In this document: in pieces, positions 1 through 64,000 of the stretch
Numbering within the stretch: position 1 is the first letter of the stretch
Layout of the letters: the number at the start of each line of letters is the position of its first letter
Assembly (NCBI GenBank): GCA_027366525.1
Contig: DAHXKG010000003.1
Location: 72,097 to 136,096, forward strand
Origin: a candidate division FCPU426 bacterium
Lineage (GTDB): Bacteria > Oederibacteriota > Muellerivitia > Muellerivitales > DAHXKG01
Length of the DNA stretch: 64,000 nucleotides
Reading direction: 5' to 3'
The notes under the pieces: model-generated
The model's input: the letters and a program-made list of their open reading frames with translations, nothing else
Databases searched by the model: none
What the model was told of the DNA's origin: nothing
Program-made: the position numbers and the translations under genes

Positions 1-45
1 ATCATCAGTGATTTTTTTAATTCAAACTTTAAGGAGTGGGCAAGT

Positions 46-1422
46 ATGTCAAAGCCACATTGGTTAATTCCCTCCCAGCCAGTTGAGACTTATCAAGAAT
101 ATTTGGAACAGTATCAAGGTGTTTCTCCAATTTTAAAAGCTCAAGCTATGGGAGCGGATGCGGTCATTACTGAATTAAAGAAATCAGGATTAAGAGGGCG
201 AGGTGGAGCTGGATTTCCGGCAGCGGCTAAATGGGATACGGTTCGTAAGGATCGATGTCCAACACACGCAGTGGTTTGTAATGCAGCCGAAGGCGAGCCA
301 GGAACATTTAAAGATCGTTACATGATACGAAAAAATCCCTATCCACTTTTGGAAGGTGTGCGTATTGCGGCTCGGGTTATTGGAACTCAAACTATTCGGA
401 TTGGAATTAAAGAATCGTTTAAACGGGAAGTTGAACGCTTAAGACAAGCTTTGAGTGAGTTAAAAGCATTGGGGCTTTTTGAAGGCGTTGATATTCAAAT
501 TATCTTAGGTCCGGAGTCCTATTTATTTGGAGAGGAAAAAGGATTGCTCCAAGTGGTTGATGGGATTGGACCTTTTCCAAGAGAAGCGCATTATCCTCCT
601 TATGAATGGGGATTACAACCCACCATTACCTCACCCAATCCTGCTTTGGTGAGTAATGCGGAAACTTTTTCTCATGTTCCTTCTATTATTCATTATGGAG
701 GGGATTCTTTTCATCAAATTGGAACGCCGGATACTCCGGGAACCATTATTTTGACTTTATGTGGAGATATCCAAAAACCCGGGATTTATGAGGTTCCAAC
801 GGGAACCACGCTCAACTGGGCGGTCATGAATTTAGCAGGCGGTCCTCTTCCAGGTCGAAAATTAAAGGCTATTTTATCTGGAGTATCAGTGCCTGTTATT
901 CTTCCCGCTCAATTTGAAACTCCGTTAGATTTTGGGAGTATGCGTAAGATCGGCTCAGGGTTGGGGTCAGCAGGGTTTATCATTATGGATGATCAAACAA
1001 ATATTCCGCGAGTTGCACAAGCCGCAGCGCGATTTCTTTTTGTGGAGTCCTGCGGACAATGTCCTTCCTGTAAGATGGAATTAAACTTGGCTTCCACAAC
1101 CCTTGATCAGCTCATTGATCAAGCTGTTCAGGGGTCCTTGACCGTGGAACTTAAAAATCAACTCTTAGAAAGAGTGAAGTATGGCGTCATGTCAGCTCCA
1201 CAGGGGAATCGTTGTTATCTGCCTACGGGAGCTAAAGTGGTAGTTTCTAGTTTAATGCAAGCATTTCATGATGAATTTGATCAATTGGTTCAAAATTTTT
1301 CAAATCCTCGCTATTTAATCCCTAAAATTATTGATTATGATGAATCCAAACATGTATTTGTTTATGATGAAAAACAATGGTTAAAAACTCCGGATTGGAG
1401 TTATGAATATAGCCATGCTTGA
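46..1422 (+). CDS. NADH dehydrogenase flavoprotein subunit F-like (NuoF/HoxF family; FMN- and 4Fe-4S-binding)
   Basis: GLRGRGGAGFP FMN-binding motif; ESCGQCPSC...C iron-sulfur motif; 458 aa, typical NuoF size; SD AAGGAG upstream of ATG. Confidence 0.8.
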   Translation: MSKPHWLIPSQPVETYQEYLEQYQGVSPILKAQAMGADAVITELKKSGLRGRGGAGFPAAAKWDTVRKDRCPTHAVVCNAAEGEPGTFKDRYMIRKNPYPLLEGVRIAARVIGTQTIRIGIKESFKREVERLRQALSELKALGLFEGVDIQIILGPESYLFGEEKGLLQVVDGIGPFPREAHYPPYEWGLQPTITSPNPALVSNAETFSHVPSIIHYGGDSFHQIGTPDTPGTIILTLCGDIQKPGIYEVPTGTTLNWAVMNLAGGPLPGRKLKAILSGVSVPVILPAQFETPLDFGSMRKIGSGLGSAGFIIMDDQTNIPRVAQAAARFLFVESCGQCPSCKMELNLASTTLDQLIDQAVQGSLTVELKNQLLERVKYGVMSAPQGNRCYLPTGAKVVVSSLMQAFHDEFDQLVQNFSNPRYLIPKIIDYDESKHVFVYDEKQWLKTPDWSYEYSHA

Positions 1423-1443
1423 AGGTTTTCAAATTTAACGCCA

Positions 1444-2235
1444 TTAGAATCCATGCCACGAGTAGAGTACAATCATCGCAAAAATAATAGAAAGTCCCAT
1501 TTCTTGTATTCCTAATTTCATCATGGGCAATCGAGGATTTCCTTTCCAACCTGCAAGGCCAATTCGCAATAAGGCCATTAGAGGGCCGAACGTCAGTTGC
1601 CAGTGTGGCCAAGCAAGATAGGCTAGACCGGTAATATAAAGGACCCCAGCTAAAATCGATCCGCGCAGGTCCAAGAATTTTTGAGTATACGAAATGACTT
1701 CTCCTTTTCGAGATCGAGCTAACCAGGATTGACGCACTTTAACATAAATGAGGGCTAAACAAAAATATCCACCCAGAAGGCTCCAGAGCACCATGGCTTG
1801 AGTAAGTGAATGTAAAGGATTGGTTAAGTAAATCATGGAGGCCAACAAACTGATTTCTAAAAATCCAAGCATTTCAATTAATAAGGAGCGCCACGTTTGT
1901 TTATAACTTACCGCGATAAAAATCAGACAAGCTAAAGGACCGGCAATCAATTTTAAAAGATTGAGATCTAGGTGGGGCGCTTGTTGGAAAACAAACCCTC
2001 CAGAAGTGATCAGAATTAAAAATAAAAGAAAAGCAAATTTTAAATTTTTTAAAGCATAAACCCGATCCACATTCCAATAGTGGCGAGCAGTGAGTAAAGG
2101 GGCTCGGAGAATAAAGCCCGCTATCCAAATTAAACTTAGGGCCAAAGCTGAAAAATTCCATGATCCTAACAATATCCAGCCCACGAAAAGCGATAGAATC
2201 AATAAATTCCATGCGCCATGTTCTTTAGGTAACAT
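1444..2235 (-). CDS. polytopic inner-membrane protein of unknown function (possibly YwiC-like)
   Basis: 263 aa, about 8 hydrophobic helices, N-terminal EHGAW; no catalytic motif recognised. Confidence 0.4.
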   Translation of the reverse strand: MLPKEHGAWNLLILSLFVGWILLGSWNFSALALSLIWIAGFILRAPLLTARHYWNVDRVYALKNLKFAFLLFLILITSGGFVFQQAPHLDLNLLKLIAGPLACLIFIAVSYKQTWRSLLIEMLGFLEISLLASMIYLTNPLHSLTQAMVLWSLLGGYFCLALIYVKVRQSWLARSRKGEVISYTQKFLDLRGSILAGVLYITGLAYLAWPHWQLTFGPLMALLRIGLAGWKGNPRLPMMKLGIQEMGLSIIFAMIVLYSWHGF

Positions 2236-2457
2236 TGGACGTTCCTTGTTGCAACGACGCTGTATTAAAAATTGTAGACCTTATCTGGAGAGTCTAACTA
2301 TGTATCAATCCTAACGACGACTTCATTCACAGCATATAGGGTATCTTGAGGCGTTGAAATCATAAAAAGCGAATTATAAATTGATTGACTCAATCCGATC
2401 ATGAAATCAACGGATAATTTTCAGGATCCTTCGCGGTAATCCCTTAGATCTTCCAGA

Positions 2458-3192
2458 TTAAGGAAATCCATTGATCCAAGAAACTGCTTGGGAAGTTGAA
2501 GTCGAATTTTTAAAGGTGAACGTTGCAGGACAAGTCCATAATAAAGAAGAATTGGTAAGTGCTCCGGGAATCGTTGAGTCTAAAATGGTTAGGGTAGTAT
2601 TGTATTCATAAGTATCACTGGAGGATGTTAGAGAAACGGGATCAGGTGGCGTGGTTGAAACTTCGACTGTAAGAGAAGAAGGATTGGTAATGTCATTTAC
2701 TTGAAGGGTGGCAGTAATACTGCTGGAGGCAGGGCTCCAACTTACACTAGCTCCATTTGAAGCGTAAGCAACCGTATAAGCATTAATGTCTGTCACACCT
2801 ACGGTTCCGTTAGTAATGGTGAGGGTAATAGGTTGCGGTAAGGAAACGCCTGCATTTAGCAAAGAAGCGCTTCCGGAATAAATAGCATAAACATTGCCGT
2901 TTAAAGTAGTCGATTGGGAAAATGGGATGGTTATCAAGGTGGAGGGACTACTTAGCGCTACAGCAAGATTAGTTAAAGGTATTCCTCCAACAGCGATATT
3001 TAAACTTACAGAGCTACTAGCCGACGATAACGAAACAGCTGAATTGAAAATTTGAATATTGGTCATCGGGACTAGCGGGATGAGTGGCGCGGAGGGGATG
3101 GCGAGTTGTTGACAAGAGGAAGTGAAAAAAAACAGATTGGTGATTAAAAGAATAAAAACAGTTAGAGCATTCCAATTAAATTTTTTTCTCAT
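2458..3192 (-). CDS. secreted Ser/Thr-rich lipoprotein, unknown function
   Basis: signal peptide ending FFFTSSCQQ (lipobox-like); long low-complexity S/T/N-rich body. Confidence 0.35.
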   Translation of the reverse strand: MRKKFNWNALTVFILLITNLFFFTSSCQQLAIPSAPLIPLVPMTNIQIFNSAVSLSSASSSVSLNIAVGGIPLTNLAVALSSPSTLITIPFSQSTTLNGNVYAIYSGSASLLNAGVSLPQPITLTITNGTVGVTDINAYTVAYASNGASVSWSPASSSITATLQVNDITNPSSLTVEVSTTPPDPVSLTSSSDTYEYNTTLTILDSTIPGALTNSSLLWTCPATFTFKNSTSTSQAVSWINGFP

Positions 3193-3378
3193 TGATCGTC
3201 CTCAGGAGTAATCCTTTAATCACTGTTATAGTCCAGATTTTTAATCGAAGAAGTTTTAATGTTTAAAGATTTCCGTTAGGCCATTGTAGCAAGAAATGGC
3301 GAGGAAAGACTATTTTTATGGTCGAACCGGTTCATCAAAATAAACATTAAAAATGTGTGAAAACTTGAGCGGCATAGA

Positions 3379-3990
3379 TTAAAGATCGGGTATTTTTTCT
3401 TCAAGGTGTTTTTGGATTTGCTGGTTATAGTCAGTATCAGAGATTTGGGTTAGATTGATTTTAATATTTTCTTCTGCGGCCAAGGCGGCGCAACGAGACA
3501 GTAATTTGGCGATGGTCCAATCGCTTTTTAAATAAGGAGAAACTAACGGTTTTAAGGTTTCGATGATGCCTTGCGGTTGGAGTAATTGAAGGGATAATTC
3601 ACGTACGCGAAGCGGGACAGTAATAGCATCTTTAAGCGCTTGATGGATCAAGGACATTTTTTTTTGCTGGTCGATTTCAGTAGAAGCTGGCTGTTGGCGT
3701 GCTAGGAGATAATGATTGAAAACTTGGGTGTCTCGTTCCGCTAGAGTCAAGGCCTCATGCAGCATTTCTGAAAGTGTGTGGGCGAGTTGAGTTAAAAGAG
3801 TGGGCTGAGCAGGAAGCTTGTTTTTTTTTAGCAGGAGTTGTGTAATCATGGAAAGTAGCGACACTGCTTGAGCTAAAGAGATGGCTGCAACAGCCCCTCC
3901 GCCAGGCGTGGGATTAGCGCTGGCAAGCTGTTGAAGATATTCTAATAAAGTAAGTTGAATAAGCGGTTTAGCGAGAGTCATGGGAGACAT
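3379..3990 (-). CDS. fchA: methenyltetrahydrofolate cyclohydrolase (formiminotransferase-cyclodeaminase domain family, FchA-like)
   Basis: PTPGGGAVAAISLAQAV motif typical of the cyclodeaminase/cyclohydrolase domain; likely start at internal Met (MSPMTLAK), which removes the overlap with the upstream gene. Confidence 0.65.
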   Translation of the reverse strand: MSPMTLAKPLIQLTLLEYLQQLASANPTPGGGAVAAISLAQAVSLLSMITQLLLKKNKLPAQPTLLTQLAHTLSEMLHEALTLAERDTQVFNHYLLARQQPASTEIDQQKKMSLIHQALKDAITVPLRVRELSLQLLQPQGIIETLKPLVSPYLKSDWTIAKLLSRCAALAAEENIKINLTQISDTDYNQQIQKHLEEKIPDL

Positions 3991-4957
3991 TCGACGATAA
4001 GTGATAATTTTCAAATAATCGAACCGCATTTCGTAAACACATCGCAATCGTCATAGGCCCAACGCGTGGGATATAAATGGTTGCTTTTTCTTTTGCAAGG
4101 TCCTCAAAATTTTGGTGGTCTGAAAAGTTAAGACAAACTGCTTCGGGACGAATTTCTGAGGCTTGAATTTTTTTAAAGGTATTGGGAACGCCAGTGATGA
4201 CGGCAGACGCACGTTGGAGGGCTTCTGCTCGAGAAATTGAGTAGGGTGATTTTTCAAAATGAGGTTGTGTGGAGTCGTAGAGGATTTGATTTTGAGGTCC
4301 AAGCACGAGGAGGCTATTGAGATCAAAAGAATAAACATAAGCTCCGTCATTGGAAAGCATAAATGCAAGTGGTTTTCCTACTACGGTTGAACGATTAAAA
4401 ATGGTGATGTGTTGTTCACTAAAAGGCAGGCCGAACTCGGATCGCAACGAGGTTCGCTCAAGTAGTTTCAAAATGGCAAGCGGGGTACAAGGTAAAATGC
4501 ATTTATGTTGCTGGAGCGCATCGTCGAATCGTTCATTCTTATAAAGTTTTTCCATCCAATATGTGGTTAATCCTTCAACGTCCTTATGGGGGTGGATGAG
4601 ATCTTTGACATGATGATCTTGTTCATTATTAAAAATCGGATAATAAACAAAAAGACCATGAACGGTCGGGTCCAGATTCGAAGCTTGAATCAAGTCTGAA
4701 ATTTTGTCTGGCGTGGTTTGAACGAGATCAAAATGAATTCCCACCGATTGGCAACTCGATTGAGTATATTCGGCATAGATACGGGAGGCTTTAGTTTGAG
4801 GGACCAAAAATCCTTTCAAATGAATAGTGTATTTTTTTTGCTGAATGAGCGTACGGATTTCATTGCGATGAAACGATGCGAGGATGTCCGGATCCCAAGT
4901 AGCCATAACAAATTCCTTAAATAAGGGCATAGTATTGGGAATTGGAATACTTGTCAA
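3968..4957 (-). CDS. folD: 5,10-methylene-tetrahydrofolate dehydrogenase (FolD/MTD1 family, possibly monofunctional)
   Basis: PCTPLAILKLL and RSTVVGKPLAFMLSNDGAYV motifs of FolD; insertion before PCTP reminiscent of monofunctional MTD1-type enzymes; separate cyclohydrolase gene immediately downstream. Confidence 0.7.
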   Translation of the reverse strand: MTSIPIPNTMPLFKEFVMATWDPDILASFHRNEIRTLIQQKKYTIHLKGFLVPQTKASRIYAEYTQSSCQSVGIHFDLVQTTPDKISDLIQASNLDPTVHGLFVYYPIFNNEQDHHVKDLIHPHKDVEGLTTYWMEKLYKNERFDDALQQHKCILPCTPLAILKLLERTSLRSEFGLPFSEQHITIFNRSTVVGKPLAFMLSNDGAYVYSFDLNSLLVLGPQNQILYDSTQPHFEKSPYSISRAEALQRASAVITGVPNTFKKIQASEIRPEAVCLNFSDHQNFEDLAKEKATIYIPRVGPMTIAMCLRNAVRLFENYHLSSNVSHDSR

Positions 4958-5030
4958 TCCTGGAACTTAAGAAGCGGTGCTGGGAGGGGTTGAATGTTTA
5001 AAGTGTGCCAAGAGGAGATCATTTTTCAAA

Positions 5031-5080
5031 AAGAATACGCATGTATTCTTTTTGAAAAATGTTTCACGTGGAACATTTTT
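5031..5080. repeat. composite palindromic element copy 1 (GAATAC-gcat-GTATTC palindrome plus AAAAATGTTtCACGTGGAACATTTTT palindrome)
   Basis: read directly; intergenic between rsmG 3' end and folD-like 5' end; about 84% identical to the reverse complement of 7856..7904. Confidence 0.6.
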
Positions 5081-5156
5081 ATCGAGAGATCCAGAAATCT
5101 GAAGGATGAAGGCCAAGGAAATTGCAGGAGCTCTTTCAAATGGATCCCGGTGCTTT

Positions 5157-5882
5157 TTATAAAGGTTGATTTGAAATTTTTGAATGGAGTCGTGGATAAG
5201 TGGATAAAGTTTTCCCCAGCTTTTCCACAATAACCAGCGAACGCGGTTGATGACTCGAAGATAAAGAATAATGGAGTTTTTCAACGATTTTAGATTGAAG
5301 AAGTTGGAGTGCCTTGTGGGATTTATCCACAAGATCTATCTGAGCCTGCGTGACCCAATTCACAAGATATCCACCGGATTTTAAAAGAGGAATGCCATAT
5401 TCTAAAACAACCGGGAATGGTTGTACCGCACGGGCAACAATGAGATCCCAATGTTCGCGATAGGAGGGCTGGTGACCGAGGTTTTCGGCACGTCCCCAAA
5501 GCGGATGGATATTTTGAAATCGTGGGGTTGCAAGGCAGGCTTGGAGAACTTGAATTTTTTTACGACGGGCGTCAAGCAAAGTCATGGAATGTTCATATCC
5601 CAGACTGATCGAAAGCGGTAGGCCGGGAAACCCATTGCCGGTTCCAAGATCAAGAATCGAGGAAAATTTAGAAGAATTCATCCGAATCCAAGGCAGAAGT
5701 TGAAGGGAATCAAGAATATGAAAATTAAAAATGTCTTCATCGGAAGTCCATTGCGTTAAATTGATAGTTTGGTTTTTTTTAAGTAAGCAGGATATAAACT
5801 CCGTTAGCACTGTTGCAAAGGAAGCATCCAGAAACGAGAAAGAAGTTTGCGAAAGTTTTTGTTGCAACCATTCGGAAGTCAA
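5157..5882 (-). CDS. rsmG: 16S rRNA (guanine527-N7)-methyltransferase RsmG (GidB)
   Basis: ILDLGTGNGFPGLPLSI SAM-binding motif; position directly downstream of mnmG. Confidence 0.85.
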   Translation of the reverse strand: MTSEWLQQKLSQTSFSFLDASFATVLTEFISCLLKKNQTINLTQWTSDEDIFNFHILDSLQLLPWIRMNSSKFSSILDLGTGNGFPGLPLSISLGYEHSMTLLDARRKKIQVLQACLATPRFQNIHPLWGRAENLGHQPSYREHWDLIVARAVQPFPVVLEYGIPLLKSGGYLVNWVTQAQIDLVDKSHKALQLLQSKIVEKLHYSLSSSHQPRSLVIVEKLGKTLSTYPRLHSKISNQPL

Positions 5883-5891
5883 CGCAATCCT

Positions 5892-7787
5892 TTAAGAAGC
5901 AGATTTAGAACTGGTGGAGGTTTGAGCAAATCGGCTGAGCGATAAAAGAAGTACTGATAAATCGGAGGGGGTAATCCCTGGAATGCGTGACGCCTGGCCA
6001 AAAGTTTGGGGTCGAATTTTTAAGAATTTTTCCTTAGCTTCTCTTGAAAGGCTTTCAAGGGAGGCATAAGGGAAATCTTCCGGAATAAGGGTTTGTTCAT
6101 GATGGTTTTGTTTTTGAATATCTTGATACATTTTTTTAAGGTATCCCTCGTATTTTAATTCGATTTCGATTTGAAGACCAATATCGGAATTCCACTGGAG
6201 ATCATGAGGAAGAAAAGGTCGTAAACGCTCATATGTTATTTCAGGTCTTCGAATAATCTCATCCAGTGTTCGATTGCGATCCAAGAGGGAGACGTTGAGG
6301 GTGCTGGAATCAATGGCTTCCATCGGGAGCAGATACGTTCGAAAGGCTTGAAGGCCGGACTTTAATTTATCTTTTTTGTCTAGGATTTGGTCTCGTTTTT
6401 CTTTGGAAATTAAACCCAATTGGTATCCCTTTTCCATTAATCGTAAATCAGCGTTATCGGGGCGTAATAAGAGACGATATTCTGCTTTGGAGGTAAACAG
6501 TCGATAGGGTTCTTCAGTTCCGCGTGTGACTAAATCATCAGTTAAGACTCCCATATAGGCTTCGCTACGAGATAAGATAAAAGGAGGGCATCCCTGAATT
6601 TTTTGGGCCGCATTGACGCCTGCTAAAAATCCTTGGGCGGCAGCTTCTTCATATCCTGAAGTTCCATTGATTTGGCCGGCTAGGAAAAGGTTTTGAATAC
6701 GATGGGTTTCGTATGCGTGTGAAATTTGAGTAGGGGGGATAAAATCGTATTCAACCGCATAACCGGGTCGAACAATTTCGGCATTTTCCAATCCAGGAAT
6801 AGTTTTAAGAAAAGCGTATTGAACTTCTAAAGGCAAAGAAGTGGAAAGACCATTTAAATAAAATTCATGGTTGGAAAGTCCTTCAGGCTCTAGAAATATT
6901 TGATGACGTATTCGCTGAGGAAATTTAACAATTTTATCTTCAATCGAAGGGCAGTATCGAGGCCCAATGCCTTGGATAGTTCCCGAAAAAAGAGGGGAAC
7001 GGGAGAGGTTATTCAAGATAATTTGTTGGGTTTGATCATTGGTATAGGTAATATAACAAGCGACTTGAGTTTGTTGTGGAAAGTGGGTTGTGAAATGAGA
7101 AAACGGGATAGGATTTTCGTCTCCCCACTGTATTTCGGTTTTTTCAAAATTTATTGATTCGCGCAGAACACGTGGATTGGTGCCTGTTTTCAGGCGGCCA
7201 ACTTGAAACCCAAGTACCTTCAGGTGCTGGGAAAGGTTCTTGGATGGCAATTCGCCCGTGCGTCCTCCTTCGATTTGAGTTTCCCCGATATGCATTAATC
7301 CATTTAAAAAGGTGCCGGTTGTTAAAATTACGGCTCGGGCATAAATTTCTTCGCCGTAGTGAGTCCGTACACCATAAACCTGTGATTCACGAATTAACAG
7401 GGACTCAACGGAAGCTTGTTTAATTTTCAAGCAAGGTTGAGACATCACGCATTGCTTCATGGTTTGATTATATAAATCTTTATCACATTGAGCCCGGAAC
7501 CCCCAAACTGCAGGGCCTTGAGTCCGATTAAGGATGCGCGATTGAATGGACGTGGCATCTGTCATTTTGGCCATTTCGCCTCCCAAGGCATCGATCTCTC
7601 GAACTAAATGGCCTTTGGCAAGCCCACCGATAGCTGGATTACAGCTCATTTTGGCAATGGTATCGGGATTCATTGTGAGGAGAATCGTTTCTAAGTTCAT
7701 ACGGGCACAAGCCAGTGCAGCTTCACATCCCGCGTGACCTCCGCCGACCACGATCACGGCATATGATGATTGAAATCCCACATCCAT
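5892..7787 (-). CDS. mnmG: tRNA uridine 5-carboxymethylaminomethyl modification enzyme MnmG (GidA)
   Basis: VIVVGGGHAGCEAALACARMG FAD motif; 631 aa; conserved gidA-gidB synteny. Confidence 0.95.
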   Translation of the reverse strand: MDVGFQSSYAVIVVGGGHAGCEAALACARMNLETILLTMNPDTIAKMSCNPAIGGLAKGHLVREIDALGGEMAKMTDATSIQSRILNRTQGPAVWGFRAQCDKDLYNQTMKQCVMSQPCLKIKQASVESLLIRESQVYGVRTHYGEEIYARAVILTTGTFLNGLMHIGETQIEGGRTGELPSKNLSQHLKVLGFQVGRLKTGTNPRVLRESINFEKTEIQWGDENPIPFSHFTTHFPQQTQVACYITYTNDQTQQIILNNLSRSPLFSGTIQGIGPRYCPSIEDKIVKFPQRIRHQIFLEPEGLSNHEFYLNGLSTSLPLEVQYAFLKTIPGLENAEIVRPGYAVEYDFIPPTQISHAYETHRIQNLFLAGQINGTSGYEEAAAQGFLAGVNAAQKIQGCPPFILSRSEAYMGVLTDDLVTRGTEEPYRLFTSKAEYRLLLRPDNADLRLMEKGYQLGLISKEKRDQILDKKDKLKSGLQAFRTYLLPMEAIDSSTLNVSLLDRNRTLDEIIRRPEITYERLRPFLPHDLQWNSDIGLQIEIELKYEGYLKKMYQDIQKQNHHEQTLIPEDFPYASLESLSREAKEKFLKIRPQTFGQASRIPGITPSDLSVLLLSLSRFAQTSTSSKSAS

Positions 7788-7855
7788 TCCTTTTTACAAA
7801 ACAGTGAAGTGTTTATAGCATACTTTAGAATCCAACTCAATATGGTTCTGAATTT

Positions 7856-7904
7856 GAAAATGTTCCACGTGGAACATTTTTTAAAAACATACAAATGTAT
7901 TCTT
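7856..7904. repeat. composite palindromic element copy 2 (perfect 24-bp palindrome AAAATGTTCCACGTGGAACATTTT plus CATAC-aaat-GTATTC), inverted relative to copy 1
   Basis: read directly; lies in the divergent intergenic region between mnmG and the coupling-protein-like gene. Confidence 0.6.
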
Positions 7905-7989
7905 TTGTGAATGTTGGATTTTTGTCCTGAAGACAATATTTAGGGCCTTTGTATTGGCGATGAAATGAAATTTAATTACAGTACTAGAT

Positions 7990-9768
7990 ATGAAAGCCGG
8001 ATTTATCAAATTTAAATTTCACGTTTTATTGATTCTAATCAGTGGAGGCATGCTGGGTTATTTAGGCATCGCGTGGCTTCGGCATCAATCCATGTCGCTT
8101 CCCGTTGTTTGGATGACTATTTTTTTAATATTGGGTGGGATTTTTTTCGGAATTCGCCATCAGCCGTTAGCGCCATGGATTCGATTGATTGCCAGCACGG
8201 CCCTAGCTGGAACAGTAACTCCACAAGTCTTCAATCCACACTCCCCCTTTTATGGAATGGTGTTCATCAGTATTCTCTGGGTTTTTTATCGAATGAGTCG
8301 TCCTCGCCCGATTAGAGTGAGTCCATCCCCGCTTTCATTGGGCAGATTTCCCTTGCAAATCGATCAAGAGGGTCAATGGTTTATTCCCGAAGAGTCGCTG
8401 AATTATCATGTGCAAGTGATCGGAGGAACCGGGAGTGGAAAAACTCGATTTGTGCTTAAACCCCTTATATATCAAGACATCGTAGATAATCGGATCGGAT
8501 GTTTCATTTATGATGTCAAGAGCAACTTAGCTCGAGAAGTGCACTATATGGCTTCGTATGCCCATCGAGAGAAAGAGCTGTTTTATTTGGATCTAGCTCA
8601 TCCGACTCTTTCCCAATCCTATAATCCACTGTTCGGGAGGGATCCCGATGTTATTGCCAATCGCATTCTAGCGGCATTGTATATGCAAGAACCTCAAACC
8701 CATCCGTATTATCGAGAGCTGACATACGCGTATCTATCCAATATCATTGCCTTGCTTTTAAGAGAATTTGAATGTATGACCTTTCAAGATTTGCTGGAAT
8801 TGACCCAAGAATTTGAAACCTTCAAAAAACTTCAAGATTTATGCAGTAAGTATTTTTTTACAGCGGAAAGTTCATTTTTTTATTCATGTTGGATTCATAA
8901 ACCAGTTCGCCAACGTCAACAAGAACTTTTTGGATTAATCAATAAATTGCAGGCCATTTGCAGCCGTTCATATGCATCGCTTTTCAATGTTCGTAAACCT
9001 CAGATTCAGTGGAAGACGCTTTTAAATCAACATCAAATTTTTTTGTTTGGTGCTTCGTCGCTTCAACATCCTGAAGATTCTAAAATGATATCAGCGTTAT
9101 TAATGATGGATTTAGCCAACTCGATTGAACCTCGATTTATCCGAAAACCGGATCAACCCTTTCGTCTTTATCTAGATGAATTTGATCAACTTCTCTATCC
9201 AGATTTTATTCATTTACTGAATAAAGCGCGCGAAGCGGAAATATCTATTATTCTGGCGCATCAAGCTTTGGGCGATTTAAAAACATCAATTCGAAATTTT
9301 TCAGAACAAATTGGTATTAATACCCGAAATAAAATTATCTTAGCGCTGGATGATCCAGAAACAGCATCCTTTTTTTCTCGGTTATTGGGATATCAACTTG
9401 AAAAACAAAGTGCCACAGAGTTTTATAATGCACATGATCAAAAAACGGGTTATCGGTTGAGTTCGGCGCTCCAATATAAGTACCCGCCGGATGAGATCAA
9501 AAATCTTCCAATTCAAAAAGGCATCATACGAATCATTTTAAAACAAGGACCGGTGGATTACTGCGTTCAACTCAATCATCCGGTAAACGTTCCTGAAACC
9601 TATCAACCTATTTTTCGGCGGGCGAGGCGTTCTCGGGTTTCTTCCAAGCGTCGGAAGACCTTGAAGTCCAATCATGCAGGTTTAGATCTAGATCGATTCA
9701 ATCAAAAAATAGATCCTGAACGAACGTCTCCTTCTTCCCATTTTCAGAAATCGAGGATTTCCATTTGA
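7990..9768 (+). CDS. type IV secretion coupling protein-like ATPase (TraD/TraG/VirD4 family-like)
   Basis: 2-3 N-terminal TM helices; Walker A VIGGTGSGKT; Walker B-like YLDEFDQL; ILAHQALGDL resembles the T4CP LTQS..QL motif; basic C-terminal tail. Confidence 0.55.
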   Translation: MKAGFIKFKFHVLLILISGGMLGYLGIAWLRHQSMSLPVVWMTIFLILGGIFFGIRHQPLAPWIRLIASTALAGTVTPQVFNPHSPFYGMVFISILWVFYRMSRPRPIRVSPSPLSLGRFPLQIDQEGQWFIPEESLNYHVQVIGGTGSGKTRFVLKPLIYQDIVDNRIGCFIYDVKSNLAREVHYMASYAHREKELFYLDLAHPTLSQSYNPLFGRDPDVIANRILAALYMQEPQTHPYYRELTYAYLSNIIALLLREFECMTFQDLLELTQEFETFKKLQDLCSKYFFTAESSFFYSCWIHKPVRQRQQELFGLINKLQAICSRSYASLFNVRKPQIQWKTLLNQHQIFLFGASSLQHPEDSKMISALLMMDLANSIEPRFIRKPDQPFRLYLDEFDQLLYPDFIHLLNKAREAEISIILAHQALGDLKTSIRNFSEQIGINTRNKIILALDDPETASFFSRLLGYQLEKQSATEFYNAHDQKTGYRLSSALQYKYPPDEIKNLPIQKGIIRIILKQGPVDYCVQLNHPVNVPETYQPIFRRARRSRVSSKRRKTLKSNHAGLDLDRFNQKIDPERTSPSSHFQKSRISI

Positions 9769-10586
9769 AGGAACACGCATTGTCGTGTTTAGAGATGGAG
9801 ATTCTTTCTTATATTGAAAGTAATAAGGGTATGGTGTTAGAGCTTTTAAAACAAAAATTTTTTGAATCGTCCTCGACCAAGTCCTTTCAGGCAGTAATAA
9901 AAAAACTTGAGATTCAAAAATATCTGAAAAAGTGTCAGCAATATCCGAAAGCGCCTGTTTTTGTTTTTTTAACGTTGAAAGCACGAACCCAACTGCAAAA
10001 GCAAGGCGGGGCTTATTTACCGGCTTCGCTGCGCCAACCGAAAATCAATATATTTGAAAGACAGCATGATTTTTGTGTTCAGCAAATTCGAATGAGCATT
10101 GAGAATTCAAAAAATGCGTGGAAGGATTTCGTGTGGCTTTCGGATTATGAAATGCGGTGTGGAATGAATTTATCTTGGAAGAAAAATAAAACGTTGTTGC
10201 GCCCATTTCAAAAATATACTCGAATTCCCGATGGCATTTTTGAAATACGGCTCAATGGGCACTTAGTGCATTTTGTGTTGGAATATGAACATGCTGCATA
10301 TTCGCATAGACAAATTCAAAGAATGGTTATGGGGCTTCAAAGGACTTTTCCGGATTTTTTATTTCTCATCGTGGCTCGAAATAAAATAAGGACTTTGCGT
10401 CTTGCTCGTATTATAGATCCATGGATTTCACACCAATCGTCAGAGCGTGATCGATGGATATTTTCTTTTTATGAAAAAGCAATTCAATTGCCTTTTGAAA
10501 AAATTCCGTGGGTTAATTTAAATACTGAATATGCTTTTTTTGTGGAAGATTCCATAAAGAATTTTGAATCCCTCAACCCTAAGTAA
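9765..10586 (+). CDS. replication-relaxation (Replic_Relax) family protein-like
   Basis: N-terminal wHTH-like segment; HDFCVQQIRMSIE and PDGIFEIR...HFVLEYEHAAYS blocks matching the Replic_Relax pattern (PDa.f.l....f.vE.D); ATGA overlap with the preceding ATPase gene. Confidence 0.45.
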   Translation: MKEHALSCLEMEILSYIESNKGMVLELLKQKFFESSSTKSFQAVIKKLEIQKYLKKCQQYPKAPVFVFLTLKARTQLQKQGGAYLPASLRQPKINIFERQHDFCVQQIRMSIENSKNAWKDFVWLSDYEMRCGMNLSWKKNKTLLRPFQKYTRIPDGIFEIRLNGHLVHFVLEYEHAAYSHRQIQRMVMGLQRTFPDFLFLIVARNKIRTLRLARIIDPWISHQSSERDRWIFSFYEKAIQLPFEKIPWVNLNTEYAFFVEDSIKNFESLNPK

Positions 10587-10906
10587 TTTTCTCCATAATC
10601 ACGGTTTTCAGACTGTATTAATCCGATTTCAAATTTTAAATTGACCTCGTTTCGGAGGGTCAGCGGTTTTGATCAAAATTCATACGTGGAGATGAGCACG
10701 GGAAGGTTGCAGAGTGGATCCCCGAAGAGGATCAAGCGTCAAAAAGAAAAAAGCATATTTTGTTTTTATTGCTTGTAGTTTTTTTAGTTAAAGCTATTCT
10801 ATATATAAGAGTCCGTCATGTTAAACGATTGAAAGGCAATTTATTTTCAAGTTCAGCATGAAAGACTGGGCCGGAGCATTAATAAAATCTAAGGAGGATT
10901 GTGTTC

Positions 10907-10951
10907 ATGGCAACTGCAAAAAAGAAACCTGCTAAAGGAAAGAAGAAGTAG
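10907..10951 (+). CDS. tiny Lys-rich ORF (MATAKKKPAKGKKK) with strong SD; candidate small protein or leader peptide
   Basis: AAGGAGG 9 nt upstream of ATG; followed by an 11-bp-stem hairpin (aagcaagccta...taggcttgctt) at about 10964..10996. Confidence 0.2.
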   Translation: MATAKKKPAKGKKK

Positions 10952-11351
10952 AAGCAATAGTATTAAAAGCAAGCCTAGATCAATGATTTAGGCTTGCTTA
11001 TCAGAAGGTTGCCTTGAAATAAAATTTTTTATAAACCTCTCCCATCTCTAATGAAATTACGATTACGCAAATTTAAAAGTGAATAATTTCATGATTCCAT
11101 TTTCAAGATAATGTGGCCACGACAACCCTTCATTCCTTTTAATCCACTAGGGCTTTAACCTAATTGTTGGATGCAAAGCATCCTCCTTTGATGTTATAAT
11201 AAACCTGCGTTAGTTTAAGATGGAGAGTTGGATCCAAGTGCGATCATAGGGGTTGTTTTAGGGTCGAGATTAGTTTGTTAATTTCAGTTTGTTTTTGATA
11301 AAATTAGGGCGATATCAAAAAAGTAGAATAAAAAAAATTGAATGCTAAATT

Positions 11352-11840
11352 ATGTCAAGGAGGTCTCATGTGGTGGAATTTCTTTTTTTGAAAACATGGC
11401 CATGGTGGTTATCAGGGTTAGCCTTGGGACTGACAAGTCTTTTGTATTCAATGTGGACGAAGAAAAAAATAGACTTGATTGAATCGTTTTCAAATCAAGG
11501 TACGCCTGCCACAGCACGAAAATCGATATTCCAATCTAAAATTATTTGGTTTTGCTTAGGATTAATTTTAGGTGGATATATAGCAAATGCTTACGATTGG
11601 GGTTGGAGTTGGACTTATGGCCGCATGGATGAGATTACCTCAGGCAATTTCTTTTTAAAATGTTTTATTTTAATTATTGGCGGTGTTTTAGTTGGATTTG
11701 GAGCAAAATGGTTAAATGGTGGACCGGGAGAACACATTCTTCAAGGGATTAGTTTTCGAAGCTGGCCTTCGCTGATTATTTCGGCTGGGTTTTTAATTAG
11801 TGGGATTCTTTTTGTAAATTTTATTTATAGGATTATGTGA
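11352..11840 (+). CDS. YeeE/YedE (DUF395, sulfur-transport) family membrane protein, N-terminal half-sized gene
   Basis: IIGGVLVGFGAKWLNGG matches the E. coli YedE VIGGIIAGFGARLAMGC block but with the conserved Cys replaced by Gly; 4 TM. Confidence 0.5.
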   Translation: MSRRSHVVEFLFLKTWPWWLSGLALGLTSLLYSMWTKKKIDLIESFSNQGTPATARKSIFQSKIIWFCLGLILGGYIANAYDWGWSWTYGRMDEITSGNFFLKCFILIIGGVLVGFGAKWLNGGPGEHILQGISFRSWPSLIISAGFLISGILFVNFIYRIM

Positions 11841-12355
11841 TGCCAACCAAAAAAACGATCAAGAAAAAAAGCCCTTCGTCTACTAAAAGGGAAGTAAGAA
11901 TTAAGCCCGTCTTAGAAAAATCAAAACTATTAGAAGTTAAGCCCGTCGATCAAAAATCATTTTGGGCTTTTTTAATTTGTGGACTTTTGTTTGGATATTT
12001 CCTCTCTAAAACGGGAATCACCAGTTATAATTCGGTTGTGAAAATGTTTTTGTTGATGGGCAATCATATTTATAAAGCCATCGGCTTAGCGATTGCGATC
12101 GGATTATTAGGATTTGGTTTTTTTGAAAAACAAAAACGGGGACAAACTTTTTTTTCAGAAGAAGTTTTTAAAAATCCTGTTGAAGTTCGTTTAGATAAAA
12201 TTCTTGGAATCATTATGTTGGGAGCTGGAGTTGCACTAACTGGAGACACGTTAGGAACCGCTTTGGTTCAACTTGGAGAAGGGAAACTGGTTGTTGTTTT
12301 TTCATTGGTGGGAATTAGTTTAGGTATTTGGATTTATGATAAGTTTGCGGCTTAA
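11837..12355 (+). CDS. YeeE/YedE family membrane protein, second half-sized gene (translationally coupled, ATGA overlap)
   Basis: 4 TM; LICGLLFGYFLS and GLAIAIGLLGFGFF Gly-rich helices similar to DUF395 repeats. Confidence 0.45.
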   Translation: MMPTKKTIKKKSPSSTKREVRIKPVLEKSKLLEVKPVDQKSFWAFLICGLLFGYFLSKTGITSYNSVVKMFLLMGNHIYKAIGLAIAIGLLGFGFFEKQKRGQTFFSEEVFKNPVEVRLDKILGIIMLGAGVALTGDTLGTALVQLGEGKLVVVFSLVGISLGIWIYDKFAA

Positions 12356-12356
12356 T

Positions 12357-14117
12357 TTAGGATACCAGAGATTCAAGCCGATCTAATTCTAAACTAATTT
12401 CATTCATTAAATCAGCTAGTAGAGGTTCTTCAAAATTAAAGCGAATACCCGCTTTTTGAAAAATTTCAGGTAACGGAAGGCTTCCACCTACGGCAAGTCC
12501 TTCCAAAAAAGAATGTAAACCATCTTCAAAATGCTGACGAGTATTTTTCCAAACTTGGAGAGCCCCGAGTTGTGCAATTCCATATTCAATATAATAAAAG
12601 GGAACTTCAAAAATATGCAATTGTCGGTGCCAGTGACTTTCTAGTGCGTCTTCCAATCCATCCCAATTTTCAAGACCACTAAATTTTTTCCAAAGAATCA
12701 ACCATTGCTTCGAACGGTCTTGAGCCGTTTGATCAGGATGTAGATAAATCCAATGCTGAAAAGCATCAACCAGTGCAATCCAAGGAAATAAAAGAACGAT
12801 ATGCTCGAAATGATCGATTTGAGATCGAATGGCATCCGAAGGATTCGGATAGCAATAGTGTAAGAATTGATTGCCGAGTAATTCCATGCTCATTGAAGCA
12901 ACTTCGCAGAATTCCATGGGAGCATGTTGATAGGGTGAAAAGGAGATTGTGCGGGAGGCAAATGCGTGCATGGCGTGGCCACTTTCATGAAGTAGCGTAC
13001 GAAGATCCTGATCTAGGCCCACGGCGTTCATGAAGATAAAAGGAAGTCGGGATTCAGAAAACATAGTATTATATCCACCGGGTGCTTTTCCCTTTCGGCT
13101 TTGCAAATCTAGCAATCCCAGTTGAATCATCGTTTGAAATTGATGACTTAATGTGGGAGAAAGGGCTTGTAGAATTTGATCACATTGCTTGATGAGTTGT
13201 TCGATTTGATCAAATGGATGTAAAGGAGGGCGCCCCAGCGGATCAACGCCGAGATCCCACGGCCGCAACGTATCCAGCTTCATTTTTTTCATCCGGCGAA
13301 GTTGTATTTTTTTTACAAGTGGTAGAACCGTTTTTTCAATACTGGAATGAAAGCGTTCACAATCCTCCGGAGAATAATCAAAACGTTCTTTGAGTTTAAA
13401 AGAGTAATCGCGGAAATTTTGAAATCCTGCGTTTTGTGAAATCGTGGTACGTAATTTCAACATCTGATCAAATAAGTGATTGAGTGTATGTTTTTCTTTT
13501 AAACGACGTTGGGTGATTAGATGCCAGACTTCATCTCGAATCAGTCGATTAGGCGATTCTAAATAGCGAGACATTTCTTGTAACGTTTGCTCCTTTTGAT
13601 CATAGGTAATGGTTAGAGATCCGGTAATTTTTTGATACTGCTGTGAGAGTTGTTCAAGTTGGGTTTCCAGAGGGATATTACTTTCGCGATAGAGGCTCAA
13701 CTGATTTTCAACAGTGCGATTAAAGAGGTCATATTGATTGGTGTTGAGTAAGCGACGAGCCGGGCTATTCCAATATTTTTGCAATAAAATAAAATTATAT
13801 TTTTTTTCCAAAGGAGCTATTTCTTGAATAAATTCAAGAAATAATTTTTCAATTTCTGGATTATCAGTTTGACAGGTCATTTGAACATATCGAATTTCAG
13901 CTTCCTCTTGTAAGACATCGGTTAATTCATTAAAATCATCTAACCAAGTTTTAAGTTCATCGGGTCCTTGAAGGACGCGTTGATCTAAGTCGCGATAAAA
14001 AGGCTCAACGGAATTCCAATTTTGAACTTGAAATTGTGGAGGCAAGTATTTTCTTTTAAAAATATGTGGCAAATTTCTCAAATTATGTGTTGTACTCATA
14101 AGGGGGTACGGTATCAA
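12357..14117 (-). CDS. pepF: oligoendopeptidase F (M3B family zinc metallopeptidase)
   Basis: HESGHAMH HEXXH zinc motif; 586 aa, typical PepF length. Confidence 0.85.
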   Translation of the reverse strand: MIPYPLMSTTHNLRNLPHIFKRKYLPPQFQVQNWNSVEPFYRDLDQRVLQGPDELKTWLDDFNELTDVLQEEAEIRYVQMTCQTDNPEIEKLFLEFIQEIAPLEKKYNFILLQKYWNSPARRLLNTNQYDLFNRTVENQLSLYRESNIPLETQLEQLSQQYQKITGSLTITYDQKEQTLQEMSRYLESPNRLIRDEVWHLITQRRLKEKHTLNHLFDQMLKLRTTISQNAGFQNFRDYSFKLKERFDYSPEDCERFHSSIEKTVLPLVKKIQLRRMKKMKLDTLRPWDLGVDPLGRPPLHPFDQIEQLIKQCDQILQALSPTLSHQFQTMIQLGLLDLQSRKGKAPGGYNTMFSESRLPFIFMNAVGLDQDLRTLLHESGHAMHAFASRTISFSPYQHAPMEFCEVASMSMELLGNQFLHYCYPNPSDAIRSQIDHFEHIVLLFPWIALVDAFQHWIYLHPDQTAQDRSKQWLILWKKFSGLENWDGLEDALESHWHRQLHIFEVPFYYIEYGIAQLGALQVWKNTRQHFEDGLHSFLEGLAVGGSLPLPEIFQKAGIRFNFEEPLLADLMNEISLELDRLESLVS

Positions 14118-14125
14118 AAATTAGC

Positions 14126-14656
14126 GTGAATTTAAAGAGGCTTTTAATGTTGAAAAAAAATAATTTTTTAAATATCGCCATCGGGTTTTTATTCTTAACG
14201 CTTATGGCTGGATGTCAACTTCCCAATCGAGGTTTAGATAAAATTGAATTGGCCCGAGAATTAAAATTAGGCGCTAGTGCTGGTGAAATTTTGTATCATT
14301 GGTATATGTTTTCTAAACGACCTTTACAATCGGATTCCGTTCTGAGTAATAAAAGTGTCGTGGCCTATCGAGGGATAAGTTATCATGTCAGTGTTTCTGG
14401 ATTTTATATCTTTTTTAATATGGCCACCCGAACACTAGTCAAAGTGGAATTTATGTACAGGCCTAGTATGGCCAAAGAAAAGGAGAAAAGCTTGTTAAAA
14501 CAGTGGACCAAAGCCTTATGGAAACCTGAAGTTATTCGTCAATGGGGAGGGCAAATTTATTTGTGGCAAGATAAATATGCCCAGATTAAATTATATGTTT
14601 CCAATGGTATTTGCTACTTCGAGCAATTACTGACCCAAAATCCAGTTCAAAGATAA
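14126..14656 (+). CDS. lipoprotein of unknown function
   Basis: signal peptide with LMAGCQ lipobox. Confidence 0.4.
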   Translation: MNLKRLLMLKKNNFLNIAIGFLFLTLMAGCQLPNRGLDKIELARELKLGASAGEILYHWYMFSKRPLQSDSVLSNKSVVAYRGISYHVSVSGFYIFFNMATRTLVKVEFMYRPSMAKEKEKSLLKQWTKALWKPEVIRQWGGQIYLWQDKYAQIKLYVSNGICYFEQLLTQNPVQR

Positions 14657-14661
14657 ATTTC

Positions 14662-15615
14662 ATGGATATTTTTTCCTATTCGCGGATTAGTACCTATTTT
14701 AATTGTCCTAAACAATATAAGTTTCGGTATGTTGACAAAATTCCTTCACCAGTGCCGGAAGGCATCGAGCTGTTTTTGGGATCCCGATTTCATGAAGCGA
14801 TGGAATATCTTTACCAAGAAATTCCTCGAGAGGTACTTTCGTTAGAAAAACTTAAAAAATATTTTCAAATGCTTTGGGAAGAAAAATGGAATGAATGTGT
14901 AAAAAAACAAAAGGAAAAAAATTTCCAAAGCCCGATTCGCATTGTTCGAAAAAATGAAACCATGCAAGATTTTTTTCAAAAGGGCCAGCTTTTTTTAGAG
15001 AATTATTATAAAAAATATTATCCATTTAATCAGGACTATACGGAAGGCTTGGAGCTCAAAGTATTATTTGATTTGGATCCAGAAGGTCAATATAAAATGC
15101 AAGGGTATATTGATCGATTAGCGAGAGACAATCAAGGCATCTTGTGGATTCATGATTATAAAACCAATAGTCGAAAATTATCCAAAGACGATGTGAATTT
15201 TGACGATCAATTAGCCTTGTATCAAGTTGGAGTTAATCAAAGTGCTAAATATCAATCATTTTCTGGCGTGAAATTAATGTGGCACTTTGTGGCTTTCTCC
15301 AATAATGAATCGCTCGTGAGTGAGTGTACACAAGAAAAATTAGTACAGTTGAAGCGAAAGTATATTTCAAAAATTCAAAAAATCAAGGCGGATCAAGTTT
15401 ATCCTACTCAAGTTAGTCGTTTATGTGAATGGTGCGAGTATTTAACGTTATGTCCTGAAGGTCAAAAAAAAATTCATGAGTACTCAAACATATCTCCCCC
15501 TCTATCCGAAATGGAAAAAAATGCACCAAGTGATCATTCTTTATTGAAAAAGTCCTTGGATTTTCAGAAAGATGTTTCTAGTTATAATACTTCCGAGCAA
15601 CTTCCATTGTTTTAA
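14662..15615 (+). CDS. PD-(D/E)XK nuclease, Cas4/RecB-nuclease-like with 4-Cys cluster
   Basis: N-terminal SYSRISTYFNCP; YIDRLARD and IHDYKT nuclease motifs; C-terminal CEWCEYLTLC; start placed at MDIFSYSR to avoid overlap. Confidence 0.6.
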   Translation: MDIFSYSRISTYFNCPKQYKFRYVDKIPSPVPEGIELFLGSRFHEAMEYLYQEIPREVLSLEKLKKYFQMLWEEKWNECVKKQKEKNFQSPIRIVRKNETMQDFFQKGQLFLENYYKKYYPFNQDYTEGLELKVLFDLDPEGQYKMQGYIDRLARDNQGILWIHDYKTNSRKLSKDDVNFDDQLALYQVGVNQSAKYQSFSGVKLMWHFVAFSNNESLVSECTQEKLVQLKRKYISKIQKIKADQVYPTQVSRLCEWCEYLTLCPEGQKKIHEYSNISPPLSEMEKNAPSDHSLLKKSLDFQKDVSSYNTSEQLPLF

Positions 15616-15656
15616 ATGCAGGAACCCTAGTTTAAGTACGAAAGCCAAATACAGGG

Positions 15657-15696
15657 TCGCCTTTCCACCTTAATAAAAAGGCGATTTCTATTTTTT
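15657..15696 (+). terminator. rho-independent terminator after the nuclease gene
   Basis: 8-bp stem tcgccttt/aaaggcga, 12-nt loop, then tttctatttttt. Confidence 0.5.
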
Positions 15697-16076
15697 CAAA
15701 TACTTGTGATGGATACGGTTGCAAGTTTTTTTAAAAATCCTTTGATAAATTTCAAGTCTGTAAAAATATCTATATTTCTTTTGTTAACGGTTATTAAGTG
15801 TATGGACATCATAAAGTTATGACAGCGTTTTGATGGGATTGAGTAAACGGTCAGGTGACTTCTTCAAAAAACATAAGGAATTAGTAGTAGAATTCAAAAG
15901 TAAAACGAATCACCAAAAATCGTTATTCGCTCATTGTTAAAATAGCCCAAATATTGTCAAGCTACAAAAAATAAAAAAAAACTAAAGTGTATAAACAAAA
16001 AAAATATTTAAAATAAAAGTTATAAATCAAGCAATGATATGAAAAATATTTCAAATTAAAAAAGAGGGACCCAGCT

Positions 16077-17354
16077 ATGTTTCCTTATGATTACAAAGAA
16101 TATTATATCCTCTACGTGGATGATGAAGAAAAAGCCCTTAAATATTTTAAAAGCACATTGGAACATCGATTTAAAATTCTCACTGCGATTAATGCCAACG
16201 AAGGATATAAAATTGTAAAAAAATATCAGCAAGAGATTGCAATTGTTGTAACAGACCAACGCATGCCCGTAGAAAATGGTGTTCAGTTCTTGGAGAAGGT
16301 GAGAATACTTCTTCCTAAAACCGTGCGTATTTTGGTTACCGCTTTTTCAGAACTCGATGTGGCCATTCAAGCCGTAAATACGGGAGCGATCTATAAATAT
16401 GTTTCAAAGCCTTGGAACCTTCCAGAATTAGAAGTCATGTTGATGCGCGGCATGGAATATTTTAAAATTCAAAAAGAGCGCGACGCGTTGTTGAATGAAA
16501 AAATATCAATTTTGAATAACATGTTAATGACGGATCGATTAATTAGCCTTGGATTTCTTGCAACAGGGTTAGGACATCATCTTCGAAATTCGATGGTGGC
16601 TATTAAAACTTTTTTAGACTTAACACCGCTTAAGCTGGAGCAAGAAGTTGTTTCTTTAGATCGAATTCAAAATCCTGATTTTTGGAAAAATTATTACACA
16701 CGGGTTCAGGAACAAATGAATAAAATTACCGAACTACTCAATCAATTAGTTCAGATATCCGAAAAACCGAAAGCCTATTTTCCAGATAAAATTAAATTAG
16801 AAAAAATGGTTAAAAACGCACTCGAGAAATATCAAAAAGAGGCCAGCAAGAAAAACATTACTGTTGAAAATTATGTTACGGATATTGCCCAGGTGCTTCA
16901 GGTGGACCAAATCAAGTTTGAAAGATTTCTAGATCTCCTTTTAGAAGATGAAATTGCTAGTGTCAAAGAAGGTGGATCAATTACGTTAAGATCATTCAAT
17001 TCTGAAAAAAATTCAAATGAAATTATATTGGAAATACAAGACAGTGGGAGTGGTTTCTTGCACCAACGAACGAAGTGGATATTTGATCCATTTTATACGC
17101 GTAATCAAGATCCAAAAAATTGGGGACTGAATCTCATGGCTTGCTTTTTTATTGTTCATCACCATGGTGGTCGGGTGGAAATTTCCGAAGCGAGTGTAAA
17201 GGAAGGCAACATTATCCAGTTTATTTTTCCAGTATGCCCGCCAGAAATTCCAAAAGACGAAGACCAAAAACTCATGAATCGCATTTTATTAAATGAGGAA
17301 CTTTGGGAAAAATTATTGACCGGACATGAAACGGCCATAGAAATTAATTCATAA
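16077..17354 (+). CDS. receiver domain fused to a histidine-kinase-like transmitter (PhcR/PhcQ-like response regulator), paralog of 36989..38257
   Basis: REC motifs (VDDEE, TDQRMP, SKPW); H-box-like GLGHHLRNSM; ATPase-like ILEIQDSGSGF; paralogous alignment with the 36989..38257 product. Confidence 0.7.
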   Translation: MFPYDYKEYYILYVDDEEKALKYFKSTLEHRFKILTAINANEGYKIVKKYQQEIAIVVTDQRMPVENGVQFLEKVRILLPKTVRILVTAFSELDVAIQAVNTGAIYKYVSKPWNLPELEVMLMRGMEYFKIQKERDALLNEKISILNNMLMTDRLISLGFLATGLGHHLRNSMVAIKTFLDLTPLKLEQEVVSLDRIQNPDFWKNYYTRVQEQMNKITELLNQLVQISEKPKAYFPDKIKLEKMVKNALEKYQKEASKKNITVENYVTDIAQVLQVDQIKFERFLDLLLEDEIASVKEGGSITLRSFNSEKNSNEIILEIQDSGSGFLHQRTKWIFDPFYTRNQDPKNWGLNLMACFFIVHHHGGRVEISEASVKEGNIIQFIFPVCPPEIPKDEDQKLMNRILLNEELWEKLLTGHETAIEINS

Positions 17355-17364
17355 ACATTGGTAT

Positions 17365-19296
17365 TTAAAATTTGTGGGCAATTCTTGGTGGATTTGTCGC
17401 TAAGGATTTTTTCAGTAACCCGTCTAAAATAGGTTTTAATGGATCGTGTGAATCCATTTTCGGGAAGTTGGATGTCCAGTAACGATTATTAATTTTTACC
17501 AAAGCTTCCAGAGCACTTTTCCGAACTAGAGTCGAGTAACAATAATGAAAAATCCGCTTTTTCAAAATAATATTGGTGAGAAATGGGATCGCATTAAGAT
17601 ATAGAAGATCGCCTAGCATTTGACAAGTAGAAATCAAAATCAATTCGGAAGATCGATTGAAGTGTTCTCGATATGCGATTACTTTAAATATCAGTGGCAG
17701 TAGATGTTCACGACCAGCGTATCCTAGTGCTTGAATGGCTTTAATGACCATTTCTTCTGAATCGTCTAATAGGAGAAGTTTCAAAAGTAATTCACTTGAA
17801 AAATCATTGGAAGCCTCAATCGTTTGAATTAAATTTAACTTAAGTTGGGTTGAACCTTGAGCAACCCATGGGAACAATTGAAAAGAAAGTTTTAAATCAA
17901 TCCCGAAAATTCCGAAAACGGGGAATAACTTTAAAAGTTCTTCCTCGGTTTTGACATCCGCGACCATATCTAAGAGAACTGAAGAGATCCGATTTCGAAT
18001 TTCCGGAATAAAATTTAAATAAGAAATTATAGTCTCACTGAGGCAATCATCGATTGGTAAAAATGGATTAATGGATGTTACATTGGAGTAAGGAGGAAAA
18101 ATAGCTTTTCTTGTTTGTTGAATGAAAAAAATTATTTTTTGAATCAGGATAGGATTCAATTTTTTTAGGAGCCATACTCGAATCATTTGACGTCGTTCTA
18201 AAGTAGCCGGTTGATCATTTTCTATGTGAGAATGAAATGTGAAAAACAAATGAAAAATAAGTTTACTCATGGAAAATTGAATGGCCATGTCGAGCAGATC
18301 CCAAATTAGGAGCAATTCAGTTTGATATAGGGAATCATCAGTTTCTTTGGATAATTGAATAATTAAATTTTTTAATATCAAGTGAACCCATCTGGGATTT
18401 TTAATCCATGGACGGGAATCTTGAAGATGATTTAAAGCCAATAGTCGGTCAGTTGGGGTTGACTGGAGATTTTTGATGAGCTGAAATAAACAAGAGCGTA
18501 TCAAAAAATATTTTTGCTGTTGTTCCCAATGAAGAATACACTCATTGATTAGGCCTACAGTTGCAGGTTCTTTTAGAACATTCATCCAGTGATTTTGAAT
18601 GCAACTCTCAACCAACTGGATCATAGGTTCCATTTGATTTTCTTGCAATAAATCTCCTGTTGGAGTGTTAAACCAATCATTGATATATTGGAATGAATCA
18701 CCAATTTTAGATACTTGATTCAAAAAATAAGAAAAAAGTTGTTGCATGGCTAATTTTAATTGAAGATGCTTTAAGGATATAGAGGACTCTCTCTGGAGCG
18801 CCACCAGTTGATTCCAGCCTAAAGCAATTGCTTTAAGAACAGTGGCTTGAGTGGAATTTTCTGTAACGGGGGGAATAACAGTTATGGCTTGTAAGGGAAG
18901 AGTAAAGCTTTTTTTTGAACTTATTGCAGATGGATTCAGATAGAAATCGTCATTCAATTTTTGGTGAGATAAAAAATTAGTTGACGGATTAATCTCAGTG
19001 CCGATCATGATTTTTATCCAGGAAGATGGCAATAAAAACATTTTTTTAACGCAATTAATAAAATCATCCAAGGCAAGGTTATTACAAGAAATAGCATTTA
19101 AAAATGAAATCCAATCAGCGGTCTTACGTGACATATCGATCATTGGATTAAAAAAAATCGAATCAGCTAAAAAAATTTTTTTAAATGAAAAAACTGGATT
19201 GCATATTTCCCAATTGGATTTAGCAATGATAAAAAAATTCGGATATTTGGATAACGATGGAACAAATCCCAAGGATAATACTTGAAAGGGTTTCAT
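17365..19296 (-). CDS. large HEAT/ARM-like repeat protein, unknown function
   Basis: C-terminal repeats EEMVIKAIQALGYAG / RKSALEALVKI; 643 aa; no catalytic motif. Confidence 0.35.
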   Translation of the reverse strand: MKPFQVLSLGFVPSLSKYPNFFIIAKSNWEICNPVFSFKKIFLADSIFFNPMIDMSRKTADWISFLNAISCNNLALDDFINCVKKMFLLPSSWIKIMIGTEINPSTNFLSHQKLNDDFYLNPSAISSKKSFTLPLQAITVIPPVTENSTQATVLKAIALGWNQLVALQRESSISLKHLQLKLAMQQLFSYFLNQVSKIGDSFQYINDWFNTPTGDLLQENQMEPMIQLVESCIQNHWMNVLKEPATVGLINECILHWEQQQKYFLIRSCLFQLIKNLQSTPTDRLLALNHLQDSRPWIKNPRWVHLILKNLIIQLSKETDDSLYQTELLLIWDLLDMAIQFSMSKLIFHLFFTFHSHIENDQPATLERRQMIRVWLLKKLNPILIQKIIFFIQQTRKAIFPPYSNVTSINPFLPIDDCLSETIISYLNFIPEIRNRISSVLLDMVADVKTEEELLKLFPVFGIFGIDLKLSFQLFPWVAQGSTQLKLNLIQTIEASNDFSSELLLKLLLLDDSEEMVIKAIQALGYAGREHLLPLIFKVIAYREHFNRSSELILISTCQMLGDLLYLNAIPFLTNIILKKRIFHYCYSTLVRKSALEALVKINNRYWTSNFPKMDSHDPLKPILDGLLKKSLATNPPRIAHKF

Positions 19297-19439
19297 AATT
19301 CACCTCGTACGTTGATTAGTAATGAAACCGTATTTCAAGCGGATAATTTTCAAACTTAGAATATCATCAAGAGGGCCTCAATGTTGAGAAAAAGAAACAG
19401 GCAAAGAGGAATTCGTTTTACTTGTAAGATGTTCAAAAA

Positions 19440-20285
19440 TCAACTGGCAGGAACGATTAAATCAAAAGATTGAATTTTTTCAATACATTCTTGTATCAAA
19501 TAGTCAGGGGTTGATGCGCCAGCAGTAATACCTACCTTTTTTTGATTATGGAACCATTGGGGTTGAAGCTCAGAGGCGGTCTCCACATGAAAAGTTTTTA
19601 AGGGAAGATAGGTTTGACATGTTTGCGCTAACTTGTGAGTATTAGAAGAATTGCGACCGCCAATAACAATCATAAGATCAACTTGCTGTGCAAGAAGAGC
19701 AGCTGAAGTTTGTCGATCCTTCGTGGGTTTACAAATAGTGTTAATAGCGACGACTTGATCACAATAACCTTGAAGAATATGAACAAATTTGTCAAATTTT
19801 TCTAAAAGAAGTGTACTTTGACAGATGACGCCAATTTTAGCATGGGGTTTAAGTCCAATCAAATCAGATTCTTCATAAACAATGATTGGATTTTTCATCC
19901 GGCTAGCAATCCCTTTAACCTCAACATGATTCGGATCGCCAATAATGACAATTTGAAATCCTTGAGACTCTAATTTCCAGCCTTCTTTATAAATTCGGGT
20001 CACGAGAGGACAAGTTGTATCAATGATATCAAAATTTTTTGATTTCATTTCTTCAATTTTTTTAATGTCGAGTCCATGCGCTGTAATGACGACTTGATTG
20101 CCATCAATTTCTTCTAAATCGTGAACAATGTGTTTTTTCATTTTAGACAAACGTTCAACTTCTTGGGGATTATGAATGAGAGATCCAAAAATAAAAGCTT
20201 GATCCATACTTTCTGCTTTTTGAATCGCTTTTTTAACCCCAAAACAAAAACCAGCAGCTTCCGCAACTAAAATTTCTCGAGGCAT
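19440..20285 (-). CDS. ispH: 4-hydroxy-3-methylbut-2-enyl diphosphate reductase
   Basis: GFCFGVKKAI, TCPLVTRI and HNPQEV motifs of IspH/LytB; 281 aa. Confidence 0.9.
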   Translation of the reverse strand: MPREILVAEAAGFCFGVKKAIQKAESMDQAFIFGSLIHNPQEVERLSKMKKHIVHDLEEIDGNQVVITAHGLDIKKIEEMKSKNFDIIDTTCPLVTRIYKEGWKLESQGFQIVIIGDPNHVEVKGIASRMKNPIIVYEESDLIGLKPHAKIGVICQSTLLLEKFDKFVHILQGYCDQVVAINTICKPTKDRQTSAALLAQQVDLMIVIGGRNSSNTHKLAQTCQTYLPLKTFHVETASELQPQWFHNQKKVGITAGASTPDYLIQECIEKIQSFDLIVPAS

Positions 20286-20891
20286 AACTTAATCCTGAAT
20301 ACAAGACATTGAGACAAATATGCCTTGAATGACTGAAAATGTCAACTAGCTGCTTTTGAATGTACAAAAAAATTATGTGAGAGCGGTTTTTTACAGATTT
20401 TTATTCAGGTAGTATTTTACAAAAATAATAGACCCATTGAATCAGTCTCATATGCGACCGATGTTGGCATAATTTTATGAAAAGTGAAATTACCAGAAAT
20501 TTCTAGGTTATCTACTTTCTACAATTGTTCGTTCTTCGGAAGATCGGTATAATATTCACTTCCTTGAGCAGATTAGCCGCCGATTTTGATTCTTAAGTAT
20601 CCTAAAGCTGATCGATATAAGAGCCCGAGTAGTGTATTTCAACATTAGGAAAAAAAAAATTTGCTTTAATTATAAATTAAGTAACAAATATATTAAAGAA
20701 GAATCAAATTTGATTTGAAATTTTTTAAAATCCAAATGATACAGGTTGCTTCTGGAAATTAAACTAATTGCATTGATGGTATCTACGTATAACAAAAAAA
20801 GTTACTATGAAGAGTATCGCTTATAAATTTAGATAAAGATTTAAAATTGGGAAGACATGGCTAAATCCACTTTGGATTGAGGCAATAAGGA

Positions 20892-23800
20892 ATGATAAAA
20901 AAAATACTTTATACGGGATCATTTGAGGTACTAGAAAAAGGATTGGCTCAGGAACTAAAGACGTTTCAATCCAAAAAAGAACTTTCAGAACTCAAGATAA
21001 TCGTTCCTAATTTTCAATTAACACATTATTTAAAATTGGAAATGTCTAAACGTCTTGGATTTTTGTTTAATATCGAATTTAAAACCTTACATGATTTTTT
21101 AAAAACAACTATTCAGGAGAAGCAGATTCAAGAAGATTGGAAAATAATTCCAGATGAAATAATTCCTCATGTTTTGAAAAATCTTTTGCAATTACCCATG
21201 GATGTTCCAAGTTATTTTCAATCCGTTCGAGAGACTTCTGGCTTTTATCGATTATTGGCGAATACGATTATGGATATCCATCAAGGATTATTTGATTCAC
21301 AAACGATTCGTAAAGCGGTTCAGCGCTATTCTAATAATAAAAGTTATCGTCAACGGACTAAAAAATGGGAAGAAATAGCAAAGTATGTTGAGATCTATGG
21401 TAATTGGAAGAAAGATAAAAAAATTTTAGATAGTTCAGACTTATATTATCAGAGTTTGAATTTGGTTTTGAAAAGCCCCATTTGGATTTATGGATTTTAT
21501 GATGCAACAGCTTTGCAAAAAAAAATATTAAAGCATGTAACATCATTTTATCCATCAATATGGTTTGTTCCCTATGAAGATAAAAAGGCGTATGGGTATG
21601 CTGAGCCCTTTTTAAAATGGATTCAATCTTTGAGTTCAAAGCCAACCCACATGGATTTTGAAAATGCAGTGAGTGAGAACATGTATCAGTTACGAGAAGT
21701 ATTATTTGAAGATAAACCAAATCAACCGATGTTGGATATTAAAAATAGTTGTAAAGTAATTTTATCGTCGAATGTGGAACAAGAAATCAGCGATGCCGTC
21801 AAATATTCGATCAAATATCTTGAAAAAGACAAAGATAAACAAGCACCCCGATCCATCGCTTTTTTATTAAGGTACAGCGATCCATATCTAAAAGTATTTA
21901 AACCCGTACTAGAGTCGCTACAAGTGCCTTATGGATTTCATTTGCCACAACCATTAAATGAATGCGCGGAGAGCCGAATTATTAGCTTGCTACTAACCTG
22001 TTTAGAAGATGGATGGATGCCGGAATGGGTTATATCAATCTTAAGTTCGCCGAAAATTCAATGGAAATTCTTTAAGATTCACCAAAGCAAATGGAATAGG
22101 ACCAATTGGATTTTTGAAATTCGAAAAGCCTATAAGCAATTTGGAGATCATTGGATGAGCAAGATTTATTCGAAAGAATCTCGAACGTCGAACTCCAATA
22201 TAAACTTAGATTTAATGAACGTAATTCATGTACTCCAAAAAATGAAAGTGGAATTTCAAAATCAAAAAACCATATTCCAAAAAATGGAATATTTGGTGAA
22301 AAAAATTTCACAATTATTTTTAGAAACCGATATTCAAAAAAAAATACTGGGAAAATTAAAAAATTTTGAGGAGTTCATGAATCCGCTGGATCTTTTAAAT
22401 CAAGAAAAGCTAAGTGTTATTGTTCAATCATTAATGAACTCCAAAATATATGCCATGAATCAAGACATCAATGGAATTCAAATTGTTGATATTATGGAAA
22501 CGCGAGGCGTATCATTTGACATAGTAATCCTTCCAGGCTTGATTGAAAAATGGGTGCCTCAGTTTTTGCCACAAGATCCAATATTATTAGATGACGAACG
22601 ATCCATTTGGAATCAAATGAGTGAAGGAGAACAATATCTTCCATTAAAATCCGATCTACTATTAGAAGAGCGGCTTTTATTCTATTTATCTGTTTGTAGT
22701 GCTAAAAAACTTTTAATTGTTTCAGCTCCCATATGGGATTTGTATGATGGCAATCCACAAATAATTTCTAGCTACCTTTTTCAACTTTTGAATCTTTTAT
22801 ATCCTCAAATTGATTTCAAAATTCATCACCTGATTCAACAAACTGAAAATGTCTTTTCAATTTTCCCTGAAAAATTAGAAAATTGCGTATCAGAAATGGA
22901 TTTTTTATTATTTTATGGAAAAAGAAGCCTTCAAAAAAATTCTAACGATTTCTTTTCAATAGCTCAATCAATTCCATTTTTTATAGAAGGATTGCAATTA
23001 ATTCAACATCGAAATTTACCTACATTTACTTCGTTTGATGGAATGATTCAACCCCATCAAACATTAAATGATGTCAACTTACATAATTGGACAGCCTCAA
23101 AATTTGAAACTTATTTACAGTGCCCTATGCAGTATTTTTATCAATATATATTAAATTTGGATGTTGAGTCAAACGATCAAGATGCACTGCGCGTGGGAGC
23201 GGATCAAAAAGGACAATGGATACACCGATTTTTGGAAAAGTGCGTCCGATTTGGTTTGGAGCATCATTGGTTTGATGGGAACTTAAAACAAGTGGAGTCG
23301 CAAGAAGTGGAATCCATATATGATCAAATCAGCCAAGAATTTTCAGAATCGAATTCGCGGAGTGAAAATATTTTTTGGAAAAATGAATCCCTTCAATTGA
23401 AATTTCGGATGGTTCAAATATTAAAACGAATATTGGAAGATCAACAATGGGTGCCTTGGAAAGTTGAAGTCCCTTTTGATGAACAGGGTCAATTTGTGAA
23501 TTTTCCATTACATAATGGGAAAACCATTCGACTAAGAGGAAAAATCGATCGTATTGATATTTCGAGAGACCAGAAGAATCTACGAGTGGTCGATTATAAA
23601 TCAGGGCAGCTTTCAAATTACCCAGAAAAAGATATTCAAGAGGGCAAAAAAATTCAATTACATGTCTATGCTTGGATTTGTAAACATAATTATCCAGATA
23701 AAGATGTCGAATCCGCTCGGTATGAGTTTATTGATCAAGATAAAAAAAAATATTCTAGAAATGGACCCTCGCTTAAACCTTTTAAACAATTTGAGGAAAA

Positions 23801-23993
23801 ATTGTCTCAGTGGCTTCAAAACATTTGTGAAGCAGTAGAACTTGGCAAGTTTCCGTCCTATTTTAATATTGCCAAACCTCCTTGCGACTATTGTAAATTT
23901 AAAATGAATTGTGGAACCGAAATGAAATCAAGAGCAGAATTCAAACAACAAGATCTACAAATACAATTTTTAAAAGAAAAAGTGGATTTTTAA
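20892..23993 (+). CDS. addB: AddB/RexB-like helicase-nuclease subunit
   Basis: C-terminal PD-(D/E)XK motif LRVVDYKSGQ and Fe-S Cys cluster CDYCKFKMNC; 1033 aa; immediately upstream of addA and overlapping it. Confidence 0.7.
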   Translation: MIKKILYTGSFEVLEKGLAQELKTFQSKKELSELKIIVPNFQLTHYLKLEMSKRLGFLFNIEFKTLHDFLKTTIQEKQIQEDWKIIPDEIIPHVLKNLLQLPMDVPSYFQSVRETSGFYRLLANTIMDIHQGLFDSQTIRKAVQRYSNNKSYRQRTKKWEEIAKYVEIYGNWKKDKKILDSSDLYYQSLNLVLKSPIWIYGFYDATALQKKILKHVTSFYPSIWFVPYEDKKAYGYAEPFLKWIQSLSSKPTHMDFENAVSENMYQLREVLFEDKPNQPMLDIKNSCKVILSSNVEQEISDAVKYSIKYLEKDKDKQAPRSIAFLLRYSDPYLKVFKPVLESLQVPYGFHLPQPLNECAESRIISLLLTCLEDGWMPEWVISILSSPKIQWKFFKIHQSKWNRTNWIFEIRKAYKQFGDHWMSKIYSKESRTSNSNINLDLMNVIHVLQKMKVEFQNQKTIFQKMEYLVKKISQLFLETDIQKKILGKLKNFEEFMNPLDLLNQEKLSVIVQSLMNSKIYAMNQDINGIQIVDIMETRGVSFDIVILPGLIEKWVPQFLPQDPILLDDERSIWNQMSEGEQYLPLKSDLLLEERLLFYLSVCSAKKLLIVSAPIWDLYDGNPQIISSYLFQLLNLLYPQIDFKIHHLIQQTENVFSIFPEKLENCVSEMDFLLFYGKRSLQKNSNDFFSIAQSIPFFIEGLQLIQHRNLPTFTSFDGMIQPHQTLNDVNLHNWTASKFETYLQCPMQYFYQYILNLDVESNDQDALRVGADQKGQWIHRFLEKCVRFGLEHHWFDGNLKQVESQEVESIYDQISQEFSESNSRSENIFWKNESLQLKFRMVQILKRILEDQQWVPWKVEVPFDEQGQFVNFPLHNGKTIRLRGKIDRIDISRDQKNLRVVDYKSGQLSNYPEKDIQEGKKIQLHVYAWICKHNYPDKDVESARYEFIDQDKKKYSRNGPSLKPFKQFEEKLSQWLQNICEAVELGKFPSYFNIAKPPCDYCKFKMNCGTEMKSRAEFKQQDLQIQFLKEKVDF

Positions 23994-26900
23994 TGGATTC
24001 AATACCCCCAACTGCAAATGCTCAAACTGGTGATTGGGATATTCGAAAGGAAATTATTCAAACTACCAAAAACGTGTTAATCGATGCAGGGGCGGGAACA
24101 GGTAAAACTACGCTCCTGTTAGAACGTATACTTTTTTTAATTGAAAATCAAAAAATACCACTGACTAAAATGGTGATTATCACATTTACTGACCAAGCAG
24201 CCAATGAATTAAAAGAGCGTCTAAGAACTGTTATATATAATAAATTTCAAAAAGCATCTTCAACCAATCGGGATTTTTTTTGGAATGCATTTGAATCGCT
24301 AGAAAAATCAAAAGTAAGTACCATTCATTCATTTTGTTCATCAATTTTAAAAGAATTTCCCATCGAATCAGGGGTGGATCCTCAATTCCGAATTTTAGAG
24401 GAATTTCAAAAAAAGCATTTCGAATCTCAATGCTGGGAACAATGGATTCAGAATTGGCAAATGAAAAGTCCCGATGTTTTCTTCAATGCCACTCAATTAG
24501 GAATTTCTACGGCTGATATTTATCGGTTAAAAGAAAACATGAAAAATCAGCAATATTCAAGTTTGTTTATCAATCAAAGACTACCCGATGGGACTGAACT
24601 TCGCAAAAAAATGGGAGAAAAACTTCATGAATTTTGGAACACTGAAATTCGGTGTCATCAAAAAGATGATCGACTTTATCAGGATTTGATTCAATTACGA
24701 AAAGAATTTTCAGAGTTTGAGAATAACTCTTCCTTTTTTTCAAAATCCAATACGATCTTTTTTAATGAGCAAGGTGAATTAAAATCATTTCAGAAGCGTG
24801 GAAACCAATCGAATTGGGATTCGGTAGAACAATTAAATAAAATTCGAGATACATTTGATGCCATCGGGCAGAGCATGAATCGTTATGTCCAAGAATTTGA
24901 GGATGTCGTTTTAAAAAATCTTGAAAATGAGTTATTGGCATATGTTCAATACTATCAATTCCAAAAAATCAAACATGGCTTTTTAGACTATGATGATTTG
25001 ATTTTAAAAACTAGAGATTTATTGCAAAGTTATCCTGAAATTCGACAAGAACTTAAACACCGATTTGATAAAATTTTTGTCGATGAATTTCAGGACACAG
25101 ATCCGATTCAAATGGAAATTTGCTTTTTTTTGTCTGAAAAAAACGGAGCCCATGAAAAAGAATTGAAACACATTCAACTTCAGGAAGATAAACTCTTTTT
25201 AGTAGGAGATCCCAAGCAAAGCATTTATCGATTTCGAAAGGCCGATATTGAATTATATCAATCCATTAGGAAATATTTTTTAAGCAATGATTCAACGGAG
25301 GTCAAAATACTTAGCTCGAATTTTAGAACGGTTCCAAAGCTAATTGAATGGATTAATTCAAAATTTTTAAATTTAATACCCGAATATATATCTTTGCAGT
25401 CAAATCAATGCCGGACGAGTGACCAGTATATACCAGAAGTAAAAATCATTCAGGTGGAAATAGAATCTAAAAATGCTGATGATCAACGGGAAAAAATGGC
25501 GTTCCAAATTGCTCAATGGATTCGTGAAGAGTTGCTTTCTCATCAATTTAAAATTCAAGATCCAGAAACCAAAATGGAACGGTGGATTCAGGAAAAAGAT
25601 ATTGCTATTTTGTTTGATAAATTAGAACCTCAGGAAAATTTTTTTCAATTTGCTTTTGAAAAATATCATATTGCTTATCAAATTATTGGGGGCAAACGAT
25701 TTTATTCACAACCTGAAGTGGTTACGTTCCAGACTCTTTTAGAATGTCTTAGTGAGCCCAGTAACGAATCTAAATCTGTAGCAGTTTTAAGAAGTAGTAT
25801 TTTTGGATTTTCAGATCAAGAGTTGTATGAAATCCATCAGTCTGGACAGCCTTTTAATTTTCTTTTAGAAATTCCAACGGGAAAATTGCCAAAAGCATTG
25901 CATGAAAAACTTTGTCAGACCTTTAATATGTTAAAAAATTGGTATGAGCGAATACCAACTTTTTCAACGTCCGAAGCAGTTGTATGGATATTGGAGCAAA
26001 CAAACTTAATAGCTTTAAGCTTCGTTCGCAGTCGAACGGAACAAATTATTCTGAATTTGAAGAAACTGGTTCACCTATCAAAAAAATTAGAAACTAGCGA
26101 AAAATTGACTTTTGCAGAATTTTCAAATTGGTTGGGTAATCAAATTAAAAATAAACAATTCGATGAGCAAGTTCAAAATCCTGATTTAAACGAAAATTTA
26201 ATTAAACTGATGACAATCCATAAAAGTAAGGGACTTGAATTTCCGGTTGTGATCGTTGTTGGAAGCGAAGAATCTATAAGTGATCAATTTCTATGGAATG
26301 CTCAGCAAATGAGGCTGGAATATAAATTAAAATCTCATAAAACTGCTGGTTTTGAGGCATTGCTTCAACGAGAAGAAAAATACAGTATAGACGAGCAAAT
26401 GCGGCTGCTCTATGTGGCATGTACGCGTGCGCGGGATGCTTTAATTATTTTCACTCCTCAAAATTCCGATAAAAATTTTTCATATCCACTCATGAAATTG
26501 TTAAATGAAACGGAGCGGACATCATTAAAAATTGATAATAAAAAACACGAAGAAACTAAACGCATACAATCGATTGCAATTGCTTCCCAGCAGAATGGTT
26601 ATCAATTTCCTCAAAATTCAAACGAGGGAAATCTTCTAAAAGAAATTAATTTTCAAAAGGAAACATGGCTTCAACTCGTAAAAACAAAATTAATACATTC
26701 TACTATAAATCATCCACATCAAACTGAACCTGTTCAAAGCCATCAGGACGATCAATCTCAACGCAACCCAAATAGTTTTGAAGTTTCACCTGAACAGTTA
26801 GGGATTTTTGTTCATGCCATGTTGAAAAAATATCTGGATAATACTTTGAATTTTTCAAAAAAAGATTTTGAAAAATGGGGTAAAGTTTACTCATTTAAGA

Positions 26901-27241
26901 AATCAGTTATAGACGAATGTTTTACGTGGATTCAATTGGCTTTAACCTCGAAGGTCATTCAACGTGCCCGGGATTCAAAAAAAACATTCACAGAGCTTCC
27001 TATTACGTTTTTTAATGCAGCTCTGCAACACTGGGATACTGGAATTATTGATTTAGCCTTTCTTGAAAATGAAAAGTGGATTCTTTTAGATTATAAGACC
27101 GATAAAACAAAACAATTTTTAGACTCGTATAAATTGCAAATTGAATTTTATTCAGAATTGTTAAATAAGAGTACCCCGTATCCTGTTTTTCAGAAATATA
27201 TTTATTTTTTAAGATTAAAGGATTTGGAAGAAATAGTTTAA
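23993..27241 (+). CDS. addA: AddA/RexA-like ATP-dependent helicase-nuclease (UvrD-like helicase plus C-terminal RecB-type nuclease)
   Basis: Walker A DAGAGTGKTT; helicase motif II IFVDEFQDTDPIQ; C-terminal LLDYKTDK nuclease motif; ATG overlaps addB stop as TAATG (ORF track start 23909 trimmed to this ATG). Confidence 0.85.
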   Translation: MDSIPPTANAQTGDWDIRKEIIQTTKNVLIDAGAGTGKTTLLLERILFLIENQKIPLTKMVIITFTDQAANELKERLRTVIYNKFQKASSTNRDFFWNAFESLEKSKVSTIHSFCSSILKEFPIESGVDPQFRILEEFQKKHFESQCWEQWIQNWQMKSPDVFFNATQLGISTADIYRLKENMKNQQYSSLFINQRLPDGTELRKKMGEKLHEFWNTEIRCHQKDDRLYQDLIQLRKEFSEFENNSSFFSKSNTIFFNEQGELKSFQKRGNQSNWDSVEQLNKIRDTFDAIGQSMNRYVQEFEDVVLKNLENELLAYVQYYQFQKIKHGFLDYDDLILKTRDLLQSYPEIRQELKHRFDKIFVDEFQDTDPIQMEICFFLSEKNGAHEKELKHIQLQEDKLFLVGDPKQSIYRFRKADIELYQSIRKYFLSNDSTEVKILSSNFRTVPKLIEWINSKFLNLIPEYISLQSNQCRTSDQYIPEVKIIQVEIESKNADDQREKMAFQIAQWIREELLSHQFKIQDPETKMERWIQEKDIAILFDKLEPQENFFQFAFEKYHIAYQIIGGKRFYSQPEVVTFQTLLECLSEPSNESKSVAVLRSSIFGFSDQELYEIHQSGQPFNFLLEIPTGKLPKALHEKLCQTFNMLKNWYERIPTFSTSEAVVWILEQTNLIALSFVRSRTEQIILNLKKLVHLSKKLETSEKLTFAEFSNWLGNQIKNKQFDEQVQNPDLNENLIKLMTIHKSKGLEFPVVIVVGSEESISDQFLWNAQQMRLEYKLKSHKTAGFEALLQREEKYSIDEQMRLLYVACTRARDALIIFTPQNSDKNFSYPLMKLLNETERTSLKIDNKKHEETKRIQSIAIASQQNGYQFPQNSNEGNLLKEINFQKETWLQLVKTKLIHSTINHPHQTEPVQSHQDDQSQRNPNSFEVSPEQLGIFVHAMLKKYLDNTLNFSKKDFEKWGKVYSFKKSVIDECFTWIQLALTSKVIQRARDSKKTFTELPITFFNAALQHWDTGIIDLAFLENEKWILLDYKTDKTKQFLDSYKLQIEFYSELLNKSTPYPVFQKYIYFLRLKDLEEIV

Positions 27242-27384
27242 ATAATCATAAAGCGTTCACTACAAAAGAGTTGAACAAAGTCGCTACCCAAACTCCTTGC
27301 TCAGAAATAATAACTATTTGATGGGTTCCACCATATAAAGTAAAATTATTTCTGCAATAGGACGGCGGAAAATAGATTAGTTAA

Positions 27385-28776
27385 TCAATTAATATTGAGA
27401 AAGGTCTTAACCTTTGAAGCGGCTAAATAACCAGAAAGGCAAGCACTTTCTATAGTAGCTGGAAGATGCGTTTGAGTCCAATCTCCCGCTAAAAAAATAT
27501 TTTGAAAGGATGTTTCAGAACTGGGCCTTAGCGCATCATTAGTTTGGTTCCAAACAAAGGTAGCGGCCATTTCGCGAGTAACCTTTGAATACAATATTTT
27601 TAAATCAGGGTTAATTTTAAATCGTGAACGTAACACTTTTTCTGCTTCTTGAATCCAAAAAGCATCTGAATTAAGAGTGTCTTGGGAAGACGCGCTTCGA
27701 ACCAGAGATAAGTATTGTTCTTGAGTTTGATAATTCCAATTTTGTGTTTGATTAAATATCCAATCAAAAGGTGAATAAGGCAAACCCAGAAATGGTTCGT
27801 GAAAAATAGCTTGGGATAAGACCAGATGAACGGACATAATGGATGATTTGCCTAAGGATTCAAAATTCAAAGTTCGGATCCACTCTGCATTTAAAGAAAA
27901 TCGATGGATGGAATAAGGAGGAATAGCAAGAATTAAAGCATCTCCGGAAAAGCATTTTTGATTTTTTGAAATCAATTCAAAAGTCTTATTTTGAATTTTG
28001 ATTTCCTGAATTCCTTCGTGATAATGAATCAAGCCATGATTTGATTCGAAAATTTTTTTAAAATTAGGGAAGAAAATTTCACTTAAGGGTTTTGAAAAAA
28101 AAACAAGACGACTATCCATGATCGATTGAAAAAAAGCTTGAGAGAATACTTCTCCTAAGGAACGAATAAGAGCGACTTGGGGTGGTAAATTCAAGATGGA
28201 TTTACACAAGGGATTCCAAAAAAGCTCTTGGGTATTAGGGGACGCCTTTATATAAGACAAAAAATCTTCGACTGTAACAAGATGAGTGGGGAGTGAAAAA
28301 GGTTTCTTTTTAAATCGATGAAGGGATTGAACCAAATTCATTTTATCTTTCCAAGTAAAAGCTTTAGAGTTCCAAAGGCCAAATAAAAGATGAAAGGGTG
28401 CGGGAAGATTGGAGCAGTGTAAAACCTGTTTTTGCTGATTTGGAAGGACCCAGCTTAATTGAAGGGGATGCATCATAGTTAGTTGGGATAGGGCATTTAT
28501 TTTTTTGAAAAGGCGTAAAGTTTCATGATAACACCCCATCATCAGGTGGGGTCCGTTATCGATTGGGAAGGGAAAATTTTGAGTAGGTGGAAAAGAGTAA
28601 AAACGGCCACCGAGCATCCCACGTGATTCGATAAGTTCAACTTGTACATTAGGGCTTTGGAGTTCTAAGGCTGCTGAAGCTCCAGCAAATCCTCCGCCCA
28701 CGATGATAACTTTTTTCATGCCAATAACCTCAGATGGAATTATTTTTCTCGAAGCCAAAGCTTCCAAAGCAAGCAT
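27385..28776 (-). CDS. hpnE: FAD-dependent amine-oxidase-family desaturase, hydroxysqualene dehydroxylase HpnE-like
   Basis: VIIVGGGFAGASAALEL dinucleotide-binding motif; sits directly after two squalene/phytoene-synthase-family genes. Confidence 0.6.
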   Translation of the reverse strand: MLALEALASRKIIPSEVIGMKKVIIVGGGFAGASAALELQSPNVQVELIESRGMLGGRFYSFPPTQNFPFPIDNGPHLMMGCYHETLRLFKKINALSQLTMMHPLQLSWVLPNQQKQVLHCSNLPAPFHLLFGLWNSKAFTWKDKMNLVQSLHRFKKKPFSLPTHLVTVEDFLSYIKASPNTQELFWNPLCKSILNLPPQVALIRSLGEVFSQAFFQSIMDSRLVFFSKPLSEIFFPNFKKIFESNHGLIHYHEGIQEIKIQNKTFELISKNQKCFSGDALILAIPPYSIHRFSLNAEWIRTLNFESLGKSSIMSVHLVLSQAIFHEPFLGLPYSPFDWIFNQTQNWNYQTQEQYLSLVRSASSQDTLNSDAFWIQEAEKVLRSRFKINPDLKILYSKVTREMAATFVWNQTNDALRPSSETSFQNIFLAGDWTQTHLPATIESACLSGYLAASKVKTFLNIN

Positions 28777-29585
28777 TGACTCGTAGCTTGAAAAGTTGAA
28801 TAAATCTTATCAAAAAGAGTCAAGTGAATCGTACCCAAAACGATTTGGTTACAATGGGTGCGAAGCTTTTGATGTAACCGAACATATACGGAAGCAATGG
28901 CTTCAGCCGTCATTAATTGGCTTCGATTGGACTTTGAAAGATATTGTCTAGATTTTTTCAAATAGCTCCAAGCGCGATCCAGCTGATAGTGGAAAAAAGC
29001 CGTGACTTGGGGTGTTGAATTATTAATTTTGTAGGGATCCAGATGAAATCGATGGAAATCGTTCATAGGTAAATATTGGCGATGGAGTGATAAATCTTCT
29101 TTGAAATCTCGAATGATATTGGTCAGTTGCAAAAAAACACCCAAGTTTTTTGCATAATTTTGATGAGCCAGATCTTTAAATCCAAATATAGACATGCTCA
29201 TAAGTCCTGGAGCAGCAGCAACATTAAGTGCATATTGGTAAAGTTGCTTAAACGTTTGAAAGGAAATGGTATAAAGGTCCGCTTCGATGCCCTTTAATAA
29301 ATTTAAAACGTAGAAATGCGATATTTGAAATTCAATAAGAACTGTAGCAAAATCTTTTAAAAAGGGATTAGGGGGCGATCCGTTTAAAGTGGCGATACAA
29401 TCTTTTCTAAATTTTTGAAATTGTCGACGTTTGGTACTTAAAGGCTTGGGAGCATCCGCTATTTCATCCGCCAACCAACAAAATCGGTATAAAATTTCAA
29501 GTGCTTGACGTTGAGAGGGAGGTAATAAAAGCAATGGAAAATAAAAACTCGTTTTTTGTTTTAATGAAGAGTATTTGGGGTTCAC
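28740..29585 (-). CDS. hpnD: squalene/phytoene synthase family, presqualene diphosphate synthase HpnD-like
   Basis: Asp-rich motif WLADEIAD; trans-isoprenyl diphosphate synthase head-to-head fold size; middle gene of the triad. Confidence 0.5.
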   Translation of the reverse strand: MNPKYSSLKQKTSFYFPLLLLPPSQRQALEILYRFCWLADEIADAPKPLSTKRRQFQKFRKDCIATLNGSPPNPFLKDFATVLIEFQISHFYVLNLLKGIEADLYTISFQTFKQLYQYALNVAAAPGLMSMSIFGFKDLAHQNYAKNLGVFLQLTNIIRDFKEDLSLHRQYLPMNDFHRFHLDPYKINNSTPQVTAFFHYQLDRAWSYLKKSRQYLSKSNRSQLMTAEAIASVYVRLHQKLRTHCNQIVLGTIHLTLFDKIYSTFQATSQCLLWKLWLREK

Positions 29586-29599
29586 AAAACCGCCTTAAA

Positions 29600-30478
29600 T
29601 TAACGTAATGATGGATTCGGTGAAAATAACATTCGAGTTAATAGCGCTATTTTTTCATAAACTTTCCAAGTTGGCTGGCTTTGAAAAACATTATACTGCA
29701 TGGCTTCGATTTTTTTTAAAATTCCTAAACCTCCAAAATAAGTTGCCTTGATTTCAAGATGAAGGCGTCCTTTAAGTAAATAGAGGAGTGGAGTTCCCTT
29801 ATTAAAGTAACACGTGGTATAGTTTGCAACATTTTTAACTAAAAGCTGGGTTTGGGAATTAAATGAAAGGGCTAAAAGATCTGGGATTGAAACCTTTGCA
29901 CGTTTTATTTCTTCGAGGGGGTAATAAATGCGGTTATTTTTAATATCACGAGAAGTATCTTGCCAAAAATTGATGAATTGTAATCCGGTACAAATAAAAT
30001 CAGAATAATAGTGTAAAAGGGGATCATGAATATCAAAAATATGAAGCAGTATTTGTCCAATAGGATTAGCACTATGCTCACAGTAAAAATGAAGTTGATT
30101 CCACGTAGTATATCGCTTTTTTTTAAGGTCCATACGAAAGGCTTGGATGAGTTTGAGTGGTAGTTGGATGGGAATTTGATAATGTTTCAAAACGAAAGCA
30201 AAGGCCATCAAAAAGGGATGGGTGGAATGTCCAAGCTGCGCTTGTTTCAAGTTCAGTTCCCATTTTTTGAGTTGTGTTAGTCGCTGGGATGCAAATTGGG
30301 GTTCATCTGCAAAATCATCAGCCGTGCGAGCAAAAGCATAGAGTGCAGAGATAGCCAATCGCTTGGATTGTGGAATAAAAAAAGAGGCCACCGGAAAATT
30401 TTCATAATGTGATCGAGCTAATGATTGACAAGCTTCAAAAGCTGGAACAAGGTGGTTAGGAATGATTTGATTATTCAA
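29600..30478 (-). CDS. hpnC: squalene/phytoene synthase family, hydroxysqualene synthase HpnC-like
   Basis: YENFPVASFF and ARTADDFADE motifs; first gene of the triad. Confidence 0.5.
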   Translation of the reverse strand: MNNQIIPNHLVPAFEACQSLARSHYENFPVASFFIPQSKRLAISALYAFARTADDFADEPQFASQRLTQLKKWELNLKQAQLGHSTHPFLMAFAFVLKHYQIPIQLPLKLIQAFRMDLKKKRYTTWNQLHFYCEHSANPIGQILLHIFDIHDPLLHYYSDFICTGLQFINFWQDTSRDIKNNRIYYPLEEIKRAKVSIPDLLALSFNSQTQLLVKNVANYTTCYFNKGTPLLYLLKGRLHLEIKATYFGGLGILKKIEAMQYNVFQSQPTWKVYEKIALLTRMLFSPNPSLR

Positions 30479-30569
30479 GGGTTTTTGTATATCTTAAAAG
30501 CAAGATAACTTAGCATAAAATGAATTTTAAAAAATTGGAATAAAAATTTTATTTAAAGAAAGTTATTTT

Positions 30570-31505
30570 TTGAACCTAAAAGAGGAAAATCGACACATAA
30601 AAGTGTTCGGGGTGATTCTTGTAATATTTTTGTGCAATATAGCTCTAGCCTTAGGCAAAATCATTATTGGAATATCAATTCAAGCGCTTTCGATGATCTC
30701 AGATGGACTGCATTCTGGTCTAGATGCAGTTTCTAACATAATGGGCTTAGCTGGAATTAAAATTTCTGAAAAACCACCAGATTTCGATCATCCCTATGGG
30801 CATCAAAAATTTGAAGTATTTGCTGCAATGGCCATTTCAGTTTTTATGGGAGTGACTTGTTTTGAAATTATTCTGAATATCCTTCATCGATTAAAACATC
30901 CTCAAATCATGCCCAAACCAACACTAATGGCTTTAGGAATCATGATCATTTCCATGGGATTGAATTTAATGATGTCATGGTATGAGCGAAAAAAAGGGAA
31001 TCAATATAATAGCCAATATCTTTGGGCCGATAGTGCTCATGTCGGAACAGATTTTTTGGCATCCGTATCCGTTTTAGTGGCGTTGATTATATCCAAATTG
31101 CACTGGGGAAACATTGATGTAATAGTCTCTGGATGGATTGTGATCATTATTTTGCGATCAGCCTATCAAATTGTTACTCAATCCCTGCAAATTTTATCTG
31201 ATCATAGTGTTTTAGATCCGGCATCGGTAGCGAGTCTTGTTACGAATATTCCCGGTATTATTTCCTGTCACAAAGTGAGAAGTCGTGGAATGCCAGGCAA
31301 TATTTTTATAGATTTACACATTCAAGTTCCAGCTCAATTGACTGTAAAACGCTCTCATCAGTTAGCGCATCAAGTGGTAGCAGTGATTAAGGAAAAAATA
31401 GCGGGTGTTAATGAAGTTTGGGTTCATACGGAACCAGCCAAACAGAGTGATTATGTCAATCGACAAAAAATATCAAAGATTAAACGGACATCAAAAACTG
31501 TTTAA
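30570..31505 (+). CDS. cation diffusion facilitator family divalent-metal efflux transporter (CzcD/FieF-like)
   Basis: HSGLDAVSN and DHPYGHQKFE CDF signature region; 6 TM plus cytoplasmic C-terminal domain. Confidence 0.8.
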   Translation: MNLKEENRHIKVFGVILVIFLCNIALALGKIIIGISIQALSMISDGLHSGLDAVSNIMGLAGIKISEKPPDFDHPYGHQKFEVFAAMAISVFMGVTCFEIILNILHRLKHPQIMPKPTLMALGIMIISMGLNLMMSWYERKKGNQYNSQYLWADSAHVGTDFLASVSVLVALIISKLHWGNIDVIVSGWIVIIILRSAYQIVTQSLQILSDHSVLDPASVASLVTNIPGIISCHKVRSRGMPGNIFIDLHIQVPAQLTVKRSHQLAHQVVAVIKEKIAGVNEVWVHTEPAKQSDYVNRQKISKIKRTSKTV

Positions 31506-31629
31506 AAATTTGTTAGTCTTTTATTAGAATTGGGCCACTTAAAAATAAAAAAGAATTATTAGTATTTTTAAGGGTTGATTTAACGATAGTTTAGAAGAGA
31601 ATAAAAAAAATATCATTTAGGGTTGCGTT

Positions 31630-33576
31630 GTGGAAATAAAACGAAATCTACAGACATTGGATGATCTTTCCTCATTGGAATGGATAGAAACCAATGGTTT
31701 GGGCAGTTTTGCATTTGGTACAGTTTCAGGGGCGCATACTCGAAGATACCATGGCTTATTTTTAGGGGCGCTTCATCCTCCGGGCGATCGCATCTTGCTT
31801 CTTTCAAAGCTGGAAGAAAGACTATATTTTGATGGACAAGCACCCGTTGATTTGGCGACCAATTATTATCCCGGTGTAACGTACCCATCGGGTTATCAGC
31901 TCATTTCGTATTTTAATACCTTTCCTTGCATTACGTGGCATTTTTCAAAGAACAATTGGAAAATTCAAAAGCAAATTTGTATGATTCAAGGCCGACAAGG
32001 TGTTTTAGTGCGATATGAACTACTAGAAGGAGAGGCTGCAGTTTTTAGTTTGGCACCCTTATTAGCGTATCGAAATTATAATAGTTTAGTTCGTGAAAAT
32101 TCATATATTAATCATACCATCAGCAATCCGGAACCCGGTATTTTTGTTTTAAATCCTTATGAAAATATGCCCGAACTTGTATTTGCGATACCGCCGAATG
32201 CTCAATTTTCATCAAGTTTAGATTGGTTCCGTAATTTCCAGTATCGTGTAGAAAAAGCACGTGGGTTTGACTTTCAAGAGGATCTGTATAATCCGGGCAT
32301 GATTTCATTAAGATTAACTCCCAAAATGCCCTTTACATTATGGGTGGGATTAGAAAAATTTTCGTCGCAACTTCCGGAAGAAGCCTTTCAGAATGAAATT
32401 CAAGAACGAATGAATAAAAATCGGAGTTATCCTTTACCCGAGATGGCCCGAGCGCTCTCAATAACTGGGGAAAAATTTTTAATACGCCGGCAAGATGGTA
32501 CACCAAGTATTTTAGCGGGATTTCCATGGTTTGAAGATTGGGGAAGAGATTGCTTTATCAGTTTACCGGGATTGTTAATCGAAACTGGAAAAACAAGACA
32601 GGCATGCGATATTCTAAAGTCTTGGATTCAGTATCTTAAAAACGGACTTTTACCTAACCGGTTTCCTGATGCGGGAGATCAAGCAGAATATAATTCTGCC
32701 GATGCGATATTTTGGTACATATGGGCTTTATCAAAGTATGTTTTAGCTTCGAACGATACCCAAACCCTTAAAGGTATTTTACCTAAAATTCAAAATGCAT
32801 TGAAAATTCTGATTCAAGGAACGATTCATGGTATTCATGTTGATTTAAATGACGGATTGATTTTTTCTGGAGAACTTGGATTTCAGTTAACTTGGATGGA
32901 TGCTAAGATTGGAAATAATGTGATTACACCTCGAATGGGGAAGCCCATAGAGATTAATGCACTCTGGATTTATGCACTCGATTTTTTAAATCAGATGTTT
33001 CCAAATGATTCGGTGTCAATAGAACTGCGTCCAATTTTAGATTTAGCTAAAAACAATTTTTTCAAAAAGTTTTGGAATGAATCCAAAGGATACTTTAATG
33101 ATGTGATTGATGGTCCACAAGGCGCGGAAACCAATTTGCGCCCAAATCAAATTATAGGGTTAGCATTAGTGCATGAAATCCTTGTTCCTGAAAAAGCGAA
33201 ACTGGCGTTAAAACAGTGTCAAGAACAACTTTTAACACCATTTGGGTTACGAACTCTTTCACCGCAGGATCCCAAGTTTCATTCAAAGTATCAAGGCAAT
33301 TCGCTGGAAAGAGACTCCGCATATCATCAAGGAACAGTTTGGCCATGGTTGCTAGGATTTTATGGTGAGTCTCTCTTGAAATTTGGAGAACAAAATAAAA
33401 TTTCAGAGTTCAAACAATTAATTTTGAATTTGCAGCAACATCTTCAAGAATTTGGGATTGATGGCATTTCAGAAGTTTTTGATGCAACGGTTCCTTTTTT
33501 ACCGGGTGGGTGTCCATTTCAAGCGTGGAGTGTAGCGGAAGTTTTTCGTATCGGTAAAATTCTTAATCTTTGGTAA
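31630..33576 (+). CDS. glycogen debranching enzyme, archaeal type (amylo-alpha-1,6-glucosidase family)
   Basis: LAGFPWFEDWGRDCFISLPGLL GDE motif; 648 aa. Confidence 0.75.
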   Translation: MEIKRNLQTLDDLSSLEWIETNGLGSFAFGTVSGAHTRRYHGLFLGALHPPGDRILLLSKLEERLYFDGQAPVDLATNYYPGVTYPSGYQLISYFNTFPCITWHFSKNNWKIQKQICMIQGRQGVLVRYELLEGEAAVFSLAPLLAYRNYNSLVRENSYINHTISNPEPGIFVLNPYENMPELVFAIPPNAQFSSSLDWFRNFQYRVEKARGFDFQEDLYNPGMISLRLTPKMPFTLWVGLEKFSSQLPEEAFQNEIQERMNKNRSYPLPEMARALSITGEKFLIRRQDGTPSILAGFPWFEDWGRDCFISLPGLLIETGKTRQACDILKSWIQYLKNGLLPNRFPDAGDQAEYNSADAIFWYIWALSKYVLASNDTQTLKGILPKIQNALKILIQGTIHGIHVDLNDGLIFSGELGFQLTWMDAKIGNNVITPRMGKPIEINALWIYALDFLNQMFPNDSVSIELRPILDLAKNNFFKKFWNESKGYFNDVIDGPQGAETNLRPNQIIGLALVHEILVPEKAKLALKQCQEQLLTPFGLRTLSPQDPKFHSKYQGNSLERDSAYHQGTVWPWLLGFYGESLLKFGEQNKISEFKQLILNLQQHLQEFGIDGISEVFDATVPFLPGGCPFQAWSVAEVFRIGKILNLW

Positions 33577-33634
33577 TAGACATTGATTGTAATTTCAAAT
33601 TTTTATCGATAGACTAATTTAGTTTGATTTGAGA

Positions 33635-33711
33635 GGACGTTTAGCTCAGTCGGTTAGAGCGTCGCGTTCACATCGCGAAGGTCACTGGTTCGAGTCCAGT
33701 AACGTCCACCA
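33635..33711 (+). tRNA. tRNA-Val (anticodon CAC), CCA encoded
   Basis: cloverleaf by eye: acceptor GGACGTT/AACGTCC, D-arm AGCTCAGTCGGTTAGAGC, anticodon stem TCGCG/CGCGA with loop TTCACAT, T-arm GGTTCGAGTCC, 3' ACCA. Confidence 0.85.
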
Positions 33712-33912
33712 TGTAATAAATGAGCGGAGAACGCTCGCTTATTGAGCATCGATATTCTAGTTTTGAAAACGAAGTTCATGTTTTTCTCGCTGGTAAAAAT
33801 TTTTCCGATGATTCCATCCTTTTAAAAACGCTTAATTGATAGCTTGGGTACCCATTAACTTTAAAGAACAAGTTAATGCATCAAACAGATGGTTAGGAAA
33901 AGTGATCTAGAG

Positions 33913-34413
33913 TTAAGTTCTATTCCCACGATAAGTTCCAGAATTCGCGGCCGTTTCCCATAATGTAAGTTCATAGAGTTGCACATTGAATTTTTGAAAA
34001 TCGGATTCAAGATAGTTCCAGATGACAATTAAAAGATTTTCAACAGTAGTTTGAAGATAAGGGTGGCTTTTAAATGGTTCAACTTCATGATTAATCAATC
34101 GATGATCAAAGCATTTATAAATTTTTTGATTCAAAATTTCTTTGAAATCTTGAAAATCCATAACGAATCCAGTTTGAGCATCGATTTTTCCCAGGATGGT
34201 TACTTTGAGTCGATACGAATGTCCATGTGGTTGATGCGCTATTTTAGGATTTTCAAGCCGATAACCGGAGCACTTTTTAAAAATAGAAAGATTTTTTTTA
34301 CGACTCCAAGCAGGGTTATGGAGATAATGAGCGGCCTCGAATCGCAGCTCGCGTGTAATTTGAATTTCGGGTGGGGATAAAAGTTTTTTATTTAGGGGTT
34401 GATGTGGATTCAA
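33913..34413 (-). CDS. queD: 6-carboxy-5,6,7,8-tetrahydropterin synthase (QueD/PTPS family)
   Basis: CxxxHGH zinc motif (CSGYRLENPKIAHQPHGHSY) and TGFVMDF block. Confidence 0.7.
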   Translation of the reverse strand: MNPHQPLNKKLLSPPEIQITRELRFEAAHYLHNPAWSRKKNLSIFKKCSGYRLENPKIAHQPHGHSYRLKVTILGKIDAQTGFVMDFQDFKEILNQKIYKCFDHRLINHEVEPFKSHPYLQTTVENLLIVIWNYLESDFQKFNVQLYELTLWETAANSGTYRGNRT

Positions 34414-34987
34414 GGGAGTATTTCCAACATCCTTTCTTTAATTTTTGGGCTGTTTGTTCCAATTTCAACAGTTTAAGCGTTTGCTTGGGTGATAAACCAG
34501 ATGAAGGCTTTAAAACGCCTAGCCCCAATTTTATGGCCCAAGCAGTAATACTTTGATGGTTTTTAATGAAAAAAAGTTGAGCATGTTGACAATTTTGTGT
34601 ATCGACCACAATGGATGGATATTCCAATTGAACAGATTGGTTTTTCAAGAGAGACCAATAAGTATAATAGTATTGAATCCATCGTTGGGTATCTTCCGGA
34701 CTTTCAAATTTGGGACGCTGAATGCCAGCAAGTTTTAACGCTGTTTGATGATTCAAGATGACAATAAAATTCCAATGCGTGGAAGTAATCAGGGCCATAG
34801 AGTTTATGGGTAGTGGAGTAGAATCAGCATGGGGGGCAGGGGGTGGAAGACATTGAGTTAATTGAGCAGCACCAAAACACGCATTGGTTGAAAAACTCAG
34901 ATTGCAAAAAGTTCCTGCTAGGGCCATGCCGGTAAAAATCCACAAAAATAATTCAACCAATAGTATTTTTATTCCATGATGAATCAT
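34388..34987 (-). CDS. signal-anchored secreted protein of unknown function, translationally coupled to nadE
   Basis: N-terminal hydrophobic segment; 4-nt overlap with nadE. Confidence 0.3.
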   Translation of the reverse strand: MIHHGIKILLVELFLWIFTGMALAGTFCNLSFSTNACFGAAQLTQCLPPPAPHADSTPLPINSMALITSTHWNFIVILNHQTALKLAGIQRPKFESPEDTQRWIQYYYTYWSLLKNQSVQLEYPSIVVDTQNCQHAQLFFIKNHQSITAWAIKLGLGVLKPSSGLSPKQTLKLLKLEQTAQKLKKGCWKYSLESTSTPK

Positions 34988-36639
34988 AAGGGCTCTATGG
35001 ATTCGTGAAATTGATGAGCAATGGGAAATCGGCGACCGATTCCAAATGATTTTGGTGTTACTTTGAGTCCAGGTGGAAGTTGATGTCGTTTGTACTCGGC
35101 ATGGTCTAATTTATCTAGAATGGATGGAATGGAAATGGAGGTGGAGTTCAAATTTTGAATTTGAGACAGCGTTTGGTTGTCTTCAACATACGCTTTTAAA
35201 ACGCGATCCAAAAGTTCATATGGAGGAAGCGAATCTTGATCCGTTTGATTTAGTTTTAGCTCAGCAGAAGGAGGTTTAGTGAAGACGGCGGTTGGAATAA
35301 AAGCTTGATTACGGTTTGCATAAGTCGCGAGCTGATAAACCATGGTTTTGGGAATATCGGCGATTACGGCTAAACCGCCACACATATCTCCATATAACGT
35401 GCAATACCCAACCGATAATTCACTTTTATTTCCTGTAGTTAAAAGTAAATAATTGAATTTGTTGGAAAAAGACATCAAAATTGTTCCTCGAATTCGAGCT
35501 TGTAAATTTTCCTCCGTAATGTCCGGTTTGGAATTTGAAAAATGAGGAGAAAAAATGCTTAGGAATTTTTTATACAATGGAGTAATAGGAATAACTTTGA
35601 ATTCAATGTTTAGGGCTTGAGATAGTTGCTGAGAGTCTAAAATGCTTCCTTTGGAAGAAAAAGGAGAAGGCAAAGTAATTCCAAGAACATTGGCGGGACC
35701 TAAAGCTTCAACAGCTAAACAGGCCACCAAAGAGGAATCAATACCACCCGATAGGCCGATTAAGGCTTTAGTGAATCCACATTTTTGGGTATAATCACGA
35801 ATACCAAGAACTAAAGCTTTGAAAATACTTTCAGTTTCTGTTTTCGAAGTGGGGTGAATATTTTTGTGAGCCGGGGTATGTGTGTCATAGGGTAGAAAGC
35901 CTTCTTGAAAATCTTTTGCAAGTTGTAAAATTTCACCTTGAGCATTTGTTATCATGCTGCATCCATCGAAAATCAATTCATCATTACCGCCGACAAGATT
36001 GCAATAGAAAACAGGAGCGTTTACTTTTTGAGCAGTTATTTTGAGAATATTTTGTCGAATCGGGAGTTTCGCCATATGAAAGGGAGAAGCGGAAAGATTA
36101 ATGAGCATATCTACATGACTAGTCATTAAAGGTTGAATTGGATTTAAATGGTATTTGGGTGGTTTGAAAAAATCAGTGTGATTCCAAATATCTTCACAAA
36201 TGGTAATCCCAATTTTGTGTCCTAGATATTCAAACGGCTTTTCAACAATCGAGGCGGGTTCAAAATAACGCGCTTCATCAAAAACATCATAGTTGGGCAA
36301 AAGCGATTTTTTTTGTACATATAAAATTGCCCCATTTTTCACAATGACGGCAGCATTATATAATGAATTTCCAGATCCTGGATTAGGAAGGATAGTTCCA
36401 AGCAAGGTTGCAAGTCCTTCACTCGAGCGCGCAATGGCCATTAGTGCTTGTTGTGCTTGATCAATAAAACTCGGACGTTCTAAAAGATCGCGCGGGGGAT
36501 ATCCGGTTAGAACTAATTCGGGAAAAACGATTAAGTCATATGATTGAGCGCGTAGCTGCTTTTGAATAGCTGCAATCTTTTGAATATTCGATTTAAAATT
36601 TCCAATAATGGTATTAATTTGGCAGAGCGCAATTTTCAT
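34984..36639 (-). CDS. nadE: glutamine-dependent NAD+ synthetase (nitrilase domain plus PP-loop NAD synthase domain)
   Basis: N-terminal CN-hydrolase domain (MKIALCQIN...); PP-loop GLSGGIDSS; 551 aa. Confidence 0.9.
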   Translation of the reverse strand: MKIALCQINTIIGNFKSNIQKIAAIQKQLRAQSYDLIVFPELVLTGYPPRDLLERPSFIDQAQQALMAIARSSEGLATLLGTILPNPGSGNSLYNAAVIVKNGAILYVQKKSLLPNYDVFDEARYFEPASIVEKPFEYLGHKIGITICEDIWNHTDFFKPPKYHLNPIQPLMTSHVDMLINLSASPFHMAKLPIRQNILKITAQKVNAPVFYCNLVGGNDELIFDGCSMITNAQGEILQLAKDFQEGFLPYDTHTPAHKNIHPTSKTETESIFKALVLGIRDYTQKCGFTKALIGLSGGIDSSLVACLAVEALGPANVLGITLPSPFSSKGSILDSQQLSQALNIEFKVIPITPLYKKFLSIFSPHFSNSKPDITEENLQARIRGTILMSFSNKFNYLLLTTGNKSELSVGYCTLYGDMCGGLAVIADIPKTMVYQLATYANRNQAFIPTAVFTKPPSAELKLNQTDQDSLPPYELLDRVLKAYVEDNQTLSQIQNLNSTSISIPSILDKLDHAEYKRHQLPPGLKVTPKSFGIGRRFPIAHQFHESIEPL

Positions 36640-36988
36640 ATTTTGAAACCAGTGCAGAAATGGTGTAAATGCCTATTTTACTTGGATTAAATTAGGATGT
36701 CAAAAAGCATTCTGCTGTTAAAAACGAATAAATCCGGTAATATTAAGAGATAACCGGATATCCATTAATCCATGGAAGGATCCGGTCAGTGATGGAACAA
36801 CGAAAAACTTTGTGGAATTGTTAAGAGGTTTTCTCTTTTGCTGAAGCCGTTTTGTGCTTTCTAGACGTCCTCAAAACCTTTCCTGCAAATAAGGAAGCAC
36901 GGTCTCTCGACCGAGGATTTCTCTAACCAATACGTCTAGATAATCTTCATTAAAATCCATTGAAATCTCGATGGATTTTAAAATCTTT

Positions 36989-38257
36989 TCAAAAATTTTT
37001 CAACATAAGCTTTTCAGTTAAAGGATGATTGATTAAGAAATTGGACAAGTCACTTTCTTCAATTAATGAAGAGTGTGAATCAGGATGAAGAGATAATGAA
37101 ATGACAAATTTTAAAATAGATTTAGATGACGGAGAGATAACGGTTAGAAAGCCACTATGATGATAAAGAATGAGCAGAAAGCTTAACAAATAAGCACCTT
37201 GATCATTGGGCATGGTGGGTAAGTTTAACGAAGGGTTTAAAATTGCTAACCACGCCTCTTGAAATAAGTTAAGCCCGTTGAATAATACTTCGATTTGAAC
37301 TTGCTGAGTCGACAGAGTCGGGTCAAAGGACAAAGAAGTTAATTGAATCGATAAAGGTTGATCAGATATTTGTAGAGCCTCTTTTAAGAGAAATTCAAAG
37401 AAGGAGTCAAACCGATTTTGGTCGACGGGGAGAGGAGGAAGATCCTTTGAAATTAAGTTATCGACACGTATAGATTTTTTATTGAGGTCTGTTTTGAATT
37501 TTTGGATCGATGAATTCAAAAGCGCTTCAAGGGATAAGGTGTTTTGAAAGACAGGTGGCTTGGAAGGAATGACAGGCCAAAAAGGATTAAGAATATCCAT
37601 AACCCGGTGCATTTTAGTTTGGATAGTTTGATAATAATTATTCCAAAATTGTGAAGAATAAAAAATGTTGTTAGGGGGAGGATCATTTTCTACCAATTCA
37701 TTTGGATTAAATTGGAGAAAAGTTTGAATGGCACGAGTGGCATGCAAGATGTAGGGATTACACACTAAAGAAAAAAGACCCAGACTAAGGATGCGGTCAG
37801 TTAACATAATATAGTGGAGTGAAGAAATTTTTTCTTTTAATAGAGAATCTCGTTCCTGTTGAATTGAAAAAAAATCTAGACTTCGCTTCAGTGTCATGGA
37901 TAAATGATTAAAATCCCAGGGTTTAGTGACATATTTGTAAATTTGCCCACTATTGACTGCTTGAATAGCGGATTCAAGGTCAGCATAGGCGGTTATAAGA
38001 ATTCGAACAATTTGTGGATGAGCCCGTCGAACTCGTTCAAGGAAATCCACCCCTTTTTCTCCGGGCATGACTTGATCGGTAATAATAATTCCGATTTCTT
38101 GTTCACACTCTTGGATAATATTCCACCCTTCTTGAGTTGAAGAGGCAGTGAAAATTGTAAATTGCTCCTCAAAGGTTTTCCTGAAATATTTTAAAGCTAG
38201 AATTTCATCATCAATATACAAGATTTTATATTGTTTGTAATTCGTAAGTGATTCCAT
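36989..38257 (-). CDS. PhcR-like response regulator: receiver domain fused to a degenerate histidine-kinase-like domain
   Basis: REC motifs (IDDEI, TDQVMP, TKPW); following domain aligns with the 16077..17354 product but lacks G1/G2 ATP-binding boxes; last gene of the methyltransferase-kinase-regulator operon. Confidence 0.6.
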   Translation of the reverse strand: MESLTNYKQYKILYIDDEILALKYFRKTFEEQFTIFTASSTQEGWNIIQECEQEIGIIITDQVMPGEKGVDFLERVRRAHPQIVRILITAYADLESAIQAVNSGQIYKYVTKPWDFNHLSMTLKRSLDFFSIQQERDSLLKEKISSLHYIMLTDRILSLGLFSLVCNPYILHATRAIQTFLQFNPNELVENDPPPNNIFYSSQFWNNYYQTIQTKMHRVMDILNPFWPVIPSKPPVFQNTLSLEALLNSSIQKFKTDLNKKSIRVDNLISKDLPPLPVDQNRFDSFFEFLLKEALQISDQPLSIQLTSLSFDPTLSTQQVQIEVLFNGLNLFQEAWLAILNPSLNLPTMPNDQGAYLLSFLLILYHHSGFLTVISPSSKSILKFVISLSLHPDSHSSLIEESDLSNFLINHPLTEKLMLKNF

Positions 38258-38283
38258 ATGGCCTCCAAAGTAGCTATTATTTT

Positions 38284-40998
38284 TTAAACCGACTTAGGTA
38301 ACTGAATCATGCCGGGGAGTTGAATAGTAAATTCTGTAAATTTTCCTGATTCACTCTGAACTGTAATCCGGCCATTTTGATCTTTGATAATTTGATAACA
38401 AATACTTAAGCCCAAACCCAATCCTTCGCCCACATCCTTGGTGGTAAAAAATGGATCAAAAACTTTTGAAATATTTTCTGGAGCAATACCGGTTCCATTG
38501 TCTCGAATATGTAGAAATATAAAGTTGTTTTCAAAACGACTTTGAATTTGAAGAGTTGGTTTTTCATCGGAATTAAAGTTTTTATTTTTCATAGCAGTCA
38601 AAGCATTTTGAATTAAATTTAATAATACTTGAATAATTCGGTTTTTATTGACTAGAACAAAATGTTCAGATGGAATTTGAACATCAATTTGAAATAGCTC
38701 AGGAATCTCATGTTGAATAAAGGTAAGTGTTGTAGAAATCAAGGGATGAACTTGAAACCAATCTTTTCCCATTGCATTCGGATGTGCAAAGCTTTTAAGG
38801 TTAGAAATGATTTTTTGAACTCGATCTAAGCCTTCTTCCATATCTTCAATCATATCAAGTATTTGATGCTTATCAGATTGTGTAGGGGAACCATATTTTT
38901 GTTTTAAAAGGTAGAGGGCTTGTAAAACATAATTTAAAGGATTGTTAATTTCATGAATGATGCCAGCGCTAAGAGTTCCTAAGGACGCCATTTTTTCATG
39001 TTGGATCAGTTGACTTTGAGTTTGTTTTAAAAGTTCAAGCGTTTCTTGAGCTTTTTGGTTCATTAATTCCAGATCGGCTTTTTGTTGTAAAATCTTTTTT
39101 TGAAATTCATGCGATTGTAAAATATTTTTAATTCTGATTTTTAATTCTAAGATAGAAAATGGTTTGGTTAAAAAATCAGTCGCTCCAGCGTTTAATGCTT
39201 CAATTTTCATTTCATCATCGGCTCGAGCAGTTAACATAATTACAGGAATGGTTTCTGTGTTTTTATGTTGAAAAAGTTCATGGCATACATCAATGCCATT
39301 TTTCCCAGGCAGCATCATGTCCAGGAGAATAATTTCTGGAGAATTTTGGATAGCAAGATGGATACCTTGATGGCCATCATTTGCTTCTAAGATTTTAAAT
39401 TGAGACTTGAGAATTAATCTTAAAAATTCTCGCATATCGGGTTCATCGTCAATAATGAGAATAAGCGGCTTTGTGGATCGCTCTTGGGTGGCCAATGACT
39501 CTGACGGCGATGGAAATAATGAAGAAAAATGCAGAATACGGTTATGTAAGTCCATATTTAATTGTTGGAGCGGCAAAGGCGACAAATCTTTTTTGTTTTT
39601 CAACTCTGGAGTTGTACTGTTTAAGGGGGAGGGGTGGCATGGCAGGGAAACCGTAATTTGTGTTTTTTGATTTAAAACTGATTCGACTTGAATCGTTCCA
39701 TGTTGAGCATCGACGAGTTCTTTGACGATCGAAAGGCCTAAGCCGGTTCCTGAATTTTGGTAGCTAGTATTGGGATCTGCTTTCCAAAATCGATCAAATA
39801 TTTTAGAAATATTTTCGGGTGCGATGCCTTGACCAGTATCTTCAACGGACAAAATAAAGTTTTGATTTTCGTATCGGCTGATTACGGTGATGCGTCCTTC
39901 TGGCGGCGTGAATTTAATGGAATTGAAAACAAGATTGAGAATTATCTTTTCCAGTTGGATTTGATCCATTTCAATGAGGATTAAGGAGGGATCAAATTGA
40001 ACGTCTAACATAATATTTTTGGATTCAGCGATTGTGTTCAATGAGAGTAACAGTCCACGTATGAAGGTTGGAATATCTGTCGGGGTGGGATTGAATGGCA
40101 TTTTTTGGGATTCGAGTTTAATCAGATCAAGAATATCATTGATATATCGTAGGAGGCGTTGTGCATTAACACTCATCAAGTTCAAGATTTGATTGGTTTT
40201 TTCATCAAATTCTTTGGATTTTTGAATTCGCAAATCTTCCAAAGGTGAAATTAAAAGTGTCAATGGGGTACGGAGCTCATGGCTGACATTGGCAAAAAAA
40301 TTACTTTTCAAGCGATCCAGCTCTAAAAGTTGCTGATACGATTTTTCCAATAATTTTTGACTTTGATCCAATTTATATCGAAGAGAAAATTCTTGGAATC
40401 TTAACCGGCTTTGAAAATAACTGGCAATAATTACAATAACATCGGTTAAAATCAGGAAGTATAAATTATTAATAAAGATATTAACGCTGATATTGCCAGG
40501 ATGAAAAAAGCAGGCCATTGCATAAATCAAAATGACACAAGAGCCAACAATTAGATTTTCAAAAAAGGTCCATGGGAAAATGAGCCCCACACCTAAAAGT
40601 ACTAAATTTAATCCCGCGTAATAGGGCGAGGCAGCTCCTTGGCTCATATAGATCATCCAAGCAATATCGGCAATGGGCAATAAGGGAAGCATCAAACTCC
40701 AAAACCGATAATGTTTGTAAAAAAAATCAGTTTGACAGAGTATCAAAAAAAGCAAGGCAAGGAATGCCGTAAGCAAACGCGAAATTAAGAATATCTTAAA
40801 CTGATCAGGATAAATGACGTAATCCAAAACGAGGCCAAACGGAACCAAAATAATAATTAAGAGGGCTTCTAAGCGAATGTTTTTTAATCGAATTTGTTTA
40901 TCATAATCAGCATAAGCGAATTCAATATCGTGAATGGAAATGTTGGAAAAAGGTTCAGTCATGATCGGATTTTCGTATTTCCATGAAGATATTAACAC
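38284..40998 (-). CDS. polytopic hybrid sensor histidine kinase with HK-REC-HK architecture
   Basis: about 6 TM N-terminal sensor; H-box SHELRTPL plus HATPase (DTGQGI, GTGLGLSI); receiver (IIDDEPD, LLDMMLP, TKPF); second H-box IIHEINNPL plus second HATPase (DNGTGI, GLGLGLSI); probable start at MTEPF (40962). Confidence 0.85.
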   Translation of the reverse strand: MLISSWKYENPIMTEPFSNISIHDIEFAYADYDKQIRLKNIRLEALLIIILVPFGLVLDYVIYPDQFKIFLISRLLTAFLALLFLILCQTDFFYKHYRFWSLMLPLLPIADIAWMIYMSQGAASPYYAGLNLVLLGVGLIFPWTFFENLIVGSCVILIYAMACFFHPGNISVNIFINNLYFLILTDVIVIIASYFQSRLRFQEFSLRYKLDQSQKLLEKSYQQLLELDRLKSNFFANVSHELRTPLTLLISPLEDLRIQKSKEFDEKTNQILNLMSVNAQRLLRYINDILDLIKLESQKMPFNPTPTDIPTFIRGLLLSLNTIAESKNIMLDVQFDPSLILIEMDQIQLEKIILNLVFNSIKFTPPEGRITVISRYENQNFILSVEDTGQGIAPENISKIFDRFWKADPNTSYQNSGTGLGLSIVKELVDAQHGTIQVESVLNQKTQITVSLPCHPSPLNSTTPELKNKKDLSPLPLQQLNMDLHNRILHFSSLFPSPSESLATQERSTKPLILIIDDEPDMREFLRLILKSQFKILEANDGHQGIHLAIQNSPEIILLDMMLPGKNGIDVCHELFQHKNTETIPVIMLTARADDEMKIEALNAGATDFLTKPFSILELKIRIKNILQSHEFQKKILQQKADLELMNQKAQETLELLKQTQSQLIQHEKMASLGTLSAGIIHEINNPLNYVLQALYLLKQKYGSPTQSDKHQILDMIEDMEEGLDRVQKIISNLKSFAHPNAMGKDWFQVHPLISTTLTFIQHEIPELFQIDVQIPSEHFVLVNKNRIIQVLLNLIQNALTAMKNKNFNSDEKPTLQIQSRFENNFIFLHIRDNGTGIAPENISKVFDPFFTTKDVGEGLGLGLSICYQIIKDQNGRITVQSESGKFTEFTIQLPGMIQLPKSV

Positions 40999-42367
40999 CC
41001 GTTGAATCGGATAAGACGTTCACTTGTTGTGGCTTGATACAATCGGGTGCAAGGGCGGATAATTGTTGTTCATTGCGATAAATTAAAAACCATTCGGCAA
41101 AATACTCCATAATGCTTTTAGAAGGATTGGATGTATGTACGTTGGTTACAACCAGCAAGCCGTTTGGAGCGAGCTGAGTATAAAAAAAATTCATTAACTG
41201 TTTGCAAATTTTATCCGACAAATAATCAAAGAGTCCGGCACAATAAATGAGATCATACGAATTCGTGGTTATTTCATTTGATTTAAAACTTTCTTTTAAG
41301 AGTTGCGTTACTGATTTTTTGATGAAGTGAATGTCGGACTGAAAATGATTTTGCGTTTTCAATGCACGAACCAAATTTTGAACATAATTGAGAGTTTCAT
41401 CATTGAAATCAACAAGCGTAAATTCGGCATCTCGTACCGAAGATTGAGAGAGAAAATGCTGAACTTCCTGAGCAGGACCACATCCTAGGTTAAAGACTCG
41501 AATACGTTTCTTTTTTAGCGATAGCTTATACGTCTCATTTTCAATTTGTTGAATTAAATATTGAATACGATTTCGGTGAGCTTCAGCTGGTGGTGTTTTC
41601 CAGAAAAAAAAATTTATCATTTTTGAGAAAAGCGAAGATCCAATAAAAGGATTACCTAAAATCATGCGAACCATTTCATAGTCTCCGGCATATCCTAGCG
41701 GTTTATGAAAAATGCGATGCATAAAGGGGGAACAAAGGATTAATGAATGAAGTTGACGTTGGGCATAAATTCTGTGGATGGATTGAAGTTCGGGTTGAAT
41801 AATTTGTGTGATTTTTTCAAAACGACTAAAAAGGTGATAGGTAGTTTCTAAAAACGGTTTTTCTAATTTTTGAATCGTTTCCTGCTCCAATTGGGGCTGA
41901 AGTTTGGGGGAATTTGTTTGTAGTTGAAATTCAATTTGTTCTAGCCACTGTCTTAGTTCTACTAACAGAACATAGATATCGGCAATAATCACCTTGAATT
42001 CAGGAATAATAGTATTAGTTTTTTCAAATTCTTTTAAGAAATGGTCGAACTCAAGTTCTATTTGATATTTTGGATGTGTAAAAAAAAAATCGATATTAAG
42101 CCATGAATTTTCTAAAGTCGCTTCGCAAATCAAAACGATGCCTGTATTGACCAGATTACTGACCGTGGCTCGGCCTGAGTAAAGAATTTGTTCTCCCAAA
42201 ATAATTTGAAATTCGGTAAGAACTTCAGACAGTTGAATGACGCTATAAATATTATAAATTTCAAAAACAATTTGATATCTGGTTAAATGCAATGAGGTCG
42301 CTTGAAATTTAATTCCTTGACTGTTTTTCCCAATAACAAATGTATTCTTTCCAAGTGTGGAAATCAT
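40955..42367 (-). CDS. class I SAM-dependent methyltransferase with large N-terminal extension (PhcB-like architecture)
   Basis: motif I RVFNLGCGPAQE in the C-terminal half; 470 aa, versus about 467 aa recalled for Ralstonia PhcB; first gene of the operon, 8-nt overlap with the kinase gene. Confidence 0.6.
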   Translation of the reverse strand: MISTLGKNTFVIGKNSQGIKFQATSLHLTRYQIVFEIYNIYSVIQLSEVLTEFQIILGEQILYSGRATVSNLVNTGIVLICEATLENSWLNIDFFFTHPKYQIELEFDHFLKEFEKTNTIIPEFKVIIADIYVLLVELRQWLEQIEFQLQTNSPKLQPQLEQETIQKLEKPFLETTYHLFSRFEKITQIIQPELQSIHRIYAQRQLHSLILCSPFMHRIFHKPLGYAGDYEMVRMILGNPFIGSSLFSKMINFFFWKTPPAEAHRNRIQYLIQQIENETYKLSLKKKRIRVFNLGCGPAQEVQHFLSQSSVRDAEFTLVDFNDETLNYVQNLVRALKTQNHFQSDIHFIKKSVTQLLKESFKSNEITTNSYDLIYCAGLFDYLSDKICKQLMNFFYTQLAPNGLLVVTNVHTSNPSKSIMEYFAEWFLIYRNEQQLSALAPDCIKPQQVNVLSDSTGVNIFMEIRKSDHD

Positions 42368-42823
42368 AAAATTTTTAGGTACCTTGAAATTTATAATAAA
42401 TAATTTATAGACTTATTATACTCGTAAGCAGCATTGCATAGAAAAATGTAAGTAAAAAAAAGATTAATAAAAGTGTTTAAATTTTGTCCGAAATTATTAA
42501 AAGCAAATTGAGAGTGAATCGATTCAGAGAGCATGAAGTAAAAAATTTTAGTAGAGGGAGTGATGCAGTCTGCTCAATTGAGTTCGATCCGAAGTGATAT
42601 TTGTCTAAAATGTTTATAATTCCAAATGATGGATAAGCGATGGAGTAATACAAATGCTTATTTGATAAATGGATATAAAATAAATGCTTTTTTTACCTTT
42701 TAAAAAGACAACAATAAAGTGGGCCATTTATCAAAGAGCGTCCTCTTGACTCTCATGGTAAAACCAAGCATTATATAGTTAGTACTAGGTGGCTTAAGAT
42801 ATTTTTTTAAGGAGATATATGTT

Positions 42824-43147
42824 ATGGTTAATTTGACCGATGCGGCAGTTCAGAAGATCAAGGATTTTTCGACCCAGAATAGCAGTTATCAAGGCAAATT
42901 TTTTAGAGTTTTTATTCAAAGCGGTGGATGCCATGGTTTTTCGTATGGATTCACATTTGATCAAAAACGGGACAATGACGAGATTAATCAGATAAGCGAT
43001 TTGGAAGTATTGATCGATTCAGAAAGTTCAAAATATTTGAGTGGCTCTAAAATTGATTATATCGAGGATCTACACGGCGCTGGATTTGTAGTGGAAAATC
43101 CTAATGCCAAAGGGTCCTGTGGGTGTGGAAATTCTGTAAATTTTTAA
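42824..43147 (+). CDS. A-type iron-sulfur cluster carrier (IscA/ErpA/SufA family)
   Basis: GGCHGFSYGF and C-terminal GSCGCG motifs; 107 aa. Confidence 0.8.
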   Translation: MVNLTDAAVQKIKDFSTQNSSYQGKFFRVFIQSGGCHGFSYGFTFDQKRDNDEINQISDLEVLIDSESSKYLSGSKIDYIEDLHGAGFVVENPNAKGSCGCGNSVNF

Positions 43148-43203
43148 TTGGCAAATCTCTAATCCCAATAGAATAAGACGAGAGGTGAGATGAGAGGATA
43201 GCT

Positions 43204-43446
43204 ATGTTACCAAACGCCGTTGTTTTATCGACGGACATTTTAGCTGATAAATCAGGCAAAGTAACGGAACAATCAGTCACTGAGAAATTCAAGTTGTTCC
43301 AACCTGAAGAATACCAAGGCAAAAAAGTAATGATTAAGGGTTGCGCTCCTTCATGGGCGGTTTTAATGTTGCAACATAAACTTGAAGGAATTGCGGCAAG
43401 TTTGTCTTTTGTTCTTTACGATGGAAAAGAATATCAAATTTGGTAA
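43204..43446 (+). CDS. small conserved-looking protein of unknown function inside the lipoylation cluster
   Basis: 80-aa ORF tightly spaced between the iscA-like and lipoate ligase genes; single Cys (KGCAPSW). Confidence 0.3.
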   Translation: MLPNAVVLSTDILADKSGKVTEQSVTEKFKLFQPEEYQGKKVMIKGCAPSWAVLMLQHKLEGIAASLSFVLYDGKEYQIW

Positions 43447-43458
43447 GCTGATCTTACC

Positions 43459-44169
43459 ATGTCCAATTCAACCCAAATTATTTCATGGAAACTTTTGCGA
43501 TCATCATTTCAACCGCATTGTTCTCATATGCAGTGGGATCGAGAGCAATTTGAAGCATTTCAAGAAGACGATACTCCATTACTCCGATTTTATTCATTTC
43601 AAGCTCCAACGATAACGATTGGTCGATTAGAAGTCCAGCAGGGACATCGGATCCCATCGCATGTTCCGATTGACGTTCGACCGACAGGCGGACGAGCCGT
43701 GTATCATGGCTCGAAAGACTTATGCTATTCGGTGATGGCCCCTTGTTGGAATTCGCAGGTCGGTGGATCATTACTGGAAAGTTACCTTAAAATCAGTCGA
43801 ATCTTGCAAGCAGCGTTCCTTGCGTTAGGAAAAAATGTTGAACTTGCATCACATCGGATACCGACTCAAAAAGCTAAACATTGTTTTTCATCGCCTTCAT
43901 ATGCAGAACTGCTTTTGCATGATAAAAAAATAGCCGGCGGCGCGCAATGCCGTCGTCAAAATGTTTTTTTACAGCAAGGTGTTATCTTATTGGACGTGGA
44001 TCCAGAATGGGAATGTTTGAGTCCTGAATGGAGGGGAGAAGGGATGGCGGGATTAAATTATGAAAATGAACAATACATTTCTAGGCCACAACTAGAAGCA
44101 GCCATCATCAAAAGTTTTGAAGCGTGTGGCATTGGGTGGCTCGAATATGATTTTCATAATGGAAAGTAA
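43459..44169 (+). CDS. lipoate-protein ligase/octanoyltransferase (BPL/LPL catalytic domain; LipM/LplA-like)
   Basis: RPTGGRAVYHG and KIAGGAQCRR (catalytic Lys) motifs. Confidence 0.7.
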   Translation: MSNSTQIISWKLLRSSFQPHCSHMQWDREQFEAFQEDDTPLLRFYSFQAPTITIGRLEVQQGHRIPSHVPIDVRPTGGRAVYHGSKDLCYSVMAPCWNSQVGGSLLESYLKISRILQAAFLALGKNVELASHRIPTQKAKHCFSSPSYAELLLHDKKIAGGAQCRRQNVFLQQGVILLDVDPEWECLSPEWRGEGMAGLNYENEQYISRPQLEAAIIKSFEACGIGWLEYDFHNGK

Positions 44170-44175
44170 AAAAGC

Positions 44176-45477
44176 ATGAAAAAATTTGATGTCCTTGTTA
44201 TTGGAGGTGGACCTGGCGGATATCGATCCGCATTCCATTTAGCGCGACAAGGCAAATCAGTAGCTTTGTTTGAAAAAGATAAATTGGGAGGATCCTGTCT
44301 CCATCGAGGATGTATTCCAACCAAAATGATGCAGGTAGCAGCCAATCACTATGTTACTTTGATCCAAGAATCAAAAGATTGGGGCATTGAGTTTGATGCG
44401 GTTCGATTGAATTTTCATGCGATTATTCAAAGATTGCAGCGAACGGTATCCATTTTGGAACGCGGGATTCAATCGTTGCTTCAAACCGCAAATGTAGAAA
44501 TTATTCACGGCGAAGCGATGATTCGGGAACCTCACTGGGTGCAATGTGGTTTAGAAGATTATCAAGGTGAAAAATTGATTCTTGCAACCGGATCACGTCC
44601 ACGTCAGATTCCATCATGGGAACTTTCAGAAACTGTTGTTACGAGTGATGAGCTGCTGCTCAAACCCAAGCTGCCTAAATCATTGTTGATAATTGGAGGA
44701 GGGATTATTGGATTAGAGTTTGCATGTTTGTATGCGCACTGGGGTGTGCCGGTTCGCATTAGTGAAATTGCTGCAGACCTGCTTCCATCCCAGGATGCGG
44801 AAGTGAGACAAATTCTATTAAATGCGCTCCAGAAAATGGGTGTCGTCCTGGAATTGGGGGTGTCTTCAGTTCATCGCCAAGACGAAGAATTAGTTTTAAT
44901 TGCGATAGGACGCAAAACGAATATTGACCTGGCGGGACTTCAAAATCTCCATCTTCAAATAAATCAAGAACGTGTTACCACGAATGAATATCTTCAAACC
45001 TCGCATCCCGATGTTTTTGCAATTGGAGATTTGACCACGCGCTATCCGTATGCCCATACCGCCTATGAACACGCAAGAATTGTCAGCCAATACTTGGGGG
45101 GAGCATCAAACATAAAACCACTCAATGATCAAATTATTCCACATGTAATATTTACATCGCCGGAAATAGCCTCAATTGGGTGGACTGAATTTCAAGCACG
45201 ACAAACCAGTCATTCTGTTAAAATTATTAAAAAAAATTGGGCTGCTAATAGTAAGGCTCGAATCTTGGGAAAAATTCAAGGATTTAGTAAGGTGATTTAT
45301 GACGGAATTTCAGGTAAAATTCTAGGTTGTCATCTTGTCGGGCCTTCAGCTACGGATTTAATTGGCGAAGCCTGCGTATGGATGGCAAAAAATCTTACGA
45401 TAGAAGAAATTCAGACAGTGCTTCATCCACATCCCACGTTAAGTGAAATTTTTGATTATCAAGAACAGGAGATGTAA
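44176..45477 (+). CDS. lpdA: dihydrolipoyl dehydrogenase (E3 / L-protein)
   Basis: GGGPGG FAD motif; redox disulfide GGSCLHRGCIPTK; C-terminal HPHPTLSE. Confidence 0.9.
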   Translation: MKKFDVLVIGGGPGGYRSAFHLARQGKSVALFEKDKLGGSCLHRGCIPTKMMQVAANHYVTLIQESKDWGIEFDAVRLNFHAIIQRLQRTVSILERGIQSLLQTANVEIIHGEAMIREPHWVQCGLEDYQGEKLILATGSRPRQIPSWELSETVVTSDELLLKPKLPKSLLIIGGGIIGLEFACLYAHWGVPVRISEIAADLLPSQDAEVRQILLNALQKMGVVLELGVSSVHRQDEELVLIAIGRKTNIDLAGLQNLHLQINQERVTTNEYLQTSHPDVFAIGDLTTRYPYAHTAYEHARIVSQYLGGASNIKPLNDQIIPHVIFTSPEIASIGWTEFQARQTSHSVKIIKKNWAANSKARILGKIQGFSKVIYDGISGKILGCHLVGPSATDLIGEACVWMAKNLTIEEIQTVLHPHPTLSEIFDYQEQEM

Positions 45478-45479
45478 AT

Positions 45480-45728
45480 ATGAAAAAATATATTGCAGGG
45501 ATAGGGTTGGGGGTTTTTATGATGGGATGGGCTATGATGGCATCAGCACGCGTGATTTATCAGTCCACGCATACTGCCAATTTTAACTGGAAATTTGGTC
45601 AACCAATTCGATCAACGTGGACTATCCGACAAAATCTACCGTATACTTCAAAATCGATAGAACCCAGGCCAACACCCGATATCAAATTGAATGATCCACG
45701 GCTACGAAATCAAGGATGGAATTGGTGA
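45480..45728 (+). CDS. small secreted protein, unknown function
   Basis: signal peptide (GIGLGVFMMGWAMMASA); 82 aa. Confidence 0.25.
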   Translation: MKKYIAGIGLGVFMMGWAMMASARVIYQSTHTANFNWKFGQPIRSTWTIRQNLPYTSKSIEPRPTPDIKLNDPRLRNQGWNW

Positions 45729-45781
45729 TTTTGAAAGGATGAATCGTCATCAATGAACCTCGTATTGTATGGGAATGGAAA

Positions 45782-46873
45782 ATGAAAGATACTTTTTGTC
45801 TCTCGTGGGATCAAGCGCATGGCGCTCGATTAGTGGATTTTCATGGTTGGCGGATGCCTATATCTTATGCTAAGGGCATTCTTTATGAACACCAAGCTAC
45901 GCGTACGCAGGCCGGTCTTTTTAACATTTCTCATATGGGCCGTTTGTTTATCACCGGTAATGAGGCTACAAAATTTTCCAATTTTGCACTTACGAATGAC
46001 ATTGAGGCGTTACCGATCAACAACGCAGAATATGGACTTCTATTAAATCAAACTGGCGGCATTATTGATGATGTTATTGTTTATAAATATTCGCCCCACA
46101 AGATTTTATGGATTGTAAATGCTGGAAATTTAGAAAAAGATTTACAACATTTACAACAGCTAGCTCAAAACTATGAAATCACGATACAAAATATCTCGGA
46201 GGAAACGGCGCTTTTAGCACTCCAAGGACCTTGGTCTCAAAAAGTACTTGCCCCGATTTTTGAAGGCCAAGATTTATCACAAATTCCGTATTTTGGATTT
46301 ACAGAAGGGTGTTTGCTAGGCCGCCATGTTTTGGTGATGGCAACCGGATATACAGGGGAAGATGGCTATGAATTGATGATGGACCAAAAAGATGCCATGC
46401 CTATTTGGGAACAATTAGCACAGATTTCGGGCGTGGAACCATGTGGACTAGGAGCTCGGGACTCTTTGAGATTGGAGGCAGGACTTCCGCTTCATGGAAA
46501 TGAAATGGATGAAACTACGCAACCATTTGAAGTATCCTTGAATTGGGCAGTAAAAATGAATAAACCTGGTGGGTTTTATGGGAAAGAATCATTAAAACTG
46601 AACCCCAATCGCCAATTAATTGGTGTCAATCTAGTTAATTCAGTCATTCCACGGTCTGGGCAAATGATTTTTAACCAAGATAAAGTTGTAGGACATGTAA
46701 CTAGTGGCAATTTTTCTCCGACCTTAAAAAAAGGCATTGCTTTAGGTTCTGTTCAAAAGGACAACTTAAATCAATCACTCACCATTGAAATTCGTGGAAA
46801 ACATCAGCCAATATTTATTTCCAAATTACCTTGGGTGAGAAATATAAAAAAAAAGAAAGCTAAACGACCATAA
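45782..46873 (+). CDS. gcvT: glycine cleavage system aminomethyltransferase T protein
   Basis: LVDFHGWRMPISYAKGILYEHQATRTQAGLFNISHMG motif region; 363 aa. Confidence 0.9.
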   Translation: MKDTFCLSWDQAHGARLVDFHGWRMPISYAKGILYEHQATRTQAGLFNISHMGRLFITGNEATKFSNFALTNDIEALPINNAEYGLLLNQTGGIIDDVIVYKYSPHKILWIVNAGNLEKDLQHLQQLAQNYEITIQNISEETALLALQGPWSQKVLAPIFEGQDLSQIPYFGFTEGCLLGRHVLVMATGYTGEDGYELMMDQKDAMPIWEQLAQISGVEPCGLGARDSLRLEAGLPLHGNEMDETTQPFEVSLNWAVKMNKPGGFYGKESLKLNPNRQLIGVNLVNSVIPRSGQMIFNQDKVVGHVTSGNFSPTLKKGIALGSVQKDNLNQSLTIEIRGKHQPIFISKLPWVRNIKKKKAKRP

Positions 46874-46977
46874 TAAATATTACTTTAAAATATTTTTTTT
46901 TTAGGTAATATCAATGCAAATTAACAATTAACTTTGGAATGCGATGGGATCCGATTTTTAATTTAAGAAAGGGTGAT

Positions 46978-47352
46978 ATGAAAAAGTTTTCAAAATCCCA
47001 TGAGTGGTATGAACCAATCAATGATCATGGCATCCGCATAGGTATTACGCATCATGCGGCCGTTGAATTATCGGATGTGGTCTTTGTTGAATTTCCAGAT
47101 ATTGGAAAAAAATTAAGCGATCGACAAAGCGTTTGCGTCTTGGAATCAGTTAAAGCCGTTGCCGATGTTTATAGTCTGGCAGGGGAAGTCATCGCGATAA
47201 ATGAAAAATTGAAAACCGAACCGCAATTGGTGAATCAGGATCCTCAAGGATCCGGATGGCTGGTGGAAGTCCGATTAAATGACATGAATAGTTTGAATAA
47301 TTACATGACCGAAGAAGACTATTTAGAGTTTGTCAATTCATCGTCAACATAA
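46978..47352 (+). CDS. gcvH: glycine cleavage system H protein (lipoyl carrier)
   Basis: start at MKKFSKSHEWYE; lipoyl-lysine motif ESVKAVADVYS; 124 aa. Confidence 0.85.
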   Translation: MKKFSKSHEWYEPINDHGIRIGITHHAAVELSDVVFVEFPDIGKKLSDRQSVCVLESVKAVADVYSLAGEVIAINEKLKTEPQLVNQDPQGSGWLVEVRLNDMNSLNNYMTEEDYLEFVNSSST

Positions 47353-47370
47353 CTAGAGTTTAGGAACAGC

Positions 47371-50097
47371 ATGAGTTATATACCCATTTCTTTTGAAGAT
47401 GAACAAGCCATGTTGAAAACCATTGGAGCAGCCCGGATGGAAGATCTATTTGTTGATGTTCCACCGTCCGTGATTTTGAAAAATGGTTTAAATCTTCCTT
47501 CGCAAATGAGTGAAATCGAATTAAAACGGTATTTCCGATCTATTGAGAAAAATAACGTTGTAGTTTCCGATCAACCTTGTTTTTTAGGGGCGGGATATTA
47601 TTATCATGAGGTTCCAGCCGTCGTTAAATCTGTTGTGACACGGCCGGAATTTTTAACTTCTTATACACCCTATCAACCAGAAATTGCTCAAGGAACATTA
47701 CAAGTGCTTTTTGATTTTCAATCGTATATGGTGGAATTGACGGGTTTAGAAGTATCAAATGCATCTTTATATGATGGAGCTACCGCAGTTGCCGAAGCAG
47801 TTTTGTTAGGCCTTAGAGTTCAAAAAACTCAAACCGTGCTTTTATCACGTGCTATACATCCGGAATATCGACAAACAATTAAAACTTATTTATCGCCAAG
47901 AGAGATCCCTTGCTTGGAAATTCCATTGGAAGGGGTTCAAACACATTTGGAATTTTTAAAGCAAAACCTGGTACCGCAATCGGTTGTGGTTATTCAATTT
48001 CCCAATTTTTTTGGAGAGATAGAAGATTTAAAAGCGATTTCAGAATTAGTAAAATCCAAGGATGGATTTTTAATCGTTGCAGTAGCGGAAGCCATGCACC
48101 TCGGTCTTTTCCCTTCTATGGGTTCGCTGAATGTGGATGTTTGTGCCGGCAGTGCTCAATCTTTTGGAAACCCATTGTCGTTTGGGGGGCCTCATGCAGG
48201 GTTTTTAACCACGAAACTGGAATTTGTTCGTCAAGTACCGGGGCGTATTGTTGGAGAAACGATGGATCATCGTGGCAACCCGGGACTAGTGTTAACCTTT
48301 CAAGCTCGTGAACAACATATTCGACGAGAAAAAGCCGTCAGTAATGTTTGTACGACACAATCCCTAATGGCTAATTTTGCATCCGCTTGGCTTTACTTAA
48401 AAGGGGGTAAAAATGTTCAAGAAATAGCGCTTAGTGGAATTAAAAATGCCCATTTTTTAGTAAAAGAATTAAAAAAAGATCCGACTTTTTCAATTCTGTC
48501 TTCAGCATATACCAATGAATTTGTTCTCAAAACGTCTAAAAAGGGATTGACGAGTTTTTTGTCACAATGGGGTTTGATTGCGCCATATGATCTGTCGAGT
48601 GACTATCCTGAAATGGAACAATGTGTTTTAGTATCAACGACGGAGGTGACCAGTTTAGAAGATTTAAAAACTTTTCTCGCAGCTTGTAGTGAATTTTCAG
48701 GAAATGCTTTAGCAGCGCCGGCGTTAGATCAAATTGGAGAGATTCCTTCTTGGGTTATTCGGCGCTCCACCCCTAATTTTCCAGAGCACTCGGAGATTGA
48801 ATTGGTCCGATATTATTCACGATTAGCCAAAACCAATTTTTGTATTGATGAAGGATTTTATCCTTTGGGATCATGCACCATGAAATATAATCCGAAAATT
48901 AATGAGGAAATTGCTTTGCAAGATGCTTGGACAAATCTTCATCCCTTACAACGCGAAGAAGAGGTTCAAGGGGCTCTTCAAGTGATGTACGAATTGGAAC
49001 AATGGTTAAAAGAAATAACGGGATGTTTGGCATTCACGCTTCAACCGGCAGCAGGAGCACATGGCGAGTGGACGGCATTATCAATGGCTAAAAAGTATTT
49101 TCAGGACCATGGAGAATCTAACCGAGTACAAGTTTTAGTTCCGGATTCATCACATGGAACCAATCCTGCATCAGCGACGATGGTGGGATGGCAGTGCGTG
49201 AGTATTCCAACCAACACGAGAGGCAATTTGAATTTAGAAGCTTTAAAATCCAAGCTGGGAAAAAATACGGCAGTGCTGATGTTAACTAATCCAAATACGT
49301 TGGGTTTATTTGAAGAACAAATCCTTGAAATATCTAAGTTGGTTCATGATGCTGGAGGACTACTGTATTATGACGGAGCCAACATGAATGCGATTTTGGG
49401 CATTTGCCGGCCAGCCGATATGGGATTTGATTTAGTTCATTTGAATTTGCATAAAACTTTTTCAACACCGCATGGCGGCGGTGGGCCTGGAAGTGGACCC
49501 GTGGGAGCCAGTTTGAAACTGGAACCCTACTTACCTAATCCCCGAGTGATGAAAGAAGGGAATCGATATTTTTTGAAATATCACGACTCTACAATTGGAC
49601 GCGTAAAGGGTAATGTTGGAAATTTTGGAGTCCTTTTGCGAGCTTTGGTTTACTGTAAACGCAATGGGAAATCTGGGTTGGAAAAAATTGGACGTATTGC
49701 GACGTTGAACGCCAATTACTTAAAAACCTTGTTAAAAGATCACTATCCGGTTGCGTTTGATCGAGAATGTAAGCACGAATTTGTCTTAACAATGGAATCC
49801 ATCAAAAAAAAATTCAATATTTCGGCGTTAGATATTGCGAAACGGTTAATTGATTTGCATTATCATCCTCCCACGATATATTTTCCGCTGATTGTGCCTG
49901 AAGCCATGATGATTGAACCAACGGAAACAGAAACCAAACAAACGTTAGATGAATTTGCAAAAGCAATGATTCAAATTCGACAAGAAATCGAGACGGATCC
50001 CCAGAAACTTAAGCAAGCCCCTATATCTTCAATTGTTGGACGGTTGGATGAGGTTTTAGCAATTAAGGAGCCTCGATTAATTCGGAAATGGAGTTGA
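47371..50097 (+). CDS. gcvP: glycine dehydrogenase (decarboxylating) P protein, fused alpha/beta form
   Basis: PLP-lysine region HLNLHKTFSTPHGGGGPG; 908 aa. Confidence 0.95.
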   Translation: MSYIPISFEDEQAMLKTIGAARMEDLFVDVPPSVILKNGLNLPSQMSEIELKRYFRSIEKNNVVVSDQPCFLGAGYYYHEVPAVVKSVVTRPEFLTSYTPYQPEIAQGTLQVLFDFQSYMVELTGLEVSNASLYDGATAVAEAVLLGLRVQKTQTVLLSRAIHPEYRQTIKTYLSPREIPCLEIPLEGVQTHLEFLKQNLVPQSVVVIQFPNFFGEIEDLKAISELVKSKDGFLIVAVAEAMHLGLFPSMGSLNVDVCAGSAQSFGNPLSFGGPHAGFLTTKLEFVRQVPGRIVGETMDHRGNPGLVLTFQAREQHIRREKAVSNVCTTQSLMANFASAWLYLKGGKNVQEIALSGIKNAHFLVKELKKDPTFSILSSAYTNEFVLKTSKKGLTSFLSQWGLIAPYDLSSDYPEMEQCVLVSTTEVTSLEDLKTFLAACSEFSGNALAAPALDQIGEIPSWVIRRSTPNFPEHSEIELVRYYSRLAKTNFCIDEGFYPLGSCTMKYNPKINEEIALQDAWTNLHPLQREEEVQGALQVMYELEQWLKEITGCLAFTLQPAAGAHGEWTALSMAKKYFQDHGESNRVQVLVPDSSHGTNPASATMVGWQCVSIPTNTRGNLNLEALKSKLGKNTAVLMLTNPNTLGLFEEQILEISKLVHDAGGLLYYDGANMNAILGICRPADMGFDLVHLNLHKTFSTPHGGGGPGSGPVGASLKLEPYLPNPRVMKEGNRYFLKYHDSTIGRVKGNVGNFGVLLRALVYCKRNGKSGLEKIGRIATLNANYLKTLLKDHYPVAFDRECKHEFVLTMESIKKKFNISALDIAKRLIDLHYHPPTIYFPLIVPEAMMIEPTETETKQTLDEFAKAMIQIRQEIETDPQKLKQAPISSIVGRLDEVLAIKEPRLIRKWS

Positions 50098-50114
50098 AAG
50101 TAGTTAGATAAAAT

Positions 50115-50984
50115 ATGGTTCAAGAATTGCGCCCAAAATTTCATGAATGGGTTAATCCCCACCCGAAGGTTCGCTTCCGTGAAGAAATAGCCAAACTGCC
50201 CATGAATGGGCTTTTTACGATTTGTGAAGAAGCGAAATGTCCCAATCGTGGCGAATGTTTACCCAAACATCGAACACTTTCCATAATGGTTATGGGCCGG
50301 ATTTGTACCCGTCGATGTCCCTTTTGTTCTGTCTCCACTGGCAAACCTGAGCCGCTGGATCCATGGGAACCTCAAAAAGTATCGACGTTAGCCCAGACAC
50401 TGAATTTAAAATACTTAGTAATGACTTCTCCCAATCGAGATGAACTGCCGGATGGAGGCGCTTCCCAGTGGGTTAAAATTATTTCTACTTTAAGACATCA
50501 GAATCCAGAATTAAAAATTGAAATTTTAGTTCCAGATTTTCAAGGGCGTCAGGAAGCTTTGGAGCAATTATTACAGAATCCCCCCGATGTTTTAGCGCAC
50601 GATCTTCAAACGGTTCCACGATTATATCCAACCATCCGTCCAGGCGCACAATACCATCGATCCTTGTCCATCTTTCAATGGTTTAAACCGCGTTTAACTG
50701 GCCAAAGAAAAAATATATTTTTGAAAGCAGGGATGATGGTTGGTCTCGGGGAAAAACACGAAGAAGTTTTTCAGGTTTTAGAAGATTCAAAAAAGGCAGG
50801 CGTGGATTTTTTTACCATTGGTCAATATCTAAAACCCCCGGGATCCATGCTGGAAGTGGTGGAATATTTACCTCAAGAAGATTATGAGCGATTTAAAAAT
50901 TTCGGACAGAAATTAGGGTTGCGTGTGCAAGCCAGTCCATTAACTCGGTCCAGCTATTTAGCAGATCAACTGACACAACAATAA
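50115..50984 (+). CDS. lipA: lipoyl synthase (radical SAM)
   Basis: CEEAKCPNRGEC auxiliary cluster and CTRRCPFC radical-SAM motif. Confidence 0.9.
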   Translation: MVQELRPKFHEWVNPHPKVRFREEIAKLPMNGLFTICEEAKCPNRGECLPKHRTLSIMVMGRICTRRCPFCSVSTGKPEPLDPWEPQKVSTLAQTLNLKYLVMTSPNRDELPDGGASQWVKIISTLRHQNPELKIEILVPDFQGRQEALEQLLQNPPDVLAHDLQTVPRLYPTIRPGAQYHRSLSIFQWFKPRLTGQRKNIFLKAGMMVGLGEKHEEVFQVLEDSKKAGVDFFTIGQYLKPPGSMLEVVEYLPQEDYERFKNFGQKLGLRVQASPLTRSSYLADQLTQQ

Positions 50985-51067
50985 ATCATTTTAAAAAATT
51001 TATCCCTTGATTCTTGAGTAACTCGAGGATGTATCATTTGAATAAATCGTAGTTTGGAGGGGAAACA

Positions 51068-51862
51068 ATGGAATCCAAAAATGCTGAAGAAATCAAAGGC
51101 ATTGTTCGTGAACAATATGGGGTCATAGCTGAATCGCAAGGAAGGTCATGTTGTGGAAATAAAAAGGCGGGGTTCTCATATCGAGAAGTACAAGAAGAGT
51201 ATTCCCAACTTCCAGGCTATCAAGTGGAAGCTGATCTCGGGGTAGGATGTGGATTACCAACTCAATTGGCTCAAATTCACCACGGCGATTGGGTATTGGA
51301 TTTAGGTTGTGGAGCTGGTAATGATGTTTTTATTGCGCGCCATTTAGTTGGTGATCAAGGTCGGGTGATTGGGGTCGACATGACTTTTCAAATGATTGAA
51401 AAAGCGAATGCCAACAATAAAAAATTTGGATATTCCAACGTTGAATTTATTTTGGGAGAAATTGAATCGCTTCCCCTTCCCAGTACCTATGTGGATATTG
51501 TAATCAGCAATTGTGTTCTTAACCTTGTCCCCAATAAAAAACAGGCTTTTAAAGAAATATTCCGCGTTCTTAAATTGGGCGGGCATTTTTGTGTTTCAGA
51601 TATTGTGCTTGAGCAAGACCTTCCATTAAACGCGAGGTCAGAAATGGCGCTTTATGCCGGGTGTATTTCAGGTGCCATTCAACGTTCACTTTACCTATCT
51701 TACCTTCAAGAAGCTGGATTTGTTGGAATCCAAGTTCCCAAAAAACGGAAAGTGACCATACCTCAAGAAATACTCTTGAAATACTTCAATACACAAGAAC
51801 TTGAAGCCTGGAACCAAAACAATGGCGTTTATAGTATAACGGTTATAGGGGCCAAACCATAA
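51068..51862 (+). CDS. arsM: arsenite S-adenosylmethionine methyltransferase-like (ArsM family)
   Basis: N-terminal VREQYG..SCCG; SAM motif VLDLGCGAGND; conserved Cys in SNCVLNL and YAGCISGA matching ArsM catalytic cysteines. Confidence 0.55.
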   Translation: MESKNAEEIKGIVREQYGVIAESQGRSCCGNKKAGFSYREVQEEYSQLPGYQVEADLGVGCGLPTQLAQIHHGDWVLDLGCGAGNDVFIARHLVGDQGRVIGVDMTFQMIEKANANNKKFGYSNVEFILGEIESLPLPSTYVDIVISNCVLNLVPNKKQAFKEIFRVLKLGGHFCVSDIVLEQDLPLNARSEMALYAGCISGAIQRSLYLSYLQEAGFVGIQVPKKRKVTIPQEILLKYFNTQELEAWNQNNGVYSITVIGAKP

Positions 51863-52104
51863 CATTGTTTAGTTAAAAGTGCGACTTAATCGAGTCCCAG
51901 GGATTGTAGATGACACTGAAATAAAAAATTTCCGTAGGATTGATCATGCTGAAAGGGGAATAAAATTGATTGATCAACGTCATAAAAATTTAAAAATTTT
52001 CAAGTCATGATCTTTGATAGAAAATCAAATCTAAAAGGAGTGAAACTTTTTAAAAAATGTGCCGTCTAAATACAACGAAGGATTATATTGAGGAGGAACG
52101 AAAC

Positions 52105-52677
52105 ATGAATAAATGGATTGCAATGGGGTTAATGCTAGTATTTTTGGCAATGACAATTAAGGGGCAGGCTCAGCCTATCTCGGGGAATAATCAAAAATCT
52201 AAAGTTCAAATTCAACAAATTCAAAAGAAAATTTTTGAGGATCAGCTACAGCTTTTGCAAGATCGGCACATACGCCAAAAATTAATGTTCGAAAAATTTC
52301 AGCAAAAAATGCAACAACGATTACTCAAAACGCAAAAAGTTAAGAACTCCATGAAAGCATATTTTTTGGAAAAGAAATTGAAAATCATGAATAGGGTTCA
52401 ACCGATGTTAAATCAATTATACAAATTAAAAGAAGCGTGGTTAAAAGACCGCATCAGTGGAAATTTTAAAGCAGCCACGCAAGCTGAATTCCAGATTTTT
52501 CAACAACGGCGCCAGCTGCATCGTTTTTGGTTTATGAGATTTTATCGCAGAATGCAACGATGGAGTCAGAAGAAAAAATGGAGTTCGAAAATGATGAGTG
52601 AGGGTGGTCATATGGGGCCAATGCGAGGGAATTGGGAGTGTGGTTTAGGCCAATGCGAGCGCATGCAAAATTATTAA
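52105..52677 (+). CDS. periplasmic Gln-rich coiled-coil protein with Met/His/Cys-rich C-terminus (Spy/CpxP/ZraP-like stress or metal-binding protein, putative)
   Basis: signal peptide; start at MNKWIA preceded by GAGGAGG; C-terminal SEGGHMGPMRGNWECGLGQCERMQ. Confidence 0.35.
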   Translation: MNKWIAMGLMLVFLAMTIKGQAQPISGNNQKSKVQIQQIQKKIFEDQLQLLQDRHIRQKLMFEKFQQKMQQRLLKTQKVKNSMKAYFLEKKLKIMNRVQPMLNQLYKLKEAWLKDRISGNFKAATQAEFQIFQQRRQLHRFWFMRFYRRMQRWSQKKKWSSKMMSEGGHMGPMRGNWECGLGQCERMQNY

Positions 52678-52682
52678 AAAAA

Positions 52683-52720
52683 GGCGGAGGAAAATCCAAC
52701 GATTTTCCTCCGCAGTTAAT
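52683..52720 (+). terminator. rho-independent terminator
   Basis: perfect 12-bp stem gcggaggaaaat/attttcctccgc with 6-nt loop, then T-rich tract. Confidence 0.6.
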
Positions 52721-52820
52721 TTGATAAATAATCAGAATAATAAAGTTAAACATTTTTAGGCTTAGATACGTTACAATGATATTCAAGCATTAAAAATATT
52801 TAGTTTACGAAAGGGAACCA

Positions 52821-53270
52821 ATGAAGAAGAATCAGTTTTATTGTTTAATGGGTGTTCTGATATTTATGGGGATGTTAATTAGTGCTCGCGTGAAAGCCCA
52901 ATCCTCAATGTCGAAAGTTCCGCCCGATTTGCAACGTGCTCAAAAACAACTTTGGAAAGATGAACAACAATTAAATCAAGCTCGATATCAGTTTGCATTA
53001 CTTCGGATGAAATACTTCAAAATTAATCTGGATCAGAAATTACAACGTGAAAAAAGAGAAGGTGATCCCAAAAAGGAAAAATCGTTACAGGAAAAGCTAA
53101 GCTTACTGCCCAATGTAAAAACATTAGTCGATCAGTTGTATCACATGTCTCAAACAGTTCTGAGCTATCAAGAAGCGGGAAGATATGATTTAGCCGACCA
53201 TCTTTCTCAAAAAATTAATAAAAAGAGTCAGGATTTACATCGCTATTTGATGATCATTCGGGGTCGATAA
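52821..53270 (+). CDS. second periplasmic Gln-rich coiled-coil protein (same family as previous)
   Basis: signal peptide; Q/K-rich helical repeats; 149 aa. Confidence 0.35.
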   Translation: MKKNQFYCLMGVLIFMGMLISARVKAQSSMSKVPPDLQRAQKQLWKDEQQLNQARYQFALLRMKYFKINLDQKLQREKREGDPKKEKSLQEKLSLLPNVKTLVDQLYHMSQTVLSYQEAGRYDLADHLSQKINKKSQDLHRYLMIIRGR

Positions 53271-53292
53271 AAGCAATTGTTGATGGCGACTG

Positions 53293-54000
53293 TCAAAAAG
53301 GCAAAAGAACCCTGCGGTCTAACGTAGCAATGACCGCAGGTTTTTTTTGATATAAACCCGTCATGGATTTTTCAAATCGGATTTTTAACTTTCGGTGGAA
53401 TCGCGGTGTTGATATTAAAAGTTTTCCAGTTGTGTTTTTAGATAAGTAAAGATTCTTTTTCAATCGAATGGTAAACAGGGTTTTAAATGAAGTGTCTTTT
53501 GGAAAAGGTGCTTGAGATAGATTAAGGGCCAGCGATTTCGTTCCATATCGCGCAATCCACGAAGCGGAATCTTTGGGATGAAGAAAATTATGAATAGTTC
53601 CCGCTAGACAATCCGTGTGATTAACGATTGCGTACAGCTTACAGTTAGAAGTGACTAATTTTTTACGCAGAAGATGTCGAAAGGCCACGCGTAATTGATC
53701 CCAATATCGGAAAACAAGATCTTCAAACTGTTCGACCCAAACTTTAATTTTGGGTTCAGCCGTGATCCATCCCTTGGCATAGTTATCATATCCCGCCGGA
53801 TCCAAATGATGTTCATCAATAATGATTTGATGTGCTTTACTGGATATATAGATATGATCCTGCAGGTCAACCAAAAATTTTTGCTCTTGAGTTAATATAT
53901 TTCCCATGAATCTATTATATCCTAAAGACTCATAAAAATTGAGTTTTTTATAAAAGGGGGTTTTCAGAGTGTGTGAGAAGTTATAGAATTTATGAAGCAA
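53293..54000 (-). CDS. hypothetical protein (235 aa), unknown function
   Basis: ORF only; conserved-looking His/Cys (NHTDCLAGTIHNFLHP); divergent from the NrtR-like regulator. Confidence 0.35.
   Translation of the reverse strand: MLHKFYNFSHTLKTPFYKKLNFYESLGYNRFMGNILTQEQKFLVDLQDHIYISSKAHQIIIDEHHLDPAGYDNYAKGWITAEPKIKVWVEQFEDLVFRYWDQLRVAFRHLLRKKLVTSNCKLYAIVNHTDCLAGTIHNFLHPKDSASWIARYGTKSLALNLSQAPFPKDTSFKTLFTIRLKKNLYLSKNTTGKLLISTPRFHRKLKIRFEKSMTGLYQKKPAVIATLDRRVLLPF
53311..53348. terminator. bidirectional rho-independent terminator
   Basis: 9-bp stem cctgcggtc/gaccgcagg, 12-nt loop, T8 on plus strand and A-rich tract on the other side; the hairpin also encodes the last 15 aa of the convergent minus-strand ORF. 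Confidence 0.7.
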
Positions 54001-54690
54001 AGTGGAAAGAGAAAAATGAATTTGCTTAATCCTAAAATGGCGGTTGCAGTTGATTTAGTTGTATTTACAGTTGCGGCACGATCGCTGCAAGTATTATTGA
54101 CGCAGCGGCAAGAAGAACCGTTCAAAAATCTTCGGGCGCTCCCCGCCTCGATTATCCATCTGAGTGAAACATTAGACGAAGCAGCTCGGCGTATTCTGCG
54201 GATGATTGCCAAAAGTGAAAATGTTTATTTAGAACAACTGTATTCGTTTAGTCATCCGCGCCGCGATCCCCGGGGGCGTGTGGTGACCGTGGCTTATTTT
54301 GCCTTAGTTAAAGCTGAAAAAGTGGCTTTAATTCCCCAATCAAGCGCAATCTGGTATCCAATCGATGCATTGGAAAAACTTGCATTTGATCACCAAGAAA
54401 TTATTCAATATGCCCTAGAACGATTAAGAAATAAATTAGAGTACACTACGGCGGCGTTTCAATTGCTATCGCAGCGTTTTACATTATCGGAACTCCAAGG
54501 TATATATGAAATTGTGTTGGGAAAAAAAATTGATAAACGCAATTTTAGAAAAAAACTTAAAGCCCTAAATATTTTGAAAGATTGCGGAATGGTTAAGCGA
54601 GAAGGCAATCATCGTCCAGCGCGACTTTATACTTTTTCAGAATTCCGTTTTATTAAGCTGAGAGATCGAGGGATTCTTTTTCCTTTTTAG
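53992..54690 (+). CDS. Nudix-related transcriptional regulator (degenerate Nudix domain plus C-terminal winged-helix, NrtR-like)
   Basis: Nudix fold with degenerate box SETLDEAARRILRMIA (REE..G lost); basic C-terminal wHTH-like segment. Confidence 0.45.
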   Translation: MKQSGKRKMNLLNPKMAVAVDLVVFTVAARSLQVLLTQRQEEPFKNLRALPASIIHLSETLDEAARRILRMIAKSENVYLEQLYSFSHPRRDPRGRVVTVAYFALVKAEKVALIPQSSAIWYPIDALEKLAFDHQEIIQYALERLRNKLEYTTAAFQLLSQRFTLSELQGIYEIVLGKKIDKRNFRKKLKALNILKDCGMVKREGNHRPARLYTFSEFRFIKLRDRGILFPF

Positions 54691-55154
54691 TTTGGGTAAG
54701 GAGCATAGTATGATGAAAATCAGAATTGCGACGATGAATATTTTGTTGGTAAAAGTTGATATTTTGAGGATAAACAGCATACAATAAACGAATAGATCAT
54801 TGATTTCAAATTTATATCAATTTCCAAATTCGAGCAAAAAATTTGGATGGGATCCGTTCTGCAAAAAGTCATTTCCTTTTTTGAAATCAAAAGGAATTTA
54901 TATAAAAAATTAGGAATTTGAATTTAGGTATTGAATCGATTTAAACTCCATGACAAGAACATCAGTGCAGTAATTAATATCAAAGCAATAAGGTTAAAAC
55001 ATACGGTGGGGAGTACCGGAATTAACGCTTCTGGAGAGCAAGCAATTGTGGCTCACTCGTTGAAAGAAGAATATATACAGGCCTTGATTCGTAACAACGC
55101 TTCAATGCCTCAAGTATATAATTCCCAAAAATTATTAGGTGGAGGAATGGATTT

Positions 55155-56582
55155 ATGACAATTGAATCAAAAAAGGCATCTTTGGGATTAATCGGATTGG
55201 CAGTCATGGGACAGAATTTAGCTTTGAATATTGCGGATCATGGATTTCCCATTGCTGTTTTTACGCATACAGTATCGAAAGTCTCGGATTTTATTGCAAA
55301 AAATCCTCACAAGAATTTAATCGGAACCAAAAGTTTGGAAGAACTCGTGCAGGTTTTAGAAAAGCCACGACGTTTAATTTTAATGATTAAGGCAGGGGAT
55401 CCAGTCGATGAGATGATCGCAAAATTAAAGCCATTATTAGAAGCCGGAGACATCATTATTGATGGTGGGAATTCTTGGTTTAAGGATACCCAGCGACGCG
55501 AAGCCGAATTATCCAAAGTTAATTTAAATTTTTTTGGATCAGGCGTTTCTGGAGGAGAGGAAGGCGCTCGATTGGGGCCTTCTTTAATGCCGGGAGGCAG
55601 TCGCGAAGCATATGAAAAAGTTCGTCCAGTATTTGAAGCCATAGCGGCTCAAACAAATTCAGGGCCATGTGTGACCTACGTGGGACCGAATGGGGCCGGT
55701 CATTTTGTTAAAATGATTCATAATGGGATTGAATATGGCGACATGCAACTGATTGCAGAAGCTTATGATCTCCTTAAGCGTGTCGTAGGGTTATCGAATA
55801 CAGAGTTAGCGGAGGTGTTCCAGAAATGGAATCAGGGTATTTTATCCTCTTTTTTAATTGAAATTACGGCTAAAATTTTTTCAGTGATGGATCCGGAAAC
55901 TAAAAAACCATTAGTGGATTTAATTTTAGACCAAGCGGGACAAAAGGGGACGGGAAAGTGGACGGTACAAATTGCCATGGAATTGGGTGTAGCGATTCCA
56001 ACCATCACTGCGGCCATTGATTCAAGGGCCATTTCAAGCATGAAGGAAGAACGGGTAGCAGCTGCTCAGCGCATTCCAGGGCCAGCAGTTCATTTGAAAA
56101 CGGAAGAAAAAAAGCAATGGATACAAGCCATTCATGATGCGCTTTATGCTTCAAAAATTTGTTCCTATGCCCAAGGGATGCGATTAATTCAAGAAGGTTC
56201 TAAAACATATCATTGGAATATTAATTTAAGAGAAACTGCTCGAATTTGGAAAGGCGGGTGCATTATCCGCGCAGTCTTTTTGGATTCTATTATGAAAGCT
56301 TTTGAGAAAAACAATAATTTGCCAAGCTTGATATTGGATGATGCTTTTCTTTCTAAAATTGTTGATTCAGAAGCTTCATGGAGAAAAACAGTAGCTTTGG
56401 CAGTGGAAAACGGAATCCCAGTACCTTCTATGAGCGCGAGTTTAGCTTATTTTGATAGCTATCGAACAGCACAACTGCCACAAAACTTGACCCAGGCACA
56501 ACGGGATTTATTTGGGGCTCATACCTTTCAACGAATCGATCACCCAGAAAGAGGATTTGTACATTTTGAGTGGTTAAAGTAG
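55155..56582 (+). CDS. gnd: 6-phosphogluconate dehydrogenase, decarboxylating
   Basis: LGLIGLAVMGQNLALNIADHGF NAD(P)-binding motif; 475 aa. Confidence 0.9.
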   Translation: MTIESKKASLGLIGLAVMGQNLALNIADHGFPIAVFTHTVSKVSDFIAKNPHKNLIGTKSLEELVQVLEKPRRLILMIKAGDPVDEMIAKLKPLLEAGDIIIDGGNSWFKDTQRREAELSKVNLNFFGSGVSGGEEGARLGPSLMPGGSREAYEKVRPVFEAIAAQTNSGPCVTYVGPNGAGHFVKMIHNGIEYGDMQLIAEAYDLLKRVVGLSNTELAEVFQKWNQGILSSFLIEITAKIFSVMDPETKKPLVDLILDQAGQKGTGKWTVQIAMELGVAIPTITAAIDSRAISSMKEERVAAAQRIPGPAVHLKTEEKKQWIQAIHDALYASKICSYAQGMRLIQEGSKTYHWNINLRETARIWKGGCIIRAVFLDSIMKAFEKNNNLPSLILDDAFLSKIVDSEASWRKTVALAVENGIPVPSMSASLAYFDSYRTAQLPQNLTQAQRDLFGAHTFQRIDHPERGFVHFEWLK

Positions 56583-56633
56583 AATGAGATCTCAAGGTAA
56601 TACAGTTTAATTCAGTCCCAAGGAGAAGAGTTT

Positions 56634-57218
56634 ATGCGCATCAATCCTAAAATTTTGATTTTAAGCTTAGGTCTTTTGTTAATGCCACTTTATGCGTTAG
56701 CAACACGAATTGATTATGGCGTAAAAGTGGGATTAAATGTTTCAAGTCTTTACGGAAGTGCAATTTTAAATGCAGTAAAGTACAAAAATGGATTGACGGT
56801 GGGAGGGTTTGTAACCATTCCGATATTGGATCCAATAGCCATTGAACCTGAAGTTCTGTTCTCTCAAGAGGGGGGGCAAAGTTCAACGGGCTCGGTTCAA
56901 TTAAACTATATTGAAGTACCGCTTTTGATTAAATGTTATTTAATTGATAATGGACCAATTCGGCCAAATATCTATGTCGGTCCCGATATCGGTGCCCTTT
57001 TAAGTGCTCAATCAACAGTGAACTCCGTATCAGGAAATTTAAAAAGCCAAATTGATAGTGCCGATTATGGCATTGTTATAGGTGGCGGCTTAGATATTAA
57101 TCCATTTACCATCGAGTTTCGTTATACGGCAGGGGAGCGACAAATTTCCAATATGGCAAGTGTGTCAAACCTAAAAAATGGAGTGAAGTCTATTTTAGTC
57201 GGACTTAATTTTAATTAA
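56634..57218 (+). CDS. small outer-membrane beta-barrel protein (OmpW/OmpA-like barrel family)
   Basis: signal peptide; alternating amphipathic strands; 194 aa. Confidence 0.5.
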   Translation: MRINPKILILSLGLLLMPLYALATRIDYGVKVGLNVSSLYGSAILNAVKYKNGLTVGGFVTIPILDPIAIEPEVLFSQEGGQSSTGSVQLNYIEVPLLIKCYLIDNGPIRPNIYVGPDIGALLSAQSTVNSVSGNLKSQIDSADYGIVIGGGLDINPFTIEFRYTAGERQISNMASVSNLKNGVKSILVGLNFN

Positions 57219-57269
57219 ATTTTAAAGCAAATAAAAAATCTATAATTTTAACGAATTATAGATTTTTTA

Positions 57270-58499
57270 TTGAATGGACCTCATATAAAAAAAAAGCTAC
57301 ATCGAAATATTAAGGCCGTAGGGTGGGCCAGTCTCGTGAATGATATTTCCAGTGAGATGATTTATCCGCTGCTTCCGATATTTCTTACTTCAGTTTTAGG
57401 GGCTCCAGCTTTAGCACTCGGGGTGATTGAAGGGCTAGCGGATACGTTGTCAGCCTGTATGAAATGGTTTTCAGGCGTTTTAACAGACCATTTTCATATG
57501 CGAAAACCCTTTATAGTTGCGGGTTATGTTCTGTCAGGGCTGGTGCGACCCTTAATGGGCATCACTCAAACTTGGCAACAAGTGCTTCAGTTGCGAATTA
57601 CGGATCGATTGGGCAAAGGTGTAAGAGCTTCAGCCCGAGATGCCCTGATCACTGAAAATGTAAATGCGAATCAGCGTGGAAAAGCTTTTGGATTTGATCG
57701 AGCCATGGATCATGCTGGCGCTGCTTTAGGACCCTTAATTGCTGCCGGTTTATTTTATTTCTTCCATTGGTCGATTCGAAAAATATTTTTATGTGCATTG
57801 ATTCCAGCCGGTATTGTCTTTGTAATTCTTTGGATTGGAATTAAGGAGAAAAAAAAAACACGCACGACCAAATCGACGCAACCAATATCATTTTTAAAAG
57901 CGGCTCAATTTTATGGATTAGGAACAACATTTAAGCTGTTTTTAGTTGCTGTTTTCATTTTTACACTAGGGAATTCTACCGATGCCTTTCTGATCCTCCG
58001 GCTATCTAATCTTGGAGTGTCCGCAGCTGGAATTGGATTACTATGGACATGCTTCCATTTAATTAAAATGGGAACCACGTATTGGGGTGGAAAACTTTCA
58101 GATACATGGAATAAGAAAGTTATGAATGGAATAGGATGGTTATTCTATGCGAGTGTATATTTTGGGTTTTCGTGGATTGATAAAACCAATAGCTTTATAA
58201 CTTTGTTTTTAATTTATGGAATTTATTTTGGACTTACGGAACCGACGGAACGGGCACTAGTGGCTGAATTTTCTGGAGAAAATGAACGTGGAGTGGCGTT
58301 TGGTTTCTACCATGCAGCGGTTGGAATTGGGACTTTTCCGGCCAGTCTTTTATTTGGGTGGATATATCAAGTTTGGGGATTTTCCAGCGCCTTTAAAGTT
58401 GGAGCAGGGTTAGCTTTTGTAGCGGCGGTAATCTTGTTGATTATTCCGAAATCCAAAATCGAAGTAAAAAAAATGCATTTATCTAAAATTAAAAATTAA
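57270..58499 (+). CDS. MFS transporter
   Basis: 12 TM; DRLGKGVRASARDALI MFS motif between TM2 and TM3. Confidence 0.75.
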   Translation: MNGPHIKKKLHRNIKAVGWASLVNDISSEMIYPLLPIFLTSVLGAPALALGVIEGLADTLSACMKWFSGVLTDHFHMRKPFIVAGYVLSGLVRPLMGITQTWQQVLQLRITDRLGKGVRASARDALITENVNANQRGKAFGFDRAMDHAGAALGPLIAAGLFYFFHWSIRKIFLCALIPAGIVFVILWIGIKEKKKTRTTKSTQPISFLKAAQFYGLGTTFKLFLVAVFIFTLGNSTDAFLILRLSNLGVSAAGIGLLWTCFHLIKMGTTYWGGKLSDTWNKKVMNGIGWLFYASVYFGFSWIDKTNSFITLFLIYGIYFGLTEPTERALVAEFSGENERGVAFGFYHAAVGIGTFPASLLFGWIYQVWGFSSAFKVGAGLAFVAAVILLIIPKSKIEVKKMHLSKIKN

Positions 58500-58697
58500 C
58501 TAATCTTGCACGCATGACGTTTGGGTTCGCAAACAAAAACGGATGAGTCGTGGGATGTTTTAAAACAGTGCTTAAGCACGGTTGGATCTAAATTACCCAT
58601 AATGTATAGTTAATCCTTTTAATAGCAAACATAGCTAATGGATGGTGGTAAGATTCATAAATTTTCATCAAGGATTATAGCTAGGATAAATAAAACC

Positions 58698-60527
58698 TCA
58701 TCGAATCCAATGAGGGAGAGCAAGAGTGAGGAAGGGGACAAAAGTAATCAAAAGCACCATAATGTGTAAGATAATATACATTGGTAAAACCGATTGATAT
58801 ACTTCAGACATTGGCTTTTTAAATCGATAAGAGGACAGAAATAAATTAAGCCCTAAAGGTGGAGCAAGAAATCCAAGTTCCATATTTGCTAAAAAAATGA
58901 TGCCGAGATGAACAGGATTAATGTGAAAGGCAGCTCCTAATGGTACTAAGAGCGGAACGACTACCACAATGGCTGCAAAAATTTCTAAAAGACTTCCAAC
59001 AATGATTAAAAGAATATTAAGAATAATTAAAAAAAGCCAAGTGGAATGAATGGACGATTGAACCCAATGAACTAAGTGATTCGGAATGCGTGCAGCAACC
59101 ATGTAATTCGTAAAACCAAGTGAAACGCCTAAAATCAATAAAACGCCTCCAACTAAAATGCCGCATTCAGCAATCACCCGAAAAAGATGTTGATTAAACT
59201 TTAGATTTCTGTAAATCAATAATTCAATGAGAAATGTATAAAGTGCAGTAAGCGCTGCGGATTCGACAAGCGTTGTTTTAATAACAAATAAAAAAATAAA
59301 AATAAGGAAAGGGAGGAAAAGCTCGAATTTAGCATCATTAATTGCTGCAAAAGTTTCTGACCATTGAAAAGTATGACGTTGAACTTCGAGTTTGGAGCCC
59401 TTATGAATACCCCACCACATCGTAAGAATTAAAAGCAAAACCCCAGGAATAAGACCACCTAAAAAAAGTTGATTAATAGGGGTATGTGACACAATGCCAT
59501 ATAGAATGACCGGGAGGCTAGGCGGAAAAAGCATGCCTAAGGAGCCTGCAGAAGTTAAAAGTCCCAGCGAGTCCCGTTCACTATACTTTTCTGCCAGTAA
59601 AATAGGCATAAGGAGGCCGCCTAGAGCAAGAATGGTGACGCCGGATCCACCCGTTAACGCAGTAAAGAAAGCACAGGCCAATGCGGTAACAATAGCCGAG
59701 CCTCCTCGAAACGAACCAAATAAAGACTGAAAAACACGCAGGAGCCGTTTGGAAGCGCCACCTTCGGCTAATAGATAGCCTGTTAATGTAAAAAGGGGGA
59801 TGGTAGGAATTGTTGGAGAAACAACCATCTGGGATGTTTCAGCGGGGATTGAATCAATGGGAACACTCGAATTCCAAATTAATAGGAGTGCGGCTCCGCC
59901 AAGGGCAATAAAAATAGGTGCTCCCAATAGGATGGAGATTAAAAGCAGCCCAAATCCGAGAATGATTAAAAATGAAGGGGGATGATGAATTAAGGCAGAT
60001 CCACTAAAGAGGCAAGCCGAAAGAATTAGTGTACCAAATCGGCTTTTCCAGGATGAAGCAGAATGAAAAATAAGACGAAAAAAAATCAAGAAAAAACCGA
60101 TGGGTAAAATGGCTTCAATGATCCAGGCAGCAATGCCACAAACATGATCCCCACCTACGCTTGCATTAATTGCCACTAGTTGATAACTGGCTAAGGCTAA
60201 ATATAATGTAATGGCTCCAGCAAACGCGGACGTAAAAATATGAACGATTGATTTAAAGCGTTCGGGAATCAACCAAGAAGAACTTGAAAGGGTTAAAAGC
60301 TTTTTCTCCCGAGCCGCAATAGCGCCACCTAACATCATGATAACTAACGTTAGATATTGAACAAGTACCAGAGAATCTGGAATTAAATAAACTTTGAAAA
60401 CACGAGAAATAATATCAAAGATTGGCAGGCCAATCATGAGAATGAAAAAACATCCCAGGATAATGTCTTCTAGTTGATGCCAGAATGAACGTGGTTGTAA
60501 AGAAACTAACTCACTCGACTCCATCAA
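58698..60527 (-). CDS. TRAP transporter fused small/large permease (DctQM-type)
   Basis: 609 aa polytopic protein, length and hydropathy of fused DctQ-DctM; directly downstream of a DctP-family SBP gene. Confidence 0.75.
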   Translation of the reverse strand: MMESSELVSLQPRSFWHQLEDIILGCFFILMIGLPIFDIISRVFKVYLIPDSLVLVQYLTLVIMMLGGAIAAREKKLLTLSSSSWLIPERFKSIVHIFTSAFAGAITLYLALASYQLVAINASVGGDHVCGIAAWIIEAILPIGFFLIFFRLIFHSASSWKSRFGTLILSACLFSGSALIHHPPSFLIILGFGLLLISILLGAPIFIALGGAALLLIWNSSVPIDSIPAETSQMVVSPTIPTIPLFTLTGYLLAEGGASKRLLRVFQSLFGSFRGGSAIVTALACAFFTALTGGSGVTILALGGLLMPILLAEKYSERDSLGLLTSAGSLGMLFPPSLPVILYGIVSHTPINQLFLGGLIPGVLLLILTMWWGIHKGSKLEVQRHTFQWSETFAAINDAKFELFLPFLIFIFLFVIKTTLVESAALTALYTFLIELLIYRNLKFNQHLFRVIAECGILVGGVLLILGVSLGFTNYMVAARIPNHLVHWVQSSIHSTWLFLIILNILLIIVGSLLEIFAAIVVVVPLLVPLGAAFHINPVHLGIIFLANMELGFLAPPLGLNLFLSSYRFKKPMSEVYQSVLPMYIILHIMVLLITFVPFLTLALPHWIR

Positions 60528-60553
60528 AGCTCCTTAAAGTATACATCCCATTT

Positions 60554-61582
60554 TTAGTTTATAGGAGTAGGATGAAGTTTTCGATATTGGGTTCGATAAA
60601 TAATGGCTTTTTGAAAAGCTTGCACTGGGAAAAGTTGACCGATCATTTTAGGGTAAGCTTTCAGAAATAGTGATTCCCAAGACGATTTTTGAGCTGCAGT
60701 CAAATGGACCACTTTTAACCCTTTCTTTTTCATCACATGAATGGCTTCATGATCTTCCTTTTTAATGCTATTGATAAACTGGATTCCGGCTTGGTGTGCT
60801 GCATGTAGAATAGCCGGTCGATCTTCTGGCGGAATAGAATCCCATGCTTTTAAAGTCATGATGGTAGCGCCGACTAAAGGGGCAAATTTTAAATCCGTCA
60901 TGTAATGTGCTAAGGCAAACCACTGAAAAGAAAGTGCAGTTAAAGGAGTGGTATCAAAGGAATTAATTAATCCAGTTTGAAGGCCAGGCATAATATCGGT
61001 TGCCGCCAATGGAACCGGGTGAAATCCAGCAGATTGCCAAAGGGATAGAGCGCGATTATCACCCGCCCAAATAAAAAAATTCATTTTTTTAAGATCGGCA
61101 GGTGTTGCAATTGGTTTTTTTCCAAAAAAACGAATCCAACCGGCATTGCCCCAGTTTAAAATAACAAACCCTTTTTTTAAAAAGCGTTTTTTCAAATAGG
61201 GCTTCATGTGGTTTAAAACAAAGTTTAGTTCACTATATGACCGGTACATCATTGGTGTTGCAAGTACAAAGGCAGAACGATCGATACTGGACAAACCGGC
61301 AACCGTCAAAAGACACGCTTGAATTTGACCGATGCGCATTTTCTGAATCATATCGGATTCATCGCCTAGAATGCCGCTGGGATAAACAATCAGGCGAACT
61401 CCTCCATCGGGGGCTTGGGCCCATTTTTGACCCATTTGTTTAAGGGTTAGATACCAAGACGATCCTTGTGGGGCAAGAGTTCCTAGGCGGATAATCGTTT
61501 TTGAAAATCCTAGTGTCGATAACGATAAAATGCCTATAAAAGATAATTGAAAAAACCAAAAATGCTTTATTTTTAATAACAC
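60554..61582 (-). CDS. TRAP transporter substrate-binding protein (DctP family)
   Basis: signal peptide; TLAPQGSSWY motif region typical of DctP SBPs. Confidence 0.8.
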   Translation of the reverse strand: MLLKIKHFWFFQLSFIGILSLSTLGFSKTIIRLGTLAPQGSSWYLTLKQMGQKWAQAPDGGVRLIVYPSGILGDESDMIQKMRIGQIQACLLTVAGLSSIDRSAFVLATPMMYRSYSELNFVLNHMKPYLKKRFLKKGFVILNWGNAGWIRFFGKKPIATPADLKKMNFFIWAGDNRALSLWQSAGFHPVPLAATDIMPGLQTGLINSFDTTPLTALSFQWFALAHYMTDLKFAPLVGATIMTLKAWDSIPPEDRPAILHAAHQAGIQFINSIKKEDHEAIHVMKKKGLKVVHLTAAQKSSWESLFLKAYPKMIGQLFPVQAFQKAIIYRTQYRKLHPTPIN

Positions 61583-61617
61583 GGCAGACTCCTTAATAAT
61601 GATTTGAAATTAAAATT

Positions 61618-62541
61618 TTATTGAACAAACAAATTTGTTTGTTGACGTAAAAGCCAACGAGCACGCTTTTGCATAATTAAATTCATGAGGCGCCATTTGG
61701 GTTTTTTATTGACGTTAATTTGAAGGGCATGTTTTAACATGGATTTGAATTCCTTCAAGTTTTGTTCTTGAACATCAACACTTTCAGCAAAATTGACATA
61801 AGGCGAGGCGCTTAACCCATGGGTCAATTTAATAGCTTCTTTTAAATATTTTCTGGCTTTTTGAGGCGAACCTCCCAAGGCTTGGGGTAAACTGCCAACT
61901 TCGGTAATTAAAAAAGATTGAATAGTACCATCATCAAAATTTGGATTTAAGGTAAAAGCCCTTTGCACGAGCATTTTCGCTAAAGGAATATCTGCAAGCA
62001 ATCGAGGATCATTTTGGCCCAGAGAAATCGCTCCCATCCAAGCGACACCGGTCCAATATAAAAGTGCAACATCGTGAGGACGCATAGCTTTTAATGCTTT
62101 GAGAGGATTTTTTTTGAATTCTTTGATAAAGGAAGGATGCGAGACGTTTAATCCACGAAATCCATAGTTTCGAGCGCGCAAATAAAGATTTTTTGCTTCG
62201 TGTCGAAGCGCCAAGGATTTGTGGTAATTCCGATTCATCAGAAAATCAGATTTTTGTTCGACAAATCCATAAGCATATTCTGTGAACGCCTTACAAAGTG
62301 TTGTAAGCAAACCATGATTTTTAGGCACACTTTGCAGGACGCTTTCCATTAATTTTAGGCTGAAAGGTAGTGCTTTAGCAATTAAACGCGGATCATTGTC
62401 GGTGGCAAAAGTGCTGGTACCGTGGGAAAGCGAATTGGCTAATCCCGACATTACGAGACTATTCAACGAACAGCCAAATTGAAAAAGAATTGTAAGGCTT
62501 AATCCCATCAGTATAAATTTAAATAATCGTAGTCGCTTCAT
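61618..62541 (-). CDS. TRAP-associated TPR-like lipoprotein (TatT-like T-component)
   Basis: lipobox FQFGCSL; helical repeat body; position upstream of dctP-dctQM as in TPAT-type TRAP systems. Confidence 0.4.
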   Translation of the reverse strand: MKRLRLFKFILMGLSLTILFQFGCSLNSLVMSGLANSLSHGTSTFATDNDPRLIAKALPFSLKLMESVLQSVPKNHGLLTTLCKAFTEYAYGFVEQKSDFLMNRNYHKSLALRHEAKNLYLRARNYGFRGLNVSHPSFIKEFKKNPLKALKAMRPHDVALLYWTGVAWMGAISLGQNDPRLLADIPLAKMLVQRAFTLNPNFDDGTIQSFLITEVGSLPQALGGSPQKARKYLKEAIKLTHGLSASPYVNFAESVDVQEQNLKEFKSMLKHALQINVNKKPKWRLMNLIMQKRARWLLRQQTNLFVQ

Positions 62542-62722
62542 TGTGATTGTCTACCCAAGTAGAATTTAAGTAATGATTGTACACTGAGATGGTCAAAAAA
62601 TACATTAAATTTAGAAATGAAAATCTTAGGATACAAATTGTTACACAATTTTTAAGTGTCATCTTGATTTTTGTGTTATGAACTTTATAATTATACACTA
62701 GTCTAATTTCAAAAGGGAATTC

Positions 62723-64000
62723 ATGAAAAAAAACGATTTTAAATTATTCCATTTCATGGGATGGATGGGTGTCGTTTTTTTTCTTGCCGGATGTGGCATA
62801 CCGGTTGTTCAAATTGACAATAATGTTGTGGAATCTCCTTTGCGCAATGCTACGGGGATTACGACTCAACAAGTCATGAAGGCGGCGCATTCAAAACAAC
62901 TTTCCTTGTGGGATGTTTATGCACTAGCAGTCAAGCGTACCGAATCATTGGCCATTCAATCCGAAAATATTCAACAAGCCTATGCCCAACGGGGCGAGGC
63001 TATCGGCGATATCTTGCCGCATATTGAATTGAATGGAACGGAAGGCGGCAATTCTAAATCATATACCTCTAATGCATTTACCGGTAATTCTGCGCTTGGG
63101 GCACTACCCTATAACACGCTGTATTTTTCTGGAGCCGAGACTATTTTAAGTGGCCTTAATCAGATTGCAGCCTTGGAGGGAGCCAGCGATCAAATTACCG
63201 AACAAACTCAAACAATGAAAAATGATGCAGCTCAATTGCTATTAAATATTGCCAATGCCTTTTATTCGATTTTGGAATTGAGAAGCTCTCAAAAATCAGA
63301 AGAAGATATTCTCCAATTAACTCAAAAAATACTTCGTACGCAAAAAGCGTGGGCCAAAATTGGACGATCCCAACAGAGTGATGTTTATAGTACGGAAGCA
63401 CAACTTGACCAAACCTTGGCTCAAATGGAATCAATTAAAGATCAGCTTGTTCAAGCTTGGGGAACCCTTTCGGCATTAGCGGGCATTCAGCCGGATCAAC
63501 CCTTGATTAGAACCGAACATGAAAAACGGCCACCCTTAAAGAGCTTATCTCAATTAGAAGCGATGGCTAACCATCGACCCGATGTTCAAGCCGCCGAAGC
63601 GGCCAATCAATTGGCATCGGCACAAGTGCTCCAAGCGGAAGGGCAATTTTTGCCCTCGCTAAGCGTAGTCGGCGATTATTATCTTGAAAAAACAGGCAGT
63701 TTTCCTTCCCCCACATGGGATATTGAATTACAGGCATCCATTCCCATTTTTACTGGGGGTGTTTTAGTAGATCAAGCCAAAATTGCCGAATCACAGAAAC
63801 GACAAGCAGAACTTAATTTGCATTCGGTGAAACGCTTAGCCATGAATCAAATTCGCGAGGCGTATCAAAGCTTGCTCCAAAGTATTCGTGAAAAAAATGC
63901 CTATGCTAAAGCTTTAACGGCTAGTCGAAAAGATTATCAAGCTGTTTTAAGAGATTTTCATTTAAATTTAATGACCACTGTTGATTTGATGCAAACATTG
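62723..64000 (+). CDS. outer-membrane efflux factor lipoprotein (TolC/OprM family), 3'-truncated by window end
   Basis: lipobox FLAGCG; OEP-family helical repeats (LSLWDVYALAVKRTESL, QLDQTLAQMESIKDQL); no stop before position 64000, so absent from the ORF track. Confidence 0.65.
   Translation, partial: MKKNDFKLFHFMGWMGVVFFLAGCGIPVVQIDNNVVESPLRNATGITTQQVMKAAHSKQLSLWDVYALAVKRTESLAIQSENIQQAYAQRGEAIGDILPHIELNGTEGGNSKSYTSNAFTGNSALGALPYNTLYFSGAETILSGLNQIAALEGASDQITEQTQTMKNDAAQLLLNIANAFYSILELRSSQKSEEDILQLTQKILRTQKAWAKIGRSQQSDVYSTEAQLDQTLAQMESIKDQLVQAWGTLSALAGIQPDQPLIRTEHEKRPPLKSLSQLEAMANHRPDVQAAEAANQLASAQVLQAEGQFLPSLSVVGDYYLEKTGSFPSPTWDIELQASIPIFTGGVLVDQAKIAESQKRQAELNLHSVKRLAMNQIREAYQSLLQSIREKNAYAKALTASRKDYQAVLRDFHLNLMTTVDLMQTL

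Follow-up and report, generated by a model that had tools for sequence, protein, structure and literature searches.

Probable chromosomal parS sites at both ends of mnmG-rsmG in a clade of uncultured bacteria

The locus and the question it raises

Why should the mnmG-rsmG gene pair be bracketed by two inverted copies of a palindromic element of about 50 bp? An earlier note on this DNA had offered an operator for a dimeric regulator, common to a C1-folate operon and to one for tRNA/rRNA modification, or else a dispersed repeat or the relic of a rearrangement beside conjugative-element genes. We analyzed the whole 64-kb stretch of DNA (hereafter the window), in which the following genes surround the two copies:

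3968..4906, minus strand: folD (Pfam THF_DHG_CYH), start taken at the ATG at 4906
5157..5882, minus strand: rsmG (gidB; Pfam GidB, E = 2.2e-31)
5892..7787, minus strand: mnmG (gidA; Pfam GIDA, E = 3.8e-167), first gene of the bracketed pair
7990..9768, plus strand: orphan gene for a type IV coupling-protein-like (TraD/VirD4/TrwB) ATPase (Pfam TraG-D_C, TrwB_AAD_bind)

This MnmG shares only about 56% identity with its closest named match, from Thermodesulfovibrio/Nitrospirae. RsmG carries a C-terminal extension of about 35 aa, which is clade-specific and conserved in relatives. The folD start at 4906 is called in three of four independent assemblies (L121 included), and a promoter scan found a single promoter-like match for this gene, TTGACA-17-TACTAT at 4957-4929. 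On the other side, the coupling-protein-like gene is divergent from mnmG and stands where most relatives have mnmE. Its NCBIfam scores do not exceed 90 bits, against cut-offs of 250-900, and Pfam and NCBIfam searches revealed no second conjugation gene in the 64-kb window; the "adjacent conjugative-element genes" previously invoked thus come down to one orphan, far below the family cut-offs. The remainder of the window is housekeeping in nature (AddAB, the glycine cleavage system, squalene/phytoene synthases, a TRAP transporter, and others).

The description of the two copies themselves was accurate. They lie at 5031-5080 (copy 1) and, inverted, at 7856-7904 (copy 2), 125 nt from the folD ATG at 4906 and 70 nt from the mnmG ATG at 7787, respectively. 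Their inverted alignment comprises 51 columns with 7 differences (i.e., about 86% identity, close to the 84% first estimated), and searches with both the core and the composite returned these two copies alone in the 64 kb, as had been judged by eye. The same arrangement is present in four independent assemblies (ENA, JGI, and two from Logan), so it is not an assembly artefact.

The palindromic cores match the chromosomal parS consensus

At the center of each copy is a CACGTG-centered dyad:

5060..5075, no strand: probable parS site 1, TGTTTCACGTGGAACA, 82 nt downstream of the rsmG stop
7861..7876, no strand: probable parS site 2, TGTTCCACGTGGAACA, 74 nt upstream of the mnmG start, in the intergenic region between mnmG and the divergent coupling-protein-like gene

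Both cores match TGTTNCACGTGNAACA, the universal chromosomal parS consensus, with 0 mismatches. This consensus occurs twice in the 64 kb, at the two sites in question, where 0.17 occurrences are expected, and tolerating up to 2 mismatches still yields n = 2. Around site 2, the palindrome extends to a perfect 24 bp (7857-7880), as previously reported, and the same extended palindrome surrounds site 1 with one mismatch (5055-5080). A search with AATGTTCCACGTGGAACATT, allowing up to 3 mismatches, also found two places only in the 64 kb, while shuffled sequences predict 0.00. The two sites are separated by 2.8 kb.

The published parS consensus is TGTTNCACGTGAAACA, and a variant, TGTTCCACGTGGAACG, has been described in Myxococcus (PMC7022226, Table 1 for the latter). 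The sites of Bacillus subtilis and most bacteria, bound by ParB (Spo0J), are the same 16-bp palindrome as here, with identical conserved positions and a low copy number, and they are likewise clustered in a rnpA, yidC, jag, mnmE, mnmG, rsmG, recF, gyrBA neighborhood. They differ from the present case in two respects: the half-site variants found here are GGAACA/GAAACA, and in this clade parA-parB are not adjacent to rsmG, ParB not being seen in the sequence examined. The Myxococcus xanthus site has the TGTTCCACGTGGAAC core in common with copy 2 and with the relatives, but this species possesses 22 clustered sites near parAB, whereas here two sites bracket mnmG-rsmG. In the Alphaproteobacteria, Xanthobacter autotrophicus presents a single consensus site between mnmE and mnmG, as is also the case in this genome's relatives; its operon then continues with rsmG-parA-parB, while here rsmG is followed by a second parS and then by recF or folD. 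Another 16-bp palindrome, the Noc-binding site (NBS) of Firmicutes, is the target of a CTP-dependent ParB-family paralogue; it differs from parS in sequence, is dispersed, and is excluded from the terminus. The sites described here presumably belong with parS, which they match, and not with NBS.

The motif is also found in the expected company elsewhere. Matches to the 18-mer ATGTTYCACGTGRAACAT occur in more than 120 chunks of genomes spread over almost all bacterial phyla, often several per chunk. Among 120 such chunks of 8 kb in which co-occurrence was counted, 46 encode ParB, 47 ParA, 43 MnmG, and 36 RsmG, and at least one of the four is present in 72. Two of the loci (L030 and that of X. 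autotrophicus, L064) show, by Pfam, the order mnmE-mnmG-rsmG-parA-parB with sites in between. Moreover, a metagenome scan with CACGTGRAACATTTTTYAAAAA retrieved 67 contigs belonging to other lineages, nearly all with the full parS core. A general extended parS flank was considered and rejected, since the only trend across 300 half-flanks is a mild preference for T next to the site.

On these sequence grounds, the two dyads are very probably chromosomal parS, i.e., centromere-like loading sites of the ParABS segregation system. The idea of a target for a dimeric DNA-binding protein thus survives from the earlier note; that of an operator common to C1-folate and tRNA/rRNA-modification genes does not, the dyad being canonical parS. 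A parS pair beside mnmG/rsmG is an ordinary, already known kind of element, and not a new gene switch.

Related lineages keep the sites at the ends of mnmG-rsmG

We compared the 22-kb loci of six related uncultured lineages, whose MnmG proteins are 65-72% identical and whose GC content ranges from 46 to 63%. All six share the same layout, with a parS in front of mnmG and another behind rsmG, and each of the seven lineages (this genome included) has exactly two sites per about 22 kb. In the six relatives, the downstream site lies 41-144 nt past rsmG; the upstream one stands 88-167 nt before the called mnmG start in five of them and overlaps the start in the sixth, L132. What is conserved is the core itself: across the seven lineages (GC 39-63%), pairwise identity amounts to 94% in the 16-mer and falls to 27-28%, the chance level, in the adjacent 30 nt.

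The genes beyond the sites are another matter. In most relatives, the synteny is of the origin-region type, rnpA-yidC-jag-mnmE-mnmG-rsmG-recF-DciA-gyrB-gyrA; recF-(DciA-like)-gyrB-gyrA lies downstream in all six and rnpA-yidC-jag-mnmE upstream in most. Hence the downstream parS precedes recF, not folD, in 6/6, while the upstream neighbor varies. In the present genome, both outer junctions of the cassette are rearranged relative to the relatives, with cobT-cobS on the other side of it than in most of them. The parS-mnmG-rsmG-parS unit thus persists across this uncultured clade, with different genes outside it. In the comparison of orthologous gidA regions that had been proposed, the site near mnmG is kept in the six relatives and the downstream one goes with the 3' end of rsmG; the suggested link with folD is not supported. 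The dyads are tied to the ends of mnmG-rsmG, not to promoters.

An AT-rich hairpin outside site 1 and its decayed twin

The rest of the composite resemblance comes from a second, AT-rich palindrome on the outer side of each site:

5020..5061, minus strand: perfect hairpin with a 19-bp stem and a 4-nt loop, directly outside parS 1
7877..7906, no strand: degenerate copy of the hairpin flank, 24/30 identical to 5023-5052, on the outer side of parS 2

The flank palindrome noticed in copy 1 is thus real, but it is larger than first seen, and constitutes the longest perfect hairpin in the window. It lies 96 nt past the rsmG stop, contains A5 and U5 tracts within its stem, and folds on the minus strand with -21.9 kcal/mol (z = -5.9). 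The terminator scan made no call at 5020-5061 because the AT-rich stem has fewer than three G-C pairs. Its probable role, in our view, is to terminate or insulate the transcript of mnmG-rsmG, upstream of the folD promoter. A known structured RNA was discarded, the Rfam matches at 5000-5079 being all below threshold and to plant microRNA hairpins.

In the twin, whose palindrome lies at 7885-7904, two mismatches break the stem and the fold is weak (z about -2.3). Among 128,000 positions, no other 30-mer reaches even 22/30, so the similarity between the two flanks reflects homology rather than chance. This agrees with the suggestion, made previously, of a rearrangement relic, here a local one. 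A palindrome such as parS is homologous to its copies in both orientations, and could in this way have seeded an inverted duplication or gene conversion; the twin outside parS 2 would be the by-product of a single local event of this type. Its location is a divergent promoter region, in which there is no transcript to terminate.

The hairpin is private to this genome and was not found in the six relatives. A conserved parS-side hairpin in these lineages was also rejected: strong hairpins beside their parS sites are sporadic, lie on differing sides, and look like terminators of the neighboring genes. Likewise, the GAATAC..GTATTC hairpin occurs in 0/67 of the metagenome contigs with parS and a similar T5-Y-A5 flank, a collection that excludes the source sample.

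Could the composite nevertheless be a functional two-part unit? The outer palindrome could serve as a boundary, with a lineage-specific protein-bound dyad or a cruciform outside both parS confining the ParB-CTP clamps to the 2.8-kb mnmG-rsmG region; alternatively, the two composites could be the inverted repeats along which this genome's parS-mnmG-rsmG-parS cassette was inverted or relocated. The second palindrome does lie outside both sites and is the sole other sequence that they share, tightly bound proteins can block ParB spreading in one direction (PMC7333895), and the rearranged outer junctions, together with the displaced cobT-cobS, would suit an invertible or relocatable cassette. However, the palindrome of copy 2 is degenerate, with its two stem mismatches, all the relatives retain the parS pair while lacking the palindrome, and the four assemblies show one orientation of the cassette only. 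We regard such a unit as very unlikely. If it were true, the boundary would shield the promoters of folD and of the coupling-protein-like gene.

Operator and dispersed-repeat readings

Even less likely is an operator for a dedicated dimeric transcription factor co-regulating the folD-fchA and mnmG-rsmG operons. Both copies do lie upstream of minus-strand gene starts, at the 70 and 125 nt given above, and ParB on parS has been reported to alter nearby gene expression in some species (PMC7333895). Against this, the sequence is that of universal parS, co-occurring with parAB, mnmG, and rsmG across phyla, and recF takes the place of folD after the downstream site in the six relatives, so that there is no shared folD/mnmG operator. 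The position relative to the folD promoter, which the earlier note had asked to be checked, points the same way: site 1 stands about 100 nt upstream of the promoter-like match and its -35-like hexamer, with the -21.9 kcal/mol hairpin in between. From the comparison of relatives, the operator reading appears already largely refuted.

Least likely of all is a mobile or dispersed repeat (REP/MITE-like) of about 51 nt with a CACGTG palindrome by chance, which the two inverted copies at 86% identity, each built of palindromes, may evoke, but which is contradicted by a count of two in 64 kb, by relatives that keep the core at orthologous positions without its flank, and by the second palindrome being absent from the 67 contigs; neither a target-site duplication nor a transposase was seen at the composite.

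Partition proteins and the replication origin

With parS as the preferred reading, what would act on these sites? Searches by tblastn, Pfam, and NCBIfam detected no ParA or ParB homologue, either across the 64-kb window or across the relatives' 22-kb loci, so the cognate protein is assumed, not seen. Following established knowledge of the family (PMC7333895), a ParB dimer would recognize each 16-bp palindrome by its helix-turn-helix domains, then bind CTP, close as a clamp, and slide onto the adjacent DNA. Being 2.8 kb apart, the two sites would, we propose, seed one ParB-DNA partition complex over mnmG-rsmG. Such a complex would be moved by ParA and would load the SMC condensin near the origin region (PMC7333895).

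GC skew does not change sign in the window, and oriC was not located there. A candidate at 5191-5331, with four DnaA-box-like 9-mers within 140 bp at positions conserved in the relatives, was rejected because the 9-mers coincide with conserved residues (VDK, VEK, and YPR) in the clade-specific C-terminal extension of RsmG and there is no skew change.

What the probable parS pair means for this lineage

In conclusion, this clade keeps parS-mnmG-rsmG-parS as a block while its neighbors are reshuffled and parAB presumably lie elsewhere. A practical lesson is to compare any striking palindrome near gidA/gidB with the parS consensus before proposing a new regulon. The hairpin and its decayed twin offer a natural case in which a palindromic centromere has apparently seeded an inverted copy of its own flank. 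Finally, the parS pair shows where the origin-proximal region probably lies in an uncultured and poorly classified lineage.

The Two Composite Elements Bracketing mnmG-rsmG

The sequences that the earlier note had described as two inverted double-palindrome copies are indeed present at 5031-5080 (copy 1) and 7856-7904 (copy 2), together with the perfect 24-bp palindrome claimed for copy 2, which lies at 7857-7880 and has its counterpart, with one mismatch, at 5055-5080. The 20-mer AATGTTCCACGTGGAACATT is found, with up to three mismatches, at two sites only in the 64 kb, where shuffled sequences would be expected to give none, so that no further copy exists there and a REP or MITE repeat is disfavoured. 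An alignment of the two, read outward from the dyad, spans 51 columns, 7 of which differ. Their AT-rich second palindromes share 24 of 30 positions, and no 30-mer elsewhere, among ~128,000 positions, reaches 22 of 30; the flank similarity is therefore due to homology and not to chance. Both copies are identically arranged in four independent assemblies, which means that the arrangement is not an assembly artefact.

Features of the region (window coordinates)
5060-5075, parS 1: TGTTTCACGTGGAACA, zero mismatches to TGTTNCACGTGNAACA
7861-7876, parS 2: TGTTCCACGTGGAACA, zero mismatches to TGTTNCACGTGNAACA
5020-5061, hairpin in copy 1: perfect 19-bp stem and 4-nt loop
7990-9768, plus strand: orphan TraD/VirD4/TrwB-like coupling protein, membrane-anchored, adjoining parS
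9765-10586, plus strand: 273-aa ORF with no family match, following the coupling-protein-like gene

Identity of the Dyad

When one genome was scanned for each species, ATGTTYCACGTGRAACAT was matched in at least 120 chunks. The matches listed come from Proteobacteria, Firmicutes, Actinobacteria, Bacteroidota, Spirochaetota, Planctomycetota, Acidobacteriota, Chloroflexota, Patescibacteria, and others, with 2-4 sites per chunk in 25 of 120, and a spread of this kind across phyla is what marks parS, the centromere bound by ParB. The chromosomal parS consensus is TGTTNCACGTGAAACA, and the Myxococcus site is listed as TGTTCCACGTGGAACG (PMC7022226). In the window, parS 1 and parS 2 are the only sites within two mismatches of TGTTNCACGTGNAACA, for 0.17 expected. 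As an independent test, we counted par and gid genes in 120 motif-bearing chunks of 8 kb among the matches listed: ParB was found in 46, ParA in 47, MnmG in 43, RsmG in 36, and at least one of the four in 72, an association that holds across phyla. The order mnmE-mnmG-rsmG-parA-parB with interspersed parS sites was confirmed by Pfam at two loci, L030 from Paenibacillaceae and L064 from Xanthobacter. Moreover, in metagenome contigs of unrelated lineages (L147, L169, L171, L179, and L194), a consensus parS flanked by TTTTTCAAAAA precedes by ~10-15 nt an ORF starting with ...YDV(I/V)VVGAG, the MnmG N-terminus; parS directly upstream of mnmG is thus recurrent across phyla. The extended flank shows at most a mild T preference in other phyla. 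We conclude that the dyads are very probably canonical chromosomal parS sites in their canonical neighbourhood, i.e., an element already well known. A dimeric DNA-binding protein, as proposed earlier, is indeed likely to be the ligand.

The Conserved Unit in Relatives

The window derives from a bacterium that is uncultured. The closest MnmG from named taxa (Thermodesulfovibrio/Nitrospirae) is ~56% identical, and those of metagenomic relatives are 65-73% identical. We compared the mnmG loci (~22 kb) of six metagenomic relative lineages, and every one contains exactly two parS sites (0-2 mismatches), the first located 88-167 nt 5' of the called mnmG start (overlapping it in L132) and the second 41-144 nt 3' of rsmG. 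Over the seven lineages, whose GC content ranges from 39% to 63%, the parS 16-mer displays 94% pairwise identity and the 30 nt adjoining it on every side 27-28%, the chance level; the site is evidently under purifying selection. The pair is missing from two more distant loci (MnmG 56-57% identical). Most relatives present the classic origin-region synteny rnpA-yidD-yidC-jag-mnmE-mnmG-rsmG-recF-DciA-gyrB-gyrA. The upstream neighbour of the pair can be mnmE, a PIN/MazE pair, a DJ-1 protein or, in the window, the coupling-protein-like gene, while downstream recF in the relatives is replaced by folD in the window. Since the outer genes vary while the pair persists, the conserved unit is parS-mnmG-rsmG-parS, and the comparison of gidA regions places parS at the ends of mnmG-rsmG, to which it is anchored, and not at folD. 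The idea of an operator shared by folD and mnmG finds no support, because parS is associated with folD in this genome alone and, at folD, does not occupy an operator position.

In the relatives (L125, L127, L129, L130, L131, and L132; ~12,600-14,500), a low-GC intergenic region of 300-450 bp (GC 32-40%; 49% in L132) separates rsmG from recF, which comes next and is itself followed by a DciA-like gene, gyrB, and gyrA. This intergenic region contains the second parS site together with a TATAAT-like element that is conserved; dnaA-dnaN is absent between rsmG and gyrA in the six loci.

The 3' end of rsmG contains four DnaA-box-like 9-mers (TTATCCACA, at most one mismatch) clustered within 140 bp (5191-5331), the full 64 kb having 23, and their positions are kept in five of six relatives. 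They overlap the conserved RsmG residues VDK, VEK, and YPR, which belong to a clade-specific C-terminal extension of ~35 aa. We dropped them as evidence for an origin because of this coincidence and of a GC skew that does not change sign. Protein constraint may explain them, and a dual role, e.g., DnaA titration beside parS, is possible.

The Second Palindrome

The hairpin at 5020-5061, larger than previously described, is the longest perfect one of the window (-21.9 kcal/mol, z = -5.9). The second palindrome was found in none of the six relatives and in none of the 67 metagenome contigs having parS with a T5-Y-A5 flank, and is therefore private to this genome. On the minus strand, the rsmG stop is followed by an 82-nt spacer, parS 1, the hairpin, a ~60-nt spacer, a TTGACA-17-TACTAT promoter-like match, and the folD ATG (4906). 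Given this position between the rsmG stop and the folD promoter-like match, we read the hairpin as a putative element that terminates or insulates the mnmG-rsmG transcript. The terminator scan made no call at 5020-5061, where the stem is AT-rich, and Rfam returned nothing meaningful for a structured RNA. Beside parS 2, the second palindrome has two stem mismatches, folds weakly, and is located in a divergent promoter region, where there is nothing to terminate.

Both second palindromes stand on the outer side of their respective parS. The simplest account of this doubled flank would be a single inverted duplication or gene conversion followed by decay. Palindromic parS sites, offering homology in either orientation, would have primed one local event that copied the hairpin flank, and the useless copy at parS 2 would then have decayed. 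This outer-side geometry is also the sole argument for a functional reading, in which the palindromes form a boundary for ParB sliding; they could otherwise be inverted repeats of a relocated cassette, for which the placement of cobT-cobS on the opposite cassette side from most relatives may be relevant. The cassette has a single orientation in all four assemblies. We consider either version very improbable. The cobT-cobS genes lie 3' of rsmG in this genome (L121, its own locus, 18045-21896), but most relatives carry them on the other strand and 5' of rnpA (about 180-3100 in L125-L131), a difference that would fit an inversion or relocation with a breakpoint just outside the parS pair.

The adjacent conjugative element once suspected is reduced to one orphan TraD/VirD4-like gene, scoring at most 90 bits against NCBIfam cut-offs of 250-900, and further transfer genes are absent from the 64 kb. 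This gene and the 273-aa ORF take the slot by parS held by mnmE in most relatives. Within 10001-44000, GC is 32-36% across ~14-44 kb vs 39-42% elsewhere; this low-GC part carries housekeeping genes (AddAB-like, LytB, squalene/phytoene synthases, NAD synthase, two-component systems), and the region is not an obvious mobile element.

Implications for Partition

ParB dimers nucleate at parS via their helix-turn-helix domains; ParB then binds CTP, closes as a clamp, and slides to flanking DNA, which gives rise to a partition complex that ParA moves and that brings SMC condensin to DNA near the origin (PMC7333895). ParA and ParB homologues are encoded neither in the 64-kb window nor in the relatives' loci, and parAB must be located elsewhere in the genome in this clade. 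This non-adjacency, the conserved parS pair around mnmG-rsmG, and the private inverted hairpin flank are minor, lineage-specific details. A cognate ParB would bind the predicted sites and the downstream steps would presumably follow, parS 1 and parS 2, 2.8 kb apart, seeding one ParB complex over mnmG-rsmG.

Follow-up and report, generated by a model that had tools for sequence, protein, structure and literature searches.

A coupling protein-relaxase gene pair beside mnmG as the probable remnant of an integrative mobilizable element in a candidate division FCPU426 bacterium

Two overlapping genes beside mnmG on the chromosome of a candidate division FCPU426 bacterium, one for a type IV coupling protein (T4CP) and one for a predicted MOBC-type relaxase, are probably what is left of an integrative mobilizable element, namely, its orphaned DNA-processing core. 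An initial annotation of the window, by which we mean the whole 64-kb stretch of DNA analyzed, had proposed the remnant of a conjugative or mobilizable element, and our analysis strengthens that view: the T4CP gene is followed by a Replic_Relax-linked gene (ORF2), and the Xis, integrase, and tRNA genes found with the pair in its relatives are missing. The features of the locus are collected in Table 1.

Table 1. Features at and around the gene pair, numbered from the first nucleotide of the window
Feature	Position	Strand	Description
Host parS site (presumed)	7860-7877		TGTTCCACGTGGAACA within perfect 24-nt palindrome 7857-7880
ORF1, predicted type IV coupling protein (T4CP) gene	7990-9768	+	592 aa; N-terminal TM domain, VirD4/TraD-type nucleotide-binding domain
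Junction of ORF1 and ORF2	9753-9768	+	GAGGA, Shine-Dalgarno-like, then TTG start over TGA stop (TTGA)
ORF2, predicted divergent MOBC-type (Replic_Relax superfamily) relaxase gene	9765-10586	+	273 aa
Noncoding tail	10587-11351		765 bp
AAGGAGG and tiny Lys-rich ORF	10891-10897 and 10907-10951	+	14 codons, MATAKKKPAKGKKK; read directly from the sequence
Hairpin, 15 bp	about 10965-10999		Just 3' of the tiny ORF; U-run after the hairpin on the minus strand only

The coupling protein gene

ORF1 scored above the cutoffs of three T4CP families of Pfam, namely, TraG-D_C (E value of 4.2e-13; 49.8 bits, cutoff of 22), TrwB_AAD_bind (2.1e-11; 43.8 bits, cutoff of 20.5), and T4SS-DNA_transf (6.3e-8; 32.3 bits, cutoff of 20.1), and Pfam FtsK_SpoIIIE gave no match. 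TraG-D_C and T4SS-DNA_transf are the two families that the initial annotation had suggested searching for this gene, and its description of a TM-anchored Walker A/B ATPase with T4CP-like motifs holds. The NCBIfam models SXT_TraD (1.1e-25; 90.2 bits) and CD1115-type VirD4 (1.1e-20; 73.9 bits) matched ORF1 below their equivalog cutoffs of 366 and 250, and TOL TraD, at 61.9 bits, stayed under its cutoff of 647. On these scores, ORF1 is predicted to be a divergent T4CP outside the curated NCBIfam subfamilies (SXT TraD, CD1115 VirD4-like, and TOL TraD); its best identity to any sequenced plasmid is at most 28%. The Walker A motif GGTGSGKT begins at residue 145 and the Walker B motif YLDEFD occupies residues 394 to 399; G145 to K151, D396/E397, and H424/Q425 show no variation among 11 homologues. 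Two strongly hydrophobic segments by the Kyte-Doolittle scale (residues 9 to 31 and 33 to 57, with peaks of 2.1 and 2.3) predict an N-terminal transmembrane anchor. PADLOC matched ORF1 to mad8 (1.6e-15), which the T4CP models outscore, and weakly to HerA (9.5e-4, over 30 residues) and DndH. A MADS defense system was considered and rejected, as no other mad genes are nearby: next to ORF1 lie mnmG, ORF2, and a pair of membrane-protein genes.

ORF2 overlaps ORF1 by 4 nt, with GAGGA 7 nt upstream of its start, an arrangement that would permit translational coupling of the two genes. The coupling had earlier been described as an ATGA overlap; the 4-nt overlap is there, but the junction reads TTGA, with a TTG start. 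The T4CP and relaxase genes likewise overlap or abut in the related loci L002, L003, and L089.

The relaxase gene

ORF2 itself gave nothing against Pfam Replic_Relax (PF13814) at an E value of <=0.1 and reached no Pfam threshold, with weak helix-turn-helix (HTH) matches only. Its relatives provide the connection. An exhaustive phmmer search with ORF2 found 38 of them; 10 of the 27 aligned relatives match PF13814, and two, P0037 (36.4 bits) and P0038 (26.2 bits), each related to ORF2 by phmmer at an E value of 1.9e-9, pass its cutoff of 25.3 bits. By hhalign, the ORF2 family also matched (98.5%) the Replic_Relax-like protein of plasmid pBdHAGR4, which itself scores 24.2 bits on PF13814. ORF2 is thus assigned to the Replic_Relax superfamily transitively, through its relatives. 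Because Replic_Relax (PF13814) is the MOBC class of relaxases (PMC5357655, PMC12857230), ORF2 counts as a relaxase and is predicted to belong to that class. The earlier proposal that the second protein fits Replic_Relax is therefore upheld through the relatives, two of them over the cutoff, but not by any direct match of ORF2 to PF13814, and the accompanying statement that no relaxase is present has to be withdrawn, ORF2 being the predicted MOBC (Replic_Relax-class) relaxase of the module.

The AlphaFold model of ORF2 (pLDDT of 92) is in keeping with this assignment. Foldseek matched it to many MarR-family structures (probability of 1.0; root mean square deviation of 2 to 3 Å over about 80 residues), and the ORF2 profile matched MexR with an E value of 0.013; the N-terminal part is accordingly modeled as a MarR-like winged helix. 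The C-terminal domain of about 170 residues carries conserved acidic residues and is modeled as nuclease-like. Full-length but weak structural matches were found to FokI, BsaWI, and MunI, and full-length matches with a TM score of about 0.6 were found to Gp146 of Bacillus phage G and to a phage JL protein. H101, D156, and E173 are invariant across the alignment, and ORF2 also has the motif E173-x-E175. The spacing logic of D156 and E173-x-E175 is, by description, that of the acidic residues reportedly essential in TraX of pAD1, the prototype MOBC relaxase. The two-domain plan modeled for ORF2 resembles that of TraX, in which an N-terminal MarR-like winged helix is joined to a C-terminal PD-(D/E)XK-like catalytic domain (PMC12857230), and the MOBC class as a whole is akin to restriction endonucleases, with a winged helix at the N terminus (PMC5357655, PMC12857230, PMC3424549).

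Relatives of the pair

Among 58 metagenomic loci surveyed, the closest relatives follow the plan (RHH)-T4CP-MOBC-small ORF-Xis-like-tyrosine integrase-tRNA, with restriction or defense cargo upstream. A T4CP gene stands immediately upstream of the ORF2 relative in 32 of the 58 and is absent in only 4 informative loci. All informative loci of the closest clade carry the Xis-like gene and the integrase 650 to 720 nt downstream, and a tRNA follows within about 50 nt; 7 loci have tRNA-Ser there, and 2 others have a tRNA-Arg/Ala cluster. An RHH gene precedes the pair in L002 and L087. L002, L108, and L111 are complete members of the family, and L111 shares a chromosomal contig with the mnmG gene of a host relative whose MnmG is 73% identical. 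Across the relatives, the pair is strictly syntenic with integrases, ParA/ParB, replication genes, and restriction-modification (RM) systems; no oriT was recognized in any family member. The nearest relatives of the pair belong to uncultured environmental bacteria and to a Bdellovibrio plasmid, which does not bear out the earlier suggestion that the pairing is typical of Firmicutes and Actinobacteria. This T4CP-MOBC-Xis-integrase family at tRNA-Ser, with its restriction and defense cargo, appears to be undescribed in the resources searched.

Contents of the window and the 765-bp tail

Of this plan, the window keeps the T4CP-MOBC pair alone. Three integrases of the family and its Xis-like proteins gave only noise by tblastn across the whole window, with no integrase, Xis, or RHH remnants; Pfam found no recombinase domain among ORFs up to 47 kb; and no T4SS (mating-pore) genes lie within the 64 kb, in agreement with the initial annotation, which had noted no integrase and no other T4SS genes. 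The search for direct repeats or att sites that it had recommended found none convincing flanking the module. The sole tRNA of the window is a tRNA-Val at 33.6 kb, and no tRNA-Ser fragment was found. The rest of the window matched no ORF of 65 related loci, the flanks of the pair share no sequence with the upstream regions of the relatives, and no defense genes adjoin the pair. An oriT of the pAD1 type, with an inverted repeat and a direct-repeat array, was not found in 7788-7989 or 10587-11351.

The tail occupies the position held in the closest relatives by the small ORF, the Xis-like gene, the integrase, and the tRNA. It contains no credible ORF of at least 20 aa, no tRNA, no Rfam family at an E value of <=1, no tandem or direct-repeat array, and no DnaA boxes, and it has no protein or DNA similarity to the relatives' flanks, integrases, Xis proteins, or tRNA-Ser. 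The earlier description of a long noncoding tail with hairpins and, behind a Shine-Dalgarno sequence, a putative tiny Lys-rich ORF holds, the 765 bp being free of any credible gene. The sole larger gap between ORFs of at least 150 aa, at 42368-43458, holds a 107-aa ORF with a CGCG motif at its C terminus.

It is possible, although we hold it only tentatively, that the tail is regulatory DNA of the host: a long leader or promoter serving the genes at 11352-12355, or a gene for a small RNA or peptide that has not been catalogued. The tail lies directly upstream of those two genes, which encode membrane proteins with subthreshold Sulf_transp/DUF6691 matches; within it, a strong Shine-Dalgarno sequence precedes a 14-codon ORF, after which comes a hairpin of 15 bp; its minus strand folds better than shuffled sequences (z = -3.6, compared with -1.7 for the plus strand); and it has no single-nucleotide polymorphisms (SNPs) between two haplotypes where about 2.8 would be expected. 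Against this stand the lack of an Rfam match at the same threshold and the fact that the SNP deficit is not significant. A host role for the tail is compatible with the pair being an orphaned core and not opposed to it.

Host context and haplotypes

Upstream of ORF1 lies a palindrome that fits the ParB-site consensus and is presumably parS. Its 16-bp core, TGTTNCACGTGNAACA, occurs in the window in two copies (5060-5075 and 7861-7876) with 0 mismatches to the pattern, against 0.02 expected. Of 90 loci, 39, belonging to many phyla, have the same 16-mer next to mnmG, and in the relatives L091 to L093 it occupies the same pair of positions around mnmG-rsmG. The palindrome had been a candidate oriT and was rejected as such, being a host parS-type site that recurs beside mnmG elsewhere. 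It belongs to the host side of the left boundary, outside the element.

Both genes are within the range of the host in GC content, GC3, and third-position skew, and there is therefore no compositional trace of foreign origin; the initial annotation had named a composition indistinguishable from the flanks as a point against a mobile origin, and this is what was found. Its other points against such an origin were membership of nonconjugative families and conserved synteny across relatives. The family calls stand, and the pair was absent beside mnmG from all fetched mnmG loci of other organisms, including four relatives at 70 to 73% MnmG identity. Within the host species, every sampled contig carries the pair. 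In the window haplotype, ORF1 and ORF2 are full length and keep every conserved motif, and a sister haplotype carries D156N at the invariant, presumably catalytic Asp of ORF2. Changes in the module between the haplotypes are 5 nonsynonymous to 4 synonymous, compared with 15 to 36 in the flanks, an excess that is not significant.

Discussion

In intact relatives, by analogy with pAD1 TraX and CloDF13 MobB/MobC, the winged helix of the relaxase would bind oriT, and its restriction-endonuclease-like domain would nick it. The membrane-anchored, hexameric T4CP would then pass the nucleoprotein to the type IV secretion channel of a helper element, and the integrase and Xis would insert or excise the island at a tRNA. 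At the present locus, the T4CP-relaxase pair lies between the host parS/mnmG region and the membrane-protein gene pair, with the tail in the place of the presumably lost recombination genes. We infer the loss of the remaining element genes; since they have left no trace, it is solely the comparison with relatives that makes the locus a remnant, and the pair could have arrived without them. Because both proteins look intact, they could still serve a cognate oriT in trans. As it lacks an integrase, Xis, the accessory protein, a recognizable oriT, and a T4SS, the locus is most likely immobile and under relaxed selection. Intact ORFs that are present in all sampled contigs are also expected of a retained function.

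Such a function could be that of a working minimal chromosomal mobilization module, with an oriT located either in the tail or in the upstream spacer, and with a helper T4SS, giving Hfr-like transfer of origin-proximal DNA. This is unlikely, even though both genes keep every motif and seem translationally coupled, the pair is fixed across the sampled contigs of the species, a long hairpin-bearing noncoding stretch adjoins it, and the T4CP and MOBC relaxase of CloDF13 need only a foreign channel (PMC7431656). The flanks have neither a pAD1-type inverted repeat with a direct-repeat array nor sequence common to the relatives' upstream regions, the upstream palindrome is presumably host parS, the RHH accessory gene is absent, one haplotype has lost the presumed catalytic Asp, and 64 kb contain no T4SS genes. 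The narrower proposal that an unrecognized oriT lies in the 765-bp tail and that the pair is retained as a device for mobilizing the origin-proximal chromosome with a helper T4SS, Hfr-like, is quite unlikely; were it true, the D156N haplotype would be a natural loss-of-function variant.

We consider it very unlikely that the host has recruited the pair to a task unrelated to conjugation, such as defense or DNA translocation near the origin, with the ATPase as motor and the wHTH-nuclease protein as effector. The mad8 match, the wholly host-like composition, the stability of the locus across samples, the restriction and defense cargo of the relatives, and the similar relaxase/T4CP operons of Bacillus phages, whose role is unknown (PMC3357382), could all be read in this way, but T4CP models beat mad8, no further MADS or defense genes are next door, what is conserved around the pair elsewhere is a mobility context of Xis, integrase, and tRNA, and host relatives lack the pair beside mnmG. 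A co-opted ATPase, which the initial annotation had offered as an alternative, gains no support, and the sister haplotype lacks the presumed catalytic Asp. That the genes have no tie to mobile elements, ORF1 being an FtsK/HerA-type ATPase and ORF2 an ordinary MarR-type regulator, is highly improbable: the weak HerA and DndH matches of ORF1 and the HTH matches of ORF2 are outweighed by three T4CP Pfam families over their cutoffs with no FtsK_SpoIIIE, by the C-terminal domain of ORF2 with its acidic residues and Replic_Relax relatives, and by the strict synteny of the pair in its relatives.

As an orphaned mobilization core, the pair can be set beside several known systems. CloDF13, with its MobB T4CP and MobC relaxase, likewise combines its own membrane-anchored T4CP with a MOBC-class relaxase (PMC7431656, PMC12857230), and MOBC1 plasmids of the CloDF13 type encode their own T4CP (PMC7431656). 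A CloDF13-like pair would need a helper channel, because it has no mating-pore gene set. However, the CloDF13 pair is carried on a plasmid whose oriT is defined, the window pair is chromosomal with no identifiable oriT, and the likeness is one of description, not alignment. The plasmid pAD1 is a conjugative Enterococcus plasmid at whose oriT2 five direct repeats accompany a large inverted repeat, an array not found beside the pair. The streptococcal integrative mobilizable elements (IMEs) with Rel_PF13814/MobC (Coluzzi et al. 2017, PMC5357655) are, like L002, L108, and L111, integrated elements with a Replic_Relax/MOBC relaxase and a site-specific recombinase. Those elements are rare (2 were found) and belong to Firmicutes, whereas the present family occurs in uncultured lineages and has its own T4CP, a tRNA-Ser target, and RM or defense cargo, and its window copy lacks a recombinase. 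In plasmid pBdHAGR4 of Bdellovibrio sp. HAGR004 (AP029180), the Replic_Relax-like gene overlaps a T4CP-like gene, as in the window; there, however, the relaxase comes first, its identity to ORF2 is about 28%, and the plasmid is small and circular with ParA and a recombinase. In the "DNA translocation operon" of Bacillus phages 0305phi8-36 and SPO1, a MobC-like relaxase stands beside a VirD4-like ATPase in the absence of a conjugative plasmid (PMC3357382), but these genes are on a phage genome, their function there is unknown, and sequence identity is 10 to 14%.

There is nothing unusual about the locus as such, an orphaned core of two genes whose predicted catalytic site is naturally polymorphic, and it is chiefly useful as a marker of past element traffic by the origin-proximal parS/mnmG region. 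As read here, it would be a clear mobile-element relic in a little-known bacterial lineage. Its relatives form a family that occurs in metagenomes and extends to the host's own lineage. Where a MOBC relaxase has diverged beyond the reach of Pfam, it can pass for "no relaxase," a blind spot of classification, and MOB-suite calls the CloDF13 and Bdellovibrio plasmids nonmobilizable. With divergent MOBC relaxases missed by Pfam and such calls from MOB-suite, the mobilizable elements of uncultured lineages are probably undercounted.

RESULTS

The two genes that run divergently from mnmG, a coupling ATPase (T4CP) gene (ORF1) and a gene of the MOBC-type/Replic_Relax superfamily (ORF2), probably represent the orphaned T4CP and MOBC-relaxase core of a family of tRNA-targeting integrative mobilizable elements. 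This reading draws on the identities of the two genes, on the conserved architecture of their relatives and on the absence of the other element parts from the window; those parts would have been lost.

Features of the mnmG-proximal locus (window coordinates)
Feature	Coordinates	Strand	Remarks
parS-consensus palindromes (presumed), 24 nt	5056-5079 and 7857-7880		Inverted orientation; bracket the rsmG-mnmG operon
mnmG	5892-7787	minus	Divergent from ORF1 and ORF2
ORF1	7990-9768	+	592 aa (ORF table)
ORF2	9765-10586	+	273 aa (ORF table)
Lys-rich ORF, 14 codons	10907-10951		MATAKKKPAKGKKK; AAGGAGG ahead at 10891-10897
Hairpin, 15 bp	~10965-10999		After the 14-codon ORF; U-run on minus strand only
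Next gene after the tail	starts 11352		Tail of 765 bp

ORF1 scored above the cut-offs of three Pfam T4CP families (TraG-D_C, TrwB_AAD_bind and T4SS-DNA_transf). Its N-terminus has two strong hydrophobic segments. Alignment with ten homologues of 25 to 37% identity shows no variation in Walker A (GGTGSGKT, from residue 145), Walker B (DE, residues 396-397) or the AHQ motif. These features bear out the membrane-anchored Walker A/B ATPase with T4CP-like motifs described in the initial annotation. Scores against the NCBIfam TraD and VirD4 models (1e-25 to 1e-17) fell under the equivalog cut-offs, which marks ORF1 as a predicted, divergent T4CP. PADLOC mad8 and HerA also matched ORF1, more weakly than the T4CP models, and these matches reflect the shared P-loop fold. 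The closest match among 72,556 sequenced plasmids searched is 28% identical. The junction with ORF2 reads directly as ATTTCCATTTGAAGG; the overlap is TTGA and not the ATGA claimed initially, because the TTG start of ORF2 at 9765, with GAGGA 7 nt upstream, overlaps the TGA stop of ORF1.

The match of ORF2 to Replic_Relax held only through its relatives. ORF2 alone has no Pfam or NCBIfam match, and a word-indexed search returned only a self-match; exhaustive phmmer recovered 38 relatives, and 10 of the 27 that were aligned match Pfam Replic_Relax, with P0037 and P0038 above its cut-off of 25.3 bits. H101, D156 (PDG motif) and E173 (LEYE) are invariant in this alignment. The first ~85 residues of the family profile weakly match MarR-family repressors. 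An AlphaFold model of ORF2 from 25 aligned sequences is confident (pLDDT 92, pTM 0.90); its N-terminal domain superposes with many MarR-type structures (probability 1.0), and the whole chain gives weak structural matches to FokI, BsaWI and MunI. Among viral models, full-length matches were found to Bacillus phage G Gp146 and a phage JL protein (TM ~0.6). Against plasmids, tblastn with ORF2 gave matches of E = 0.2 at best, and P0037 gave none. Replic_Relax has been placed in the PD-(D/E)XK superfamily, where it mostly occurs as a fusion with an HTH (PMC3424549). It corresponds to the MOBC class of relaxases (PMC5357655, table 1), whose prototypes, pAD1 TraX and CloDF13 MobC, are kin to restriction endonucleases and have an N-terminal winged helix (PMC12857230). 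With this class assignment, helix-turn-helix or winged-helix fusion and nuclease kinship, ORF2 is best read as a predicted relaxase, and the earlier statement that the locus has no relaxase was incorrect.

An ORF2-like gene lies downstream of the T4CP homologue in all six contigs examined, in plasmid or integrated-element settings that include ParA/ParB, a replication protein, RadC, ArdC, restriction-modification (RM) systems and integrases. When metagenomes were scanned with the closest ORF2 relatives, 58 loci were obtained, 32 of which have a T4CP homologue directly upstream on the same strand; among the loci that extend 2.5 kb or more upstream, only 4 lack the T4CP. Wherever a locus of the closest clade reaches far enough downstream, the gene order goes on with a small ORF, a MerR/HTH_17 excisionase (Xis)-like gene and a tyrosine integrase. 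Within ~50 nt after the integrase, seven loci have tRNA-Ser(tga), in most cases accompanied by another tRNA-Ser (gct), and two further loci have a tRNA-Arg/Ala cluster. A ribbon-helix-helix (RHH) gene upstream of the T4CP is common to L002 and L087, and among the upstream cargo of related loci are RM systems of type I and of the MmeI type and an Mrr-helicase protein. On a small Bdellovibrio plasmid the pair occurs in reverse order.

Loci L002, L100-L124 and L153 (e.g., L111, 40-3770) form a coherent integrated-element family, (RHH)-T4CP-MOBC-small ORF-Xis-like-tyrosine integrase, with tRNA-Ser(tga) and tRNA-Ser(gct) behind the integrase and RM/defence cargo upstream. In a subclade (L126, L129, L132, L143 and L156), Xis-Int lies upstream of the relaxase and replaces the T4CP.

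None of these other parts was found in the window. ORFs of 65 related loci gave no match beyond 7990-10586 except generic helicase similarity, and integrase, Xis and RHH queries gave only noise, in keeping with the integrase absence noted initially. The window contains no tRNA-Ser fragment, and the proposed search for att sites found no att-like direct repeats bracketing the module, so a tRNA or att remnant was rejected. Conserved upstream regions of the relatives resemble neither flank, and the other window genes up to 47 kb are housekeeping genes.

GC, GC3 and third-position GC skew of ORF1 and ORF2 lie inside the host distribution, and the low whole-gene skew of ORF1 vanishes at third positions. 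The composition test for foreign origin was thus negative, and the suggested comparison with the flanks gave no foreign signal; it follows that either the segment is old or its donor had a similar composition. The nearest named relative of the host is a candidate division FCPU426 MAG (MnmG 70% identical), and the closest MnmG outside the host species in the protein collection searched is 73% identical. Synteny is reduced to mnmG-rsmG, which precluded an empty-site comparison. The mnmG loci of relatives show rnpA-yidC-jag-mnmE-mnmG-rsmG-recF-dciA-gyrB-gyrA or have variable genes ahead of mnmG, and the pair is absent from every compared mnmG locus of other organisms, which agrees with the initial view of it as an insertion beside mnmG. 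Three relatives (L091, L092 and L093), compared with window positions 1-8000, retain the classic gene order of the origin region. In the window, folD and an FTCD-like gene follow rsmG and mnmE is missing upstream; the region was therefore rearranged to either side of mnmG-rsmG.

Of the repeats in the window, the strongest consists of two inverted copies of ~31 nt, extending to ~55-60 nt, at 5049-5079 and 7857-7887. Its core TGTTCCACGTGGAACA, a 16-mer that we take to be the chromosomal parS consensus, lies beside mnmG in 39 compared loci from many phyla, and both of its sites, one upstream of mnmG and one downstream of rsmG, are occupied in L091-L093 too. Given this twin copy and conservation, the mnmG-proximal palindrome was rejected as an oriT; both copies are host parS, so the foreign segment begins within ~110 bp before ORF1, and the window is probably origin-proximal. 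Directly adjoining each parS copy is a second palindrome, AAAAAGAATAC....GTATTCTTTTT (5027-5054 and 7881-7906; perfect at 5029-5052, degenerate in the mnmG-proximal copy), which may act as a terminator in both directions or belong to a composite ParB-loading element. Four DnaA-box-like 9-mers, one perfect (TTATCCACA), fall within 140 bp at 5191-5331, in the 3' part of rsmG and ~120 bp from a parS copy; the whole 64 kb has only 23.

The tail (10587-11351) is non-coding, as initially described: it has no credible ORF of at least 20 aa, no tRNA and no Rfam match at E <= 1. A known RNA family in 7700-11500 was rejected; the sole match there is a chance snoRNA (E = 0.3). The tiny Lys-rich ORF behind a Shine-Dalgarno sequence and a hairpin, both reported before, were seen again (see the table); 10891-10999 could encode a small peptide, serve as a leader or terminate transcription on the minus strand. 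An oriC was rejected, as the tail has no DnaA boxes and GC skew is positive throughout the window with no switch. Decayed integrase, Xis or other element genes were likewise rejected, since tblastn of the tail with the relatives' ORFs, three integrases of the family and Xis proteins yielded nothing above noise. No combination of an inverted repeat and a direct-repeat array as in pAD1 oriT2 was found, and a direct-repeat array for relaxase binding was likewise rejected. Compared with shuffled sequences, the minus strand has a somewhat better fold (z = -3.6), and the two genes at 11352-12355 have only sub-threshold Sulf_transp and DUF6691 matches. Eroded DNA of the element, regulatory DNA of the host for those two genes, or both may make up the tail.

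The pair is present in all seven sampled contigs of the host species, which come from several samples and represent two haplotypes. Over 18.6 kb these haplotypes are separated by 68 SNPs and no indel. Nonsynonymous and synonymous differences number 5 and 4 in the module, compared with 15 and 36 in flanking genes, an excess of nonsynonymous change that is suggestive but not significant. In the sister haplotype (L005, L006 and L096; Logan SRR15524249, SRR17102670 and SRR17102671), the T4CP carries I108V, L494F, P499S and R549Q, and ORF2 carries D156N (window 10230), at the PD-motif Asp that is invariant in the family. This residue is predicted to be catalytic, and its substitution would fit relaxed constraint on relaxase catalysis.

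Between the two haplotypes, ratios unusually high relative to neighbours occur in a YwiC-like gene (1444-2235; 7 nonsynonymous, 5 synonymous) and a stand-alone PD-(D/E)XK (PDDEXK_1) nuclease gene (14611-15615; 4 and 1). The latter lies 5 kb ahead of an AddB/AddA-type helicase-nuclease pair (20892-27241).

DISCUSSION

CloDF13-type MOBC1 plasmids are unusual among mobilizable plasmids in encoding their own T4CP (PMC7431656), and by analogy the ORF1 and ORF2 proteins would act like the CloDF13 and pAD1 systems. In the CloDF13 record mobB/mobC are frameshifted, which precluded a direct comparison with MobB/MobC. L111 lies on OLLS01000201.1, a 324-kb contig that also bears the MnmG of the relative at 73% identity; complete elements of the T4CP-MOBC family therefore reside in chromosomes of the host's wider lineage. 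In PLSDB, MOB-suite types CloDF13 (L090, NC_002119), and the Bdellovibrio plasmids pBdHAGR4 (L095, AP029180) and AP029181 as non-mobilizable, despite their MOBC-type relaxase and T4CP genes. This looks like a systematic blind spot of the typing for the MOBC-type class.

Follow-up and report, generated by a model that had tools for sequence, protein, structure and literature searches.

On the minus strand of the window, the whole 64-kb stretch of DNA analyzed here, positions 36989 to 42367 encode three consecutive proteins in co-transcribed genes: a methyltransferase of 470 amino acids (aa), a membrane kinase of 892 aa, and a receiver protein of 422 aa. To judge from their sequences, these are true, distant homologues of the Phc proteins, and the cassette is a member of a large conserved Phc branch for which we found no description in the searchable literature. 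We consider it probable that the cassette serves small-molecule signaling of the Phc type, as a version of the PhcB/PhcS/PhcR-Q system with a long kinase. In the characterized system, PhcB (464 to 468 aa in RSSC; PMC8578825) makes 3-OH-MAME/PAME, which is sensed via PhcS, and PhcQ acts through PhcA binding (PMC8578825, PMC13320629). The Phc reference proteins used for comparison were the Cupriavidus orthologues, which are a proxy for the proteins of R. solanacearum. The first-pass annotation of the sequence had matched the three genes to phcB, phcS, and phcR. This match holds insofar as all three proteins are homologous and occur in the same order; the kinase, however, is a PhcS with an inserted module, and the receiver is closer to PhcQ. 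Of the readings offered at that stage, that of a distant, undescribed lineage of the system is favored by the data.

Cassette layout and genomic setting

The features identified are listed in Table 1. With the ATG start used in public gene calls, the kinase gene shares 8 nt with the stop end of the methyltransferase gene and the regulator gene follows 26 nt further on, in agreement with the initial description of three tightly packed minus-strand genes. The cassette has a GC content of 35 to 36% and lies among housekeeping genes (glycine cleavage system, lipoate ligase, NadE, and QueD); on the 3' side of the regulator, a gap of 349 nt separates the three-gene cassette from nadE. In a scan of positions 36500 to 43000, consensus promoter matches were no more frequent than in shuffled sequences, so that no promoter is demonstrated upstream of the methyltransferase gene. 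The total of terminator-like sites was likewise not above the shuffled expectation, and the hairpin behind the regulator is therefore weak evidence for a terminator. Near the cassette, the window contained no FadL-like gene, acyl-synthesis cluster, LysR/PhcA-like regulator, or DNA-binding partner, and no export or uptake gene linked to the cassette was found in it. LysR-family matches were absent from the 64 kb, as judged from ORFs of at least 180 aa outside the neighborhood and from the precomputed Pfam annotation of the called genes within it. The Rfam scan returned one tRNA and nothing else.

Table 1. Features of the cassette, its proteins, and the unlinked regulator paralogue
Feature	Position	Strand	Basis or remark
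Methyltransferase gene	40955-42367	-	ORF, 470 aa
Kinase gene	38284-40962 from ATG (892 aa); 38284-40998 from GTG	-	ORF
Linked regulator gene	36989-38257	-	ORF, 422 aa
AT-rich upstream region, presumed promoter region	42368-42823	-	Sequence read; divergent Fe-S assembly gene on other side
Hairpin with 14-bp stem, possible operon terminator	36950-36981	.	8 nt past regulator stop; terminator-like site in scan
MASE8-type membrane sensor, about six helices	40363-40914 (aa 17-200)	-	PhcS similarity, PF20968, hydropathy
Module absent from PhcS: PhoR/EnvZ-type core 1 plus receiver	39088-40320	-	Pfam
PhcS-like kinase core 2	38308-39000 (about aa 655-885)	-	PhcS similarity, motifs
Regulator paralogue, 425 aa	16077-17354	+	Pfam Response_reg and HATPase_c
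N-terminal beta-barrel (predicted)	Methyltransferase aa 9-85		Model
Helical region (predicted)	Methyltransferase aa 92-283		Model
Rossmann methyltransferase domain (predicted)	Methyltransferase aa 289-465		Model

The methyltransferase is a full-length homologue of PhcB

The SAM motif VFNLGCGPAQE occupies aa 291 to 301 of the methyltransferase, and the Pfam families Methyltransf_31, Methyltransf_12, and Methyltransf_25 match within aa 280 to 420. Since these matches start at aa 280 to 294, some 280 aa precede the catalytic domain, which is the extension noted in the first-pass annotation. Similarity to PhcB, as anticipated there, covers this region: the protein aligns with Cupriavidus PhcB (463 aa) over aa 14 to 463, N-terminal extension included, with 36% identity (E 1e-112). 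A homologue encoded on a Paraburkholderia plasmid is 36.9% identical over 96% of the length. In an alignment of 69 family members from the Burkholderiales and the clade of the window, all 70 invariant columns were kept in the window protein, and its IMG name is [quoted passage not shown] which is the definition of PhcB. A Pfam search with the N-terminal 289 aa at E ≤ 10 gave no meaningful match, and searching the PDB sequences with the methyltransferase produced chance-level matches only. The AlphaFold model (pLDDT 86.5) predicts that the N-terminal part folds into a beta-barrel and a helical region, followed by a Rossmann domain. In structural comparison, the model best matched methyltransferases of small molecules and lipids, cyclopropane fatty-acid synthase among them.

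A CheR-like role, in which the enzyme would methylate proteins to adapt the kinase pathway and would not be a signal synthase, appears very improbable to us. The catalytic domain does match CheR weakly (PF01739, E 5e-4), faint CheR matches occur in some relatives, and the methyltransferase is tightly coupled to the kinase at the translational level. The score of 20 bits, however, lies below the gathering cut-off of 27 bits, generic small-molecule methyltransferase families score higher, CheR was not among the best structural matches, the full-length homology is to PhcB, and the cassette has no linked partner of the methyl-accepting or CheB type. As for the substrate of a signal synthase, we infer a 3-hydroxy fatty acid by analogy with PhcB, an identity of 36% leaving the substrate unfixed.

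The kinase corresponds to PhcS with an additional kinase-receiver module

The domain order of the kinase is MASE8 sensor, kinase core 1, receiver, and kinase core 2. The precomputed Pfam annotation of the gene call lists MASE8, HisKA, HATPase_c, Response_reg, and HATPase_c, and our own Pfam scan found two HATPase_c domains, two HisKA stretches, and one receiver. The local scan did not report MASE8, also at E ≤ 10 on the membrane region, although the precomputed annotation assigns PF20968 (MASE8) to both the window kinase and Cupriavidus PhcS. Residues 17 to 200 align with PhcS aa 7 to 194 (35% identity, E 4e-24). Five clear hydrophobic helices were detected by the hydropathy scan (about aa 33 to 51, 57 to 75, 113 to 131, 137 to 155, and 162 to 182), and a weaker sixth (about aa 86 to 105), absent from the scan output, was read from the sequence; the six-helix membrane sensor proposed initially is thus reasonable.

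Core 1 extends over about aa 215 to 455 with the H-box SHELRTP at 227, and the internal receiver over about aa 500 to 625, the corresponding Pfam matches being HisKA (231 to 297), HATPase_c (345 to 454), and Response_reg (513 to 623). The motifs of core 2 are the H-box HEINNP (670), N box (782), G1 (821), F (835), and G2 (847), and this core is 32 to 34% identical to that of Cupriavidus PhcS (E 2e-49 and 3e-52). The PhcS core matches core 2 far better (34%, 3e-52) than core 1 (23%, 4e-11), and PhcS aligns to both ends of the window kinase but no further. The sequence thus identifies the kinase as a PhcS with an inserted HisKA-HATPase-receiver module, and it is the insertion of this complete module that accounts for its length of 892 aa compared to the 443 aa of PhcS. 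Catalytic motifs are complete in both cores. The term "hybrid" in the first-pass annotation had only hinted at the full architecture, in which the internal receiver has a complete transmitter core on either side.

The linked regulator is degenerate, and an intact paralogue is encoded elsewhere in the window

The linked regulator consists of an intact receiver (aa 11 to 125), which keeps every invariant phospho-acceptor residue, and a degenerate DHp/CA, or pseudokinase, half (about aa 141 to 400). In the alignment, this C-terminal half is histidine-kinase-like but lacks the H-box His, the G1 box, and the F box: the near-invariant family motifs GLSHHIRNS, DNGPG, and FDPF are replaced by CNPYILH (HH to PY), FNGLN, and LNPS, respectively. 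Conserved positions are kept at 62/79 in the receiver, 24/49 in the DHp, and 21/47 in the CA region. Pfam identified Response_reg alone, without HATPase_c and with nothing meaningful in the C-terminal half at E ≤ 10; past the receiver, NCBIfam gave one weak match (PRK09303, aa 122 to 348, E 2.7e-7, 29.9 bits compared to a cut-off of 342). The CA-like region is modeled as a folded alpha/beta domain with a pLDDT of about 60 to 87.

The linked receiver shares 40% identity with Cupriavidus PhcQ (E 1e-39, first helix included) and 31% with PhcR. The family profile aligned with PhcQ over the receiver and the first helix (E 4e-37), past which the C-terminal parts were unaligned, and its comparison with PhcR, suggested in the first-pass annotation, revealed collinearity over 349 columns (E 2e-33, 19% identity). 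In a neighbor-joining tree, the regulator family groups with PhcQ and not with PhcR, and the linked regulator forms a long basal branch. In IMG, family members are named PhcQ, whereas the linked regulator does not carry this name. A receiver joined to a kinase-like half without G-boxes, as noted initially, does describe this copy; the loss is, however, peculiar to it and is a trait neither of the family nor of PhcR. Cupriavidus PhcR has HisKA and HATPase_c matches and is hence no pseudokinase. Across the regulator family, the N-box Asn is missing and G2 has a single Gly, so that even motif-intact members may not be kinases.

The paralogue lies 20 kb from the cassette and retains the H-box, G1, and F motifs of the family (GLGHHLRNS, DSGSG, and FDPF). 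It is 35% identical to the linked regulator, compared to 50% to the cassette-linked protein P0244, and its IMG name is "probable response regulator PhcQ." The paralogue is flanked by a Peptidase_M3 and a PD-(D/E)XK gene in synteny with locus L118, in which PD-(D/E)XK precedes the methyltransferase; next to PD-(D/E)XK, the paralogue thus occupies the place that the cassette has in L118 and L044.

One could read these data to mean that the cassette is a duplicate, or a copy that has moved, and has partly decayed, the paralogue being the functional regulator and the linked 422-aa gene turning into a pseudogene, which we regard as unlikely. Such decay would fit the loss of HH, DNGPG, and FDPF with fewer than half of the conserved DHp and CA positions kept, the long basal branch, the PhcQ name assigned to the paralogue and withheld from the linked copy, and the location of the intact copy beside PD-(D/E)XK. 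In a search of 5.8 billion proteins, moreover, the linked regulator had no relative above 41% identity, compared to 57 to 58% for the best non-self match of the methyltransferase; it is the fastest-diverging part of the cassette, and its sequence could reflect decay rather than a new role. Against this stand a reading frame open across all 422 aa, the preserved receiver with its phospho-acceptor residues, the maintained 26-nt spacing behind the kinase, and the folded model of the CA-like region; furthermore, PhcQ shows that motif loss is compatible with function (PMC13320629).

Conservation of the long cassette

Conservation was assessed in 80 metagenomic loci, with assessable loci as denominators. 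A MASE8 kinase was encoded next after the methyltransferase in 72/73 loci, this kinase was of the long form with the extra module in 36/37, and the regulator was third in 37/37; order and strand are thus co-conserved in relatives, a point on which the first-pass annotation had made its proposal depend. Together with the domain architecture, the order is kept across dozens of contigs that are unrelated to each other. The same order on one strand was also seen in L034 to L036, L117, and L119. The pattern, which the window shares, comprises the methyltransferase, a MASE8-kinase-receiver-kinase protein of about 850 to 900 aa, and a receiver-DHp-CA protein of about 420 aa; some relatives have an additional receiver-kinase gene. 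Named relatives are mostly Verrucomicrobiota and carry PhcB/PhcQ labels in IMG. These labels were already available; in the literature that could be searched, we found no description of the long-kinase branch.

The first-pass annotation noted that the family is described almost only in Burkholderiaceae; in the sequence databases, members beyond that group are not uncommon. With the N-terminal region of the methyltransferase alone as the query, we retrieved 593 clusters (50% identity) at E ≤ 1e-10, and it is only the literature that is confined to Betaproteobacteria, namely, a 2023 survey that covered Pseudomonadota only and found the phc cluster restricted to that class (PMC10653808). A published phcS primer (PMC8578825, Table S6), with wobble positions relaxed, matched 27 loci in genome contigs, none from Ralstonia. 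The best 120 matches of the Paraburkholderia homologue included Cupriavidus, Massilia, and Janthinobacterium but no Ralstonia. A proteobacterial metagenome-assembled genome (MAG; L024) contains a short-form phcBSRQ-like operon.

In 21/54 related loci, the 2.5 kb upstream of the methyltransferase gene include a gene for a FadL/TodX outer-membrane channel (Pfam Toluene_X). In L034, the methyltransferase gene directly follows a cluster for acyl-chain synthesis (KS, KS-like, ACP, dehydratase, KR, and PPTase), most of which is also present at this place in L061. Such linkage supports a hydrophobic ligand. The channel linkage also fits traffic across the envelope, which argues against a private loop in which methyltransferase and kinase sense envelope or lipid metabolism and not a social signal. 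In such a loop, the methyl ester, or some other methylated metabolite, would inform the cell that makes it about its own fatty-acid or membrane metabolism, and the kinase with its two cores would integrate a second input. The homology evidence is identical for this alternative, and the extra kinase-receiver module, suggestive of more than one input, the housekeeping neighborhood, and the lack of a linked export or uptake gene in the window would agree with it. The sole characterized relatives, however, are extracellular autoinducer systems (PMC8578825, PMC10653808), and we judge a private loop unlikely.

Proposed signaling circuit and significance

For the favored Phc-type signaling cassette, we propose the following circuit. 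(i) With SAM as the methyl donor, the PhcB homologue would esterify a lipid-like acid at its carboxyl group, and the product, by analogy with PhcB, would be the methyl ester of a 3-hydroxy fatty acid, hydrophobic and diffusible. (ii) The MASE8 domain may detect this ester within the membrane, and the signal would modulate core 1 (His227), leading to phosphorylation of the internal receiver, which may in turn gate the PhcS-like core 2 (His670). (iii) From core 2, phosphate would pass to the linked regulator, at Asp61, and probably to the paralogue as well. (iv) The linked regulator, having lost His, G1, and F, may be a phosphorylation-controlled, protein-binding adaptor, as PhcQ is with PhcA, whereas the intact paralogue could retain a PhcR-like kinase or phosphatase role. 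(v) The transcriptional output would be encoded outside the cassette. Counting against the circuit are the lack of FadL-like, acyl-synthesis, LysR/PhcA-like, and DNA-binding partner genes near the cassette, the fast divergence of the linked regulator, and the N-box and G2 deviations of the regulator family. Dependence on cell density, the defining trait of quorum sensing, is for this cassette purely conjectural.

More tentatively, and with somewhat less than even confidence, we suggest that Phc-type signaling extends beyond Ralstonia, Cupriavidus, and other Betaproteobacteria as an older or laterally spread branch that combines a PhcB-like methyltransferase, a MASE8 double kinase, and a receiver-kinase-like partner and is conserved in many environmental bacteria, mainly Verrucomicrobiota. 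This branch would employ hydrophobic methyl esters as autoinducers, their acyl chains perhaps differing among lineages through linked synthase genes, and the separation of an active from a degenerate regulator, in the manner of PhcR and PhcQ, would have come about independently here. In the literature, Phc quorum sensing counts as a specialty of a single group of plant pathogens with its betaproteobacterial kin. If the long cassettes do make and sense methyl esters, this signaling class would reach phyla that are abundant in soil and freshwater and poorly represented in culture, Verrucomicrobiota among them; to our knowledge, almost no autoinducer systems have been characterized there. The window kinase is in addition a natural model for the wiring of two transmitter cores with an internal receiver, and the intact and degenerate regulator paralogues in one genome mirror PhcR and PhcQ as a small evolutionary case study.

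Comparison with known systems

The top NCBIfam model for the window kinase was that of the Leptospira LvrA-type hybrid kinase (NF047465), which forms one continuous alignment from core 1 through the receiver to core 2 (query 206 to 895, model 177 to 817). Its score of 286 bits compared to a cut-off of 1200 indicates that the window kinase is no LvrA member; the N-terminal sensors differ, and we know of no PhcB-type methyltransferase linked to the LvrA system.

The long Phc-like cassettes of metagenomes and MAGs are identical to that of the window in three-gene order, strand, and domain architecture, with identities of 43 to 58% for the methyltransferase and 31 to 57% for the kinase domains. 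These relatives keep the regulator H-box, G1, and F motifs, whereas the linked copy of the window is degenerate in its C-terminal half (18 to 34% identity) and the motif-intact copy is unlinked. The GC content of the window is lower than that of all 80 relative loci (44 to 67%), and it lacks the FadL-type channel, acyl-synthesis genes, and sigma-54 regulator, kinase, or receiver genes that flank some of them.

The Phc system itself differs from the cassette in a number of aspects. (i) PhcS has a single kinase core, as opposed to two cores and an internal receiver. (ii) Its operon has four genes with separate phcR and phcQ, whereas the window has three, a single regulator merging PhcQ-like sequence with PhcR-like layout. 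(iii) The linked regulator of the window has lost the His, G1, and F motifs. (iv) No PhcA-type LysR regulator was recognized among the scanned ORFs and called genes of the 64 kb. (v) The cassette, with its low GC content, resides in a non-Burkholderiales genome. The two systems nevertheless share the protein order methyltransferase, MASE8 kinase, and receiver; a methyltransferase that is collinear throughout, with about 36% identity; a sensor domain and one kinase core homologous to those of PhcS at about 35%; and a cassette without a DNA-binding domain. The receiver protein of the window, like PhcQ, lacks a DNA-binding or catalytic output and is closest to PhcQ in its receiver. In its receiver-DHp-CA layout, the regulator family is collinear with PhcR, the HATPase_c match and the H-box His, G1, and F motifs being absent from the linked copy and present in the paralogue.

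Organization of the cassette in the window

Open reading frame (ORF) calls recovered the three minus-strand genes at the coordinates proposed in the first-pass annotation, with the 8-nt overlap and the 26-nt gap that it described. The cassette region has a GC content of 35 to 36% and is neighbored by housekeeping genes; promoter and terminator predictions around it were at chance level. Generic class I methyltransferase domains of Pfam cover residues 280 to 420 of the first product, and some 280 residues therefore precede the catalytic domain. The kinase, for which an alternative GTG start at 40998 would add 12 residues, contains two HisKA/HATPase_c cores, core 1 (residues 231 to 454) and core 2 (residues ~658 to 896), that flank a receiver (residues 513 to 623). 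The H, N, G1, F, and G2 motifs are complete in both cores, and the receiver Asp is present. Five clear membrane helices were detected at its N terminus by a hydropathy scan, and a weaker sixth was read from the sequence. The sole Pfam domain of the linked regulator is a receiver (residues 12 to 121).

The genomic context claimed for the cassette was also found, namely, an hpnCDE-like set of two squalene/phytoene synthase-family genes and an amine-oxidase-type gene, and a TAtT gene with TRAP transporter genes encoding a fused DctQM and DctP. The window further contains a gene for a TraG/TrwB-type type IV secretion coupling protein amid housekeeping genes, possibly left over from a conjugative element, and a gene for an NrtR-type Nudix/winged-helix regulator; a tRNA gene was the only Rfam match over the 64 kb.

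Features of the window discussed in the text
Feature	Position	Strand	Basis or content
Methyltransferase	40955-42367	-	ORF, 470 aa
Kinase	38284-40962	-	ORF, 892 aa from ATG; same start in public gene callers
Linked regulator	36989-38257	-	ORF, 422 aa
Intact regulator paralogue	16077-17354	+	425 aa; Pfam receiver and HATPase_c
Peptidase_M3 and PD-(D/E)XK nuclease genes	12357-15615		Upstream of the intact paralogue
hpnCDE-like set	27385-30478	-	Three genes
TAtT and TRAP transporter genes	58698-62541	-	TAtT, fused DctQM, DctP
TraG/TrwB-type gene	7990-9768	+	Coupling protein
NrtR-type gene	53992-54690	+	Regulator
tRNA gene	33635-33708	+	Rfam

Relationship of the methyltransferase and the kinase to PhcB and PhcS

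Orthologues encoded by the Cupriavidus phcBSRQ locus L032 served as Phc references, standing in for those of Ralstonia solanacearum; a scan of contigs with the pattern of a published phcS primer matched no Ralstonia locus. The L032 products (463, 443, 381, and 332 aa) agree in length with published PhcB (464 to 468), PhcR (368 to 374), and PhcQ (336 to 337) (PMC8578825), and a functional Phc system has been reported for Cupriavidus taiwanensis (PMC10653808). A plasmid operon of Paraburkholderia graminis, encoding a methyltransferase, a kinase, and two receiver proteins, was the second comparator. By chance, the primer scan also matched a short-form phcB-phcS-phcR-phcQ-like operon (L024, 1207-5970) in the metagenome-assembled genome (MAG) "Proteobacteria bacterium SKS3.bin83."

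The proposed likeness of the 470-aa protein to PhcB was borne out: it matches Cupriavidus PhcB at 36% identity from residue 14 to residue 463 (E = 1e-112), the N-terminal region included, and its IMG name is the KEGG definition of PhcB. An alignment of 69 methyltransferase sequences from both clades has 70 invariant columns. With the PhcB-specific N-terminal 285 residues as the query, we retrieved 1124, 593, and 156 cluster representatives (50% identity) at E values of ≤1e-3, ≤1e-10, and ≤1e-30, respectively. The structure model (pLDDT 86.5) begins with a small beta-barrel, continues through a helical region, and ends in a Rossmann domain, and its best matches among solved structures were an uncharacterized Bordetella protein (3ocj), cyclopropane fatty-acid synthase, and small-molecule O-methyltransferases. 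CheR was not among them, and a CheR-like protein methyltransferase is a highly improbable identity for this protein.

Residues 17 to 200 of the kinase match the membrane domain of Cupriavidus PhcS at 35% identity. The PhcS core resembles core 2 (34% identity, E = 3e-52) more than core 1 (23%). Given this distribution of similarity, the kinase reads as a PhcS into which a whole kinase-plus-receiver module has been inserted, separating the sensor from the original core. Precomputed annotation assigns MASE8 (PF20968) to both proteins, for the window kinase without a "weak" mark, whereas our local Pfam scan of its N terminus returned no MASE8 even at E ≤ 10; a bias filter acting on membrane sequence may account for this mismatch.

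Conservation of the cassette in relatives

A metagenome scan with the methyltransferase alignment yielded 80 loci with homologues that were 43 to 51% identical, in which ORFs were called and matched to domain segments of the window proteins. (i) In 72 of the 73 loci that extend 300 nt or more beyond the methyltransferase gene, a MASE8 kinase gene followed on the same strand. (ii) Where there was room for the whole second gene, it encoded the long sensor-core 1-receiver-core 2 kinase in 36 of 37 loci. (iii) The third gene was of the receiver-DHp-CA type in all 37 loci with room for it. The synteny check asked for in the first-pass annotation thus shows the three genes to be co-conserved; together with the sequence comparisons, both homology to Phc proteins and conserved linkage are demonstrated. 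A short PhcS-like kinase, with the sensor and core 2 only, is encoded in L108 (2475-3872). Individual loci differ in other ways: in L060, another long kinase gene (249-2918) precedes the methyltransferase gene, and in L111 the regulator gene (2628-3293) comes directly after it.

The cassette is also present in the closest relatives of the window methyltransferase, in an 842-kb contig, in a Verrucomicrobiales MAG, and in a MAG labeled Deltaproteobacteria. Verrucomicrobiota account for about four-fifths of the phylum-named matches to the methyltransferase and regulator; the others were one each from Chloroflexi, Deltaproteobacteria, and Patescibacteria. The window has the lowest GC content (range in the 80 loci, 44 to 67%). 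Compared domain by domain, the C-terminal half of the regulator diverges most (18 to 34% identity versus 31 to 61% elsewhere in the cassette).

Of the 54 loci with enough upstream sequence, 21 have a gene for a FadL/TodX-family outer-membrane channel no more than 2.5 kb ahead of the methyltransferase (e.g., L035, 5438-6751, Pfam Toluene_X; also L087, L094, L101, and L116). Directly upstream of the methyltransferase, L034 (1179-6952) carries two ketosynthase-like genes and genes for an ACP, a FabA/ApeI-like dehydratase, a ketoreductase, and a PPTase. Most of this acyl-chain synthesis set recurs in the same place in L061 (2587-6910), and L066 (26-3871) has only the ketoreductase, PPTase, and oxidoreductase; the FAD oxidoreductase is part of the L034 and L066 sets and is missing from L061. 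The cassette is followed in L034 (12474-15434) and L117 (13351-16599) by genes for a sigma-54-type response regulator, a 365- to 376-aa kinase, and a short receiver protein, which could form its transcriptional output branch; L119 (9193-11003) has the kinase and a 194-aa gene without a Pfam match and lacks the sigma-54 regulator. These linkages are consistent with a ligand that is hydrophobic and derived from an acyl chain and with a transcriptional relay further downstream. The window contains no FadL/TodX-family channel gene, acyl-synthesis set, or sigma-54 relay genes, and a scan of its remainder found no LysR-type partner. A private metabolic-sensing loop is an unlikely alternative role for the cassette.

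Several loci have an extra receiver-kinase gene (~385 to 430 aa), either beside the cassette (L035, 12462-13619; L037, 12450-13727; L053, 2341-3543) or among the upstream genes (L062, L070, and L074). Its product most resembles the receiver and core 2 of the long kinase and shows weak collinearity with PhcR.

The linked regulator and its intact paralogue

In BLASTP comparisons, the receiver of the linked regulator was closer to PhcQ (40%, E = 1e-39, reaching into the next helix) than to PhcR (31%, E = 9e-25). Its database relatives are ~420 aa long, share ~40% full-length identity with it, have precomputed Response_reg, HATPase_c, and often HisKA domains, and are named "probable response regulator PhcQ" in IMG and hybrid kinase/response regulators in NCBI. 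A profile built from 63 family members could be aligned with the receiver and first DHp-like helix of PhcQ (E = 4e-37) and, across 349 columns that span the receiver, DHp, and CA, with PhcR (E = 2e-33, 19% identity). These alignments point to a PhcR-like layout combined with a PhcQ-like sequence, and the family clusters with PhcQ in a neighbor-joining tree rooted on PhcR.

Judged by its sequence, the linked regulator is an outlier of this family. Of the positions conserved in at least 90% of members, fewer than half survive in its DHp (24 of 49) and CA (21 of 47) parts, and GLSHHIRNS is changed to VCNPYILH, DNGPG to FNGLN, and FDPF to LNPS. Its receiver retains 62 of 79 such positions, including all phospho-acceptor residues, and partial decay of the window copy of the cassette, the other reading of these changes, seems decidedly unlikely. 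AlphaFold predicts three parts for it: a receiver, an alpha/beta domain, and, at a confidence below the overall pLDDT of 71, a long hairpin of helices. The description of a transmitter without G-boxes thus holds for the linked regulator and fails for PhcR, which has G1 and G2, and for the family at large. Across the family, Asp or Glu stands at the N-box Asn position and G2 has a single Gly; catalytic competence is therefore uncertain also for those members that keep the other motifs.

In the unlinked paralogue, the H-box, G1, and F motifs are intact (GLGHHLRNS, DSGSG, and FDPF). Its identity is 35% to the linked regulator but 50% to cassette-linked family members, to which the linked regulator is less close (41%); in IMG, the paralogue is labeled PhcQ, and the linked copy has no name beyond "CheY-like." In the tree, the two copies fall in separate places, although the linked one sits on a long branch. 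The Peptidase_M3 and PD-(D/E)XK nuclease genes upstream of the paralogue are 52 to 53% identical to genes of L118 (1950-7749), where the PD-(D/E)XK gene is the direct upstream neighbor of the methyltransferase gene, as it is in L044 (590-1633). By this shared synteny, the paralogue occupies the cassette position of relatives. The methyltransferase, kinase, and linked regulator are 20 kb away in the opposite orientation, an arrangement that implies a duplication and a split or rearrangement of the cassette in this genome.

Proposed mechanism and comparison with known Phc systems

From the Phc precedent, we infer a mechanism in which the methyltransferase would produce a hydrophobic methyl ester that the MASE8 domain would detect. 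The two kinase cores and the internal receiver would act as a relay or gate, passing phosphate to the receivers of the regulators. The degenerate C-terminal half of the linked regulator may work through protein binding, by analogy to PhcQ, which acts by binding PhcA (PMC13320629).

A literature search found no paper tying phcB to Verrucomicrobia or metagenomic lineages. A 2026 review still treats Phc as a Ralstonia system, and the one systematic survey, which covered Pseudomonadota only, found the cluster restricted to Betaproteobacteria (PMC10653808). The names PhcB and PhcQ had already been given to these proteins by automated annotation (IMG/KEGG). With the literature confined to Betaproteobacteria and these names in place, we class the cassette as a variant of Phc; what is new is a predicted three-gene, long-kinase Phc-like cassette outside Betaproteobacteria, of which the window holds a copy of unusually low GC content whose regulator is altered. 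The pair of regulators in the window, one active looking and one degenerate, parallels PhcR and PhcQ.
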